64,000 nt of DNA from an uncultured Chloroflexia bacterium (lineage in GTDB: Bacteria > Chloroflexota > Anaerolineae > JAAYZQ01): assembly GCA_963700285.1 (NCBI GenBank), contig CAVOXA010000010.1, forward strand, positions 1,280,001-1,344,000, in the 5' to 3' direction. Under the pieces are notes generated by a model, which saw only the letters and a program-made list of their open reading frames with translations, had not been told where the DNA came from and did no database searches. This document shows positions 1 to 64,000 of the stretch, in pieces; the first letter of the stretch is position 1, and each line of letters begins with the position of its first letter. A program made the translations under genes and the position numbers.

Positions 1-183
1 CTCATTTAGGGCGTTGACACTGATGTGCGCGCAGATGGCGCCAATGAAGGCCAGGACGAGGTACAGAATGTTGATCTTGCCGTGCGTCCAGACCGCAGTG
101 GCAGCACCCAGCATGACACAGGCGACGTCCAGATACAAAAAGTCGACCCGCATGGGACCAAGCCACACTTTCAGATCCTTCAT
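1..183 (-). CDS. UbiA-family prenyltransferase (MenA-like), N-terminal part; runs off window start
   Basis: Manual translation from ATG at 183: MKDLKVWLGPMRVDFLYLDVACVMLGAATAVW...LAFIGAICAHISVNALNE. Hydrophobic helices followed by the NxxN(D/E) motif of MenA/UbiA. Not in the ORF track. Confidence 0.7.
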   Translation of the reverse strand, partial: MKDLKVWLGPMRVDFLYLDVACVMLGAATAVWTHGKINILYLVLAFIGAICAHISVNALNE

Positions 184-456
184 GTTCCTCTCCGATCAGC
201 CTTCTCAGCGTTGCTGCTGGGTGGACTAGATTGTACCATTGCCCGCCTGATTCGACAAGCTGCCTCCCCCCTCCGCTTGCAGGATCCGTGTCATACCTCC
301 ACGGACCTTTTTGCTATTCTCCCGCGGTCTGTGGTAGAATTTAGGCATCCAATAGAACCTCTGCAACAGGGAGGGCGCCGGTGGCCTGGATACCGGGCGA
401 TCCACCCCATCCCGGAACGGCTGGACTCGGAGCTGGATGTCGTCGAGGAAGGAGCG

Positions 457-993
457 ATGATGGACTTGGTAAGCGACCTAACGGAAGTACAGCGTCTGGC
501 CGAGGAACTCCAGGATGAGAACTGGGCCTTTCGCGCCTGGATCAAGTCCAACTTTGATCTGGACGATGAGCAACTCATGTCGGTCGTGCAATGGCTGGCC
601 GTTGAAGTGACGGCGCAAATCGATTGCAGGGCCTGCGCCAACTGCTGCCAGTTGCTGGCGCCTTCCCTAAGCCAGGGCGACATGAAACGGCTGGCCCGAG
701 CCCTCAAGGTGGATGTTCCTACGCTGCAAGCAACCTACTTGCAACAAGACGAATCGGGGAAATGGGAGCTGCCTGCTCCCTGTCCCTTGCTGGAGGGCAA
801 GCTGTGCCGCGTCTACGATGCCCGGCCCAAGCCTTGCCGCGAGTATCCCCATCTATACAACGACTTTCGAGCCCACAGCATCGCCCGCATCAGCGATACA
901 CGCGTCTGCCCCATCGTGTTCAACCTAATCGAGGGCATGAAGGTCGATCTGGGATGGCAGGAAAGTGATGAGTTGGACTGGTTCGACTGGTAG
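457..993 (+). CDS. YkgJ/CxxCxxCC family putative Fe-S/Zn cluster protein
   Basis: CRACANCC, PCPLL, CRVYDARPKPCREYP, CPIV motifs; AGGAG RBS before ATG 457. Confidence 0.85.
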   Translation: MMDLVSDLTEVQRLAEELQDENWAFRAWIKSNFDLDDEQLMSVVQWLAVEVTAQIDCRACANCCQLLAPSLSQGDMKRLARALKVDVPTLQATYLQQDESGKWELPAPCPLLEGKLCRVYDARPKPCREYPHLYNDFRAHSIARISDTRVCPIVFNLIEGMKVDLGWQESDELDWFDW

Positions 994-1013
994 TTGCCTT
1001 GAGGTTCTGCAAT

Positions 1014-4000
1014 ATGAAGCTGAGTGTACACGGCAGTTCCTCGGCTGACGCCTTTTTCGTGTGGGCCGAATCGTCAGAGGCGACACCCCGGAAGCCCGGG
1101 CGCAAGCCCCGGATCCCGCCACATCCCCACGCTGCATCTCCCGCCAGATTGCGCGCCGTGTTACAGGACCTGGCGCCCTCGGTCGAGTGGGAAGCCGTTC
1201 CCAGTGAGGAACGGGTAATCCTGCTGCCCTCGGCAGCGGATGCCCCCTGTCTGCCCCCCTGGCTGGTCCCCGATGCGGTAGATCCAGGAAGCCGAATTGC
1301 ATCTGTCGCCGTGGAAGGTGACCGGCCTGGCTCTGGATCGTGCTGTCGGCCTTGCACTTCCTGGTCGCGCTGCCGCTGGGCGAGGACCAACAGGAGGCCG
1401 TACGCAGCCGGCAGTGGGGCGCAGACCTGCATTACTGGAGCCTGGTGGCCAAGTTTGGGCTCGAGTTGCTGGCCCACCACCGCTATCTGCCGGGCATGGC
1501 GGAGCATGAAGGCCAATACCGGGCCGCGCTGGCTGCCGGTGCTGGAAGATATCCAGGACCAAACACGCCTGCGCAGGCTGGCAGAAGCCATGCCGCCTGT
1601 TTGCCGGGCCGTGTTCGCCGGCAGAAAAGCGCCGGAACCAGAACAGGCCCCCGAACCGCGCGACCTGTTGGACCGTTTTCTCAAGCAGCTTGTCGACCAG
1701 GCCGTGCGCGATTGGGGCCGGCCCCGTCTGGATGGCCGGCGCAAGCCGCCGGAAGGGGTCGCTGGCGCGTGGTGGTCGGCGCTGTGGGATGATGTCCAAG
1801 CCCAGGGGAGCCCGATTGAGGTACCGTTGTCCCAGCGGCGTGATCTGGCGCGCCTGTTCGACGCCTGGCAGGCGTGGATAGGGCAGTTGCGCGGGCTGAA
1901 GGACGTGACCTTCCGCCTTTGCGTCCGGCTGGAGCCACCCGAAGTGGACCCAGAAAGCGGCCAAGTGCTCTCGCCCGACTGGCTCCTGCGCTACATGCTC
2001 CAGGCCAACGATGATCCCAGCCTGCTGGTGCCTGCCGAAAAGGTATGGGACGCGCGGGGCGGTACGCTGCGCATCCTCAATCGCAAGTTCGAGGGGGCAC
2101 AAGAGCGACTGCTGGCCGGGCTGGGGCTGGCTGGACGGCTCTTCCCGCCTATCATGAAGAGCCTGCGCACGGCGCGGCCCGATGCCTGTCCTCTGACCGT
2201 AGACGAAGCCTACGCCTTCCTGCGTGAGGTGGGACCGCTTCTGGAAGGCAGCGGTTTTGGCGTGCTGGTGCCCCCCTGGTGGGACAAACCTGGCGCGCGG
2301 CTGGGCGTGCGAGCCCGATTGCAGACCCCGGACACGGTCGCCGGCCAGGGATTCCTGGGCATGGACACCCTGGTGCAGTTCGATTGGGAATTGGCCCTGG
2401 GCGACGAGGCGCTGACCTACGAGGAATTCCAGCGGTTGGCCGCGCTTAAAATGCCCCTGGTCCAGGTACGCGGCCAGTGGGTGCTGCTCCAGCCTGACCA
2501 GATCGAGGCGGCCATCGCCTTCTGGGAGAAAAAGCGCAAGCAAGCCAAGATGTCTCTGCACGATGCGCTGAGCCTGGCCCTGGGTGCTGACGAGGAGGTC
2601 GCAGGGCTTCCACTGCAGGGCGTCGAGACTTCGGGCTGGTTGGACAGTCTGCTGGATCAGTTGGGGGCTGGCGACCAGATGCAAGAGCTGGTGCCGCCGC
2701 AAGCGTTCGAGGGCCAACTGCGGCCCTACCAGGTGCGTGGCTACTCGTGGCTCCATTTTCTGCGCAAGTGGGGGCTGGGCGCCTGCCTGGCCGACGATAT
2801 GGGCCTGGGCAAGACGATCCAGGCCATCGCCCTGTTGCTGTACGAGCGCCAGGTCGCTGAAAATGGCGTGGAACCGGCGCTGGTGCATCTGCCCCACCTC
2901 GGTCGTCGGCAATTGGAAGCGCGAGATCCAGCGCTTTGCCCCAAAGCTGCGGGTGATGGTCCACCATGGCGGCGACCGGGCCAAGGGCGAAACGTTTGTC
3001 GCTGCTGCCCAGGAATACGACGTCATCATCAGTTCCTACGGTCTGGCCCGCCGCGACGTCGACGACCTGGCCCAGGTGCCGTGGAGCGACGTCATCCTCG
3101 ACGAAGCCCAGAACATCAAGAACCCCCAGGCCAAGCAGACACAGGCCATCCGCAAGCTACCGGCGGCCAATCGTGTGGCCATGACCGGGACCCCGGTGGA
3201 GAACCGTCTGTCGGAACTGTGGTCCATCATGCAGTTTCTCAATCCTGGCCTGCTGGGTTCGCAGGCCGGATTTCGCCAGAGCTTTGCACTGCCCATCGAA
3301 CGCTACCAGGACAGATCGGCCACCGAACGCCTCAAGGGCTTGGTCGGGCCGTTCATCCTGCGTCGCCTCAAGACCGATTCGACCATCATCCAGGATCTGC
3401 CAGACAAGTTGGAGATGAAGGTCTACTGCAACCTGTCTGCCGAACAGGCTACCCTGTACGAATCGGTGGTCCAAGAATCGCTGGTACGGATCACCTCGGC
3501 AGAGGAAGGAATAGAGCGGCGCGGCGTGGTGCTGGGCTCACTCACCCGACTGAAGCAGGTCTGCAACCACCCGGCCCAATTCTTGGGCGACGGTTCGGCG
3601 CTGCCGGGGCGGTCCGGCAAGTTCGACCGGATGGGCGAGATGCTGGAGGAGGCCCTGTCTATCGGCGATCGAGCGCTCGTGTTTACCCAGTTTGCCGAGA
3701 TGGGCCACATGCTACAGGCCTATCTGCAATCCCTGTTTGGCATCGAAGTGTTGTTCCTTTACGGCGGCACGCCCCAGAAGCAGCGGGATCGCATGGTGGC
3801 TCGCTTCCAAGGAGAACGGGCCGGCCCGCCTGTCTTTATTCTCTCGCTGAAAGCGGGTGGCACTGGGCTCAACCTGACAGCGGCCAATCACGTGTTCCAT
3901 TTTGATCGCTGGTGGAATCCGGCCGTAGAGGATCAGGCCACCGATCGGGCTTTCCGCATCGGGCAAACACAGGACGTGCAGGTGCACAAGTTCCTCTGTG

Positions 4001-4143
4001 CCGGCACGCTGGAGGAGCGGATCGACGAGATGATCGAGAGCAAGAAGGCGCTGGCCGAGAGCGTCGTCGGCGCGAGCGAGGGCTGGTTGACCGAGTTGAG
4101 CACCGACGAACTGCGCGACATGATGTCGCTGAGAAGGGATTAG
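1014..4143 (+). CDS. SNF2-family helicase/ATPase with long N-terminal region (frameshifted near ~1330-1530 and ~2890)
   Basis: [56 protein letters not shown], split across ORFs 999..3905 and 2584..4143. Confidence 0.92.
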
Positions 4144-4147
4144 GCCC

Positions 4148-5056
4148 ATGGCCAAACGGCGTAGCAGCTACTATGACAGCTACTGGCCGCGGTACGAGCC
4201 GACGCGCCCCATCGATGTCGAGGACGGCATCAAAGCCAAGAGCAAGCGTGGCAAGTTCGTCAAGCACTGGTGGGCCGACCGCTGGATCGCGGCGCTCCGG
4301 CCGCTGATGGATTCCGGGCGGCTGAGTCGCGGCCGGAGCTACGCCCGGCGGGGGCAGGTCATGGACATCCACGTTGCGCCGGGCCTGGTTACATCCCGGG
4401 TGCAGGGTTCTCGGCGCACGCCCTACAAGGTCAACATCCAGCTCCAGCCGCTGAGCGAAAAACAGTGGGATGAGGTGCTCGAGGCCCTGGCCGAACAGGC
4501 CATCTTTGCCGCTCAACTACTCAATGGCGAGATGCCGGCCGACATTGAGCAAGTGTTTGAAACGGTGCAGGTACCGCTTTTTCCTGCTTCGCGGGGTGAT
4601 CTGCGAACTGACTGCTCTTGTCCCGATTGGGCCAACCCCTGCAAGCACGTCGCCGCGGTGTACTATCTCCTGGGCGAGCGCTTTGACGAGGATCCGTTTC
4701 TGCTGTTCGAGTTGCGGGGACGGAGCCTGGAGGAGATTGCCGGCGCCCTTCGCCAGCGCCGGGCTGTGGAGATCAAGGCCGTCAAAGCCGCGCCCTGCAC
4801 GCCGACCTTGGTCAAAGTGGTTGGTGTCCCTGCCCTCGAGGATTCAATGGATCGCTATTGGGCCCTGAGCGCCGATGCGGCCGACATCACAGTGAACATT
4901 GCCCATCCGCGCGTCCCCTTGGCCCTGCTCAAGCGGGCAGGGATACCCGATTTCGACGGTGTGAACCCCCGGAACCTGCAACAGCAAATGGAAAGGGTGT
5001 ATGAGGGCGTGACCCTGGCTGCGATCCAATTGGCCTTTGCCGATCCTGGGGAGTGA
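4148..5056 (+). CDS. SWIM zinc finger protein (partner of the SNF2 gene)
   Basis: CSCPDWANPCKH SWIM motif, RLSRGRSYAR, DPFLLFELRG; starts 4 bp after the SNF2 stop. Confidence 0.9.
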   Translation: MAKRRSSYYDSYWPRYEPTRPIDVEDGIKAKSKRGKFVKHWWADRWIAALRPLMDSGRLSRGRSYARRGQVMDIHVAPGLVTSRVQGSRRTPYKVNIQLQPLSEKQWDEVLEALAEQAIFAAQLLNGEMPADIEQVFETVQVPLFPASRGDLRTDCSCPDWANPCKHVAAVYYLLGERFDEDPFLLFELRGRSLEEIAGALRQRRAVEIKAVKAAPCTPTLVKVVGVPALEDSMDRYWALSADAADITVNIAHPRVPLALLKRAGIPDFDGVNPRNLQQQMERVYEGVTLAAIQLAFADPGE

Positions 5057-5534
5057 GGGCGAGGGAAAGGCGGCGGACGCAAAGCGCATCGTGTCTATCT
5101 GCTAACCGGGGGACCCGCTCGCTACCACCTCTGCGGACTGCGGCTGATCGGTCAGACCTATGGGCGATACGAGATGCCATACCCGCGCGACGTGGCCGAC
5201 CGGCGAGGCTTTGACTGTCCAGTGGCTGGGCGGAGCACGCAGGCGAGGCCGCTGGATGAACCGGTCGGCGAGTTGTTAGGCCGGCTGCTGCTACCCGGCA
5301 AAGAGGCTAGCCACTACCGTTCCCCTCGGAGAACCCAACGGGAATGGCCGGGAGGCGCGTGATCACCATCCCGGCCCACCACCCCGTCAACGGATCCGGC
5401 TGAGCCGCTGACCCGTTGCCAGCAAAAGAAAGGTCACCAAACAACCGGCTCGCCGGCGGGCAAGGTCTCCCGCAATGGCGGGCCGGTTTTCTATTTCCGG
5501 AGTTGAGCATCCATCCGGTACCATCAGAACAGGT

Positions 5535-7156
5535 CTATTGGTCGTTTCCATAAACCATGGGCAGATAAGCTTGCACCCTCCAGAATTTGATCAGCCGGGG
5601 AGCAAGCGTGAGCGTCGAGTCCGGTCCCCGTTGCGTCCCCTGGCGGATGTACTCGCGCTGTATGATCTTCAGGTAGTGGCAATCCGGGCTTCCAGGACGC
5701 GAGCACAGCGGGAGCGCGGTCGGGGAGATCGAAAAGCAATGACCTCCGGTCAGGTCCTGCACGGTCGAACAATCTCGCGCCAGGTAGTAGACGTAGAACT
5801 TGTCGGCATTGTTCACGGTTCCGGCATAGTCAAGCGCGGTGCCCCGTAGCTGGTCGCTGCTGATGTTCTCGACGCCCTTCAGCAGGAGGCTGTCGTTCAC
5901 CGACAGACCCACGTAGGTCGCGTTGCCTGTCTCGGTGCCAAGCGTGCCTACCACCGCATAGATCTCCCCGCCATCGAGGGGGAGGTTGGGTGTGATTTGA
6001 TACGTCGTGTCCTGGGTGTCGCCCAGGCAGTTCATCCCGATCTCGGTGCATGTGGGCCCGACCAGGTTGATGGGCTGGGGCTTGTAGGTCGAAGAAACTG
6101 GCCGCCCGATCGGAGCAGTCGTCTTTGGCACAGGGCTGTCCCCACCTGCTGTTGACCTCTGCCACGAGCTGGAACAGATCGGCCTTCAATCCGCTCTCGT
6201 CGGCTGCCGATCTGGCCTCCAGCACCGGTGGGCCGTAGGGTTCAGGAAGCCGATCGGGCCGGGTATCCCGCACGCGGAGGATGACGAGGGGCAGGCCCTG
6301 CCGCCAGGTGTCTGAGGCGGTGCCGGGCGCCCCGCCATCCTGGGGTTCGGCGTAGCGAATGACGTTCAGAAGCTCATCAGCCTCCTCCTCGAGGCCCAGC
6401 CTGATCGTATTGGGGATCGGTTCGGTAAAGATGTTTGCGTCCCTCACCGAAACGGCGTCAAAGGCTTCCCTTATCGCATGATCCATCAACCGGTCCGGGG
6501 TGACGATGATGGCCCGTGTCTTGTCAAAGGCGGCGCCCGACTGCCTTTCGATGACGACGTTGTTGTTGCTATTGCTCAGGCTGGCCAGGAGCTGAATGCG
6601 CTTCGGATTTTCGGGAACGGTGGCGAAGAGGAAATGGAGAAAGTCGGGATAGTTCTTTGCCAGAAACTTGTACGTGTCGCTGTTCGTATCGTAGGTGCCT
6701 TCGCGAGTGAACAGGTAGGTCTGTTCGCCAAAATAGGCGGCCTGAGGGGGCAGACGGCCAAAGATGACGATTGCTTCGCGCGGATCGAGCCGGAACGAGG
6801 TATTGTACCCCTCCAACACCTGGCCCAAGGCCAGCTTGGTGGCAGGATCCACAAATTCCTCCGGCCAGGGTGGTACGGCAAAGAGAACATAGGGAGCAGC
6901 AGGGTTGTTGCCGAAGCAGCTCTTCATCGTCGCGTAGGAATCGGCGCAGTCATCTTCGGTGTACAACCTGAAGTAGCCCTGCGAGACCTCATAGCCCTGC
7001 CGGGAGAGCTCGGCGATGAGGCGTTTGGCCGTTCTCTCAATGGGAGCGGGCACCTCGTTCCCTGGCGCGCCAGGCGCACCAGAGGCGTGACCCGTGACCA
7101 GGAGCAAGAGCGGCGAGACACACCAGCCAGACCAAAGTTCTGTTCCGCTTAGCCAT
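5535..7156 (-). CDS. Secreted Cys-containing hypothetical protein with C-terminal YLPxV motif (frameshifted)
   Basis: Signal-peptide-like start MAKRNRTLVWLVCLAAL; body in ORFs 5830..7305 and 5535..6131; ends VQAYLPMVYGNDQ. Confidence 0.65.
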
Positions 7157-7919
7157 GTTCGTTCCTCCTCTTCCTTGTGTGAATGTCTGTGCCAGGCTGG
7201 GCCCATCTCGGCAAGATGGATCCAGCCAGCCCTGCTGCTGCACCGCAGGCCATCACCAGCAGAGCACCGAACAAGACTCCCTTCTGAGCAAGTTCCAGCA
7301 CCCATGATGGTTCTGCCACGGACCCATTATACCACAAATAGCCAGCTAAACATCCCAATCTTGCGCTCTCACCGTTGCGCAAGTACCAGCCGATCAAGAG
7401 CCGTACACTATGAGCCGATCTGGCAAACGGCTGTCGGCTGGCGCGGGCCGGCTGGGGTCGTAGGGCTCGCGACTTGAGGGATCAACGTGGCGTGCGTCGG
7501 TCGCGTGCGCTCACCCCCAAGCAGCTTTTGTGACGCTATTGCGGCAGGTAGCGGGATTGCGGGAAAAGGAGGGCTGCTTCTTCCTTGTCAAGGGCAAGGT
7601 TTGCCAGTATAATGACAAGAGTTCCAATGCATGAGACCTTGTACTATCCTGCACCACTCTGACCACGGCAGACAAGAAGGGATCAGGTGGTGCGAGGACC
7701 AAACCTACACGAGCAACTGGCTAGAGCCACGTCAAGGGTCTGTCCATGTGGCGCCTTGTATTCTGCTGCATAGTTCTGGGCTTGCTCGCGATAGCCATAC
7801 CCGTAGAACACCAGGGCGGTGCTGATGAGACCCTGGGATCGATTCGGGAAGGGGGTGGTGGATGAGACTCGCTGTACAAGGTACAACTGTCTGTCAAACC
7901 TCGAGCACATTCCTCCGAG

Positions 7920-8366
7920 GTGCGCTCCAAGGTCGGTTTTGCCGCCCCAGGCAACGCGTTCGCCATCACGATGGGGGTCGAAGGTCAAAAGGCTGGCTAC
8001 GAACCAGGCGACGTGTTGGCCGCCAGCGACTTGGGCAGTGGAGCCGCCGTGCGCACGTCAGCAACCTACTCGCCGGCAGTGGTTGGGGTCTATTCGGCAG
8101 CGCCCGCCTTCGTGGGCGGCCGGCCGGTGACGGGAGACGATCCCTCGGCTGGTGTGCCCGTCGCCATCCTGGGCGTCGTGGACTGCAAGGTCTCGGCCGA
8201 GAACGGGCCGATCCGCCCCGGGGACCTGCTGGTCACGTCCGCAACGCCTGGACACGCCATGCGCGCCGACCGCGAGCGCACATTCACGGGTACGATCCTC
8301 GGCAAGGCCCTGGAATCCCTGGACTCGGGCACCGGACTGATCCAGGTGCTCCTGACGTTGCAGTAG
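7920..8366 (+). CDS. C-terminal domain/fragment of a surface or tail-fibre-like protein
   Basis: YEPGDVL, VVGVYS..P, LGVVDCKVSAENGPIRPGDLLVTSATPGHAM, ILGKALE: a recurrent C-terminal module; no convincing start. Confidence 0.5.
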   Translation: MRSKVGFAAPGNAFAITMGVEGQKAGYEPGDVLAASDLGSGAAVRTSATYSPAVVGVYSAAPAFVGGRPVTGDDPSAGVPVAILGVVDCKVSAENGPIRPGDLLVTSATPGHAMRADRERTFTGTILGKALESLDSGTGLIQVLLTLQ

Positions 8367-8377
8367 GAGGGGGATCG

Positions 8378-8638
8378 ATGAGAAAATGGTTCATCCCATT
8401 GCTGATCTTGCTCGTTTTCTTGCTCTTGAGCGCGGGCGCTGGCGCGCTGACAGCGCCCCGCTACCAGGTTGAAACAGGGACCATCTCGGGCGGCGGCTAT
8501 CAGCTCACGACTTTCGGGCCACAGACGGGCAACGTCGCCGCCGGGGGCGGCTATCGCCTGCTGGGTCCGGCAGCACCGGCGCTCCGCGGTAGTGGCTGCT
8601 GCTGCACCTACCTGCCCTGCATCGTCCGCAACAGATGA
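8378..8638 (+). CDS. Small secreted protein ending in YLPxI motif
   Basis: AGGAGG RBS; signal peptide MRKWFIPLLILLVFLLLSAGAGA; two GGGY(Q/R)L repeats; ends CCCTYLPCIVRNR. Confidence 0.7.
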   Translation: MRKWFIPLLILLVFLLLSAGAGALTAPRYQVETGTISGGGYQLTTFGPQTGNVAAGGGYRLLGPAAPALRGSGCCCTYLPCIVRNR

Positions 8639-8907
8639 GATCGGCCCTCCCGCCAGCCTGGTGACGGGATGGCTTCGTCGGAGCAAAGTTACCTGGCTGG
8701 TGGCTTCTCTCGTAATCAACACGCTATCCAAAGGGGCGGGGAGCCAGAGCGCGGGCTTGCGCTGGCCCTGTTTGCGTGGTACTATTACCGCATAGGTTTG
8801 CCAGTATGCACAGATATGCAGCGCGAATGAAATAACAAAGTCAGGCAAAGTCGGTGAGCAGGCCCGTTCATTAGCAGGTATCAGGGGATATTGATCAAAG
8901 GGGTAAT

Positions 8908-10074
8908 ATGGCTAGCGAGCACGGAATAACTCAAAAGAAGGACCGTTTTGACATTGAGGGTTGCAAGACGACCATGAAAGCGGTTGTCACAAACGGCAAT
9001 GGCGGATACGAACAACTGGAGTATCGGGATGTCCCGGTTCCAGAACCTGCCGCCGGGGAGCTTCTTCTGCAAGTCCTCGCGGCTGGCGTCAACAATACCG
9101 AGATCAATACCCGCCTTGGTTGGTACTCATCCGCGGTCACAGCCGGTACAGAAGCTCTGACCAGCTGCCGAGAAAGAAAAGGCGAAAGCAAAGGCAGACG
9201 GCGGCTGGAACGAGGCGACACCATTTCCCTTCATCCAGGGCACAGACTGTTGCGGGCGCGTCGTCGCCGTTGGCCCTGGTGGAGACGAAAGCACCCTGGG
9301 CTTGCGCGTATTGGTGCGGCCCTGCATTCGCCCCTTGGGATTTGACTCCATGGAGAATATCTGGATGGCCTCCGATTTCGATGGTGCGTTCGCTCAATTT
9401 GTGAAAATCGATGCCAGGGAGGTTTTTCCCGTAGACTGCGATTGGAGCGATGCTGAACTTGGCACCATTCCGTGCGCCTACGGTACGGCTGAGAATATGC
9501 TCCACCGGGCAAAGTGTCCAAGGGCGAGCATGTGTTGGTTGCCGGTGCATCGGGTGGGGTCGGGTCGGCCGTGGTGCAACTGGCCAAGCGCCGAGGGGCC
9601 ATGGTAACGGCCATTGCGGGAGAACAGAAAATGGCCCAGGTGCGGTCAATTGGCGCCGATCGCGTCATCGCTCGTGGTGACGATATTGTGGCCGCTCTGG
9701 GCGAGAACGCGGTCGATGTGGTGATTGACAATGTCGCCGGGCCTGCTTTTGGCGGGATGTTGAAGGTGCTGAAGCGAGGGGGACGCTATGCCTCTTCGGG
9801 GGCCATCGCTGGACCGCTCGTGACCCTGGATATGCGCGATTTCTATCTCAAGGATCTGACCTTGATCGGTTGCACCGCCTGGGATGAGCCGGTTTTCCCC
9901 AACCTCATTTCCTATATCGAGAATGGCGAGATACGGCCACTCCTCGCCAAATCATTTCCGCTTGAACAGATCGTGGAGGCTCAGAAGGAGTTCACCAAGA
10001 AGAAGCATGTCGGCAAATTCGTTCTGATTCCGCCGCCGTTGAACGAGTCACAATTGAGCATGATCTCCCGTTGA
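8908..10074 (+). CDS. Zinc-binding alcohol dehydrogenase / quinone oxidoreductase (MDR family), frameshifted
   Basis: MKAVVT, VLAAGVNNTEINTRLGWY, IPCAYGTAENML, VLVAGASGGVG, GKFVL across three ORFs. Confidence 0.88.
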
Positions 10075-10087
10075 GCCAGATGTTTCA

Positions 10088-10958
10088 TGAATCCTTCATC
10101 TCTTCTCGACTGTCACAACGGCGATTTCGTCCGCCTTCAGCCGTCTGAAGTCAATCCGGTATACCGATCCGGAACTGACGCCTGAGAACTGGTGCGAGGT
10201 CCAGCCCTGTGCGACGATCAAGGCTCGCCTCGAAGGAGATCATTCTAACGCAACCGTCCTCGACCTTTTTGGTCTACTTGCTTGGAGTTTTGACGATTGG
10301 CGTCGGGCTTGGCTTTCTGTGGCTCCAGGGTGACCAAGGTTCTCGTCTGTGGTGGGGCATCTCTCTGTTGCTGTGGGGGATTGGTGCGCTTCTGGCCGGA
10401 ACCAGCTACCAGGCATTCGGTTACCAGATTAAATGTGCGGGACGGGAGACATGCGCCTGGACCAGTTGGTGGGAGGTGATCTACCTGATGTTCCAGCAGG
10501 TGAGCATGGACGCGCTGCTGGTTGCTGTCGCCCTTTCCTGCACCGAGGGAACATTGCAGATGGTACTGCTGGGTTATGCGCTGCTCAGTGCGGTGGTGTA
10601 CGTCATCCTCACCTTCATCGGGGCGATTGTTCCTGTCAAAACCCTGATCACCTTCGAGTTGATGGTCTGGGTCTCGACTCCGGTCTTTCTGATCATCCTG
10701 ATTATCAACGGTTGGCGGTACTACATGTTCAGCACCCCCATGGATCTGGCACTATTGGGTGCTTGGCTATGGCTATTTTGCACCATGGCGGCCTATTGGC
10801 TCTACGACCATCTGGATATTACACCAAAGCTGTGGGCGAAAGGCAAAGGGATCTGGTTCTCGCAAAATGACGTGCTACACATCGGCCTCATTCTCTGGAT
10901 GATCTACCTTGCAGCGGTTGTGGCCGGACTTGTCCAAGACTATCCTGTGCCCATGTAG
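10088..10958 (+). CDS. Multi-pass membrane protein (start uncertain)
   Basis: ORF 10209..10958 has about 7 hydrophobic segments, with SQNDVLH near the C-terminus. Confidence 0.65.
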
Positions 10959-11182
10959 CAGACCTCGCACCTTCCGCCTGGTGGAGCGCAGGCACCGGCT
11001 TTTTGGGCAACTAGGGGTTCAACCCCTGTCATCCGCGCAGTCTTCGCCATAGGGGTATCTGGCACGTCTAAAGAACGCGGCAGTGGCCGCATCCCAGGCA
11101 GGAGGTTGGCCTCCTTCAGATGCACTCAACTGGCTGGTTCAATACGAATGGAGAGGAACAGGAGGATTCGAGAACGACTGCC

Positions 11183-11332
11183 TCAGACAGCGAAACGCAG
11201 CGTCTCAATGGCATCATAAATGTTGGGCCCAGTCCCAGCCGCTACCTGGCTCGCCAGCAGGAGGAGGAGCACAACCATAATGATGAGCAGGATGCAGTAG
11301 AGCACTGGGTAAAGCGGAATCTGCCGTTCCAT
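11183..11332 (-). CDS. Small single-TM peptide (49 aa), tentative
   Basis: AGGAAAG RBS, then MERQIPLYPVLYCILLIIMVVLLLLLASQVAAG... Confidence 0.35.
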   Translation of the reverse strand: MERQIPLYPVLYCILLIIMVVLLLLLASQVAAGTGPNIYDAIETLRFAV

Positions 11333-11447
11333 GTCTTCTTTCCTCTCCAGCACAACGGCTCGATATGTTTCCCCCATACAGTAGCACGCAACTGCCTACA
11401 AGCTGCATACAGTGGTGGTGGCATCACAACAGGGAGGTCTAGGGAAG

Positions 11448-12173
11448 ATGCTTAAAGATTTGAGTTCGCAAGTAGTCGCCGCATACGATACCTTAGGTGA
11501 ACGGCATGCGTCCCGGGCACTGGACAGCGTCTACAATGACTATTACGAGCGCCCAGTCGTGTATTCTCTTCTGGGCGATGTCACGGGTCGGCGGGTCCTG
11601 GATGCAGGATGTGGACCTGGGAGCTACGCTCAATGGCTAGTTGAACAGGGTGCAACGGTCTTGGCCCTCGATGCCAGTCCCAAGATGCTAGAGCTAGCCG
11701 AGCAAAGACTACTGGGGATAGCAAAGGTTTTGCAAGTGGATTTGAACCAACCGTTGGACTTTCTCGATCCAGGCAGCTTTGACGTGATCTTGTGCGCCCT
11801 GACCCTCGATTACATTCGAGACTGGCACAGACTGTTTGGTGACTTCCACCGAATCTTGGTCGATGGCGGAATGCTGGTGTTTTCGGTACATCACCCCTTC
11901 TTTCTTGATCTAAAGCTAGACGCGAATGTTGGGGAGAACTACTTCTCAATCCAACAAGTACAAGAGGATTGGCTGGCGTTTGGACTAGAGATACCCGCCT
12001 ATCGACGCCCGCTCGGAGCGATGAGCTCGGCGCTGTGCGACTCAGGGTTTGTGATAGAGCGAATCGTGGAGCCGCAACCTATTGAGGCATGCAGAGACGT
12101 CTATCCCAAGCATTACGAGCAGTTGTCGAAACATCCTGTTTTTCTGTGCGTCAGCGCAAAGAAGAGGACCTGA
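11448..12173 (+). CDS. Class I SAM-dependent methyltransferase
   Basis: VLDAGCGPG motif I, FDVILCAL, LVDGGMLVFS. Confidence 0.9.
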   Translation: MLKDLSSQVVAAYDTLGERHASRALDSVYNDYYERPVVYSLLGDVTGRRVLDAGCGPGSYAQWLVEQGATVLALDASPKMLELAEQRLLGIAKVLQVDLNQPLDFLDPGSFDVILCALTLDYIRDWHRLFGDFHRILVDGGMLVFSVHHPFFLDLKLDANVGENYFSIQQVQEDWLAFGLEIPAYRRPLGAMSSALCDSGFVIERIVEPQPIEACRDVYPKHYEQLSKHPVFLCVSAKKRT

Positions 12174-12311
12174 GGGTACCAACTATCCGTCAACTTGGCG
12201 CAATTGCCTCCAAAGCTGTGCGGATCGTCCTGGACCATTATTCTGGGCAGGCGACTATCTACGGGTGTACCTCCCCTGTCGCCCCTTGAACACTCACCTG
12301 AGGCGGGCTAG

Positions 12312-12860
12312 CTACGCTCTTGGGCACGTTGTATGACGCTGTACTGGTCCCCCTGCTCCGATCACCCCAAACACCTCATCCGCCGTCTCCAGCAGCCAGT
12401 CAACATCCTCCTCCGTATGCGCTGCGCACAGGAACCAGTTGTGGTGCGGGTGCAGGAAAACCCCGCGGGCGATCATCTCCTGGCAGAAGCCACGCATCCA
12501 GGCCAGGTCCTCGTCCCCGGCAATCCTCAGGTACGGCAGCGCCGGCGGCCCGGAGACGGCGACCTGGAAGCCGTTCCCCGCCGCCACCGCCTCCAACCCC
12601 ACCTTCAGCCGGGCGCCCAGGCGGGCCAGGTGCTCAACGGCGCCTGTCTCCTCCAGCACCCGCAGCGTGGCCAGCGCCGCGGCCGTCGGCGCCGGCGCGA
12701 ACCAGAAGGTGCCCGAGATAAAGACCGCCTCGGCGGCCGGGCTGCCGGCAGTCCTGGGGCGGCATGGACCGGGTGGTAGTGGGGCGCAGCGATGAGCGCC
12801 GCGATCTGGCCCGGGTGCTGGGCTGACAGCGCCTCCGCCTCGTCCAGCCGGTTCCAGCCC
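12312..12860 (-). pseudogene. Class III aminotransferase (GSA-AT-like) remnant with apparent internal deletion
   Basis: Fragments WNRLDEAEALSAQHPGQIAALI and FISGTFWFAPAPTAAALATL...GVFLHPHHNWFLCAAHTEEDVD; the N-terminus and PLP-lysine region are missing. Confidence 0.65.
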
Positions 12861-13133
12861 ACAGATCCCGCTCGCGCTGGCCACATAGAGCAGCCAGGGC
12901 CAGCAGCACGTGTTGGTCGACCGGCAGGCTGGCCAGGTGGCCGGTCAGCTCTTGGCAGGTTGCGCAAAGCACGACCTACCGAGCAACTCGGGGCAGCTAC
13001 GGACCGTGGCAAAACGCCGAAACTGGAAACGATAGCAGTGCCAGACCACCTGAGTTTGCGCAAATGGATCATCTGATGTACCATTTGCAGGTGAACACTG
13101 AACGGCCCACGAGATGTGCGCAGGGGAGGCGCT

Positions 13134-16100
13134 ATGACTCGAGCGGGAACAGCTAGAACAAGCCATCGCCCAGTTGGAGGCACAACGTGCCACCTTGGGC
13201 GATGGTGTTGTCGATGCATCAATTGCTGCCTTGCACGCAAAGCTCGCTGCCCTGGAACCGCTGCCCTCCCGAACAGCGCAAGCAGGCCACCATTCTCTTT
13301 GCCGATGTCTCGGGCTTTACGGCCATGTCCGAGACACTGGACGCCGAGGAAGTGAGCGATGTGATGAACGCACTCTGGCAGCGATGGGATGCGGCCATCG
13401 TCGAGCACGGCGGCGTGATCGACAAGCACATGGGAGACGGCGTGATGGCAGTGTGGGGGGCGTGGAGGCCCGCGAGAATGACCCCGAACTGGCCATCCGC
13501 GCCGCGCTTGCCATGCAGTCGGAACTGGCGGCCTTTTGCGCTGAGTGGCAGGTAGATCTGGCCATACGAGTCGGGCTCAACACCGGCCCGGTGCTGCTGG
13601 GGGATGTGGGCACCACGGGCGAGCTCTCCGCCATCGGCGACGCGGTCAACCTGGCCAGCCGGTTGGAAGCGGCAGCCCCTACCGGCGGCGTGCTGATCTC
13701 CCACGACACCTACCGCCACGTGCGCGGGGTGTTCGACGTGCTGGAGCAAGAGCCGCTCCAAGTCAAGGGCAAGGCCAGGCCGGTGCATACCTACCTCGTC
13801 CAGCAAGCCAAGCCGCGTGCCTTCCGCATGTTGACGCGAGGTGTGGCGGGCATCGAGACGCGCATGGTCGGTCGCGACGCAGAACTGCTTATGCTGCAAA
13901 ACATGTTCCGCGACGCGACTGAGGATGCCGAGGTCCAGGTCGTGACCGTCGTGGGTGACGCCGGGGTGGGCAAGAGCCGGCTGTTGTACGAGTTCGAAAA
14001 GTGGATCGAACTGCTGCCGGAGGGAATTCTGGTATTTCAAGGGGCGTGCCACGCCAGAGACGGAGGCGATGCCCTACGGCCTCATCCGCCGCATGTTCGC
14101 CCACCGTTTCGAGATCCTGGAGAGCGACAGCGCGGCGGAGGTACGGGAAAAGTTTCGCGCCGGGATGGCTGCTGCCCTCAATTCTGACCAGGCGGACCTG
14201 GTCGGGCAGCTGCTCGGTCTTGATTTCTCCGCCAGCCAGGCGGTCCAGGCCCAGTTGGGCAGCGAGTCTTTCGGGGAACTGGCAACAGCCCATCTGACCG
14301 AGTATCTGCAGGCCATAGCCAGCGAACCAACAGTGATCTTTTTAGAGGATATCCACTGGGCAGATGACAGCTCCCTCGACCTGCTCGACTACCTGGTGGC
14401 GGCGGTCCCCGACACGCGGCTGCTGGTGGTCTGTCTGGCACGCCCACCGCTGTTTGAGCGCCGTCCCAGTTGGGGCGAGGGACAGGAGATCCACACCCAG
14501 ATCAATCTCAAACCCCTCTCGCGGCGGGCCAGCCGGGCTCTGGTGGGGGAGATCCTGCAAAAAGCGGGGGGCGTCCCCAGTGAACTGCGCGATTTGATCG
14601 TTGAGGGGGCCGAAGGCAACCCATTCTACGTCGAAGAGCTGATCAAGATGTTGATTGAGGACGGCGTGATCGTGCTCGGGGAGGATCACTGGCAGGTCGA
14701 GTTGGAGCGGCTGGCAGGAGGTGCACGTGCCGCCGACGCTGACCGGGGTACTCCAGGCCCGGTTGGACAGCCTGCCACCCGAGGAAAAAATGCTTCTGCA
14801 ACGAGCCTCGGTGGTGGGACGGCTGTTCTGGGACACGGCGGTGGTTGAATTGGAGGCCAAGGAGGGAAGCGAACTCGACGAGGAGGAGATTGCCTCGCTT
14901 CTGGAGGCTGTACGTGACCGGGAGTTGATCTTTCGGCGGGAGCGTTCTGCCTTTGCAGGGGCGGAAGAGTACATCTTTAAGCATGCTTTGCTGCGGGATG
15001 TGACCTACGAGACGGTGCTGCTAAAGCTGCGCCGGGTGTACCACGGACAGGTAGCACGCTGGCTAGAGGTTGCTGCCGGGAAGCGGATCGGGGAATACCT
15101 GGGGCTGATCGCCGGGCATTACGAGCTGGCAGGAGAGGGGGAAAAGGCGGTAGAGTACCTGCTGCACGCCGGCGACCAGGCCCGTCTGGCCTATGCCTGC
15201 CAGGAGGCGAGCGGCTACTACCACCGGGCGCTTCCATTGCTTGAGGAACAAGGAAAGCCGGACCAGGCGGCGCGGACGTTGATGAAACTGGGCTTGACCT
15301 ATGATCTGTCCTTTGACTTCCAGGAGTCACGCCAGGCTTACGAGCAGGGCTTTGCCCTGTGGCAGCAGGCGGGGGATGCACAGTGGGAAGAGCTGCCGCC
15401 TGCGCCTCATCCCTTGCGGCTCAGTACGACCAATCCAACGACCCTGGACCCAACGATGGCCGAGGACTCGAGATCGAGCACACAAGATCTCAGAACTCTT
15501 TAGCGGGCTGGTGGAGCAGAGGCTAGACCTGGAGGTCGTGCCCGACGTGGCCCAGAGCTGGGAGGTTCTGGAAGGCGGGAAAAAGTACCTCTTTCATCTG
15601 CGGGAGGACGTGCTCTGGAGCGACGGCAGGCCGGTTACGGCCGGGGACTTTGAGTATGCCTGGAAACGTGTGCTGGACCCAGCCCTTGGTATGCCCCTCG
15701 CCAGCCTGCTGGATGACATCAAGGGAGCCAGAGCTTTTCGTCAGGGCAAGGTGTCTGACCCAGACAGTGTGGGGGTAAAGGCACTGGACGAGGTCACCCT
15801 GGCTGTCGATCTGGAAGGTCCGACAGGCTATTTCCTCCACCTGTTGGCCAATACCCTAGCTTTCCCAGTACCCCGGCACGTGGTGGAGCTGCACGGCGAG
15901 GCCTGGGCAGAGCCGGAGAACATTGTCACCTGTGGCCCCTTTAGACTGGAGGCCTGGCAGCCGGGAGAGCGAATGACCCTGGCGCGCAACCCCGACTACC
16001 CCGGCCGGTTCAGGGGTAACCTGGAGCGTGTCGAGTTGCTCCTAACTGATCTTGAACCGGCTGCCAGCTTGGAGATGTACGAGGGGGATCGGTTGGATGT

Positions 16101-16911
16101 GATGGACGTCACGGCATTTGAAGTGGACCGTATGCGACAGAGGTATGCCGGAGAATACCGCCGGTTCCCGCACCTCGTGACCGCGTACCTGCAATTCGAT
16201 ATCAGCCGTCCACCCTTTGACGACGTTCGAGTGCGGCGGGCTTTTGTTCTGGCCACAGATAGGGAGGCCCTGGTCAAGACCACCAGACCCGACTGCTTTC
16301 CTGCCACGGGGGGGTTTGTGCCGCCGGGCATGCCAGGCCACTTGCCGGGAATCGGCCTGCCGTACGATCCCCGGCAGGCGCGTCAACTCCTGACCGAAGC
16401 TGGCTACCCTGGTGGCCAGGGCTTCCCAATTGTGGAGTGTTGTGCACGCACCGATCAGGTTGACCTGGGAGAGAACCTGCAAGCCCAATGGCAGGAGAAT
16501 CTGGGGGTCAGGATCAAGTGGGAGACAGTAGAGTGGCAGGCGATCCTTGCCCGACTGGGTGAGCACGTGCCGCATCTCCTTATCATGGGCTGGATGGCCG
16601 ACTATCCCGATCCAGACAACTTTTTGAGGGCGCGAATCGATCATATACAGCAGCAAAGTGGCTGGCGGAATGAGTGCTACGATAGCCTGGTAAAGCAAGC
16701 CCAGCGCAGCCTGGACCAGGGGGAGAGGATCAACTTGTATGGGGAAGCGGAGCAAATCCTGGTGGAGGAAGCGCCGATCATGCCCATCTTCCACAGGTCA
16801 GTTCGACTGCTGGTAAAACCCTGGGTTACGAGGTTTCCCACGACGGGACTGAGAGAGTGGTTCTTGAAGGATGTCATCATCAAGCCACACTACCCTCCAG
16901 ATCCAGCCTGA
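13134..16911 (+). CDS. Class III adenylate/guanylate cyclase - AAA/STAND ATPase - TPR - family-5 solute-binding-domain fusion (frameshifted)
   Basis: ILFADVSGFT, DKHMGDGVMA, GDAVNLASRLE (cyclase); GDAGVGKSRL, FLEDIHWAD, EGNPFYVEEL, FKHALLRDVTY (STAND); PTTLDP, LRED..WSDG.PVTA.DF.YAW.R, GW.ADYPDP (OppA-like). Confidence 0.82.
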
Positions 16912-18187
16912 TAGGATGAGGATTCGCCTCGAAGAGTGGCAGGCATACCGTTAACGTAGAGCCTCGGTTCTCCTCGCTGACCAGTTCCAATTCGCCGTCG
17001 AACCGTTCCACAAGCTCTTTTACCCCGGCGAGACCTACCCCTGTGCCTGGGATCTGACTGCGACGGGCGTTGGAAGCGCGGTAGAACTCGGTAAAGATCC
17101 GGTTCAACTCCGCCTCTGGAATACCCATGCCTGTGTCTTTGACCTTCAAGACGACCCAAGATCCTTGTTTGTGCAACAGGACTTGGATGCTTCCAGCGGG
17201 CGTATACTTGATCGCGTTGGAGACGAGGTTGGACAGGATGAGGTGATAGGCTTGCAGATCAATGCGTACGAGCACGGGGGATGCCGGCAGGTCGAGGCTC
17301 AGGGACAATCCCTTCGCTGTCGCCTCGTCTAGGTAGGCTTCGCAGTCGGTTCTGGTTTTGATGACGAGATCATACACATCGATATCACCCAAGGGGCGTC
17401 CCGCTTTGATCTGCGACAAGCGTAGAATATCGTCCACCAGGGTGAGCAACTCATCCATCCGAGCCTCAATCCTGCCGAGCACCGAATTGAGTTTTTCGTC
17501 CTCCCGATTCACATACCGCAGCGCGGCCGCCAGCGATTTTGAGGCACCAACCGGTGCTCTGAGTTCATGCACAAGAATGCGCATGAACTCGGCTTTCTCC
17601 TTCTCCAGGTACTTGAGGGTGGACAGTTCATCGTGCAGCTTGGCGTGATAGAGGGCGTAGGCTACAAAATGGGAGACACTCTTCAGAGGGAGGAGATCGG
17701 CTTCACAAAAAGGGCGCTGTCTGCAGTTGATGACCTGGACCACCCCCATGAGCTCGCCCTTGAAGGTCGCGGGGGCACACATCACGTCCCGGGTGCGGTA
17801 CTGGTTCATTTCGTCCCAGGAACGATCGAATCGAAGGTTGGGGTCTATGGAGCTGAGATTGCCATAGGCGTCGGGAATAACGAACGAGCGGCCAGTTAAG
17901 GCACAGTACCCGGCCAGAGAATCCTCGCGTATGGGGACGCGAATGGTACGAGAGACATTGCCGATGATGGCTGCCGACACGAGTTCCTGGGTGTCTGGAC
18001 GCACCAGGTAGGTTGTGGCGCGCTCTGCCTCGAGGACCTGACGCACAACCTGGGTTGTGTGGTGGAGCACCCGGACGACATCGACCTCGCCCAGCATCTG
18101 ATCGTACAGTTCAAACAGTTGCCCATGTACAACCAGTCTGTGAAGGTCGAGTTCGTTTTCTGGTGTAGCAGCAGGTTTTCCCACCAT
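16880..18187 (-). CDS. GAF-domain sensor histidine kinase
   Basis: GAF (YRTRDVMCAP, GVVQVIN), H-box HELRAP, NLVSNAIKY, DTGMGIP, GTGVGLA. Confidence 0.9.
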   Translation of the reverse strand: MVGKPAATPENELDLHRLVVHGQLFELYDQMLGEVDVVRVLHHTTQVVRQVLEAERATTYLVRPDTQELVSAAIIGNVSRTIRVPIREDSLAGYCALTGRSFVIPDAYGNLSSIDPNLRFDRSWDEMNQYRTRDVMCAPATFKGELMGVVQVINCRQRPFCEADLLPLKSVSHFVAYALYHAKLHDELSTLKYLEKEKAEFMRILVHELRAPVGASKSLAAALRYVNREDEKLNSVLGRIEARMDELLTLVDDILRLSQIKAGRPLGDIDVYDLVIKTRTDCEAYLDEATAKGLSLSLDLPASPVLVRIDLQAYHLILSNLVSNAIKYTPAGSIQVLLHKQGSWVVLKVKDTGMGIPEAELNRIFTEFYRASNARRSQIPGTGVGLAGVKELVERFDGELELVSEENRGSTLTVCLPLFEANPHPIRLDLEGSVA

Positions 18188-18296
18188 ATCGATTCCTGTA
18201 AGAACCCCGGAGTTTTCTTCTCTGACCTCTGTTATGATACCATATGTGGGTGGGGAGCGCAAAGAGGGAGGAGGACAGATAGTACAACGACCTGGG

Positions 18297-18690
18297 CTAT
18301 CTGGCGGCCCTGGCGACGAATATGTCCACCTTGAACAGGGTGTCCAGATGGATCAGGTTGAAGGAGCCATGCTGGCGGATGGCGTCGCGCATCGTCTCTG
18401 TATCCGCGTAGAATGCCTCGCCCAAAGCCCGGGCAAAAGGCTCGGCTTGTTCGGGGCGTAGGCCGGCCACCAGGTCGGCATCCATCGTGGCCCGCATCAC
18501 GCCGTGCAGTGCGCTGGCGAAAGAACCACCGATGGCATAGACTACACCAAGGGTCTCAAGGGCATCGGCCACGAGCATTGTCACCGCGATCTGTTCGGTC
18601 AGCATCAACCTTCTCCCGGTGGCGGGCCATAAGCGCGGCCTGCTAGCTCTGGTCCCAACAGTAGGTCGGCCAGGCGGCGGCGTTGAGCAG
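18297..18690 (-). pseudogene. Truncated nucleotidyltransferase-like gene plus C-terminal remnant of its upstream partner (putative TA pair)
   Basis: YAIGGSFASALHGVMRATMDADLV...KVDIF ends abruptly; upstream fragment reads RRRLADLLLGPELAGRAYGP. Confidence 0.55.
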
Positions 18691-18993
18691 GTGTGTCGCC
18701 GGGATGGCGCTGTCGCAGATGCGGACAGGCTGTTTCCGGCGGAAACTAGCGGGCATACCGCCCGACCCTTCGCACTTTGAGATTGGCAAGCACCAACAGA
18801 GTAGATTGCATCCGGTCCAGATCTATGGTATCATTCTGCCAGGCACGACATCGCCATCGCCAACGCCGGCGGCCAACCTCCGACACCATCGGGTAGCAGC
18901 CTGCGTGCGCGCGTGGTCCCGATGACCGCCTGCCTGGAGCCAGGTCAGCCCGTGTGATCGGGCCCCAAGATCTGAGGGGTAGGAGGAGCAAAG

Positions 18994-21900
18994 ATGAAGA
19001 AAGCCTTGGTCACGTTCGTTCTAGGACTGGCGTTGTTGGTTGCTGCCTGTGGTGGGGCCGAGCCCACCGAACCCCCGGCACCCACGCCCGTCGCAGCCGC
19101 GACCCTGATCCCTGCTACCACCGAGGCCCTGCCGTCCGATACGGGCCAGGTCACCGGCCTCCAGGACGTCCGATCAGCCACCATCCGCATCCAGGCCGAC
19201 GGCAGCTTCTACGACCCGGATGGCAACGAGTACAGCAGCAAGAGCAACGGCTCGGGCTTTATCATCGACCCCGAGGGCATTGCCGTCACCAACAATCACG
19301 TCGTCGAGGGCGCGGCCATCCTGCATGTCTGGGTCGGCGGCGAAAGCGAGAGCCGCAATGCCCGCATCGTGGGCGTATCGGAATGCGCCGACCTGGCTGT
19401 CATCGACATCGAGGGCGATGGCTATCCCTACCTGACCTGGTACGAGGGCGAGATCAGCCCCGGCCTGGCGGTTTATGCGGCTGGCTACCCCCACGGCGAG
19501 CCCGAATACACGCTGACCCAGGGCATTGTCACCAGAGCCCAAGCTGACGGCGAAAGCGACTGGGCCTCGGTCGACAGTGTCCTGCAGCACCAGGCGCCCA
19601 TTGCGCCCGGCTCCTCCGGCGGCCCGCTGATCACCGAGGAGGGCCAGGTCGTGGCCGTGAACTATGCCTCCGGCGAGGATGCCCTCGAGTTTCTGGCCAT
19701 CACCGGTCCCCAGGCGCTGCCCATCATCGAGCGGCTTCGGGCCGACGAGGACGTTGACTCCATCGGCATCAACCCCCAGGCCGTCACCTTTGAGGATGGT
19801 CTGAACGGCATCTGGGTGACGTCGGTCCGGTCCGGATCGCCGGCTGACAAGACGGGCCTCAAGGCCGGCGACATGATCACCGAGATGGCCGGCATGACGT
19901 TTTTGACCGACGAGACGCCGGACGAGTACACCATGGCCGACTATTGCGACATCCTGCGCACCCACGGCCCGGAAGCCACCATCGACATCAAGGTTGTGCG
20001 TTTCGACACTGAAGAAGTCCTGGAGGGCCAGATCAACGGCCGGCCGCTGGAGGCTGCTTTCTCCTTTGCCGACGCCGGCGAGGACGATGTGGCCGACGCG
20101 GGCGAAAGCTACAGCGACTATGTGCTGTTGAAGGACGACACCGGCGCTATCCAGCTCGAGGTGCCTGCCGAATGGAACGACGTCGACGGCAGACTGTTGA
20201 CCAGGGATGACGGGACACCGCTTGCCGCTTCCATCATCGCCGCGCCCGACCTGGATGCCTATTGGGACTTTCAGGCGCCCGGCATCGAATTCTCTTCCCA
20301 GCCGATCATCCCCGGGAAGCTGACCATCGACCAAGCACTGGAGATTTTTGACTATGGCGATGATTGCGAATATGTGGGCCGCGAGCCCTACAGCGACCCA
20401 CTCTACGAGGGCGCCTATGACCACTATACCAACTGTTCGGGAACCAGCAGCGCGCTCTTTGTCGTCGCCACCTTCCCCGAGGACGAGACCTTTGTCAACA
20501 TTATCGTCATCAAGGCCCTGACCGACGCCGACCTGGACGCGGCCGATTACGCGCTGGCCACGTTCTCGGTCGTCGGCGACCTGCCAGAGCTGGGGCAGGG
20601 CACTGACGGCGACCAGCCTTCCGATGGGTCGCTTGTCTTTACCGTCGGTAACCGGACGCCAGCAGCCGTCTGCTCCATCCACATGGTACCATCCGACGCT
20701 GACGGTTGGGGTGAGAACTGGCTCGGATCCGGCCGGTTAGAGTCGGGCGCCTATTGGTCCCAGGCGGTGGAAGGCGGCACAACCTACGATCTGCTCGTCA
20801 AGGATTGCAGCGACGCCGTACTGGGGGTGCGGTGGAAGATGGACAAGAACATGGTCGTGAATTTCGGCGCGACCAACGAGTCCGTGAACCTGCTCTTCCA
20901 GAACCAGACGGATGTGGAGGTCTGCGAACTCTATGTCTCCCCCTCGGACTCGGAAGACTGGGGCGACGACCTGCTGGGTCAGCCAGACACGGTCGTTACC
21001 CCGGACAAAGCATGGCGCTTCTGGTTGCCGCCAGGCACCTATGACCTGCTGGTCCGCGATTGCCAGGGGCAGGACCTGGAACAGGTCAATGAAGTGGACC
21101 TGACGCAGAACCGGACCTGGACGCTGGGCGGCGGCGGGCAGGAGGGGGACCAGGGCAACGGAGACAAGTTCACCATTACGGTCCACAATCTGTCGCCGCT
21201 GCCCATATGCAGCGTCGCTATCGTTTCGGCCGGGAGTTCCGAGGGGGGCGACAACTGGCTGGGCTCCGCGACCCTGGGGACCGGCCAGAGCAAAGAGTTT
21301 GCCGTCGATGCTGGTTCCTATGACGTCTGGGCCGAGGACTGTAGCAATGCCTATCTGGGTGTGCTGTGGGCGGTGGACCAGCCTGAGGTGCTGACCATCG
21401 GTGGCTCCGGCCGGACCTCGAACCTGTTCGTGCAGAACAATTTGGAGGCCGACGTCTGCGAGATCAAGATCTCGCCGGTCGATGCAGAGGACTGGGGTGA
21501 CGACTGGCTGCAGGAGGAGGGCGCGACGATCAGAACGGGAAGAATCTGGCGCTTCTGGGTGGAGCCGGGCATCTATGATATCCTGGCCCGCGATTGCGAC
21601 GGCGAGGACCTGGAGCGAGTCGACGACGTGGACCTGAACGAGAACCGGTCCTGGACGCTGGGCGAGGAGACCCAGGAAGGAGACCAAAACCTGGGTGCTG
21701 ACCTCTATATCTGGGTCAATAACGATACGCCCCAGCCCATATGCAGCGTCACCATCGCTCCGACCGGTAGCAAAGAGTGGGGCGACAACCTGCTGCAGTC
21801 CGAGCCCCTGAAGGCCGGCGAGGCCACTCCCTTTGGCGTCGATGCCGGCACCTATGACGTCGCTGCCCGGGATTGCGACAGTGCCTTTTTGGGCACGCTG

Positions 21901-22731
21901 TGGGCCGTAGAGGAGAAGGAGGTGCTGACCCTCGGCGGCCCCGGCCGGACCTCGAGCCTGCTTGTACAGAACAACCTGGATGTTAGCGTCTGCGAAGTTT
22001 TGATCGAGCCGAACGAGACGGGCAAGTGGGAAGGCAATTGGCTCCAGGAGGAGGGCGCGGCGATCACGCCCGGCACGGCCTGGCGCTTCTGGGTGGAACC
22101 GGGCGAATATATCGTCGTGGCCCGCGATTGTGATGGCAACCAATTGAAGCTAAGCACCATAGACCTGAGCCAGAACCGGACCTGGACGCTGGGCGGCGGC
22201 CAGGGTGGCGGCCAGAATGAGGGCAGCAACTTTATCATCACCGTCAGCAACGACTCGCACGCGCCCATATGCTCTGTCAGAATCGCTCCCAGCGGAAGCG
22301 ACGATTGGGGCGACAATTGGCTGGGGTCCGCGTCCCTGCAGGCCGGCCAATCCAAGGAGTTTGTCGTCGACGCCGGTACCTACGACGTTGCCGCCCGGGA
22401 TTGCAGCGACGCCTATCTGGGAGTGCTGTGGGAGGTGGACAAGCCCGAGGTACTGACCATCGGCGGCCCCGGCCGGACCTCGAACATGGTCGTGCAGAAC
22501 GACCTGGAGATCGACGTCTGCGAGATCAAGATCTCACCGGCCGATGCGGAGGACTGGGGCGACGACTGGCTGCAGGAGGAGGGCGCGGTGATCACGGCGG
22601 GTACAGCCTGGCGCTTTTGGGTGGAGCCGGGCCTACATGACATCCTGGCCCGCGACTGTGACGGCGAGGATCTAGAGCGGGTCAATGACGTAGACCTTGC
22701 CAAGAACCTGCGGTGGGTCCTTCGGCCGTAG
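18994..22731 (+). CDS. Lipoprotein: trypsin-like (HtrA/S1C) serine protease + PDZ + C-terminal Cys/Trp-rich repeats
   Basis: Lipobox LVAAC; triad TNNHVV / DLAV / GSSGG; PDZ (GSPADKTGLKAGD); repeated WGD(N/D)WL and YD...RDC units. Confidence 0.88.
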   Translation: MKKALVTFVLGLALLVAACGGAEPTEPPAPTPVAAATLIPATTEALPSDTGQVTGLQDVRSATIRIQADGSFYDPDGNEYSSKSNGSGFIIDPEGIAVTNNHVVEGAAILHVWVGGESESRNARIVGVSECADLAVIDIEGDGYPYLTWYEGEISPGLAVYAAGYPHGEPEYTLTQGIVTRAQADGESDWASVDSVLQHQAPIAPGSSGGPLITEEGQVVAVNYASGEDALEFLAITGPQALPIIERLRADEDVDSIGINPQAVTFEDGLNGIWVTSVRSGSPADKTGLKAGDMITEMAGMTFLTDETPDEYTMADYCDILRTHGPEATIDIKVVRFDTEEVLEGQINGRPLEAAFSFADAGEDDVADAGESYSDYVLLKDDTGAIQLEVPAEWNDVDGRLLTRDDGTPLAASIIAAPDLDAYWDFQAPGIEFSSQPIIPGKLTIDQALEIFDYGDDCEYVGREPYSDPLYEGAYDHYTNCSGTSSALFVVATFPEDETFVNIIVIKALTDADLDAADYALATFSVVGDLPELGQGTDGDQPSDGSLVFTVGNRTPAAVCSIHMVPSDADGWGENWLGSGRLESGAYWSQAVEGGTTYDLLVKDCSDAVLGVRWKMDKNMVVNFGATNESVNLLFQNQTDVEVCELYVSPSDSEDWGDDLLGQPDTVVTPDKAWRFWLPPGTYDLLVRDCQGQDLEQVNEVDLTQNRTWTLGGGGQEGDQGNGDKFTITVHNLSPLPICSVAIVSAGSSEGGDNWLGSATLGTGQSKEFAVDAGSYDVWAEDCSNAYLGVLWAVDQPEVLTIGGSGRTSNLFVQNNLEADVCEIKISPVDAEDWGDDWLQEEGATIRTGRIWRFWVEPGIYDILARDCDGEDLERVDDVDLNENRSWTLGEETQEGDQNLGADLYIWVNNDTPQPICSVTIAPTGSKEWGDNLLQSEPLKAGEATPFGVDAGTYDVAARDCDSAFLGTLWAVEEKEVLTLGGPGRTSSLLVQNNLDVSVCEVLIEPNETGKWEGNWLQEEGAAITPGTAWRFWVEPGEYIVVARDCDGNQLKLSTIDLSQNRTWTLGGGQGGGQNEGSNFIITVSNDSHAPICSVRIAPSGSDDWGDNWLGSASLQAGQSKEFVVDAGTYDVAARDCSDAYLGVLWEVDKPEVLTIGGPGRTSNMVVQNDLEIDVCEIKISPADAEDWGDDWLQEEGAVITAGTAWRFWVEPGLHDILARDCDGEDLERVNDVDLAKNLRWVLRP
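20620..22725 (+). repeat. Intragenic tandem repeats (4 x ~165-175 aa, each with two ~80-aa subunits)
   Basis: Recurrent (P)ICSV..., WGD(N/D)WL, GTYDV.A.DC, WRFWVEPG, DL.QNRTWTLG; near-identical DNA between copies. Confidence 0.85.
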
Positions 22732-22799
22732 GGAGGGAGCCGCCTCTGAAAACCGTAGGCGCCTGACCCTCCGGCCTTGATCAGTCCGGCCGGCGAGGC

Positions 22800-23052
22800 G
22801 CACACGGCGGACAGGATGCTGGTGCTGGCCTGCCAGGCCAGCACCAGCCTGGCCGGCTACCTGCTGAATTTTAGCGGCGCCGTGCTGGACGCAGGCGCCG
22901 TCACTCACCCTAGCATGGGCCTCTTGGGCTACGAGACCTTTGCCTGGACGATGGCGGCCTACGATGTCCTGGGCAACCGTAGCGCCTATGCCAGCCCCTG
23001 GTCCTTCACCATCGAGCCGCAGCGCTTGTATACCTGCCGCTGGTGGTGAAAG
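22800..23052 (+). pseudogene. C-terminal fragment of a surface protein with YLPLVV motif
   Basis: WTMAAYDVLGNRSAYASPWSFTI, followed after a frameshift by TAC CTG CCG CTG GTG GTG AAA (YLPLVVK). Confidence 0.45.
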
Positions 23053-23584
23053 CACCCTCTTCACGCCGGATCTGATCGTGGTGGACATCCTCGCTTCCAG
23101 GGACCACGTCTCGGTAGAGGATATTGCTTAGCCAGAACTCTGACGCGGGGGCCTACGGTAGCGGGATTGCTGATACTCGGGCTTGGGGCGTGGGGCTCCT
23201 GGACGTGCCCGGTCCGACCGCCCCCTTCACCGCAAGGCACGCCTTGTATCTGGGCTCTGGCCAGGCCTCGTACCTCTAGATGTGACTGGGTTGCCGGCCG
23301 CAGTGCCGGTCTGTGCAGGATTTCGCTAGGCCCGGATATCTTGAACACCGGACCAGTGATCCCGCCTCCCACCGTGACGAGGGGCGCCAGGTGGAGCTGG
23401 ATGGGCCGGGACTGCAATAACGCCTATCTCCGGTAGGGTACAACCCCATCCTCCAGATGGATGCGGCCCGCTGCAAATTGTGGTATACTCGAAGCAGCGA
23501 CTGGGATCGACCAGGGGCTTCAGGCAGGGTCGATCGACTGTGTCATCCGGCCTTCCGGCAAGGTCTCTGAGCGGGGTACACAGA

Positions 23585-25090
23585 ATGGATTCTCTTGGGA
23601 ACAGGTTGAGCAGCACCTTCCGCCAACTGCGCTGGAGGCTCACACTCAGCTACACAGCCGTCACTCTGGGAACCTTGCTGGTTTCATTGTTTGTCCTGGC
23701 AGTCCTGGCACTCTCGACCATCTTTTTGCCCTACGACCAAACCCCCCTGGAGATGTGGGTACAGGCTGCCGACGAACAGGCTGTGCCCCTGGCGCGCATG
23801 CTCCTCTCCGAATCCCCGCCCAACACCGCGGGGCTCTCCGACCTCGTGAACTACTCCGATGCAGCCAAGTTCGAAAGCCTGGATCTCTTGAGCATGGGCA
23901 ACGTCACCCTGTACGTACGGGCCACCTCTGCGGTCGAGATGTTCATCTTTGACTCCCGGGGGCTGCTGCTGGGTAGAACAGGCCATCCGCCGTTTCCAAG
24001 CTCGGGGCAGCAATTCGACGTACGGTCGGTGCCCAGGCTGGAGCCTCCCCTTCGAGCAGCACTGGCTGGCGAGCGCGACGCAACCCGTCTCGTGTCTGCC
24101 GGCGGTCCCGGTGAGGCGTGGGTCGTGGCCGTTCCGGTTTTTGGCTCCGGCCAGCACGAGGGTCAGCTCCTGGGAGCTGTCGCCTACATCCTCGAGTCCA
24201 TGCCCACCGAGGGTGAGATTTCGTCCCACGCGCTGGGGCTGTTGGCCAGGAGCCTCGTCTTGTTTCTGCTGGGTGCTGGCATCGTAGGGACTCTCTTTGG
24301 TTTCCTGACGGCCAGCAGCATGGTGAGGCGATTTCGTCGCCTGTCCAGCGCGTCGGAGGCCTGGAGCCAGGGGGATTTCTCAGCGTTCATCGACGATCCC
24401 ACGGGAGACGAGATTGGCCAGCTTGCCCATCGATTGAACAGCATGGCAGAACAATTACAGAACCTGCTCAAGCGACGTCAGGCCATGGCCATTTCTGAGG
24501 AACGAAACCGCTTGGCGCGCGACCTCCACGACAGTGCCAAGCAACAAGCGTTGGCCGCCTCTTTCCAGTTGGGAACAGCCATCACATTGTTCGAGCGCGA
24601 TCCGCAGGGCGCCAGAAAACACCTGATGGAGGCCGACACATTGGTGGATTCGGTCCGCAAGGAGTTGACCGATCTGATCCTTGAACTGCGCCCGCCAGCG
24701 ATGAACGGGCGGGACTTGGCCGAAACCCTGAATGAATACGCTATCGAATGGGCGCATCAGAATGCAATAACCGTTGACGTCAACGTGCATGGACATGACG
24801 GACTGCCCTCAGAGATCATGCAAACACTCTTCCGCATTATGCAGGAGGCTCTGGCCAATGTTGCTCGTCACAGCTCTGCCAGCAACGTGAATGTGAACCT
24901 GAGCTATGGCTCAGACAATGTCACACTGACCATCACCGACGATGGGTGTGGCTTTGACACTGGCCAGTTGCATGACGGAATGGGGCTGCATTCCATGCGT
25001 GAACGCGCCGGGTCGCTGAATGGTGGTTTCACCATCGAAAGCAGGCCAGGCCAGGGTACCAGTGTTTCTGTGACTTTCCCGACAAGCTGA
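23585..25090 (+). CDS. HAMP sensor histidine kinase (HisKA_3, NarX/LiaS-like)
   Basis: Two TM segments, HAMP DEIGQLA, EERNRLARDLHDS, QEALANVARHS, DDGCGF, GMGL. Confidence 0.92.
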   Translation: MDSLGNRLSSTFRQLRWRLTLSYTAVTLGTLLVSLFVLAVLALSTIFLPYDQTPLEMWVQAADEQAVPLARMLLSESPPNTAGLSDLVNYSDAAKFESLDLLSMGNVTLYVRATSAVEMFIFDSRGLLLGRTGHPPFPSSGQQFDVRSVPRLEPPLRAALAGERDATRLVSAGGPGEAWVVAVPVFGSGQHEGQLLGAVAYILESMPTEGEISSHALGLLARSLVLFLLGAGIVGTLFGFLTASSMVRRFRRLSSASEAWSQGDFSAFIDDPTGDEIGQLAHRLNSMAEQLQNLLKRRQAMAISEERNRLARDLHDSAKQQALAASFQLGTAITLFERDPQGARKHLMEADTLVDSVRKELTDLILELRPPAMNGRDLAETLNEYAIEWAHQNAITVDVNVHGHDGLPSEIMQTLFRIMQEALANVARHSSASNVNVNLSYGSDNVTLTITDDGCGFDTGQLHDGMGLHSMRERAGSLNGGFTIESRPGQGTSVSVTFPTS

Positions 25091-25127
25091 CGGCCATTAG
25101 CAAATGGCGTATGGGGAGGATCTTTGT

Positions 25128-25784
25128 ATGCCTGACCCAATCACTGTGATGATCGTCGATGACCATGAGATGGTTCGCCAGGGTGCATCAGGTTATCTCG
25201 AGGCCCAACCCGATATCACCGTGGTCGCAGAAGCAGAATCGGGGGAAGAGGCCATCCGGCTGGCTCGAGAACACGTCCCGGACGTTGTATTGATGGACTT
25301 GGTTATGCCTGGGATGGATGGTGTGGACGCCACCCGCCAGGTCAAGGATGCCAGCCCTCGCTCCCAAATCATCGTCTTGACGTCGTACCATCAGGATGAG
25401 CACATCTTCCCCGCGCTCCAGGCAGGAGCGATCTCGTATCTGCTCAAGGACGTAAGGGCCAGGGAACTGGTCGAAGCCATATATCGTGCAGCCCAGGGGG
25501 AGGCCACGCTTCACCCCAGGGTTGCAGCGCGCGTCATAAAAGCGTTCCGTTGTGAGGGTCTCGACAAGAGCAGCCCCTTCACGGTGCTGACCGAGCGCGA
25601 GATGGATGTGCTCAAGTTACTTGCCAAGGGGTATGCCAACAGCAAGATCGCCGAAGAACTGGTTATCACAGTGGGCACCGTCAAAGGCCACGTCAGCAAC
25701 ATACTGAGCAAATTGCATCTCGCCGACCGTACCCAAGCCGCAGTCTATGCCTGGCAAGAAGGCATAGTCCGCCGCGAGACGTAG
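25128..25784 (+). CDS. NarL/LuxR-family response regulator
   Basis: IVDDH, DVVLMDLVMPGMDG, LTEREMDVL, TVKGHVSNILSKL. Confidence 0.94.
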   Translation: MPDPITVMIVDDHEMVRQGASGYLEAQPDITVVAEAESGEEAIRLAREHVPDVVLMDLVMPGMDGVDATRQVKDASPRSQIIVLTSYHQDEHIFPALQAGAISYLLKDVRARELVEAIYRAAQGEATLHPRVAARVIKAFRCEGLDKSSPFTVLTEREMDVLKLLAKGYANSKIAEELVITVGTVKGHVSNILSKLHLADRTQAAVYAWQEGIVRRET

Positions 25785-25950
25785 GATAGGCCCAGAGACA
25801 TATCTTGCGACAGGCAAAAAAACTTCCTCCAGACCCGTGTCATCCCTCACACTCTGTGCTATGCTGCACACAGCACTCTGTTGTCAGTGGCACCTGAGGG
25901 ATTAAGCCGCGATGGGGCGACAGCCACCATCCCGGAAAGGGGAGGAGAAT

Positions 25951-26598
25951 GTGAACAAGCAGCGAGAAAAACCCAGTGGCTGGTACTACGGACTTGCCGC
26001 TCTGATTCCCGTGCTAGGCGGTCTGACGGCAGCGGCCCTGGTGTGGCAGTGGTTTCCAGGCCTGCCAGGCACCTTTGAAGCCAAGATGGACCTGGACAAC
26101 CTGACTCAAGTCGTGGTTCCCGGCTCAGCAGAGATCACCTTCGCCGAGCGCGGGGCCTACGCGGTCTATTACGAATACCGCAGTGTGGTCGACGGTGTCA
26201 TCTTTGCCAGTAGCGAGACACCGCCGGCGCTGGCCTGCAGCCTGACCTCCAGGGCCACCGGCGCGGACATCGCAGTCGTCCCTGACTATGTCAAAACCAA
26301 CACCTACGCAACCAAAGATCGGGAGCGCGTGGGCGTGTTAATCCGGAGCATTCCCATAGATGAGCCGGGCACCTACACCATCTCCTGCCGCCATGTGGAT
26401 GGCAGTTCGCAACCGGGGATTGTGCTGGCCGTCGGTCCGAACCTGGATTGGGAGTTCTTGAGCATCGCGGCAAGAACTGTCTTGACGGCCTTGGCTGGCC
26501 TGGCCATGCTACACGGGTCCAGCGCCCTCGCCGTCATCATCGTGATTGTGGTTGCCGTTGGACGGCGAAAGTCGAGACCGGCTATCGCGGCAGGATAG
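25951..26598 (+). CDS. Two-TM membrane protein (possible target of the adjacent two-component system)
   Basis: GGAGGAG RBS + GTG start; N- and C-terminal hydrophobic helices. Confidence 0.65.
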   Translation: MNKQREKPSGWYYGLAALIPVLGGLTAAALVWQWFPGLPGTFEAKMDLDNLTQVVVPGSAEITFAERGAYAVYYEYRSVVDGVIFASSETPPALACSLTSRATGADIAVVPDYVKTNTYATKDRERVGVLIRSIPIDEPGTYTISCRHVDGSSQPGIVLAVGPNLDWEFLSIAARTVLTALAGLAMLHGSSALAVIIVIVVAVGRRKSRPAIAAG

Positions 26599-26644
26599 CC
26601 CAGGAAAGAAGGTGGGGCATGAACCGATACCGGATCGACCAGGC

Positions 26645-28897
26645 CTACCACTTGAACAAGACCGTCCCCTCATCTGCCACCACGCGCCCATACGCCTGCT
26701 CGCCGTTCAGGCTGCCGCGCTCCGTGGGCAGCGGCCTGCCACCACACTCCGCCCTGGCAAACCACCCCGGCTCCACCCCCACGCGCCGTACCGATACCTG
26801 GCGCCCCACGGGCGAACCGGAGATGGTCATCGTCCTGGTCCGCCTCATTCCAGGCAAACTCGGTGCCATCGTGCAGGCGGAAGCGCCCATCGGCCCCAGG
26901 ATACAAGTCGAGGCGCAGGTCGTCACCCGCCTGCCGCACCCCCGCCTGGGTCGCCGGCAGCAGCGTGTCCGGAGAGGGATCGAGACGGGGGATGATGGCA
27001 CCTGCTCGGGCGAAAACCGGGATCTGTCTCTACCTCCGCCCGGTGCCGGACCACCCGCCCGCCCTGCAGCAGCTCGCCGGTCCAAAAGTCGCGCCACAGG
27101 CCCTGCGGCAGGTAGACCAGCCGCGTGCGGCTGAAGCCATAGTACACCGGTGCCACCAGCAGCTCCGCGCCGAAAGCAGTACTGGTGCTCGGCCAGGTCG
27201 CCCCACGCATCGGGCTCGTCAGGGAATTCCAGCGGCATGGCCCGCATGATGGGCAGGCCCGTCCGCGAAGCCTCGCGGGCATAGGCATAGATGTAGGGGA
27301 AAAGGTCGGTGTGCAGTTGGGCATAGCGCCGGTAGACGTCCAGGGTCTGCTGCGAAAAGGTCCAGGGCTCGCGGCGGCCGGCGCCGTGGACCATCATGAT
27401 GGGCGAAAAGGCGCCGAACTGCGACCAGCGTTTATAGACCTCGTCGCGAGGGCGTGCCAAAGTAGCCGCCGATGTCGCTGGTCCAGTAGGGGAACCCCGA
27501 CATCCCTGCGCTCAGCCCGGCCACGATGGCCGTGCGCAGGCCGCTGGCGTGGGCAAAATCAGAGGTCTGGTCGCCGGCCCAGATGGCCGACAGCCGCTGC
27601 GAGCCATGCCAGCCTGACCGCGCCAGCAGCACAGCCGGCTGGGTCGTCTGCATGGCCTCGTAGGTGAGTCTCGTTGTAGAGCCGGGGGTAGATGTTGTGC
27701 ATCTCGCGCCCGGTCCGCCCATCGTGGAACAGGGCATCCTCGGGCACCTGCTCCCCAAAATCGGTGTTGAAGCCGCTGACGCCCATCCCGGCCAGGCGGC
27801 GGATCTTGTCCTGCCACCAGGCGACGGCCTCGGGGTTGGTGAGGTCGATGCAGGAGCCGACCAGCATCGGGTTGTTGCCCAGCCGGTGGACATAGACCTC
27901 ACCCTCCGGGTTCTTGATCAGATAGCCCCGTTCGGCGCAGGCATCATAAGGCGTCGTTGGGATCGTCGCTCGTTGTCCACCGCCATCCAGGGCGAGATCC
28001 ACACCACCAGGCGGCTGCCGTGGGCGTGGATGTGGTCGATCATGGCCGGGGGTCCGGGAACTTGCACCGGGTCAAACTCAAAGGTGTGATAGGCGACTTC
28101 CCAGCGGGCGTCGATCAGCTTGACCGTGGCCGGCAGGCCCAGCTCGTGCTGCTATCTCCACGTCCTCGCGGATCCCGGCCTGGTCGGCCGTCTGCCAGTC
28201 GCGCGATTTCCACGGACCAAATACCCAGACTGGCGGCACCTCGGGCCGGCCGGCGATGGCCGTGTAGCGCGACAGGATCTCCTTGGGCGTCCGGCCGGGG
28301 AGGACGGTCAGGCTCAGGGCCGGCGCCGCGTTGCGGATCGAGACCACCCCGGGATCGTCGGGCGTCGCCATGCGGGCCACGCAGCGGACGTCGGTGTCGA
28401 TGTGCAGGCCATAGCCCGCGCTCGACAGGTAAAAAGGGCACGGGGATGTAGGTCAGACCTCCCTGGGCGCCATCCTCCACCCACAGGTCCACCTCCTTGC
28501 CCCGCTGGTCCAGCGAATCGAAACGCTCGCCAAAGCCCAGATAGTGCTCGTCGGGCCGGGCGTGAAGGTCCGCCGCCAGCCAGGTTGCGCCCCCGAAGTC
28601 AGTACGTAGATCGACCCGCACCTGGTCCCCGGTCAAGGAGATCTGGGCGAAAATGATTGCGCCATCTTCAGCCACGAACTGCAGCGCCACCCTGCCGGCC
28701 TCCGCTTCCACCAGATCCGCCCGGTCCGCGCGCTGCCAGGCACCCCCCTCGGGCAGGAGCCGCACGGCCTGCATCTGCCATATCACATCGCCTTGGGCGG
28801 CATCAGATAGGGCGCAGGCAAAGGGCGAGGTCCACACGCGGAGCAGGTATTTGTCTGAGGTGAGGGTAACAGCCTCGAGCATAGGATCCAGGTCCAT
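26645..28897 (-). CDS. Glycoside hydrolase family 31 (alpha-xylosidase/glucosidase), heavily frameshifted
   Basis: YLGFGERF, YIPVPF, PPVWVFGPW, IDLTNPEAVAWW, FNTDFGE, HNIYP, WAGD, SDIGGY, RWSQFGAFSP, GLPIMRAM. Confidence 0.88.
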
Positions 28898-29068
28898 CAG
28901 CAATCTCCTTATCGCCTGCCAGCTTCAGAAGACCCAGCACCCGTTCGTAGTAGGCACTTTAGTGCCGTTCTTCTCAACTTCTCAGTGTGTCCTGAGGCAC
29001 TGAAGCACATCCTGAGTATATTCCGAGTCTTCAAAGGATCTGTCGAAAGACTTGTCCAAGGGTGCCCA

Positions 29069-30256
29069 CTACGAACCATCATCGCGCCTACGGAGTATGG
29101 GATACTGGCCCATCTCTCGCGCGGTGTCCAGCATGGCCATATAGTACGCCGGTTTGACGCCCGGGTGGACCGAATTGCTGGTGGACAGCACAAAGCCGCC
29201 GCCCGGCGCGGCGGTCTCGATCACCCAGGCGGTCTGCTCGCGCACCGCCTCGACCGGACCCTCCACCAGGACGGTGCCACAATCCACGTTGCCAATGAGC
29301 GTCAGCCGCTCCCCATACTCGAGCTTGATCCGGGCGATGTCCATGCCGGCGCCGGGCTCGATGGCCTGGAAGCCATCCACGCCAGCCCTGACCATCCTCT
29401 CCAGGAGGATGTTGACGTTGCCGTCGGTGTGCTTGATATAGGGCACGCGGTAGCGGTGGCAGAGATCGGTGATCTGCCGGAGGCGAGGGAAAACAAACTG
29501 GTCGAAATGGCGCGGCGAGAACATGGGACCGGCCTTGGCGGCCCAATCGACGCCGCCGATCACGCCATCCACCCCCCGCTCCAGCACCGCTTCCAGCAGC
29601 ATGAGGGTCACGCGCAGGTGGGCGTCCAGGTAGCGGTGGATCAGATCCGGGGCCTTGATCAGGCCCACCAAAAAGTGCTCGGCCCAGTCCCAAGTGGAGC
29701 CCAAGGCCACGTCCGCCTCGCCCATCACAAACCGGTCCCGGCCCATTTCGGCCAGCACTGTGTCCACCGGGGCAAAATCCCAGTCCTCCAGGCGCGGTGT
29801 GCTGGCTTCCATGGCTGCCGTGACCCGCTCCAGTTCGGCCAGGCCGTCCTGGCGGAGGGAAGAATCCACCTGGTCGTAAATGTCGCTGTCGGGCGCGTGA
29901 CGGTAGAGGCCCCATTGTCCGCTGGCCGGATCGGTGAAACGCCAGGCATGTTCCTCCACCTGTTCCGGCACCAGGGGACAACGCGACACAGGGTGGATGC
30001 TGCCCAGCGCGTCCAGGTCCAGGGCGCGCCACAGCTCGATCTCATCGGCGACGCGCTGCCGGTGGTACTCGGTAATACGGCCCGCCATCAACGCCTCGTT
30101 CTGGGCCACGCCACGGGCGCGGCCGCCAAAGCCACACAGATTGGGCCGGCCCAGGACCTGCTCCGCGGTGGGATTGTCGATGGTCAGCGCCATGACCGGC
30201 ACCCGGTCCGGTTCCCGGTGGGCAAATGCGGTCTGGATCCGTTCTTTGCTGTTCAC
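29069..30256 (-). CDS. Uroporphyrinogen decarboxylase-like / MtaA-CmuA methyltransferase family protein
   Basis: VNSKERIQTAFAHREPDRVP, MFSPRHF, KHTDGN, LIGNVD, GGGFVLSTSNSV. Confidence 0.85.
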   Translation of the reverse strand: MNSKERIQTAFAHREPDRVPVMALTIDNPTAEQVLGRPNLCGFGGRARGVAQNEALMAGRITEYHRQRVADEIELWRALDLDALGSIHPVSRCPLVPEQVEEHAWRFTDPASGQWGLYRHAPDSDIYDQVDSSLRQDGLAELERVTAAMEASTPRLEDWDFAPVDTVLAEMGRDRFVMGEADVALGSTWDWAEHFLVGLIKAPDLIHRYLDAHLRVTLMLLEAVLERGVDGVIGGVDWAAKAGPMFSPRHFDQFVFPRLRQITDLCHRYRVPYIKHTDGNVNILLERMVRAGVDGFQAIEPGAGMDIARIKLEYGERLTLIGNVDCGTVLVEGPVEAVREQTAWVIETAAPGGGFVLSTSNSVHPGVKPAYYMAMLDTAREMGQYPILRRRDDGS

Positions 30257-30257
30257 G

Positions 30258-31649
30258 CTAGATCTCTCGTTCCTTCCACTTGCCCCTTCTAAACCACGTG
30301 ATAAAAAGGATTCCGTTGGCGATGTTGGCCAGGGCGCGCCCCAACCAGATCCCGGCGAGGCCCAGCCCCAGCCCGCTGGACAGGACCAGGGCGGCCGGGA
30401 TCTGGAGCACCCACAGGGTAAGGAGATTGATGGTGGCCGCCGGCAGCGTGTTGCCTGCACCGTCGAGACCGCGATTGAGGGCAAAGCCAACCCCATCAAG
30501 TACGAGGGAGAAGGCGATGATGCGGATAAACCCGACACCGATGGCCACAACCTCTGGCGTCGCATCAAAGGCCGCGATGAGCGGCCTGGCGAGCACAAAG
30601 GCGAGGGCCGCGACCGCCAGCATATAGACAGCAACGTAGGCGCTGACCCACCAGGCGCTGCGTTCGGCCCGTTCCGGTTTCTCGGCGCCCAGATTCTGGC
30701 CGACCAGGGTACCCGCGACGTTGCCCAGGCCAAAGCAGGGAACCAGGGCGACGTACAAGAAGCGGTCGGCCAGGCCAAAGGCAGCGGTGGCAAAGGTACC
30801 GTGGGCGCCCACCATCGACAGAACGACGATGTTGGATGCGGATCGAAACGTCATCTGGACGGCGCTGGGCAGCGCGATGCCTGTAATGCGGGCCATGAGG
30901 GGCAGGTCGGGCCGCAGATGTCTCAATCTCAGTCCGATGCAGGCTCTGCCCCTGATCAGGATGGCGACCTGCATCAACAGGCCGCAGCCCATGCCCAGGA
31001 CGTAGGCAGCGGCCGAGCCGGCGATGCCAAACCTGGGCATGGGGCCCAGGCCCAGGACGAGGACCGGTTCAGAGACGATGGTCGTCACTGTGGTTACCAG
31101 CAGAACCCACATGGCCAGTCGCGCATCTCCGGCGCCGCGCAGCATGGAGTTGATGACATAGACCAGCACCCAGACGAAAGAGCCAAGGAAGGTGATGCGC
31201 AGGTAGGTCATCCCCAGCGCCTGAACTTGGGCATCGGCGCCCAAGAGCTGCAGCAGGGGACGTGCCAGCGCCAGGCCGAGGGCGGCCAAAAGGATCGAGA
31301 CGAGGATGCCCAGCAGGATGGTCTGGCCGGTCGCGTGATCGGCAGCATCCCGGTCCCGGGCGCCGATGCGCCGGGCTACGACCGCCAGGCCACCAATACC
31401 CAAGCCCATAGAGGTACTTTGGGCGAACCAGCGGATGGCTATGCCCATGGTGACAGTAGCCAGGGCCGCCGAGCCAAGGCGGCTGACCCAATAGACGTCG
31501 AGTAGATCGGCGACATTCAGGATGCCGGCCTCGAGCACCATGGCCGGCGCCAGGTACCAGATGGCCCGATGGATACTGCCGGTGGTCAGGTCCCTGTCCG
31601 GGACCTCCTGGCGAGGGCGGGGGCAGCTATAGGTCGTCTCGACGGCCAT
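30258..31649 (-). CDS. MATE family efflux transporter
   Basis: DLTTGSI, D.YWVSRLG, LRGAGD, VGQNLGA; about 12 TM segments; ends FRRGKWK. Confidence 0.92.
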   Translation of the reverse strand: MAVETTYSCPRPRQEVPDRDLTTGSIHRAIWYLAPAMVLEAGILNVADLLDVYWVSRLGSAALATVTMGIAIRWFAQSTSMGLGIGGLAVVARRIGARDRDAADHATGQTILLGILVSILLAALGLALARPLLQLLGADAQVQALGMTYLRITFLGSFVWVLVYVINSMLRGAGDARLAMWVLLVTTVTTIVSEPVLVLGLGPMPRFGIAGSAAAYVLGMGCGLLMQVAILIRGRACIGLRLRHLRPDLPLMARITGIALPSAVQMTFRSASNIVVLSMVGAHGTFATAAFGLADRFLYVALVPCFGLGNVAGTLVGQNLGAEKPERAERSAWWVSAYVAVYMLAVAALAFVLARPLIAAFDATPEVVAIGVGFIRIIAFSLVLDGVGFALNRGLDGAGNTLPAATINLLTLWVLQIPAALVLSSGLGLGLAGIWLGRALANIANGILFITWFRRGKWKEREI

Positions 31650-31779
31650 GCGCCCGCGCCTGCCACGAGGGACTCGTCAGGCTTTTTCCCTCGCCTTTGC
31701 CCTCGCGACTGTCTTCGATACTTGGTTGTGGCGCTGGCCCGCAAAACATCTCGCCGGCCAGCGAATCTGCACCATGCGA

Positions 31780-31941
31780 ACGCCGACTAGACAGCCACGC
31801 GCCTATCTCGTCCAGCGAATAGGCGCCATAGCGCGAGCCAGGGATGTCGTGCGAAATCTTGGCCCAGGCTTTCTTGATCTCGTCCTGATACCGCTTCAGC
31901 AATGCGGCCAATTCTGGCGCTCTCGGCGCGTTCGTGATCAT
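31780..31941 (-). pseudogene. N-terminal fragment of a signalling protein (RsbRD_N-like helix)
   Basis: LAALLKRYQDEIKKAWAKISHDIPGSRYGAYSLDEI, then loses coding character. Confidence 0.35.
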
Positions 31942-32492
31942 CAGTGGATCCCTACACCGGCTGATGAGTTTCCTGGCAGCAGCGCTGATATCCTTTCCCA
32001 GCCATAGGCAACCTCAACGACGTCCCAACCATCAACCTGATAGCTCTTCTCGTCCATAAGCTGGCCCTGGAGACGCTCATACCACCGCCGAGCCGGATTA
32101 CCGAGCAAGGTCCAGAGCATGACAGAACTACATCCGCGTTCTATGAGCTTTCCGGCCGTCGCCTTGAGCAGTGCTGTCCCGATGCCTCTCCCTTGAAACG
32201 GTTGGGCCACATGAAGGGCCAGGATCTCTGCACCGTAGCCAGGATAGATATCGTTCTGTACTTTGGCCAGCGCGTACCCAATCACCTGCTTTTCTGCCGA
32301 CACAGCCACCAGAACCATGTCATCTGCACTCGCTGAGAGCAACTGGAGCCAATCCTGCTCTTGCTCATCGTAGCTGAACCGCGCAAGATATGTTTCTGGG
32401 AACGAGCCTGCATAAGCCGCGCGATAGCTGTCAACCTGGACCTCGGCAATTCCACGGCAGTCTCTGGCATTGGCTTCGCGAATCTCAACCAT
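31941..32492 (-). CDS. GNAT family acetyltransferase
   Basis: IREAN, EILALHV, QGRGIGTALL, NPARRWYERL. Confidence 0.9.
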   Translation of the reverse strand: MVEIREANARDCRGIAEVQVDSYRAAYAGSFPETYLARFSYDEQEQDWLQLLSASADDMVLVAVSAEKQVIGYALAKVQNDIYPGYGAEILALHVAQPFQGRGIGTALLKATAGKLIERGCSSVMLWTLLGNPARRWYERLQGQLMDEKSYQVDGWDVVEVAYGWERISALLPGNSSAGVGIH

Positions 32493-32580
32493 GAAATTGG
32501 TTCTCATCTGTCGCCCTGGGCCTGGTGAGGCCACTGCACTTGTTTTCGCCAAGTCAGGCACCTGGGCGGGAACTCAATGG

Positions 32581-34281
32581 CTACCCTTCGTCCCAGATGG
32601 CGTCCAATTCCTCGTCGGGCACGTCAAACACCTCGCCGTGGGGCGCCAGGGGCTCCTCCGCAAAAAAGCGCGGCAGGCGGTCGGTGGCGGCGGTCAGGCC
32701 CGCGCGGCGGTTGAATTCGCGCTCGATGTCGATCACCTCCCGGCCCAGCTCGGCGACCCAGCCCGGCTCCAGCTCGGTGCCATAGGCCGCGTTCAGCATG
32801 TCGGTCACCAGTTCCGGACGGCCGCCCGTGGAGCCCAGCAGAAAGGCGCACAGGCCCAGGGCGTCGTAGGCCGTGCGCGCGTACTGGGTGTTGCGCGACA
32901 GCGCCACCTGCCCCTCGGCGCTGGTGGTGGTCGACCGGGGCAAAGATGGTCAACCCCGCCGTGTGATCGCCGCCCATGGGCGTCGTGGCAAAGGTCACGC
33001 CCGTGCCCTTGACGCCCCGCGGATCGTAGGCCGGCAGCGCCTGGCCCTTGACCGCCGGCACATGCCGCACGCCCAGCATCCGGCCAACGGTGGCCGTCCC
33101 CTGGCCCAGCAGCCGGCCCAGCACGGTGCCCTGCGCCGATCTCGCGCACCAGTTCGAGGGCCCGCTCCCCGTCGCCGAATTCCAGCATGCCCGCCTCGGC
33201 CGCGACGCCCAACGTCGCGCCGACCTCGATGGTGTCCAGGCCCAGGTCGTTGCATTCCTGGTTGATGCGGGCGATGGTGTCCAGGTCGCCGATGCCCAGG
33301 TTCGAGCCGCACATCACCAGGGTCTCGTATTCCAGCCGCGCCACCAGCCGCTTGCCCTCGGCGTCGGGCACAATGTTGGAGCACTGGATGATGCAGCCGG
33401 CCATGCACTGCTTCGGTGGGCGTGCCCTCGCCGCCGCGGGTCGTGATCAGGTCGTGGAGCGCTTCGCCCGAGATGCGCTCGGCCTCCTCGAAAGCCCCCT
33501 GGCTAAAGTTGCGGGTGGGCAGCGCGCCCAGCGAGTCTGGGTGATCATCACCGTGGATGCCGTGCCGTAGTTGCGCAGCACCTCCACCCGGGGGTTGCTG
33601 CTGACCGCCAGGTGAAAGGCACGGACGGCGGCTTTGAAGGCTTGCGCCGCTTGGACGCGGTCGCTGTCCCTTGCGTACCAGGATCGCTTTCAGTCCCTTG
33701 CTGCCCATCACCGCCGCCAATCCGCCCCGCGCCAGGAAGCGGAAGGGATCGCCCCGCATGTCGGTGGTGCACACCGCCGCCGCCGGGAGCTGCATCTCGC
33801 CCGCCGGACCGATGGCGATCAGGGCATAGTCGCTCGCCAAACTCGGCCTTGAGCCGCGCCGCCAGCGCTTCCAGGCGCAGTCCCCAGTAAGCCTCCGCGG
33901 GCAGGAAAGCGCACCGCCTCCGGCCCGTCCACGACCACCAACCCCGGCGCATCGGCGGGAAAGGTCCCCTCGACGACCAGCGCCCGCAGGTCCAGCCCGG
34001 CCAGCGCACCGGCCACCTCGCCGCCCGAGTTGCTCTCCTTGATGCCGCCCGTCAGCGGGCTCTTGCCGCCCAAGCGACAGCCGGTCGCCGCAGGAGATGC
34101 GCCAGCCGGCCAGCGGGCCGGTGGCCCACACCAGGATGTTGTCCGCCGAAAGCGGGTCGCAGCCCGGATCCACCTCGGCGGCCACCAGCTCGGCCGTCAG
34201 GCGCCGCCCGCCGATTAGTTCATCGCTCCGTGTTTCAATACGAGCCGTCTGGCTGCAGAGATCCACACGCAATAGCTTCAC
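32581..34281 (-). CDS. Aldehyde ferredoxin oxidoreductase (W/Mo AOR family), multiple frameshifts
   Basis: KSPLTGGIKESNSGG, IGPAGE, RGGLAAVMGSKGLKAI, LPTRNF, CMAGCIIQC, LEYET, DLGLDTIE, YDPRGVKG. Confidence 0.88.
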
Positions 34282-34339
34282 AGTTCCTCCGTTCTATCGC
34301 CTAGTCCAATCTTGGATACCTGTCAAAGAAGGTATATTC

Positions 34340-34410
34340 ACCGCAGAGACAGAGAACGCAGAGAAAGCCCCAAAGATGTTTTAACCCTGTGTCCTCTGTG
34401 TCTCTGCGGT
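34340..34410. repeat. Dispersed ACCGCAGAG(G/A)CRCAGAG inverted-repeat element
   Basis: accgcagagacagagaacgcagag ... ctctgtgtctctgcggt; related copies at 48511-48584 and 49367-49393. Confidence 0.7.
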
Positions 34411-34419
34411 TTCTATTAT

Positions 34420-35579
34420 TCAATGCCCGTCCCTGTTCATCGCCCGGGATGGTGAGAATTCGGCCAGCCTGGGATCCACCTCACTGCCTGAGACCAGGGC
34501 GGCTATCAATGTGCCGACCAGCGGCGTCAAGACGATGGTGCTCTTGAGCCCGGTAGCCACCACGAGGCCCGCCACCTCGTCCACGGCGCCCAGCAGTGGG
34601 CGGTTGTCAGGGACAAAGGCCACCGGAATGGCCCAGCCCCGTATGACGGCCGCCTGCTGCAGGGCTGGGAAACGCTCGCCCTTGCTTCGCGGGCGATGGC
34701 CGGCAGGGCGGCCGCGGTGACACGCCGGCCCAGCGCCTCGGTCACGAAGGCCGCTTCGCCGATCATGACGTTGCCCTCCGGACGCTGGCGCAGGCAAAAG
34801 CCGACCGCCTGCTCCGTCGATTCCTCCGTCGCCTCAAAAAAGGCCGCGCTGCTGATGGCGTGGCGGGCCAGCGGCGGAAGCGGCTCGGTGATGAGCGCCT
34901 CACCGTGGACCCAGCGCAGCGGCAGGTCCACGCCAGCGGTCAAGGCCAGGGGACGCGCCCAGGCACCGGTCGCCAGGACCACCCAGCCAGCCGCTGCCTG
35001 CCCCCGGCTTGTTGCTACACCGGTCACGCGCCCGCCCTGGACGCTGACCCCGGTAACCTCGGTGTGGGTCCAGACGTCAAGGCCGTGCTGCCGCCCGCGC
35101 AGGGCATAGGCGTGCACCAGCTTGAAGGGGTTGAGGCTGCCTTCGCCGGCGTGATAGAGGGCGCCGGTGACCAATTCCGGTGACAGGCAGGGTTCCAGGC
35201 GGCAGACCTCGTCCTGGTCCAGCAATTGGGCGGGTACGCCCGCCGCCTGCAAGCGGGCCGCACGCTGTTCCATGACCGCCCACTGCTGCTCGTTCTCAAT
35301 GAGCAACAGAGAGCCGGCCCGCCGGAAGTCCAGATCGGTTTCAAGCTCGGCTTCCAGGCCGGAGCACATCTCACTGCCCTGCAGGGATAGCTCCAGGCTG
35401 AGGCCGAACTCGCTGTCCTGGATCTGCACATTGCCAAAGTTCGCGCCCGAGGCCCCCGAGGCCAGGTCTCCCTGTTCGATAAGCAGCGTGCGCATCCCGC
35501 TCCGGGCCAGGTGGTAGGCCGCGGCACTGCCGATCAGGCCGCCGCCCACGACCACCACGTCCCAGCTTTGGCCTGTCAT
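34420..35579 (-). CDS. FAD-dependent oxidoreductase (DAO/SoxB/HcnC-like), frameshifted near 3' end
   Basis: VVGGGLIG, ASGANFG, NPFKL, LATGAWA, PDNRPLLG. Confidence 0.88.
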
Positions 35580-36981
35580 CAAGCGCCTTCCTCAGCCAGG
35601 CCGCCGAGGGGGACAGGAACAATGGGCGGGCGCGGCGTCGACTGTCCGGCCGCTTCCACCGGCTGGTCCAGCTCCCGGGCCAGCAGCTCGGCCACCGAGC
35701 TACCACACATGCGCCCCTGGCAGCGGCCCATCCCGGCCCGCGTCAGCATGCGGATGGCGCTTACGGTCGTGGCGCCTTCTTCGACCGCCCGGCGGATCTC
35801 GCCCACCGTGATCTCCTCGCAGCGGCACAGCACCGTGTCGTCGGTCAGCAGCTCGGCCAGGTGCGCGGAGGTCGGAAAGAGGTCGTCCAGCACGGCGGCA
35901 AAGCGCCGCTGGCGGGCCAGGGCCTGCTGCACTTCGCGAGATCCTGCCGGCGGACACGTCCCGGCCCAGCTTTCGGGCGGCGCTCAGCGCGGCCAGCCGT
36001 CCTTCCCAGCTGGGCGACGTCTTTGCCGCCGATGCCCGCGCCATCCCCGGCGACATAGAGCCCTTCCAGCGTCGTCTGCAGTTCCTCGTCGCGCACCGGA
36101 ACGTAGGCCCGCTGTACCGGCTGGTAGCGGTGCTCGCAGCCAGCCAGGCGCGAGAGCTGGACGGATGGCGTGAAGCCGTGGCCCAGGCAGATTGTATCAA
36201 CCGGCACGGTTTCTCCCTCCGGACCGGCAGTCTGCCCACCGCCAATCTGCCTCCTGGCAGACCCGATGACGGCCTGTTCCACCCGGCCGTCGCCCTGGGC
36301 GCGCTGCACCCAGTGGCTCCAGCGGATGCCCACACCGGCTTTGCGCATGGTCCGGAATGCGTCCCACCCCTCCCCCAGGCGCTCCCATTGGCCCCACACG
36401 GCGCCGGCGTGCCGCCAGCCGCTCCAGGGGAAGGGGTTGGCGTCGAGGACGCCTGCCAGCTCGGCCCCGGCCTCGATGAGATGGCGGGCCAGGACCAATT
36501 GCAGCGGGCCCGTGCCGCTCAGCAGGATCCGGCGGCCGGGCAGCAGGTGCTGGTGCTTGACCATGGCCAGTGCCGCGCCGGCCGTCATCACCCCGGGCAG
36601 CGTCCAGCCGGGGAAAGGCACCGGGCGATCGTAGGCGCCGGGGGCCAGGATGACGGTCTGGGCTGCGAGCCTGCGCGGCGTGCCCGGCGGCCCATACAGA
36701 CAGAGCATGGTTGCGCCATCCTCGGGGAAAATGCCCCAGACCGACGTCCCGGCCAGCAAGCGCACGCCCTCCTGGTCCGCAGCGGCCAAGAGCTGCCGGG
36801 CGCTCTCGTCGGGCGCTATGGTCTCGCCCAGCTCGGGAGGCGTTTGTTTGTAATACTGCCCGCCGGGCAGCGCAAAGGCATCGACGAGGGTCACGGACAG
36901 GCCCAGTTCTGCGGCCTGCGCCGCGGCGGCCAGTCCGGCCGGCCCGGCGCCGACCACGGCCAGCGCTATCGACTCAGTCAT
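35579..36981 (-). CDS. NAD(P)/FAD oxidoreductase with BFD-like [2Fe-2S] domain (HcnB/OoxA-like), one frameshift
   Basis: VGAGPAGLAAA, GAYDRPVPFPGWTLPGVMT, YVAGDG, CRCEEIT, GMGRCQGRMC. Confidence 0.9.
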
Positions 36982-37330
36982 GGTCCTGGCCTCCTGTTGC
37001 CACACCGCGCTCGCTGGAGGTTGCCACGCTGCGCTCGCAACGCAGTCTCGATCACCATCCCCTCTGCCACGGGCGTCATGCAGGCCCGCACGTTATCGAT
37101 GCCGTCGATGGTGACCAGGCAGTCAAAACAGACGCCCATGCCGCAGTAGAGACCGCGGGGCGCGTGCTCTTTCTCGGTGTGGCGGAAGGTACCCGCCGGC
37201 CCAGGGCCAGCAGCACGGTGGCCACCGACTCCCCGGCAAAGGCCGCTACCGGCTCGCCGTCGACCACGACAGCCAGCGGCTGTCTGGCCTCCAGGGGGCC
37301 CAGCCTTCTTTTATCTTTGGTGGTGCTCAT
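36978..37330 (-). CDS. [2Fe-2S] subunit (HcnA/Fer2_4-like), frameshifted
   Basis: GESVATVL, then CGMGVCFDCLVTIDG...RACMT; ATGA overlap with the next gene. Confidence 0.85.
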
Positions 37331-37355
37331 TTCACGTTACTCCGTGAGACGAATC

Positions 37356-37437
37356 AGACCTGACAGGTCTCCTGAAATCTCGACGCCGGTCGGTTCTGTC
37401 CAAAACCTGAGGTCCACTCGCAAGACCTGTCAGGTCT
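37356..37437. repeat. Pair of AGACCTGWCAGGTCT palindromes (REP-like doublet)
   Basis: Copies at 37356-37370 and 37423-37437, identical to those flanking the transposase at 54 kb. Confidence 0.8.
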
Positions 37438-38573
37438 GGCAAAACCGGCCCGGCGCAAAGGACGCCAGATCCACAGGCGGGCTCTCGCCCAGTATCATAT
37501 CCGCCATCCACTCGCTGGCCACCGGGACGGCGGTGATGGTCTCCAAAAAGGCTGCCGCCACAAAGAGGTTCTCCCGCTCTGGCAGCCAGCCGACCAGCGG
37601 CTCGTCGTCGGGCGTGAACGACGTGGGAATGCCCCAGGCGCGCAGAGCCCGCACGCCAGCCAGCGCGGGATAGAGCTTGACCAGATCGGCGGCCATGCCG
37701 GCCATGCCCCAGGAGCTGGTCCTGCGATGCAATTCGGGGGTCTTGGCCACCGCTTCGGTGACCACCAACGCCGCCATGCAGGTCCGGGCTAAAGCCGACG
37801 GCGACCGCCTGGTCCCGGCCGTGGATCCGCTCGTAAAAGTCGGCCAGTTCGATGGTGTTGTTCAGGGCCAGCGACACCGGCTCGGTGACAAAGGCTTCGG
37901 CGTGGGTGTGGCTCAGGGGCACGTCGGCGCCGGCCAGCCGGGCCACCTGGGGGGTCCAGGCGCCGCACATGATGGCCACCCGGGCGGCCTCGTACCACTC
38001 GCCCCCGGCCTCAATGGCCGCCACCCGTCGCCCTCTGACGCGCATGGCGGTGACCGGTGTCTGGGGCAGGAGCAACGCGCCGTACCTCCGGGCAGCCTTG
38101 GCGTAGGCCCAGCAGAACAGGAAGGGGTTGAGCAGTCCCTCGACGGCATAGGCCGCCCCCATAAAGCCCTCGGTGTTCAGGTGGGGTTCGGCCTCCTGCA
38201 GCGCCGCCCGGTCCAGAACCTCGGTGGGGATTCCGGCCGCGGTCAGGACCTCGGCGCGCGCTACCCAATCGTCCCACAGGTGCTGCGCGTTGATCAGGGC
38301 CAGAAACCCATTCCGCCGCCACTCGAAGGCGGTGCCTAGTTCCTCTTCCAGGGTCTCCAGCCGGGCCAGCCCCTCGAGGATGAGGCGGATGTTGAGCGGA
38401 TCGAGGTGTCCTTCGGCCACCTGGGCGCGCCCGCTGCAGGCAGCGGATGAGCCCCCGCCCAGATCACCGGCCTGAAGCAGCAGAATACGCGCTCCCTGCC
38501 GGGCCAGGTGGTAGGCGCACGATAGGCCCAGCATCCCCCCACCAATTACGATGACGTCGTAGCTGTCGGGCAT
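37430..38573 (-). CDS. Second DAO-family FAD oxidoreductase, one frameshift
   Basis: VIGGGMLG, SSAACSG, NPFLF, TPDDEPLVG, FAPGRF. Confidence 0.87.
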
Positions 38574-38590
38574 GGTTCCTCCCTGCGCGG

Positions 38591-39949
38591 CTATGCCCTG
38601 CGCGGCTGTGCCGCGGGCAGCATCGCGTCGGCGATGTCCAGCGCCTCGTCGAGGATCTGCAGCCCGTCGCGCAACTCCGTCTCGTTGATGCACAGGGGGG
38701 GGATGGGGAACAGGTGGTTCCACTTGACAAAGCAGTGCATGCCCCGTTCCTGCAGGGCCGCCGACAACTGCGGCGCGACCTGGGCATCTTCTGGCGAGGA
38801 GGGCAGTCCCGGCAGCGGCGCCAGCGGCTCCTTGGTCTCCCGGTCCTTGACCAACTCGATGGTCGAAAAGAGGCCAATGCTGCGCACGTCACCCACGCTG
38901 GGGTGCTTGTCCATGATCTCTTCCAGCCCCTCTTTGAGGATCAGGCCCATGGCCTTCGCATTCTCGACCAGCCCCTCATCCCGGTAGACCTCGATGGCGG
39001 CCACGCCGGCGGCCACACCAATCGGGTAGGCCGAGTTGGTCAGGCCCATGGGCAGCCGCCGGTCCTGCCAGTGGTCCGCGAGGGTGCGCGATACCAGCGT
39101 GCCTCCCAGGGGAACATAGCCCGAGGTGATCCCCTTGCCCATGGTGATAATGTCCGGTTCGATGCCCCAGTGGTTCACGCCGAACCACTCGCCGGTGCGC
39201 CCAAAGCCGCTCATGACCTCGTCGGAGACGAGCAGGATGCCGTACCGGTCGCAGATCTCGCGGATGCGCGGCCAATAGTCGTCGGGCGGGATGATGAGCC
39301 CGTTGCTGCCGGTGACCCCCTCCAGCACGATGGCCGCGATGTTGTCCGGTCCCTCAAACTGGACCACCTGCTCCACGTGGCTGATGCACTCGCGGTGGCA
39401 GGTCTCTCGCGTCCAGCCAAAGGGACAGCGGTAGCAATAGGGATCCATGAAATGCACCACGCCCGAGATCAGCGGCTCGACCGCCAGACGGTAGGGATCG
39501 CCTGTCAGGGCCAGCGCGCCGGCCGTCGCGCCATGGAAGGAGCGATAGCGCGACAGGAGCTTGTGCCGGCCGGTGTAGAGGCGGGCGAACTTGATGGCGT
39601 TCTCGTTGGCCTCGCCGCCGCCGGTGGTGAACAGGGTCTTGGTCATATCGCCGGGCGCGATCTCGGATAGCAGTTGGCCCAGCCTCGCCCTGGGCTCGGT
39701 GGCGATCCCGGGATAGGCGTAGGCCATCGTCGCCGCCTGTTCCTGGATGGCGGCGATGATCTTTTGGTTGCCGTGCCCGGCATTGACGTTCATGAGCTGG
39801 GACGAAAAATCCAGGTAGCGCTTGCCATTTGCATCCCAGAAATAGACGCCTTCGGCCCTGGCCGCAGTGAGCGGCTTGACCTGGCTCTGGACGGACCAGG
39901 TGAAAAAGCTGTGCGCCTTGCTCAGGTTGATGATCTGTTCTTGATCCAT
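38591..39949 (-). CDS. Class III (omega-amino acid/taurine-type) aminotransferase
   Basis: YLDFSSQL, SFHGAT, DEVMSGFGRTG, GKGITSGY (PLP lysine). Confidence 0.93.
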   Translation of the reverse strand: MDQEQIINLSKAHSFFTWSVQSQVKPLTAARAEGVYFWDANGKRYLDFSSQLMNVNAGHGNQKIIAAIQEQAATMAYAYPGIATEPRARLGQLLSEIAPGDMTKTLFTTGGGEANENAIKFARLYTGRHKLLSRYRSFHGATAGALALTGDPYRLAVEPLISGVVHFMDPYCYRCPFGWTRETCHRECISHVEQVVQFEGPDNIAAIVLEGVTGSNGLIIPPDDYWPRIREICDRYGILLVSDEVMSGFGRTGEWFGVNHWGIEPDIITMGKGITSGYVPLGGTLVSRTLADHWQDRRLPMGLTNSAYPIGVAAGVAAIEVYRDEGLVENAKAMGLILKEGLEEIMDKHPSVGDVRSIGLFSTIELVKDRETKEPLAPLPGLPSSPEDAQVAPQLSAALQERGMHCFVKWNHLFPIPPLCINETELRDGLQILDEALDIADAMLPAAQPRRA

Positions 39950-39967
39950 ATTATCTCCTCCGTAGCT

Positions 39968-40019
39968 CAACCTCCCGCAGGTTGGACCGACTGTCCGCAG
40001 TCGGCATCTGCAGGAGGTT
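39968..40019. repeat. CAACCTCCCGCAGG-type inverted repeat (degenerate copy)
   Basis: caacctcccgcagg ... ctgcaggaggtt; near-perfect copy at 47000-47034. Confidence 0.55.
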
Positions 40020-40027
40020 CGCTCTGT

Positions 40028-40771
40028 CTAGTCCAAGATCCCAGCGATCCGGAAAAAGTTGGCGATTAGCTCGCGCCCGGCGACTTGGGCCTGTGGATGC
40101 CCTTCAGGGTAGACGAGGTTCACCAGCGGACTGCGGCGGTCATTGGCTGTCTCGGTGTAGCCCTCGGGGTGGAATTGGGTGGCATAGACCGGCTTGTCCA
40201 TCTGTCTCAGCACCTGGATCCGGCAGTCCTGGCTGGAGGCCAGGACCCGAAAGCCCGGCGGGACCTCCTTAACTTCGCAATAGTGGACCTGCAGGAATTC
40301 CGGCGACGCGCCCAGCCCATCAAGGATGGGGTCGGCTTCCACCACGTCCACGGTCATAAAGCCCCACTCCTTCAGGTACCCCGGCGCGGACAAGTCTGTC
40401 ACGTCGGGCTCGCCCGGCCCCAGGCGGCGCATGGGCGCCACCGTTGCCCCGTAGGTCATGGCCGCGAGCTGCAGGCCCCCGCAGAAGCCCAGGATGGGCC
40501 ACCGGGCGCCGCGTATGATCTCGCTCAACCCGGCCAGATCCTCCTGGTCATAGTACTGCCAGTCGGTGGCGTTGCCGCTGATGAGGATGGCCTCAATCCC
40601 CAATTCCTGCAAGCGCTCCTGCGTGACGTCCTGGTAGCGCTGCACGAGGCAGGGCCGGCCCGTCATCGCCTCGACCTTTAGCTTTACGTCCATGCAGTAG
40701 GCCAGGTGGCTTGCCCGGGTCTCGGGGTTTTCCAGCCAGCGCTCGTGCTCGAGGCTCACAAAACAGATCAT
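40028..40771 (-). CDS. Class I glutamine amidotransferase-like protein
   Basis: PILGFCGGLQ (catalytic Cys) and TQFHPE (His-x-Glu). Confidence 0.88.
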   Translation of the reverse strand: MICFVSLEHERWLENPETRASHLAYCMDVKLKVEAMTGRPCLVQRYQDVTQERLQELGIEAILISGNATDWQYYDQEDLAGLSEIIRGARWPILGFCGGLQLAAMTYGATVAPMRRLGPGEPDVTDLSAPGYLKEWGFMTVDVVEADPILDGLGASPEFLQVHYCEVKEVPPGFRVLASSQDCRIQVLRQMDKPVYATQFHPEGYTETANDRRSPLVNLVYPEGHPQAQVAGRELIANFFRIAGILD

Positions 40772-41911
40772 AGGATCCCCTCCAATAGGCGCTGGCAGTC
40801 GCCGGCCGTCGCCGGCCGGGGATTATTCGGCAGCAGGACCATGCGCGATGCCTCCTCGGCCATGGCCGGCAGGTCCGGGTCGCTGATCCCGAGCTGGCTC
40901 AGCGTCGACGGCAGGCCCAGATCGCGCATCCAGTCCTTGACCCCGGCGACCGCATCCTCGTCGGTGATGGAGGCCGGCATGCCCAGCGCCTGCAACAGGG
41001 TGGAGCGCTTGTCTCCCAACGCGGGCAGGTTGTAGGCCAGGCCCTGGGGCAGCAGCAGGCCGACACACAGGCCGTGGTGCAGACTGTAGCGACCGGCCAC
41101 AGGACCTGCCACGGAGTGGATGATGCCCAGCCCGCTCTGGTCGAAGGCCAGTCCGGCCATGGCGCTGGCCAGCATCATCTCCTGGCGTGCCGCCAGATCG
41201 TCCCCCTGGTGCGTAGCCCGGGGCAGGTTCTGGTAGGCGCGGCGCAGGGCGTCCAGCGCCAGGGCGTCGGTGATGGGATTGGCCCGGCGGCCCACGTAGG
41301 CCTCCAGGGCGTGGCCAACGACGTCGACGCCGGTGGCCGCTGTCAGGTGCGCCGGCAGGCTCAGCGTCAGCGCCGGGTCCAGGACGGCGGCCCGGGCAAA
41401 GAGGTGGGGGCTGAGCACACCCTTCTTAAAGCGCGTCTCCTCGTCCTCGATGACGGTCACCTTGGTCATCTCGCTGCCGGTGCCCGCCGTGGTCGGCACG
41501 GCCACCATGGGCAGGATGGGCCGGGTGATGGGCCGGCCCCCGAACTGGTAGTCGGCATAGCATCCCGCCGTTGGTCAGCAGCAGCCCCGCGGCCTTGCCC
41601 ACGTCGATGACACTGCCGCCCCCCAGCGCCACCAGGGCCTGGGCATCCGCCTCGCGCGCCAGCTCCAGCGCCGCCTCCACGTCGCGCACAGTCGGGTTGC
41701 CCTGGACCTGGGCAAAGGTGGCCACCTGCCAGCCCTCCGCGCGCAGGGTCCCGACGATCTGGTCGACGAGGCCGATGGCGGCCAGGCCGGCGTCACTGAG
41801 AACTAGCACCCGCTCGACCCCAAGCTCGGTCAGGGTTGCGGGCAGGGCGGTGGATACCGGCTGGCCAAAGACCAACTTTACGGGCGAGTAAAAGCCAAAT
41901 TCCATCATCAT
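40768..41911 (-). CDS. Iron-containing alcohol dehydrogenase, one frameshift
   Basis: ALGGGSVID, PTTAGTGSE, ATGVD..GHALEAY, HS...HHG. Confidence 0.9.
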
Positions 41912-42867
41912 CCTCTCTCCAGGGTTTGGGATCCCCAGTGTTCTTCCAGGGCAGCTTCGACCTGCCGGCGCGTCGGGATGCCCGCTCGCCCGCCCAGCTC
42001 CTGGCACTTGAGGGCGGCCGTGGCGGCGGCAAAGGCCAGGCACCGCCCGGCCGGCCAGCCCTGCAGGTAGGCGTACAGGTAGGCGCCATGGAACACGTCG
42101 CCCGCGCCGGTCGTATCCACCACGTCGACGGCCAGGGCGGGCTGGTGGATGGGCTGTGGAGCGGAACGCAACGCTGATTCCCAACACCAGCAGCCCCGGA
42201 CCCCGTCGGTGATGACCACCTGGCGCGGGCCGTAGGTCTCCAGCAGCGCGGGCCCGGCTTCCAGCGGATCGGCAAGGCCTGTGTGCTGCTCCGCAAACCG
42301 GCGGGCGACAACCATCAGGTCGACCAGGGGCAGCAGGGTATCGGCCCCGTCCCATTCTATCCCAGCACCGCCGTCAAAGGACACCACGACGCCGGCCTGG
42401 CGCGCCATCTCTGCAGCGCAGCAGGCGGCTTTGAGGTGGACACCGTCGAGGTGCAGCGCCCGCGCCGAGGCGATCAGCGCTGCCGGAACCTCCTCTGGCG
42501 CCAGATCCCGCAGTTCGCCGCGTTCGTACAGGATCGAGCGCTGGCCCGTGGGCTGGTCGACGAGGATGACCGCCGCCGGCTGCTCTCCATCCGTGCGCTC
42601 TGGCGCCTGGCTCGTGTCCACCCCGTGGGCCTCCAGCCCGGCCCGGGTGAGGGCGCCCCAGGTTGTGGGCGCGATGGGCCCCAGGTAGGCCGTCGCAGCG
42701 CCCAGCCTGGCGGCAGCCACCAGGGCGGTGGCCACCGGCCCGCCGCCCTCCAGGAGGATGCGGCGCGCCTGGAATACCTCGTCCTGCCGGGGCAGGCGGG
42801 GGACCAGGGCCATGATATCGATGGTGGCCAGCCCCAGACCCACAATCTCTACCGCGCCGGACGTCAT
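41908..42867 (-). CDS. PfkB-family carbohydrate kinase
   Basis: GGGPVATA, VVDTTGAGDVFHGA. Confidence 0.92.
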   Translation of the reverse strand: MTSGAVEIVGLGLATIDIMALVPRLPRQDEVFQARRILLEGGGPVATALVAAARLGAATAYLGPIAPTTWGALTRAGLEAHGVDTSQAPERTDGEQPAAVILVDQPTGQRSILYERGELRDLAPEEVPAALIASARALHLDGVHLKAACCAAEMARQAGVVVSFDGGAGIEWDGADTLLPLVDLMVVARRFAEQHTGLADPLEAGPALLETYGPRQVVITDGVRGCWCWESALRSAPQPIHQPALAVDVVDTTGAGDVFHGAYLYAYLQGWPAGRCLAFAAATAALKCQELGGRAGIPTRRQVEAALEEHWGSQTLERG

Positions 42868-44018
42868 GCGCTGCCGCTCTCCCAGGTCTGGGTCGTATGG
42901 GCATCGAGGCTGTCCCGGTCCAGCTTGAAGCCAAAGCCGGGCTCCTGAGGCACAGAGATCGTGCCATCGTCGTTGATCAGGTAGGGCTCGGCCAGCATGA
43001 AATCACGCGAGGGTTCGGTCCAGGCCGGCGGGTCGACGGGGAACTCGAACCAGGGGCAGTTGGGCGTCGCGGCCGCCAGGTGCAGGTTGGCCCCCAGGCC
43101 GATGCCGTTGGACCAGGTGTGGGGAATGAACTTTTTGAAAGCCATCTCGGCCATGCCCGCCACTTTGCGAAGCTGGGATATGCCCTCGGAAAAGGCGGCG
43201 TCGGCCTGGATGATGTCGTAGCAGTTGCGCTCGATAAGCTGCCGGTACTCGTGCAGCCCGATGTTCAGCTCGCCGCCGGCGATGGGAATGTCGACCCGCG
43301 CCGTCAGCGCGGAAAGCTGCTCATAGTTGTAGCGGGGCAGCGGCTCCTCCAGCCACAGCAGGTCCAATTCCTCCAGCGCCCGGGCCACCCGCAGCGCATC
43401 GGCAAAGGTCCAAAAGTTGTGGGGGCCGGGGCTGGGCATGACGTGCGACTGGTTGGCGTCGGCCATGAGCGCCAGGTCGTCGCCAAACTCGGCGCGCACC
43501 CGCTGCACGGCGTCGATATCGTCGTCGATGTCGGGGCGGCGCAGGCGCAGCTTGAAGGCGCGAAAGCCCCGCTGGCGCAGCATGTGCAGCCGCTCGATCT
43601 GCTCCGCAGGCTCGCAGACCTCGGCCAGGCTGGCGTAGGCCGGCAGCGAGTCCTGGTAGCCGCCCCACAGGCGGTACACCGGCTGGTTGCAGGCTTGCCC
43701 AATGATGTCCCACAGCGCCATCTCTACGCCCCAGGGATAGGAGCCATCCCGCGCCGCGTGGCGCAGGATGGGGCTGATGCGCTCGATGGCAAAGGGGTCC
43801 TTGCCCAGGATGTAGGGCGACACCAGGTTGGCCACGGTGTGCAGGCCGATGGGGTCGCCGTGGGGCAGCGCCCCCAGGCCCGTAATGCCGTCGTCGGTGG
43901 TCACCTCGACCAGGGTACAGACGTTGTGCTCAAAAGTCCGTCCCGGCGCCCACGAAGGGTGCAGAGGCGCCGGCAGCGGATGGCTCACGATGCGGCAGCG
44001 GATGCGGTCTATCTTCAT
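42864..44018 (-). CDS. Mandelate racemase/muconate lactonizing enzyme family protein
   Basis: EMALWDIIG, KLR, MADAN, WLEEP, IAGGE, PHTW. Confidence 0.92.
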   Translation of the reverse strand: MKIDRIRCRIVSHPLPAPLHPSWAPGRTFEHNVCTLVEVTTDDGITGLGALPHGDPIGLHTVANLVSPYILGKDPFAIERISPILRHAARDGSYPWGVEMALWDIIGQACNQPVYRLWGGYQDSLPAYASLAEVCEPAEQIERLHMLRQRGFRAFKLRLRRPDIDDDIDAVQRVRAEFGDDLALMADANQSHVMPSPGPHNFWTFADALRVARALEELDLLWLEEPLPRYNYEQLSALTARVDIPIAGGELNIGLHEYRQLIERNCYDIIQADAAFSEGISQLRKVAGMAEMAFKKFIPHTWSNGIGLGANLHLAAATPNCPWFEFPVDPPAWTEPSRDFMLAEPYLINDDGTISVPQEPGFGFKLDRDSLDAHTTQTWESGSA

Positions 44019-44196
44019 GGCAGGTTCTCCAGGAGGGGGTCGCTGTCTCCAAAGAGCAAGCGGACAGGGGAGCTGGATGCACCATCCTGTGTCGTATGGC
44101 ACAGGTGCCAGCTTTGCTCCTTACACCGGGCGCGAACCCGATCTGGCAGTGACTGCACGTCGTCAGCTCCTCGTTGGTCGTTGCGGATGCAGAGGT

Positions 44197-44225
44197 ATTG
44201 TATCAGATAAGGCCCAGGGTGTCAA
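44197..44225 (-). promoter_or_regulatory. Sigma70-type promoter for the minus-strand catabolic operon
   Basis: TTGACA-17 bp-TACAAT on the minus strand. Confidence 0.65.
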
Positions 44226-44401
44226 GGGTGGGTTAACATCACGTGAGGAATAAAGTCAGACTGTACGGGAGGTGAGCCTTTCCCATTGCCAGCCAAAGCC
44301 ATTGTCCCTAACCCGTAGCTGGCGCGAACCTTGCTCGAGCCCCCGTCCCGGGGGCGGACCCAGCCAAGAGGGCGGACACGGGATTGACAACGAACCAATA
44401 T

Positions 44402-44713
44402 CTAGCCTGTCGCGGCATGAGCAAAGGGTCTGACTTCCCGCTCGAGACGAGCACCCAGCAGGTCTTCGGCCACGTCCAGATCATAGTCCACCTGCAAGCC
44501 CAGCCAGAACTCAGGAGACATGTCAAAGAAACGCGCCAGCCTCAGCGCCGTGTCAGCCGTTATGCGGCGCTTGCCCAGCACAATCTCATTGATGCGTCGA
44601 GCTGGTACACCGATGTCAATTGCCAGTCGATTCTGGCTCAAGCCCATCGGCTTGAGGAATTCCTCGAGCAGTACCTCTCCTGGGTGGACAGGATTGAGTT
44701 TATCCTCCGCCAT
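44402..44713 (-). CDS. higA: HigA antitoxin (XRE)
   Basis: PVHPGEVLLEEFLKPMGLSQ...ITADTALRLARFF...FWLGLQ. Confidence 0.92.
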   Translation of the reverse strand: MAEDKLNPVHPGEVLLEEFLKPMGLSQNRLAIDIGVPARRINEIVLGKRRITADTALRLARFFDMSPEFWLGLQVDYDLDVAEDLLGARLEREVRPFAHAATG

Positions 44714-44725
44714 AGTCACGCCTTT

Positions 44726-44980
44726 CTAGTGGTAGTCAACAATTTCTACCTCGAGCACATCGCCCTCCCACCACTCAAAGCAGATGCGCCATTGCTCGTT
44801 GATGCGAATGCTGTACTGTCCTTCCCGATCTCCTTTTAGCTTCTCCAGGCGATTTGCAGGTGGGACACGCAGATCGTTCAAGGTCACGGCACGATTGAGC
44901 ATCCGAAGCTTGCGCAAGGCGACTTGTTGGATGTCATGCGGCAGCTTGCGGGAACGCTGTCGCGAAAGATCTTCGGTTGA
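44726..44980 (-). pseudogene. higB: HigB/RelE-type toxin, 5' end truncated or frameshifted
   Basis: RSRKLPHDIQQVALRKLRML...DLRVPPANRLEKLKGDREGQYSIRINEQWRICF...VEIVDYH; no canonical start. Confidence 0.75.
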
Positions 44981-45029
44981 CGACGGATCGATGAGGACCG
45001 CGGTCCTTGGCCCGATGCGCTGCCCAACA

Positions 45030-45578
45030 CTAAAACGCCGGAGGCGTGATAACCGAGATAAACCGCACCGTCTGGTCCCCCCGGGGCTTCATATCGCGCA
45101 GCATCGCGCCTTCGAAACAGGCGGTATCGCCCGGGCCCAGGAGGTATGCATCGTCGCCCAGCCGGATCTCCAGTTGCCCCTGCAGGACATAGACAAACTC
45201 CTCGGTGGTCTCGCCAAAGCCGGCCAGGGGCCTTTGCTCGCCCGGCTCCCACTCGGTCATGAAGGCTTCCAGCCTCTGGCTGGTGCTGGGGGTCAGTAGC
45301 TGGAAGGCGAGTTCTGTTCCCGACGCGGGCCAGGTGATGCGCATGCGCTCCTGGCGCCTGACGACGGGACTCGCCGCCCCCGGTTCGAGCAGGAAGTGAA
45401 AGACCGGTACCTCGAGGGCCGTGCTGATCTTGTACAGCGAATCGATGGAGGGGCTGGTCACGTCTCGCTCGACCTGGCTGATAAAGCTGGCGGTCAGGCC
45501 GGCGCGCTCCGCCAGCGCGCCCTGGCTGAGGCCCAACTCTTTGCGGCGGGCGCGAATCCGGTCCCCAAGTGGCGGCAT
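45030..45578 (-). CDS. XRE-family HTH + cupin transcriptional regulator (PuuR/SutR-like)
   Basis: LGDRIRARRKELGLSQ..LA, SQVERD, EEFVYVLQG, PGDT. Confidence 0.92.
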   Translation of the reverse strand: MPPLGDRIRARRKELGLSQGALAERAGLTASFISQVERDVTSPSIDSLYKISTALEVPVFHFLLEPGAASPVVRRQERMRITWPASGTELAFQLLTPSTSQRLEAFMTEWEPGEQRPLAGFGETTEEFVYVLQGQLEIRLGDDAYLLGPGDTACFEGAMLRDMKPRGDQTVRFISVITPPAF

Positions 45579-45674
45579 TCCTTCACCTCCTTGTTGGTTG
45601 TTGCCGATCCCGATCTATTGTAGCAGATACCTTCAATCAAGTCAAGCAGCACTTTATATTCTACTAAGAAAAGA

Positions 45675-45762
45675 GCTTTACTGTAGACAAGTGACATCTA
45701 TGCTTTACTGTGGTTCTGCAAATAAAGCAATACTTGACAAGGGGGCCGGGGTATGATAGAAT
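45675..45762 (+). promoter_or_regulatory. Sigma70 promoter with candidate operator repeats in the divergent intergenic region
   Basis: TTGACA(45734)-17 bp-TAGAAT(45757); direct repeat GCTTTACTGT at 45675 and 45702; inverted TGCTTTA...TAAAGCA. Confidence 0.6.
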
Positions 45763-45851
45763 GGCAGCCGTGAACTCGTGCAGTGAACAGCGGATCGCGG
45801 CCGTGGGCGTGATCCAGCCTCAACGAAAGAGCGAAAAAGGGAGAAGGGACG

Positions 45852-46997
45852 ATGAATCGCAAAGAGACCGAGGGCAAAGGGATCGCGACGCGCTGCATCC
45901 ATACCGGCGTTCCGGACGGTGGTTTGTGGGCGCCCGTCAAGACCCCACTCATCATGTCCAACAGCTATGACCTGGGAGGGCTGGCGGTTGCCGACCTGCC
46001 CGCCGAGGCTTTTGTTTACACGCGCAACGGCACGCCCAACGCCCGTTACCTGGAGGAAAAGCTGGCCGACCTGGAGGGGGCCGAGGACTGTGTTCTCACC
46101 GCCAGCGGCGTCGCCGCCATCTCTGGCTCCTTTCTGACGCTGCTGAACACGGGCGACCACATCATCTCCTCCGACGTGGTCTATATCGCCATCCACGACC
46201 TGCTGGTTGAGCATTGCCCCCAGCGTTTGGGCATCCAGACCAGCCTCGTCGATACCTCGGACCTGGCCGCGGTAAAAGCGGCGCTGACGCCCCAGACCAA
46301 GATCATCCACGTCGAAACGCCCGGCAACCCGACCACGCGCATCAGCGACATTGCCGCCCTGGCCGAGATCGCCCGGGAAGCCGGCGCCCTGCTCACGGTG
46401 GACAGCACCTGGTCGGGGTTGCTCAGCCAACAGCCGCTGGAACTGGGCGCCGACCTGGTCTTTCACAGTCTGTCCAAGTACGTCAACGGCCAGGGGGACG
46501 CCGTGGCCGGCGCCGTCCTGGGCAGCCAGGACCTTGTCGACCGGATACGCCAGTTTGCCGTGGTGACGCTGGGTGCTTGCATCAGCCCCTTCAACGCCTG
46601 GCAGATCATGCGCGGCTCAGAGACGCTGCCCCTGCGCCTGGAGCGCCATTCGGCCAATGCCCTGGCCGTGGCCGAGTTCCTCGAAGCCCACCCCAAGGTG
46701 GCCTGGGTGCGCTACCCCGGCCTGCCGAGCCATCCCCAGCACGAGACCGCCAGGGTGCAGATGAGCTACTACTCCGGGATGCTCAACTTTGACATCGTGG
46801 GCGACGCCAGCCAGCGCCTCGAGGTGATCCGCCGGCTCAAGTTCTTTCGCCACGCCACCTGCCTGGGCCACGACGAGAGCCTCATCGCCCTCTATCCATG
46901 GGAAGATCCGAGCTTCTACCGGGTCAGTGTCGGTCTGGAGGATGTCCAGGACCTCATCGACGATCTGGACCAGGCCCTGGCCGTAGTCGAGGTATAA
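45852..46997 (+). CDS. Trans-sulfuration PLP enzyme (cystathionine gamma-synthase/methionine gamma-lyase family)
   Basis: YTRNGTP, SGVAAI, ETPGNP, VDSTW, HSLSKY, SVGLED. Confidence 0.92.
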   Translation: MNRKETEGKGIATRCIHTGVPDGGLWAPVKTPLIMSNSYDLGGLAVADLPAEAFVYTRNGTPNARYLEEKLADLEGAEDCVLTASGVAAISGSFLTLLNTGDHIISSDVVYIAIHDLLVEHCPQRLGIQTSLVDTSDLAAVKAALTPQTKIIHVETPGNPTTRISDIAALAEIAREAGALLTVDSTWSGLLSQQPLELGADLVFHSLSKYVNGQGDAVAGAVLGSQDLVDRIRQFAVVTLGACISPFNAWQIMRGSETLPLRLERHSANALAVAEFLEAHPKVAWVRYPGLPSHPQHETARVQMSYYSGMLNFDIVGDASQRLEVIRRLKFFRHATCLGHDESLIALYPWEDPSFYRVSVGLEDVQDLIDDLDQALAVVEV

Positions 46998-46999
46998 GA

Positions 47000-47034
47000 C
47001 AACCTCCCGCAGGCTTCAAGCCTGCGGGAGGTTG
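47000..47034. repeat. Perfect 17-bp inverted repeat (REP-like hairpin)
   Basis: caacctcccgcaggctt-c-aagcctgcgggaggttg. Confidence 0.75.
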
Positions 47035-47059
47035 CCCAGTATTCACACAAGGAGGAAAC

Positions 47060-48495
47060 ATGATCGAGACCCAAGGTTTGAGACAGACGAGCGCCCACTA
47101 CTCTCGGCTGGGCGCCCAAGAGTGCGAAAAGATCCACCGGGCCAGCATCGAGATCCTCGAGCATGTCGGCGTGGAGGTCCACGACGAGAAGGCGCTGGAC
47201 CTGCTGGTCAAAGGTGGGGCCCAGGCCGACGGCATCGTCGTCCGCATCCCGGAGCTGATGGTCCTCAAGGCCCTGGCCGTCACGCCCAAGGGCACGACCC
47301 TGTTCGACCAGAATGGCAAAGTCGCGATTCGAGCCCAGGGCCACAACAGCTACTATGGCGGCGGCTCCGACTGCCTCTACGTCCTGGACCACCGGACGAA
47401 CCAGCGGCGTCTGGCCGTGCTCCAGGACGTGGTCGACGCCCAGATCGTGCAGGACGCCCTGCCTGAGGTCAGCTTTGTGATGTCGGCCTTTCTGCCCTCC
47501 GACGTCGACTCCCGCATCTATGACCGCTACCAGATGGAGGCCATGCTCAACCACACCACCAAACCCATCGTCTTTGTCTCGCCCGACTTTGAAGGCTGCG
47601 AGCTGGCCATCGAGATGGCCGAGATCGTCGCCGGCGGCGCCGAGGCCTTCCAACGCCGTCCCTTTGCCACCTGCTACATCAATGTCACCGACGGTCTGCG
47701 TCGCCAACCAGGAGGCCCTGCAAAAGTGCATGTTCCTGGCCGGCAAGGGCCTGCCCCAATTGTACATCCCCCTGGGCGATGGGCCCCACAGCATCGCCGG
47801 CAACACGGCCTACCAGTGGACCGGGGTGCTGCTGGGCATCGTCCTGGCCCAGCTGGTGCGCGAAGGCTCGCCGGTCGTCGTCCCCGGCTGGGGCGGCGGG
47901 CTCAAGAACATGAAGACCATGGCCAGCTCCTACGGCCAGGCCGATCGCCAGGGCATCGCCCTGGCCATGGGCCATTACTACGGCCTGCCCACCTTTGGCA
48001 TGGCCGGCTGCACCGACTCCAAGGTGCTCGATGCCCAGGCGGGGGCCGAGATCGCCCTCAGCCTGGTGCTGCAGACCCTCGAAGGCGGCCACATCATCCA
48101 CGACCTGGGCTTCATGGACTCGGGCATGCAGGGTTCGCTGGCCCTGATGGCCATCTGCAACGACTGGATCCAGTGGATCCGCCACGCCACCGGCGGCGTC
48201 GACGTCAGCCACGGAGGGCATGGCCCTGGACGTGATCCACGAGCTGGGGCCCAGCGGCGACTACATATCCCACCCACACACCCTGGCTCACTGCCGCGAC
48301 GGCTGCTACCCCACGCTGGTCGACATGGGCAACTATTCACGTTGGGAAGCGCAGGGCTCGTTGGACATGACCCAGCGGGCGGCCAAGATGGTGGACCGCA
48401 TCCTCGAGAAGCACGAGGTCGAGCCGCTGCCGCCCGACGTCCAGCGTGACGTCCACGCCGTAGTCGAGCGCGAAGCCAGCCGCGTCGGCGCCTAA
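47060..48495 (+). CDS. MttB-superfamily (trimethylamine methyltransferase-like) corrinoid methyltransferase, frameshifted
   Basis: IHRASIEILEHVGV, TTKP, GLPTFGMAGCTDSKVLDAQAG, HDLGFMDSG, ALDVIHELGP.G.YI..HT. Confidence 0.85.
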
Positions 48496-48613
48496 GCCGA
48501 AAGAGGATTCACCGCAGAGGCACAGAGAACGCAGAGTCAAAACCTTCTTTTGGTTTTTTCTATGTGTTCTCCGCGCCTCTGCGGCAAGATCCTGGCTCCA
48601 GGACGGACTGATC

Positions 48614-49353
48614 ATGCGAATCCATGGAAACCGGGGCCTGGGCATTATCATCGTCGACGACGTCTATCCCGGCTTCCCCGGCGACGTGCGCAACGCCAGC
48701 GCCTATCCCTTTCCCATCCAGTACGAGATCGCCCAGGGCGTGGACCTGGTCAAGCTGGTCGTGGACGAGGACAAGTCGCCCTGCCTGGGACCGGTGCTGC
48801 GCGCGGCGCGAGAAACTGGAATCCATGGGCTGCCGGGCCATCGCCGCCGAGTGCGGCTATTTCGCCTACTTTCAGCAAGAGGTCGCCGCCCACGTCAACG
48901 TGCCCGGTGTTCATGTCCAGCCTGTTGCAGGTGCCCTGGGCCCAGCAGCTCATCGGGCCCGACAAGGTCGTGGGCATCCTGGCCGCCTCCTCGCCCTTTC
49001 TGACTGAGGCTCACCTGGCAGCGGTCGGCGTCCAGGTCGGCAGCAATTACGTCGTCGCCGGGGCGATGGACGGCGGCCGCTGCCCGGAATTCGAGAACCT
49101 GTGGATCTCGGACCTGCGCCCCGACCCGCCGCGGGCTGACTATGAGACGGCCGAGCGGGATTTCGTGGCCGTGGGCGTCGACTTTTTCCGGGAGCAGCCC
49201 AACATGGGGGCCATGGTCCTGGAATGCACCGGCTTTCCGCCCTTTGCCCGCGCCCTGCAGCGCGAGATCGATATCCCCCTCTTTAGCTGGGGGACCCTGC
49301 TGGACTATGCCTACTCGGTCGCGGTCCACCGCGACTACTATGGGCATGTCTAG
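48614..49353 (+). CDS. Asp/Glu/hydantoin racemase-superfamily protein, frameshifted
   Basis: PGDVRNASAYPFP, AECGYF, PVFMSSL, VLECTGFPP. Confidence 0.78.
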
Positions 49354-49433
49354 TCGTGGTGGTTGCACCGCAGAGGCGCAGAGAACACAGAGAAAACCAA
49401 AACTGATACACAACAACGAATTTAGAATCAAAC

Positions 49434-49751
49434 GAATTCGAATGGGACGAGCAGAAGGCTCGGGTCAACCTCATGCGCGCCGAGTACGATTTTCGCGGCG
49501 GTGTTCGTGGCAAACACCACGAGACCTACCGCCAGGGCCACGCCGTCAAGATCCAGACAGAGGACGGAACCGTTGATGTCCGCTGTTACACCCTCGAAGA
49601 CGGCGCGGTCCTATTGGAACCCGAGGTCCGCCAGTATTTCCCCGACTCTGAATCTGTGAACAAGGCTCTCCGCGCGCTAATCGACCTCGTGCCCGCCAAG
49701 CGCAAGGCCGTTGCCGAATCCCAGGATGATTATGAGATAAGCCAGGAATGA
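49434..49751 (+). pseudogene. BrnA-like antitoxin (49473..49751) preceded in frame by a BrnT N-terminal remnant
   Basis: EFEWDEQKARVNL (BrnT start motif) runs directly into MRAEYDFRGGVRGK...VLLEPEVRQYFPDSESVNKALRALI. Confidence 0.65.
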
Positions 49752-50235
49752 GCTAACCCCTCGCCCCGAAAAGCCGCAAGGCCTGTCGCGGGCGTCCCCC
49801 TTGACGCCATGTCACTGCCCTGCCACTGATCCTCCAACGCTCGAGCCATGCCCGCGCTGAATCCCTTGGCAAGCTCGGGAGGGGCCTCAGTCGAATCGTC
49901 CGCGACGTGGCGATATCGACACGCTCCAAGCAGCTATCGTCGTTCAGCTACAATTCCGGCCCGTGCACGCTTTGGACTCGAAAGCGACCAGATCTGCGGG
50001 TCCGTGCCTCGTCATACCCCCTGGGCTCGCCTCCATGCTTTGCGGATCCACCCCAGCAATGGTATAATAACTACCGGGTGAGTCTGTTGAATGTTGACCT
50101 TCCACCCTCACGGGGACAGCGCCGATGGCAAAGGACACGAAAGCTCACCTGGACGGTTCCGGAGCCATTGCCCAGGACCACAGCCCCTCTGGTTGCCGTC
50201 CGCAGCGTGTGCCGCGCACAAGGAGTACAAAGGCC

Positions 50236-50727
50236 ATGAGAGACGACTTTAACAAGCAAACCATAGAAACCCTGGCGGACAGAGCCGGCAACCGTTGCTC
50301 TAACCCAGAGTGCCGCCAGCCTACCAGCGGCCCGCGCAGCGAGTCGACCAAGACGGTCAACATCGGCGTCGCCGCCCACATCACGGCCGCTTCAGAGGGT
50401 GGCCCTCGCTACGACCCCACGCTCACCCCCGAGCAGCGCCGACACCCCGACAACGGCCTCTGGCTCTGCCAGAACTGCGCCAAGCTGGTGGACAACGACG
50501 CCCTGGCATATCCGGTGGACCTGCTGCAGGTATGGAAGCGCCAGGCCGAAGATACGGCCCGGCAGGAGCTCCAGCGGCGCGGGGCGCCCAAAGACCAGCC
50601 CGGCGCCTCTTCCCGGGTCGTTCACACCGGCAGCGGAGGACTGGCCCAGGACGGCAGCGTGGCCGCCGGCAAGGGTGGCGTCGCCGTAGACGGAGACGTG
50701 CACGGCGATATCCGCATCGGTGGGTGA
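50236..50727 (+). CDS. HNH-type endonuclease with C-terminal Gly-rich motif (frame open from 50125)
   Basis: RAGNRCSNPEC, AAHITAASEGGPRYD, NGLWLCQNCAKLVD; tail GSGGLAQDGSVAAGKGGVAVDGDVHGDI. Confidence 0.78.
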   Translation: MRDDFNKQTIETLADRAGNRCSNPECRQPTSGPRSESTKTVNIGVAAHITAASEGGPRYDPTLTPEQRRHPDNGLWLCQNCAKLVDNDALAYPVDLLQVWKRQAEDTARQELQRRGAPKDQPGASSRVVHTGSGGLAQDGSVAAGKGGVAVDGDVHGDIRIGG

Positions 50728-50742
50728 GGAAGGCAGCAGACC

Positions 50743-53549
50743 ATGACGGACGACCTCGCCAGACGCTTGGCCCAACTTCGAGACGCCTACGAGAGCGGGA
50801 TTCTGGACGACGACACCTACCAGGCGACCATGGCTGCCCTTAGTGCGGAGCCTGACGGGACAGCGATACTGGTTGGCTCTGGGGCCGTCGCCCAAAAGGA
50901 CAGCGTCGCGGCTGGTGCCGGCGGCGTGGCCGTAGGCCAAGACGTGGAAGGTCACATCATCTATGCCGAGCAGGGTGCGACCGTCGTCATCGGCGAGGCG
51001 CCCGGTAAAAATGACCGCCGTGGACCGCGAGTCGGCTCTGGGCCGCTACCTGCACCACGTCATCAGCCGCAACCGCTACTTGCAGTTCCAGGGCATCCGC
51101 TCCGGCGGGCGGCTGGTCCACATCGAGCTGGACCGCATCTACGTCACCCTGCGGGCCACCCGGCAGCGAGTGGTCGCAGGTGGAGGATGACTGGCTGGCT
51201 CACGAGGCGGCCCTGGCGCCCGGCGAGTGCCGCCGCTTGCGCAGGGCACGGCCGTCATGGCCTCCACCGAGACCGTGACCGTCAGCGTCAACGAGGCCCT
51301 GGCCGAGCACTCCCGCCTGGTCGTGCTGGGCGACCCTGGCAGCGGCAAGACGACGCTGCTGCGCTACCTGGCCTTGCTCTATGCCCGCGACCTGGCCGAG
51401 GGTTCGACATCTGGTCCGGGACAAGCTGGGGCTGGACGAGAGCGGCCGACTGCCCATTCTGCTGCCCCTGCGCCAGATCGGCGCCTATCTGCAGGCCCAC
51501 CGTGCTGTCGAGGACGGCACCGAGGGCCACGTCCTGCTGCTCGACTTTCTGTTGCGTACGTTGGCAAATGAGCGCATCACGCTTGCCGGCCGACTTTTTC
51601 GACGAGTGGCTGGCCAGGAGGCAAGGCTGTTATCCTGCTGGACGGGCTGGACGAGGTGGCCGATCCCAACCTGCGGCGGCGGGTCTCCGCCTGGTGGAGG
51701 CCTTCACCCGCGCCTATCCTGACTGCCGCTACGTCGTCACCAGCCGCATCGTGGGCTACACCGGCCCGGCCCGCCTGGGCTGAAGGCTACGCCACGACCA
51801 CCGTGCGCGATTTTACGCATGGCCGACGTAGAGCGCTTCCTGGCCAACTGGCACCGCCTGGTGGCCGTGGGCCAGATGGGACCGGGCGACAGCGCCGAAG
51901 CCTACGCCGCCGAGCAGACCCGACCAATTGCTGCGGGCCATTCGGGCCAACGAGCGCATCCGCGAGCTGGCCATCAATCCCCTGATGCTGACCGTCATCG
52001 CCATGGTCCACCGCGACCGGGTCAAGCTGCCCGACCGCCGGGCCGAGCTCTACGCCGAGGCGGTGGATGTGCTGCTGGGCAAGTGGGAGGAGGCCAAGGG
52101 CGTGCAGGAGGTGCCCATCCTGCGAGGGCCAACCCTTTGACACCGGCGACCGGCGGCTGATGCTGCAAAGCGTGGCCCTGCGCATGCACGAGGCGGAGCA
52201 GAAGGAGGTGGCGTCGGCGACCTGCGCCGCTGGCTGGGCGAGATGTTCCACGAGATCGTGGGCGACTGGCGAGCTGCGGAGCGGGCGGTCAACCGCTTCC
52301 TGCATGTCATCGAGGAACGGACCGGTCTGCTGGTGGCCCGTGGCGAGGGGGTCTATGCCTTCTCGCACCTGACCTTCCAGGAGTACCTGGCCGCCCTGGC
52401 CGTGGCCGCGCGGGACGACTACGTGGCCTACACCCTGACCCGCGTCGCCCGATCCCTGGTGGCGAGAGGTGATCCTGCTGGAAGCCGGCTATCTGAGCTA
52501 TGCAGAGCAAGGAGCGCACCACGCGCTTGATCCGGGCCATCGCCGAACTGGAAGAGGAGCCGGAGCCCTTCACAACCTGGTGCTGGCCGCCGAGTGCCTG
52601 CGCGACGTGGGCGTCGAACCGGGTGGAAGGAAGCCTTTGGAGACAGAGGTGCAACAACGGTTGCGGTCCGAGCTGGAGCGCGGTTCGCCCATCGTAGTTT
52701 CGGCGCGTCTCTGGCAGGTTCAGCCACGCGTTGCCTGGGTTCTGACGAGCGTGGCATCTGGCGGCCGATGGCCGCTGAGCCGCATTGAGCAGTGGCCGAT
52801 TCGGCGTCCGATCGCCGTTTTGGACGAGCCCTACGGCGAGCCGGAGTGGGTTGAGATTCCGGCCGGAGAGTTTTGGATGGGAGAGGAGAGAGACGATTCA
52901 CCGTGTTAACCTTGAGACTTTTCGCATCTCCCGCGTGCCCATCACCAACGCCCAGTACCGACTTTTTTGTGGAGGCAATGGGTCACGAATCACCATACCA
53001 TTGGGAGGAAGGCCGCCCGCCCAAAGGGTCGGAGAGCCATCCGGTGGTCAACGTCACCTGGCACGATGCCCTGGCCTATGCCGCTGGCTGAGCGAGGCGA
53101 CTGGCAAGCAATACTACCCTGCCCTCGGAGGCAGAATGGGAAAAGGCGGCGCGGGGGGACGCGGACAAACGGGTATTCCCCTGGGGCGATGCCTTCGAAA
53201 CGACTCGCTGTAACTGTAGGGAACTAGGATTGGGCAATACCACGCCGGTGGGCATCTTTCCCGAGGGGGCCAGTCCCTACGGTGTTTTGGACTTGAGCGG
53301 CAACGTCTGGGAGTGGACGCGGAGCTTATGGGGGTGACCGAGTACTCGGTTCATACCCGTATGATCCAGAGGGATGGGCGTGAGAACCTGCAGGCCGGAG
53401 ATGACGTCCTCCGGGTGGTGCGTGGCGGGTCGTTCGTCAGTGATCAGAGGGGCGTCCGCTGCGCCTACCGCTTCAGGCACGGCCCGGTCAACAGGCGCAA
53501 CTATGTCGGGTTTCGGGTGGTGGTGGCCCCCGTTACCTCTGGTCTCTGA
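50743..53549 (+). CDS. NACHT NTPase - FGE-sulfatase/C-type-lectin-fold protein 1 (SHOCT-like N-terminus); many frameshifts, possibly a pseudogene
   Basis: [37 protein letters not shown]; [61 protein letters not shown]. Confidence 0.82.
53409..53549 (+). other. DGR-like variable region VR1
   Basis: Colinear with 57707..57847; 18 mismatches in 13 codons, all at codon positions 1 and 2. Confidence 0.85.
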
Positions 53550-53588
53550 CCCTCCGATCTCTGGATCTCTGATCCGCTGTCCTCTGAA

Positions 53589-53607
53589 ATCGCGCCGAAG
53601 GCGCGAT
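53589..53607 (+). promoter_or_regulatory. DGR-type target hairpin downstream of VR1
   Basis: ATCGCGCC-GAA-GGCGCGAT, within a 63-bp post-stop segment identical to the one after VR2. Confidence 0.75.
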
Positions 53608-53624
53608 CGCCGTGGGCGAAATTC

Positions 53625-54055
53625 AGACCTGACAGGTCTCAGAGAGCCGGTTGGTAGACCAGCAGGCCTGCAAAAAGGAGAGCTGCTGGCCGGCGCAGGT
53701 TCTGCTCAAGACCTGTCAGGTCTGAGGGAGCTGGCTGGTAGAGTAGGGGTCCCGAAAAAGGAGAGCTGCTGGCCGGCGCAGGTTCTGCTCAAGACCTGTC
53801 AGGTCTGAGGGAGCTGGCTGGTAGAGTAGGGGTCCCGAAAAAGGAGAGCTGCTGGCCGGCGCAGGTTCTGCTCAAGACCTGTCAGGTCTGAGGGAGCTGG
53901 CTGGTAGAGTAGGGGTCCCGAAAAAGGAGAGCTGCTGGCCGGCGCAGGTTCTGCTCAAGACCTGTCAGGTCTGAGGGAGCTGGCTGGTAGAGTAGGGGTC
54001 CCGAAAAAGGAGATCTGCTGGTCGGCGCAGGCCCTGCTCAAGACCTGACAGGTCT
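53625..54055. repeat. Tandem array of five 83-84 bp units delimited by six AGACCTGWCAGGTCT palindromes
   Basis: Palindromes start at 53625, 53709, 53792, 53875, 53958 and 54041; the three middle units are identical. Confidence 0.92.
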
Positions 54056-54071
54056 GTGGAAGGACTCGAGA

Positions 54072-54665
54072 ATGGTTAAACCAGTGCCACTGCAATACGG
54101 CCAAACCTACCACATCTACAGCCGGGGCAACAACCGGGAAACGATCTTTGTCGAGGAGCGCAACTATCGGCACTTTCTGCGTCTCTACGCTCAGCACGTG
54201 CTGCCAATTGCCGACACTTACGCCTACTGCCTGCTGCCCAACCACTTTCACCTTCTCGTGTACATCAAGGAAATGGACCATCCATCAGCTCCAGATCCAA
54301 AGCGATCACCCAGCCAGTACTTCTCCAACCTCTTGAATGCCTATGCCCGCGCCTTCAACAGGGCCTACCGTCGCAGCGGATCCCTCTTCCAGCGCCCGTT
54401 TGGCCGGAAACTGGTGGCATCCGATGGCTACTTCACCTGGCTTATCGCTTACATCCACCAGAATCCCCAAATGCACGGCATTGTCGATGACTTTCGCGGC
54501 TGGGACTACTCTTCCTACCAGGCTCTGAAGTCGAGCCAGCCGACGCGCCTGAGGCGAGAAGAGGTTCAGGCCCTGTTTGGTGGTCCTCGCGCGTTTTCCA
54601 TCTTCCACGAGCAGCAGATCCCATTGGGCCGGGTAGCTCCTCTGGTAGCTGAGGATTTCGACTAG
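54072..54665 (+). mobile_element. REP-associated tyrosine transposase (RAYT / Y1 HUH, IS200-like)
   Basis: YHIYSRGNN, AYCLLPNHFHLL (HUH), GSLFQRPF, YIHQNP, YSSY; palindromes on both sides (54041, 54670). Confidence 0.88.
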
Positions 54666-54697
54666 CCCCAGACCTGACAGGTCTTTGGAGGTGAACC

Positions 54698-57600
54698 ATG
54701 GACTTTACCTTTGACACCTGGAAAGAAGCAGCCGCAAACAGGCTGCAAAGCCTTGGCGACCGGCTGGAGCGTTTGAAAACACGGGAAGGGCCCTATCTCC
54801 TCTACGGCACCCTCTGCGGGCTGAGCCTCTGGCCGCTGGTGGAAGCGGCACAGTCCGGGCAGTTGCTGCCCGTGATCATGGCCCTGGGCGGCGTTGCCGG
54901 CGGTGTGGGGGGCAACCTCATCGCCGAGCAAATACAGCGCTGGCAGGACCAGGGCGCCGGGGTCAACGAGGAGACGGTCGCCGCCTGGGTGGTGGAAGGG
55001 GCTGCTGGCAACACCGACCTGCGCCAGGCGTTGGATTCGATCCTGGAGCGGCTCGAAGCGGTTCAGAACGCCGAAGCTGCCCTTGCAGTGGACGACCGGC
55101 AGTGGTTCGCGGGCACGCTTCGCGCGGAGATGGCGCAATTGGGCAACCTCCCCCGCTTTGAGGCGACGCTGATCGGCTCAGGGACCATCGCCCAGGACCA
55201 CAGCGTCGCAGCGGGTGCTGGCGGTGTGGCAGTGGGCCGGGATGTGGGCGGGGATGTCGTGATGCCCGGCGCGCACCAGGAAAAGCACTATCACCCTGCG
55301 CCCACGAGCGAGCAGCAGAGACAGCAAGAAAAAGAGGACCTGGACCGCTACCTGCGCAACCTGCAACGCCTTTGCAATGCCCTGCCCCTCGCCGCGATGG
55401 CTGAAGATGAAACAGTTCATCGCCGGGCCGAGGTCACGCTGAACCGGGTCTATATCTCCCTCAACACGACCGCCCGGGTGCCCTTGACGCAGGATGGCCA
55501 GGACCGCCACAGCCGCGAGCGTCCAGGATTTGGCGATAAAGAACGTCCGCTCACCGCGCTGGAGGCAACTGCCCGGGAAGCCCGCCTGGTCATCCTGGGC
55601 GACCCGGGATCCGGCAAATCGACCTTCGTCAACCACCTGGCCTACCTGCTCGCCGGGGCACGGCTGGGCCAGGGCGAGACCCCCGATGGCTGGCCCCACG
55701 GGCCATTGCTGCCCATCCGCATCCTGCTGCGCGAGTTGGCGGCCGTGCTGCCTGGGGATCAAGATCTCCAGGGCCTGCCTGCCGAAAAGCGGGCCGTCAG
55801 ACTCGTGGACGAGATCTGGAGCCACCTGCGACAGGAAACGGCGAGCACCTACCGGGCCGCGGGCGTGCACAGGATCCTGGAGCGAGAGGTAGACCGCTGC
55901 CAGGCCCTGGTCATTTTCGACGGATTGGATGAGGTGGCTCCGGAACGCCGCGGGATGGTCAGGGATGCGGTGGATGCATTTGGCCAGTTGTGTGGCGAGA
56001 ACCGGGTGTTGGTCACCTGCCGCGTGCGCTCGTACAGCAAGGGCGTTTCTCTCGGCTCCTTTGCCAGTGTCACCCTGGCCCCTTTCGAAGGCGACCAGAT
56101 CGAGGAATTTGTGACACGTTGGTATCAGGCTTTGGCAGATCTGGGCACCATCAAAAGCCAGGAGGCTGAAAAGCGGGCCAAGAACCTCCATGAGGCTGTC
56201 CAGCCCATGCAGGAGCTGGCACGCAATCCGCTGCTCCTGACGACGATGGCCGTGGTGCACACCGCCCAGGTGGAGCTGCCGCGCGAACGGGCCCGGCTGT
56301 ACCAGCGCTGCGTGGATGTGTTGCTCCGGCGCTGGCACAAACACAAGGTTGGAGAAGCACCGCTACTGGATCGACTGGGTGTGAGCGAAGCCGAGCTGCT
56401 GGCTGCTCTACGAGAGGTAGCCTACGAGGCTCATCATAGAGGTGGTACAGAAGAGGAAGGAGACCTGCCCCGCAGCTTGGTGCTCAAGATCATGGCCGGG
56501 CACCTGTCTGGGCACTATGGCCGTGCCGAACAGTTTCTGGAGTACGTTGACGCCCGGGCCGGCCTGCTCATCGGCCGGGGCGGGGCGGAGGAGCCGGTCT
56601 ACAGCTTCCCACACCGGACATTCCAGGAATACCTGGCCGGCTGCCACCTGGCGCTGGGCGGCCGGGATTTTGGCCGCCGCCTGCGGCGCCTGTTGGCTGA
56701 AGGCGATCGCTGGGCGCTGGCCTCTCAACTTGGCGCGGAACACCTTCTGTACAACGTCGGCGACGTCACACGCGTCCTGGATGCGAGCTACACCCTCTGT
56801 CCTGTTGCGGAGCCAGACCTGGAGGAAGCCTGGCGAGGGGTAGCTTGGGCCGGGCAGTTTGCCACGGAGGTGGGCCAGCGAAGGGTCGAGCAGGACGAGG
56901 ATGCGCCAGACGGCGGCGCGGCCTTTCTGCGCCGTCTGGTACCCCGGCTCGTCACGATTCTGGCCCAGGAGAAGCTTGGGCCAGTAGAGCGTGCCGCCGC
57001 CGGGCGCGCGCTGGGGGTCTTGGGTGACCCGCGGCCAGGCTTCGGTGTGGATCCCGAGTCTGGGCTTCCCGATCTTGCCTGGTGTGCGGTGCCTGCCGGT
57101 CCTTTCCCCATGGGCAGCGACGACGAGGATGAACTCGCTTTCGACAACGAGAAACCACAGCATGAGGCGGTGATAGCTTACGACTACCGCATTGCCCAGT
57201 ACCCGCTGACCAACCTCCAGTACGCCGCTTTTGTCAGCGCTCAGGGCTATCAAGAACGCGGCTACTGGACCGGGGCCGGCTGGAAATGGAAAGGCGACAA
57301 GACGGATCCACGCACCTTTGGCGGCTCTTTCGACCTGCCCAACCATCCTGTTGTGGGGCTGAGCTGGTATGAGGCTGTGGCCTTCTGCCGCTGGCTCACA
57401 GAAAAGCTGCGTGAGACGGGTGGCATTACTCAGAATGATGAGATCCGGCTGCCCACGGAGGCCGAATGGGAGAAAGCGGCGCGGGGAACCGGCGGGCAGA
57501 CCTACCCCTGGGGTGACGAGTTTGACCCGGCTCGCTGCAACATGTACGACACAGGGATTGGCAACACCAGCGCGGTAGGCGCCTTTCCTGGTAGTGCGTC

Positions 57601-57847
57601 CCCCTATGGCCTTCTGGACACGAGCGGGAACGTGTGGGAGTGGTGCGGCACCAAATGGTGCGAAAGTTATGAGGAGGAGCCTGACGAGTCTCTGGAAGGG
57701 GATGCCCTCCGGGTGGTGCGTGGCGGGTCGTTCGGCCTTAGTCAGAGGCTCGTCCGCTGCGCCTGCCGCTACTGGTACGGCCCGGACGGCTGGGACTACT
57801 ATGTCGGGTTTCGGGTGGTGGTGGCCCCCGTTACCTCTGGTCTCTGA
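54698..57847 (+). CDS. NACHT NTPase - FGE-sulfatase/C-type-lectin-fold protein 2 (intact, 1049 aa)
   Basis: [99 protein letters not shown]. Confidence 0.93.
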   Translation: MDFTFDTWKEAAANRLQSLGDRLERLKTREGPYLLYGTLCGLSLWPLVEAAQSGQLLPVIMALGGVAGGVGGNLIAEQIQRWQDQGAGVNEETVAAWVVEGAAGNTDLRQALDSILERLEAVQNAEAALAVDDRQWFAGTLRAEMAQLGNLPRFEATLIGSGTIAQDHSVAAGAGGVAVGRDVGGDVVMPGAHQEKHYHPAPTSEQQRQQEKEDLDRYLRNLQRLCNALPLAAMAEDETVHRRAEVTLNRVYISLNTTARVPLTQDGQDRHSRERPGFGDKERPLTALEATAREARLVILGDPGSGKSTFVNHLAYLLAGARLGQGETPDGWPHGPLLPIRILLRELAAVLPGDQDLQGLPAEKRAVRLVDEIWSHLRQETASTYRAAGVHRILEREVDRCQALVIFDGLDEVAPERRGMVRDAVDAFGQLCGENRVLVTCRVRSYSKGVSLGSFASVTLAPFEGDQIEEFVTRWYQALADLGTIKSQEAEKRAKNLHEAVQPMQELARNPLLLTTMAVVHTAQVELPRERARLYQRCVDVLLRRWHKHKVGEAPLLDRLGVSEAELLAALREVAYEAHHRGGTEEEGDLPRSLVLKIMAGHLSGHYGRAEQFLEYVDARAGLLIGRGGAEEPVYSFPHRTFQEYLAGCHLALGGRDFGRRLRRLLAEGDRWALASQLGAEHLLYNVGDVTRVLDASYTLCPVAEPDLEEAWRGVAWAGQFATEVGQRRVEQDEDAPDGGAAFLRRLVPRLVTILAQEKLGPVERAAAGRALGVLGDPRPGFGVDPESGLPDLAWCAVPAGPFPMGSDDEDELAFDNEKPQHEAVIAYDYRIAQYPLTNLQYAAFVSAQGYQERGYWTGAGWKWKGDKTDPRTFGGSFDLPNHPVVGLSWYEAVAFCRWLTEKLRETGGITQNDEIRLPTEAEWEKAARGTGGQTYPWGDEFDPARCNMYDTGIGNTSAVGAFPGSASPYGLLDTSGNVWEWCGTKWCESYEEEPDESLEGDALRVVRGGSFGLSQRLVRCACRYWYGPDGWDYYVGFRVVVAPVTSGL
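57707..57847 (+). other. DGR-like variable region VR2
   Basis: Partner of VR1 (offset 4298 bp, no indels). Confidence 0.85.
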
Positions 57848-57886
57848 CCCTCCGATCTCTGGATCTCTGATCCGCTGTCCTCTGAA

Positions 57887-57905
57887 ATCGCGCCGAAGGC
57901 GCGAT
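57887..57905 (+). promoter_or_regulatory. DGR-type target hairpin downstream of VR2
   Basis: ATCGCGCC-GAA-GGCGCGAT. Confidence 0.75.
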
Positions 57906-57922
57906 CGCCGCGGGCGCAATTC

Positions 57923-57959
57923 GACCAGACAGGTCTTGTTCTGTAAGACCTGTCTGGTC
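57923..57959. repeat. Hairpin built from a variant of the RAYT-associated palindrome; possible terminator
   Basis: gaccagacaggtctt-gttctgt-aagacctgtctggtc followed by a T-rich tract. Confidence 0.65.
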
Positions 57960-58075
57960 TTATTTCTACTGCGCGCCTCTGAATCCAGCCGGCTTCAGCC
58001 TGCGCTGTCCCGTAGCCTGGGGCTGAAGCCTTACCATGAACAGCCCGCGCTTCAGGTCACCCTGACCCCATCACC

Positions 58076-60061
58076 ACGGCGCTGAAGCGCCGACTACGAA
58101 CGGGCTTGAGCCAGACCAGGTCCCGTTCGTAGTGCGCGTTTCAACGCGCTATCTGAGCCGCGGGTCCAGTTTTCAACCAGAACGGCGCTGAAGCGCCGAC
58201 TACGAACGGGCTTGAGCCAGACCAGGTCCCGTTCGTAGTGCGCGTTTCAACGCGCTATCTGAGCCGCGAGTCCAGTTTTCAACCAGAACGGCGCTGAAGC
58301 GCCGACTACGAACGGGCATGAGCCAGACCAGGTCCCGTTCGTAGTGCGCGTTTCAACGCGCTATCTGAGCCGCGGGTCCAGTTTTCAACCAGAACGGCGC
58401 TGAAGCGCCGACTACGAACGGGCATGAGCCAGACCAGGTCCCGTTCGTAGTGCGCGTTTCAACGCGCTATCTGAGCCGCGGGTCCAGTTTTCAACCAGAA
58501 CGGCGCTGAAGCGCCGACTACGAACGGGCTTGAGCCAGACCAGGTCCCGTTCGTAGTGCGCGTTTCAACGCGCTATCTGAGCCGCGGGTCCAGTTTTCAA
58601 CCAGAACGGCGCTGAAGCGCCGACTACGAACGGGCTTGAGCCAGACCAGGTCCCGTTCGTAGTGCGCGTTTCAACGCGCTATCTGAGCCGCGGGTCCAGT
58701 TTTCAACCAGAACGGCGCTGAAGCGCCGACTACGAACGGGCTTGAGCCAGACCAGGTCCCGTTCGTAGTGCGCGTTTCAACGCGCTATCTGAGCCGCGGG
58801 TCCAGTCTTCAACCAGAACGGCGCTGAAGCGCCGACTACGAACGGGCTTGAGCCAGACCAGGTCCCGTTCGTAGTGCGCGTTTCAACGCGCTATCTGAGC
58901 CGCGGGTCCGGTTTTCAACCAGAACGGCGCTGAAGCGCCGACTATGAACGGGCATGAGCCAGACCAGGTCCCGTTCGTAGTGCGCGTTTCAACGCGCTAT
59001 CTGAGCCGCGGGTCCAGTTTTCAACCAGAACGGCGCTGAAGCGCCGACTACGAACGGGTTTGAGCCAGACCAGGTCCCGTTCGTAGTGCGCGTTTCAACG
59101 CGCTATCTGAGCCGCGGGTCCAGTTTTCAACCAGAACGGCGCTGAAGCGCCGACTACGAACGGGCATGAGCCAGACCAGGTCCCGTTCGTAGTGCGCGTT
59201 TCAACGCGCTATCTGAGCCGCGGGTCCAGTTTTCAACCAGAACGGCGCTGAAGCGCCGACTACGAACGGGCATGAGCCAGACCAGGTCCCGTTCGTAGTG
59301 CGCGTTTCAACGCGCTATCTGAGCCGCGAGTCCAGTTTTCAACCAGAACGGCGCTGAAGCGCCGACTACGAACGGGCATGAGCCAGACCAGGTCCCGTTC
59401 GTAGTGCGCGTTTCAACGCGCTATCTGAGCCGCGAGTCCAGTTTTCAACCAGAACGGCGCTGAAGCGCCGACTACGAACGGGCATGAGCCAGACCAGGTC
59501 CCGTTCGTAGTGCGCGTTTCAACGCGCTATCTGAGCCGCGGGTCCAGTTTTCAACCAGAACGGCGCTGAAGCGCCGACTACGAACGGGCTTGAGCCAGAC
59601 CAGGTCCCGTTCGTAGTGCGCGTTTCAACGCGCTATCTGAGCCGCGGGTCCAGTTTTCAACCAGAACGGCGCTGAAGCGCCGACTACGAACGGGTTTGAG
59701 CCAGACCAGGTCCCGTTCGTAGTGCGCGTTTCAACGCGCTATCTGAGCCGCGAGTCCAGTTTTCAACCAGAACGGCGCTGAAGCGCCGACTACGAACGGG
59801 CATGAGCCAGACCAGGTCCCGTTCGTAGTGCGCGTTTCAACGCGCTATCTGAGCCGCGGGTCCAGTTTTCAACCAGAACGGCGCTGAAGCGCCGACTACG
59901 AACGGGCATGAGCCAGACCAGGTCCCGTTCGTAGTGCGCGTTTCAACGCGCTATCTGAGCCGCGGGTCCAGTTTTCAACCAGAACGGCGCTGAAGCGCCG
60001 ACTACGAACGGGCATGAGCCAGACCAGGTCCCGTTCGTAGTGCGCGTTTCAACGCGCTATC
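58076..60061. repeat. 106-bp tandem array (18 full units + 78-bp partial); each unit is an inverted pair of GTAG-type REP-like hairpins
   Basis: Unit starts at 58076, 58182 ... 59984; stems cggcgct/agcgccg, actacgaacggg/cccgttcgtagt and gcgcgtt/aacgcgc. Confidence 0.95.
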
Positions 60062-60165
60062 GCAGCCCAGGGTCACGTTCACCCCGGCCTGGAGCATGTC
60101 CCAGGCCGGCGCCAAAGGCTGTGGGGGAGCGGAAGCCCTGCGCCTGGGCATACTCCACGTCCACC
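60060..60165 (-). pseudogene. Amidohydrolase-superfamily remnant
   Basis: PLAPAWDMLQAGVNVTLGCD resembles the C-terminal GxD metal-ligand motif; cut at the array boundary. Confidence 0.45.
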
Positions 60166-60204
60166 TATACACAGAACCGGGCGGCTGTCCAGTTGCAGTC
60201 TGCC

Positions 60205-60219
60205 AGACCTGACAGGTCT
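60205..60219. repeat. AGACCTGACAGGTCT palindrome
   Basis: Exact copy at the right edge of the accessory island. Confidence 0.8.
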
Positions 60220-60270
60220 CCATAGGACTGTAGATGTGAATTAACAGAGAGCAGCTTCGTTAAGTAATAC

Positions 60271-60299
60271 TTGACGCCAGGGGGTTCGCATGCTATAAT
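60271..60299 (+). promoter_or_regulatory. Sigma70 promoter with extended -10
   Basis: TTGACG-17 bp-TATAAT, with TG at the extended -10 position. Confidence 0.7.
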
Positions 60300-60379
60300 T
60301 GTCCACGCAGGTCGACCCATCCACCACCGCGCAAAAGCGACCCGCTACCCAATCCAGGCTCAGTCAAGGAGGATGCCAG

Positions 60380-61513
60380 ATGCGCATCACGCGATTCACA
60401 GCCTACCGGTTGGACGCACCCGTCGTCGAGGCGGAGGGCGCCCGGATCTCGGGAGGGCGCAGTTTCAGTGACTATACCACGACCATCGTCAAGGTCGATA
60501 CGGATGCGGGAACAGTCGGCTGGGGCGAGAGCGCGCCCTACGGTCCCCAGTACCTGCCCTACATCGCCGGCGCCATCCTGCCGGGACTGGACATCGTGGT
60601 GCCCAAGCTGCTGGGACAGAATCCCCTGGCCATCCAGGCCATCAACGAGACGATGGACCTGACGCTGTACGGCCATCCCCACGTCAAGACAGCCGTTGAC
60701 ATGGCTTGTTGGGACATCCTGGGCAAACAGGCCGGTCTGCCGCTCTACGAATTGCTGGGCGGCAAGCTGGTCCCGGCCCCCGAGGTCCAGGCTTTCATCC
60801 TGCGTACCCCCGGCGACGCACTCCTGGAAATGATCGACGGCCACCGGGCCAACGGCGTCCACCACTTTTCCAGCAAGTTCTCAGGCGACCTGGAGGTCGA
60901 CATCGAGTACCTGCGCTTCGTGGGCGCCTACATGCGCACGGGAGAATCGATCAGCCTGGACGCGAACCGGGGTTACCGCCTGGACGAGGCGCTGCGCCTG
61001 GTGCGCATGGCCGGCGAGGTGGATCTCATGCTGGAACAGCCCTGCGCCACCATTGAAGAATGCCGCGACCTGAGGCTGCGTGCTGGCGTGCCGGTCATGC
61101 TCGACGAGGAGATCAAGACGGTCCACGACCTGACCCGCGCCTACCACATGGGCGCCATGGATGCCCTGAACCTCAAGATCGGCCGCGTCGGCGGCATTAC
61201 CAAGGCCCGCCTGATCCGCGATGTCTGCGCCAGCCTGCGCATCCCCATCTACATGCAGGACACTGCCGGGACCAGCATTGTTGAAGCGGCTATCGCCCAC
61301 CTTGCCCACTCCACGCCGCCCCGGGCGCTGCTGGCCACCTGGGACGTCCAGGGCATGATGCCGCTCAAGACCGCCGAGGGACGACCCACTTATAAGGACG
61401 GCCGGATCTACGCCTCTGACGGGCCGGGTCTGGGTGTTGAGCCCTTGCTGGACGTGATTGGTGAGCCTGTCGCTGCCTGGGAATTGTCAGGATCACCTGG
61501 AGGACAGATATGA
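60380..61513 (+). CDS. Enolase-superfamily racemase/epimerase (proline-betaine / hydroxyproline-type subgroup likely)
   Basis: GWGESAPYGPQYLP, GHPHVKTAVDMACWDILGK, DAN, EQPC, DE, NLKIGRVGGITKAR, AHLAHSTP. Confidence 0.85.
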   Translation: MRITRFTAYRLDAPVVEAEGARISGGRSFSDYTTTIVKVDTDAGTVGWGESAPYGPQYLPYIAGAILPGLDIVVPKLLGQNPLAIQAINETMDLTLYGHPHVKTAVDMACWDILGKQAGLPLYELLGGKLVPAPEVQAFILRTPGDALLEMIDGHRANGVHHFSSKFSGDLEVDIEYLRFVGAYMRTGESISLDANRGYRLDEALRLVRMAGEVDLMLEQPCATIEECRDLRLRAGVPVMLDEEIKTVHDLTRAYHMGAMDALNLKIGRVGGITKARLIRDVCASLRIPIYMQDTAGTSIVEAAIAHLAHSTPPRALLATWDVQGMMPLKTAEGRPTYKDGRIYASDGPGLGVEPLLDVIGEPVAAWELSGSPGGQI

Positions 61514-62937
61514 ACACCTTGGCAACGATGCTGAGCCAGGAAGAGGTCGAGGCCGTACACGAAGCCACCCTAGAGATCCTGGAGACCACCGGCCTGCTGG
61601 TCCAGAACCGCGAGGCGCGGGATCGTTTTGCCGCGCATGGCTGCCGCGTCGACGGGAGCACGGGGATCGTCCGTTTCCCCCGGACCGTCGTCGAGGAGCA
61701 CCGCCAGGCGTTTCCCCCCACCTTTACCTTCCACGGCCGCGACCCGGACCTGGACCGTACGCTTCCGGATGACGGCCCGTTGATGATGACCGGCAGCGCC
61801 GCGCCCGACATCATCGATCCCGCCACAGGCGAGGTACGGCGCGCGACTTCGGCCGACATCGCGCGTATGGCCCACCTGGTCAACGAGCTGCCTGGCTACG
61901 ACGTCTTTTCTATTGCCACGACGGCCGACGATGCCCCGCCGGGCCGCCAGGGCTTCACGCGTTTCTATCCATCGCTCAAGCACTGCCTGAAGCCGATCCG
62001 GGCCAGCGCGCCGGCCCTGGCGGACGCGGACGATGTCCTGGAGATGTGCACCCTCATCGCCGGCAGCGAAGACACCTTCTGGGAGCGGCCCTTTGTGGTC
62101 TTTGTCTACTGCGCCACCATCTCGCCGTTGACCATGGACGTCGAATCCACGGAGCGGCTGATGCGCTTCGCCGAACGAGGCATCCCCAGCCAGAGCGTGG
62201 TCACGCCCAACGCCGGCGTGTCGGCCCCGCTGACCCTGTTGGGCACCCTGGCCGTGGCCAACGCCGAGTTTCTGGCCCAATCGGTGCTGGTGCAGATGTC
62301 TCGTCCCGGCACGCCCCTCCTCTACGATACGCTGCCGACCGTCAGTGACATGCGTACCGGGGCCTACGCGCCGGGCGCGATAGAGACGGGCATCCTCACC
62401 ATGGGCTGCGCCCAGATGGCGCGCTTTTACGGTGTGCCCTCGGCCGGCTTTGCGGGCCTGACCAACGCCAAGGTGAACGATGCCCAGGCCGGCTACGAGA
62501 CCGGGCTGTCGGCCATGGCCGCCATGCTGGGCGGCGTGGACCTGCTGGCCATGGGCGGCTTGCTCGATGCCCTGATGGCCTTTGACTTTGGCAAGGCCGT
62601 TGTGGACCACGAAGTCGCCCTGATGCTCAAGCGGGTGGCGCGGGGCCTGGAATTCAGCCCGGACAACCTGGCCCTGGACCTCATCGCCGAGGTGGGCCCC
62701 GGCGGCATCTTTGCCGACCAGCGCCACACGCTGAAACGCATGCGCACGGAGGCGGTGCTGCCCGAGATCGCCGACCGCCGTCCCCGGGACCAGTGGGCCG
62801 CCGCTGGGGGCCGGGATGCCCACAGCCGGGCCCTGGCCAGGGCCAACGAGATCCTGCGCCACGACAACCCCGCGGTGTTTTCACCCGAGGTTGATGCCGC
62901 CATCCGCAGCCGCTTCCAGCTTGACCAGGGAGCGTAG
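61510..62937 (+). CDS. MttB-superfamily methyltransferase without in-frame amber codon (non-pyrrolysine, MtgB-like)
   Basis: VHEATLEILETTG, ISPL, APLTLLG, DMRTG, QMARFYGVP, DAQAGYE, VGPGG.F...HT. Confidence 0.9.
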   Translation: MNTLATMLSQEEVEAVHEATLEILETTGLLVQNREARDRFAAHGCRVDGSTGIVRFPRTVVEEHRQAFPPTFTFHGRDPDLDRTLPDDGPLMMTGSAAPDIIDPATGEVRRATSADIARMAHLVNELPGYDVFSIATTADDAPPGRQGFTRFYPSLKHCLKPIRASAPALADADDVLEMCTLIAGSEDTFWERPFVVFVYCATISPLTMDVESTERLMRFAERGIPSQSVVTPNAGVSAPLTLLGTLAVANAEFLAQSVLVQMSRPGTPLLYDTLPTVSDMRTGAYAPGAIETGILTMGCAQMARFYGVPSAGFAGLTNAKVNDAQAGYETGLSAMAAMLGGVDLLAMGGLLDALMAFDFGKAVVDHEVALMLKRVARGLEFSPDNLALDLIAEVGPGGIFADQRHTLKRMRTEAVLPEIADRRPRDQWAAAGGRDAHSRALARANEILRHDNPAVFSPEVDAAIRSRFQLDQGA

Positions 62938-62976
62938 GAGTAGGCTGACCATGAGCACCTCAGCATTAAGCTGTGC

Positions 62977-63005
62977 TTGACACTACGCTGGTTTTGTGGT
63001 ATCTT
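62977..63005 (+). promoter_or_regulatory. Sigma70-type promoter
   Basis: TTGACA-17 bp-TATCTT. Confidence 0.5.
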
Positions 63006-63248
63006 ACTGAAAGTCCTCAGCGGGTAGGTCAGGTCAATGGCATACCCGGGGAAACCGATACCACTGTGTAAGGAGCTTTTTGCTTCCCGGTGGGTGACAT
63101 GCCCGGGGCGGTCCATGTGAACCAATCAACGTTCGATGTCGAATTCCTTAGCCCTTCGTTGAAACCCTACGGAGGACGGGGAGTAATCTCAGCTTCTAGG
63201 CCAGGCGACTCTGCGTTCACGCCTGTTGGGGCTCCAAACCCCCGGCGA

Positions 63249-64000
63249 TTGACGGCGGTGCGTCAAGGGACGTCTTTCGCGGCCAAGGCGCCTGGCGTTA
63301 TCCTCAGCCATTCCCCGGCAAGTTCAGGGCGCTACATCGGCTCACCCAGCCTAGCCCTTCTTCCCAACGGCGGCTATGTCGCATCGCACGATTTTTTTGG
63401 CCCACAGGCAAACCACACAAAAAGCGCCACCACGGCCGTCTTTGTCTCGGAGGACAGGGGGATCACGTGGCGGCAGACCGCCAGCCTCCGCCCCTCGTTT
63501 TGGGGCAAGCTCTTTGTACACCGGGACAAGCTCTATCTCCTGGGCACGAGCCACGAGTACGGGGACCTGGTCATCCGGCGATCCGAGGATGGCGGCAGGA
63601 TGTGGACAGAACCCGGCGGGCCGGCCACGGGGCTGCTGCGCCAGGGGCGCTATCACTGCGCGCCCTGCCCAACCCTCATTCACAACGGCCGTATTTGGCG
63701 TTCCATGGAAGAGTTTGGCGGGGGAGACTGGGGCAATTTCGCAACTCGGGTCATGAGCGCTCCCATCGACGCCGAGCTTCTGGCGGCCGCCAATTGGACC
63801 TTGAGCCAGGCTTTGCCCAAGCCAGAGGGGTTCTGCTGGCTCGAGGGCAGCGTGGTTTTGGGTCCGGACGGAAAGATCATCAATGTCCTGCGCACCAACG
63901 ATGCCGGCGATGACAGGGCCGCCCTCGTGCATGTGTCCGAAGACGGCCAGGCGCTGGCCTTCGACCCGGGGGCCGACCTCATCGACATGCCCGGCGCCGG
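63249..64000 (+). CDS. BNR/Asp-box sialidase-like beta-propeller protein, runs off window end
   Basis: Manual translation: PGVILSHSPASSGRYIGSPSLALLPNGGYVASHDFFG, SEDRGITW, SEDGGRMW, WLEG.VV. Not in the ORF track. Confidence 0.8.
   Translation, partial: MTAVRQGTSFAAKAPGVILSHSPASSGRYIGSPSLALLPNGGYVASHDFFGPQANHTKSATTAVFVSEDRGITWRQTASLRPSFWGKLFVHRDKLYLLGTSHEYGDLVIRRSEDGGRMWTEPGGPATGLLRQGRYHCAPCPTLIHNGRIWRSMEEFGGGDWGNFATRVMSAPIDAELLAAANWTLSQALPKPEGFCWLEGSVVLGPDGKIINVLRTNDAGDDRAALVHVSEDGQALAFDPGADLIDMPGA

Follow-up and report, generated by a model that had tools for sequence, protein, structure and literature searches.

A BASS6-type tag shared by two DGR-diversified NACHT receptors and an HNH-like protein: a candidate amyloid switch in an uncultured Chloroflexia bacterium

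In a 64,000-nucleotide stretch of the genome of an uncultured Chloroflexia bacterium (the whole sequence analysed here, referred to as the window), a small HNH-like protein and two NACHT receptors carry the same short peptide tag, at the C-terminus of the former and in the N-terminal regions of the latter, which raises the question of what this tag does. The explanation that we consider best, with a probability of roughly two in three, is that the three genes form a module: the HNH-like protein and the two NACHT receptors, whose lectin-fold tips are DGR-mutated, would communicate through a common BASS6-type tag, likely an amyloid switch relaying the signal of an invader from receptor to effector, with death of the infected cell as the predicted outcome. 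According to this model, the variable tip would bind a phage molecule or that of another invader, oligomerisation of the NACHT would gather several disordered tags into a beta-solenoid seed, and this seed would template the same fold in the effector tail and in the other receptor. The resulting clustering might then build an HNH oligomer, free the helical domain of NACHT2, or both, so that the cell stops or dies.

A 28-residue tag of BASS6 type

The 28-residue tag is found in three full copies on the forward strand, one on the effector side (50629..50712) and two on the receptor side, in NACHT1 (50875..50958) and NACHT2 (55175..55258), plus a 10-residue relic copy at 50155. The sequence-only reading had placed the tag at the effector C-terminus and in both NACHT N-terminal regions, and all four stretches translate exactly as it had written them. 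Pairwise, the full copies share 19, 20 and 20 of their 28 residues, and 10 of 19, 13 of 20 and 10 of 20 of these identical residues are encoded by different codons, in agreement with the protein conservation and synonymous DNA divergence claimed before. Only 11-14 of 28 third positions coincide between copies, versus 42-48 of 56 first and second positions, so the tag is conserved as protein and not as DNA. When a profile of the three copies was compared with 153,049 six-frame stretches covering the whole genome, the three tags scored E ~1e-16, in a profile built from these same copies, and no further copy appeared in the 7 Mb, the next site having an E of 0.56 or worse. A wider, 11-row profile likewise yielded no additional copy across the genome, and nothing meaningful matched the tag profile among PDB sequences. 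In the NACHT2 monomer the tag is predicted to be disordered (pLDDT < 50). A 13-residue internal repeat suspected by eye was unsupported, the best offset being 7 and weak.

Near-identical motifs are present in class C09 of the published BASS training set (supplement 1 of PMC8086366), which the README of that set equates with BASS6. Counting by eye, the NACHT2 tag is identical to the listed BASS6 member A0A1W9UHV5 at 19 of 28 residues, and the HNH tag to A0A2M8U067 at 22 of 31. By its sequence, the tag thus matches a known motif class, whose previous publication makes the finding less surprising. The earlier suggestion of a BASS-type motif is borne out and narrowed to BASS6, while the RHIM-type likeness proposed along with it was not recovered: Pfam RHIM, used to look for RHIM/BASS3 membership, gave no match among the window proteins, 148 tagged proteins and 25 effector-side tags.

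In the description of BASS6 by Dyrka et al. (bioRxiv 10.1101/2020.01.06.895854), motif sequence and length are as in the window, and so is the arrangement, with the motif at the effector C-terminus and the NACHT N-terminus of adjacent, co-oriented genes. The window differs in that FGE/C-type lectin domains with DGR repeats take the place of TPR or WD40 as its sensors, and in that one tag is common to two receptors. Other BASS classes are described there as forming fibrils and cross-seeding. BASS11 signals in antiphage defence in the Bab/Agp system (bioRxiv 10.1101/2024.11.07.622273), so that amyloid signalling against phage has a precedent in experiment. In that system, as in the window, a short motif is common to adjacent sensor and effector genes, whereas the motif class is another, the sensor is a TPR-GreA/B-PIN protein and the effector forms pores. 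In the literature we found amyloid experiments for BASS1, BASS3 and BASS11 and none for BASS6, for which a 163-residue effector and 28-residue peptides would make a small testable system.

The HNH-like protein and the helical domain of NACHT2

The effector gene (50236..50727, forward strand) encodes 163 amino acids, comprising a Cap5-type HNH-like domain (approximately residues 1-116), a linker and the C-terminal tag. It most likely starts at ATG 50236, which has an AGGAG 10 nt upstream and is the start in all close homologues. The partial copy that had been noted around 50155 does translate as written over its 10 residues but, given this start, lies outside the HNH-like protein. HNH queries given as 50239-50724 lack the start Met. 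In comparisons with the PDB, the HNH profile matched 9om4 (E 2e-17), 7rwm (E 4e-10) and 8fm1 (E 1e-3). The domain is homologous to the zinc-binding HNH domain of the Cap5 (CBASS) and SPARHA effectors (PMC12141522, PMC12738770), enzymes that are turned on by oligomerisation and whose HNH domains act as tetramers; in contrast to them, the protein in the window has neither SAVED nor APAZ, with the tag instead. It keeps His48 and Asp86, equivalent to His56 (general base) and Asp95 (Mg ligand) of Cap5, and has Ala82 where Cap5 has the metal-binding His91, also an Mg ligand. The AlphaFold2 model of the protein is of low confidence (pLDDT 44) and was set aside.

The absence of this histidine extends to the homologues: 116 of 120 could be matched by pattern, and these have Ala (99), Gly (13) or Ser (4) at the position, never His, as is also the case in 55 of 55 pattern-matched loci. 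Since the whole subfamily lacks one metal-binding His, nuclease activity is doubtful, and it is a tenable, though less likely, alternative that the coupling is real but leads to no DNA cleavage by the HNH-like protein, which would bind DNA or act as a scaffold or a decoy, with the helical domain of NACHT2 as the killing arm. Against this, 24 aligned close homologues all keep the general-base His, the Asp ligand, the zinc cysteines and a nearby Asn/Asp, the core differs from that of the orthologue by 17 synonymous and 8 non-synonymous codon changes, and the best PADLOC match of the protein is the candidate defence protein PDC-M68A (E 1e-27). If the HNH-like protein did cut DNA once seeded, a nuclease would be added to the amyloid-controlled effectors, one whose altered active site would be activated by amyloid assembly.

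The domain to which this alternative assigns the killing, 159 all-helical residues without a name at the start of NACHT2 (54698..55174, forward strand), contains a hydrophobic, glycine-rich helix at residues 57-75 and is a candidate built-in effector. The tag is carried by 41 of its 56 short homologues, many of which end shortly after it, without an NTPase. As to the all-in-one form of the Bell/NLR pair, in which this domain would be Bell, HeLo or MLKL-like, its helical model is confident; in Foldseek it had no match at E 0.001 or better, and the best Z in fold comparison was 5.3. The ESM Atlas gave only unnamed clusters, none above 0.84; NNH2 and HetE-N are weak leads from it. The profile match between this N-terminal domain and Bell-like proteins was driven by the tag, and the absence of a demonstrated link to Bell or MLKL counts against the helical domain as the killing arm.

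Two receptors with DGR-mutated tips

NACHT2 (54698..57847, forward strand) is intact and encodes 1049 amino acids, with the helical domain at residues 1-159, the tag at 160-187, Walker A at 301, Walker B around 408 and an FGE/C-type lectin domain at 796-1041. NACHT1 (50743..53549, forward strand) starts 15 nt past the effector stop codon, in a collinear arrangement, and consists of a SHOCT-like segment of about 40 residues, the tag, the NACHT and an FGE/C-type lectin end. The N-terminal location of the tag previously proposed thus stands for both receptors, with the qualification that the helical domain precedes it in NACHT2 and the SHOCT-like segment in NACHT1.

The tips of the FGE/C-type lectin domains with which both genes end are variable repeats on the forward strand: repeat 1 in NACHT1 (53411..53530) and repeat 2 in NACHT2 (57709..57828). 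Taking the template repeat of the orthologous locus as reference, 19 of 32 template adenines and 1 of 88 other positions are changed in repeat 1, and 23 of 32 and 1 of 88, respectively, in repeat 2, and all 18 differences between the two repeats fall on template adenines. Both receptor tips therefore carry the adenine-specific mutation pattern of DGR target genes. These repeats, like the missing metal ligand of the HNH-like domain, had escaped the sequence-only reading. A forward-strand segment common to the ends of NACHT1 and NACHT2 follows repeat 1 (53531..53620); it includes a GC-rich hairpin at ~53590-53606 (z -4.4) and would fit the homing signal that is expected 3' of a DGR variable repeat.

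Where the orthologous locus has Avd, the template repeat and the reverse transcriptase, the window has at 53625..54665 (forward strand) an 83-bp tandem array of 5.2 copies and a tyrosine transposase of the REP-associated type; the three DGR components are absent from the window locus and present in L001/L145, and this genome and the orthologous locus have different NACHT bodies. In this genome, which is 89% complete, no cognate template repeat or reverse transcriptase was found. A DGR at 227-228.6 kb of contig C10 was discarded as the template source for these repeats, as it has its own target and a template mismatched outside a ~50-nt core. Within locus L112, template and repeat are not cognate (22 of 81 non-adenine mismatches).

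Two NACHT-CLec targets per locus, with repeats at their tips, are also what has been described from multicellular bacteria for DGR-diversified STAND/NACHT-CLec (FGS) sensors (clade 5D of PMC10907252; Fig. 2I of PMC8195603). The order in which Avd, template repeat and reverse transcriptase lie between two targets, also known from those systems (PMC10907252, PMC8195603), holds for the orthologous locus, unlike the window, which is without the cassette. In both reports the sensor is linked to its effector via EAD or death-like domains, or the N-terminus is left unexplained, and the word amyloid appears in their reference lists only. No paper joining BASS tags to DGR receptors or HNH effectors was found in the literature searched, although Table S2 or Fig. 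S5 of Dyrka et al. might hold an HNH or FGE case. Amyloid-signalling tags and the DGR-diversified NACHT-lectin sensors attributed to the immunity of multicellular bacteria would here meet in the same proteins. Papers on DGRs describe targets whose N-terminal extensions are unexplained, and for this group the tag offers a concrete candidate for how they connect to the effector.

The missing cassette, replaced by a transposase and repeats, is one of the observations in line with a second alternative, that the system once worked and is decaying in this copy of the locus, where NACHT1 would be a pseudogene and a third receptor would survive as a stub. The stub is a relic 5' end at 50125..50184 (forward strand), with the first 10 tag residues at 50155-50184, likely the decayed start of a third, bare-tag receptor. 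In the orthologous locus its position is taken by a 73-codon ORF, which runs into the HNH start and resembles at its beginning, by eye, the N-termini of the bare-tag NTPases P0043 and P0049; compared with that locus, the relic has lost 96+12 nt. NACHT1, in turn, shows ~20 apparent single-base indels in the assembly, versus none in NACHT2. Nevertheless, it has no in-frame stop over 2.8 kb despite these indels, so errors in the consensus would fit better than decay, and the frameshifts are probably assembly errors; ordinary genes nearby and an ORF with an RpoC motif on the same contig are likewise broken. Among close contigs of related strains none spans NACHT1. A different sample yielded a short-read contig that runs without a gap over 54025-56258, where 58 letters differ. 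We consider decay unlikely, and it would concern this copy of the locus, not the family.

Mode of action of the tag and its partners in relatives

Amyloid formation by the tags is proposed here by analogy with other BASS classes, and the tag could instead be a homotypic adaptor that forms a finite beta-roll, for example a trimer like the YadA head or a ring dictated by the NACHT wheel, and does not propagate itself. The composition of the tag (24% Gly, 19% Ala and 12% Val, with 5% Gln and 3% Asn) is in line with this, being unlike the Gln/Asn enrichment reported for BASS motifs overall, and Pfam YadA_head (PF05658) gave weak matches in 12 of the 25 effector-side tags of relatives (best E 3.5e-5). 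One HNH subclade (97/93 support, 29 rows) carries this tag, an EAD7-like adaptor or one of three other short beta-type tails; the tag therefore occupies an adaptor slot, which agrees with the amyloid switch as well, and takes the place of a globular adaptor there, which agrees with a finite roll. The EAD7 label is supported in P0190 by a pairwise match but not by Pfam; in P0179 it was unsupported. However, the YadA_head matches listed with scores reach 21-23 bits, under the cut-off of 25, none of the tags in the window was matched, and the length, terminal placement and partner set of the tag are those of BASS classes with proven amyloids. We regard a finite roll as rather improbable, and retain the amyloid switch as the preferred reading.

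Of 401 genomes belonging to the same class, 38 carry the tag. Among 59 tags in 40 loci from relatives, 28 precede a Walker A (NTPase), 23 are C-terminal in small effectors, mostly Bell-like or caspase, and 8 lie elsewhere; the placement at effector C-terminus and NLR N-terminus proposed before thus recurs, and the random spread in unrelated proteins that would have spoken against it was not seen in the 40 loci. A tagged effector lies directly upstream of a tagged NTPase in 11 of the 40, and FGE is found at the end of 22 of 27 tagged NTPase ORFs. Proteins that end in the tag include Bell-like (a label based on size, N-terminus and likeness by eye to one listed Bell-side sequence), caspase, CHAT, TIR, EAD7 and EAD8 proteins. 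The window departs from the canonical Bell/NLR pair in that its effector is HNH-like and not a Bell helical domain, while the same tag is on the Bell-like effectors of relatives. Tentatively, these partners may point to a module family in which a retroelement rewrites the tips of NLR-like receptors and a constant, prion-like tag plugs them into interchangeable killers, such as Bell-like pore formers, caspases, TIR and an HNH-like nuclease; hypervariable, antibody-like recognition would then be wired to amyloid-templated cell death. A tagged HNH adjoining a tagged NACHT is found in this genome and in one other of the same genus only; ten other tagged HNH proteins come without context. Further tagged HNH genes with context amount to 1 in 80 genome loci, with none in 79 metagenome loci or in the 2 other loci from the phylum.

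That duplication and domain shuffling have spread the tag as a neutral footprint of recombination, and that it plays no part in signalling, is hardly credible: the region is repeat-rich and shuffled, as the divergent NACHT bodies illustrate, but the protein is conserved while its codons diverge, which already disfavours it, and terminal placement is strict and the motif matches a published class. In 14 pairs of neighbouring tags, from genomes that are related and thus not independent, mean identity was 63% within a locus versus 53% between loci (permutation p 5e-5), and 127 of 224 identical residues differed in codon. The pair in the window is not a best match: when 14 receptor tags are ranked against the HNH tag, that of NACHT1 comes 5th.

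Tag copies, gene layout and motif class

The sequence-only reading had described a motif of about 28 residues at the C-terminus of an HNH-like effector (50629) and in two NACHT proteins (50875 and 55175), plus a 10-residue partial copy (50155), and all four stretches were found at these positions, with translations exactly as it had written them. Its claim that protein was kept while DNA diverged was also borne out: any two of the three full copies have 19-20 of 28 residues in common, and codons differ at 10/19, 13/20 and 10/20 of the identical residues, that is, at half or more. A profile built from these copies and run over 153,049 six-frame stretches revealed no further tag in the 7.05-Mb genome (next site at E 0.56 or worse), nor did a wider tag profile over the same genome.

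All module genes are on the + strand. The HNH-like protein, read as an ORF of 163 residues (50236-50727), carries the tag at its C-terminus; its start was set at ATG 50236 because that is where the ribosome-binding site and every close homologue place it, and the longer ORF, from 50125, adds a relic as 5' extension and nothing else. On this side, the orthologous locus L001 has 108 bases more than the window and a separate small ORF. NACHT1, made up of a SHOCT-like segment, the tag and an FGE-sulfatase-like end of C-type lectin fold, begins 15 nt past the effector and ends at 53549. It is followed by an 83-bp tandem array (53625-54056) and a REP-associated-type transposase, and then, 3' of the latter, by the intact NACHT2 (1049 residues: helical domain, tag at 160-187, NACHT and FGE domain). 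Directly 3' of NACHT2 there is a 106-bp tandem array (58076-60061, 18.7 copies, 98% identical); both arrays and the transposase resemble MITE-like repeats described around decayed loci of diversity-generating retroelements (DGRs). Toxin-antitoxin-like genes, labeled by eye, flank the module: in the window, an antitoxin of HigA-like type and a small antitoxin-like ORF (44402-44719 and 49473-49751), and in L001, at 5986-6731, a RelE-like/HTH pair. Methionine gamma-lyase, trimethylamine methyltransferase family, racemase-like and enolase-superfamily genes, also labeled by eye, occupy 45852-49353 and 60299-62937, several being frameshifted in the assembly.

Effector-side motifs of the BASS type (amyloid signalling sequences of bacteria) are tabulated in supplement 1 of PMC8086366, where the README equates class C09 with BASS6. 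Compared by eye, the NACHT2 tag is identical to the C09 entry from A0A1W9UHV5_9CHLR at 19 of 28 positions, and the HNH tag to that from A0A2M8U067_RHISP at 22 of 31, in agreement with the BASS-type nature proposed for it. The likeness to RHIM proposed alongside was not sustained, since window proteins, tagged relatives and effector-side tags gave no RHIM match. The tag is a real, conserved motif of an already published class, and the novelty lies in its setting, a known amyloid-type motif class being met here in DGR-diversified receptors and an HNH-like effector. BASS1-10 were defined by Dyrka et al. (10.1101/2020.01.06.895854), the accessible part of which reports tests of BASS1 and BASS3 and lists non-Bell effectors without HNH. 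DGR-linked STAND-CLec/FGS sensors coupled through EAD-type adaptors have been described (PMC10907252, PMC8195603), with "amyloid" present only in the reference lists of the accessible text. Searches for amyloid motifs with NLR/NACHT and DGR, HNH or formylglycine, and for BASS6, gave no report combining tag, DGR receptors and HNH among the matches listed from an incomplete library (related literature: 10.1101/2024.11.07.622273, PMC8086366, PMC12261475, PMC13506858, PMC9612521).

Distribution and placement in relatives

In the window's class, 38 of 401 genomes gave a match to the tag profile; in a phylum-wide sample 5 of 401 did, all within that class, and 434 matches were obtained among 1.84 billion cluster representatives. 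L001 derives from a Chloroflexota metagenome assembly, and one of the close relatives of the helical domain in NACHT2 carries an Anaerolineae label, which makes that group the probable affiliation of the host. Forty loci were fetched, 39 contig regions from the class-wide search (leaving out its 13 weakest rows and those of the window's own genome and G001, another genome) and one from another search. Among their 59 tags, 28 lie ahead of a Walker A encoded by the same ORF, 23 within 45 residues of the C-terminus and 8 elsewhere, so that the placement noticed in the window, effector C-terminus and NLR N-terminus, recurs. An FGE signature ends 22 of the 27 tagged NTPase ORFs; of the other five, three run off the contig, one breaks off ahead of its variable repeat and the last ends differently. 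In 11 of the 40 loci a tagged effector is immediately upstream of a tagged NTPase. Tagged effectors are mainly Bell-like or caspase proteins, and protein matches with the tag also include CHAT, TIR, EAD7, EAD8 and a winged-helix-like protein.

For 14 pairs of neighbours, one from the window and one from each of 13 loci (L118 being omitted as a near copy of L115), tag identity was 63% inside a locus versus 53% across loci (permutation p 5e-5), a difference that kinship and old duplications could inflate. Codons differ at 127 of 224 identical residues in these pairs, and the window's own effector/NACHT1 pair is of only middling similarity. One locus (L137:5107-9294) encodes an all-in-one protein of 1396 residues, with caspase, tag, Bell-like segment, second tag, NACHT and FGE with variable repeat, adjoining an inverted DGR cassette.

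The HNH-like effector and a second candidate

Homologues of the effector include Cap5 and related HNH domains. In PsCap5 the general base is His56, and magnesium is held by His91 and Asp95 (PMC12141522); the window's protein keeps His48 and Asp86 but has Ala at the His91 position, and His is found there in none of the 116 pattern-matched homologues among the best 120. This absence makes it possible, though less likely than not, that the HNH is catalytically dead and killing is done by another arm, a reading compatible with the model proposed below for the tag; the domain is nevertheless strongly conserved. The Cap5 and SPARHA HNH domains are switched on when they form tetramers or filaments (PMC12141522, PMC12738770), and clustering on a fibril is therefore a plausible switch for the HNH-like effector.

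The tag ends 12 of the 120 best HNH homologues, including the window's own, while other members of the same subclade end in one of three further short tails or carry an EAD7-like domain. Given this variety, and one supported sister pair with unlike tails, HNH C-terminal tails are, judging from the sequences, exchanged as adaptors. Other short glycine- and beta-rich tails in P0175-P0178, P0181-P0185, P0189 and P0227, with consensus types VVARDIH (BASS2-like by eye), TGGGAYIGG and IGGxIQAG, are candidate further amyloid-type tags. The His-lacking family occurs very widely, with 1682 proteins matched at E 1e-30 or below, and is fused to many C-terminal domains, including in very long proteins (loci L001-L080, L147-L225); its best PADLOC model is PDC-M68A.

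The NACHT2 helical domain is predicted with pLDDT above 90 over most of residues 1-160, and the tag as disordered; fold searches with this domain gave no clear match. Since 41 of its 56 short homologues bear the tag, it is a second candidate effector. In its homologues P0283-P0326 a second motif (FDQRGQxVxxQxN type), also present in a published BASS6 entry, often comes straight after the tag, and these could be double-tag adaptors.

Receptor diversification and proposed mechanism

In L001, Avd, template repeat and reverse transcriptase stand between the two NACHT genes. With respect to that template, the window tips are changed at 19/32 and 23/32 adenines and at 1/88 other positions; each of the 18 positions at which the tips differ from each other is a template adenine. 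Upstream of the tips, the two genes have unrelated DNA. Of the 40 loci, many of them truncated by the end of a contig, 7 contained DGR parts. Five of these 7 were tested for a template/repeat pair with adenine-specific changes, which was confirmed in four (L116, L128, L134, L137); in L112 the pattern was not confirmed. No cognate template or reverse transcriptase for the window tips was found in its genome, where the other DGR on the same contig has a different target, and thus the receptors were diversified by a DGR but may now be frozen. That absence, together with about 20 apparent single-base indels in NACHT1 (our alignment against an intact relative; some may be real codon indels), could also reflect decay of this one copy. 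We consider this unlikely: NACHT1 has no in-frame stop, and ordinary genes of the contig are broken too, which makes assembly error the likely cause of the indels.

The reading we favor from these sequences, with a probability of about 0.65, is that an invader molecule would be bound by the variable lectin tip, after which the NACHT domain would oligomerize and the clustered tags would seed a beta-solenoid, recruiting the tail of the effector together with the other receptor and resulting in abortive infection. Of this, the sequences establish the anatomy, the conservation and the homologies. That the tag is a finite beta-roll adaptor seems more improbable still than decay.

The second DGR of the contig (223740-228700) comprises a reverse transcriptase, an Avd remnant and a template repeat. 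Its target is an FGE protein of roughly 1075 residues with signal peptide/membrane features, and MoxR ATPase and vWA-type genes are located nearby on the other strand.
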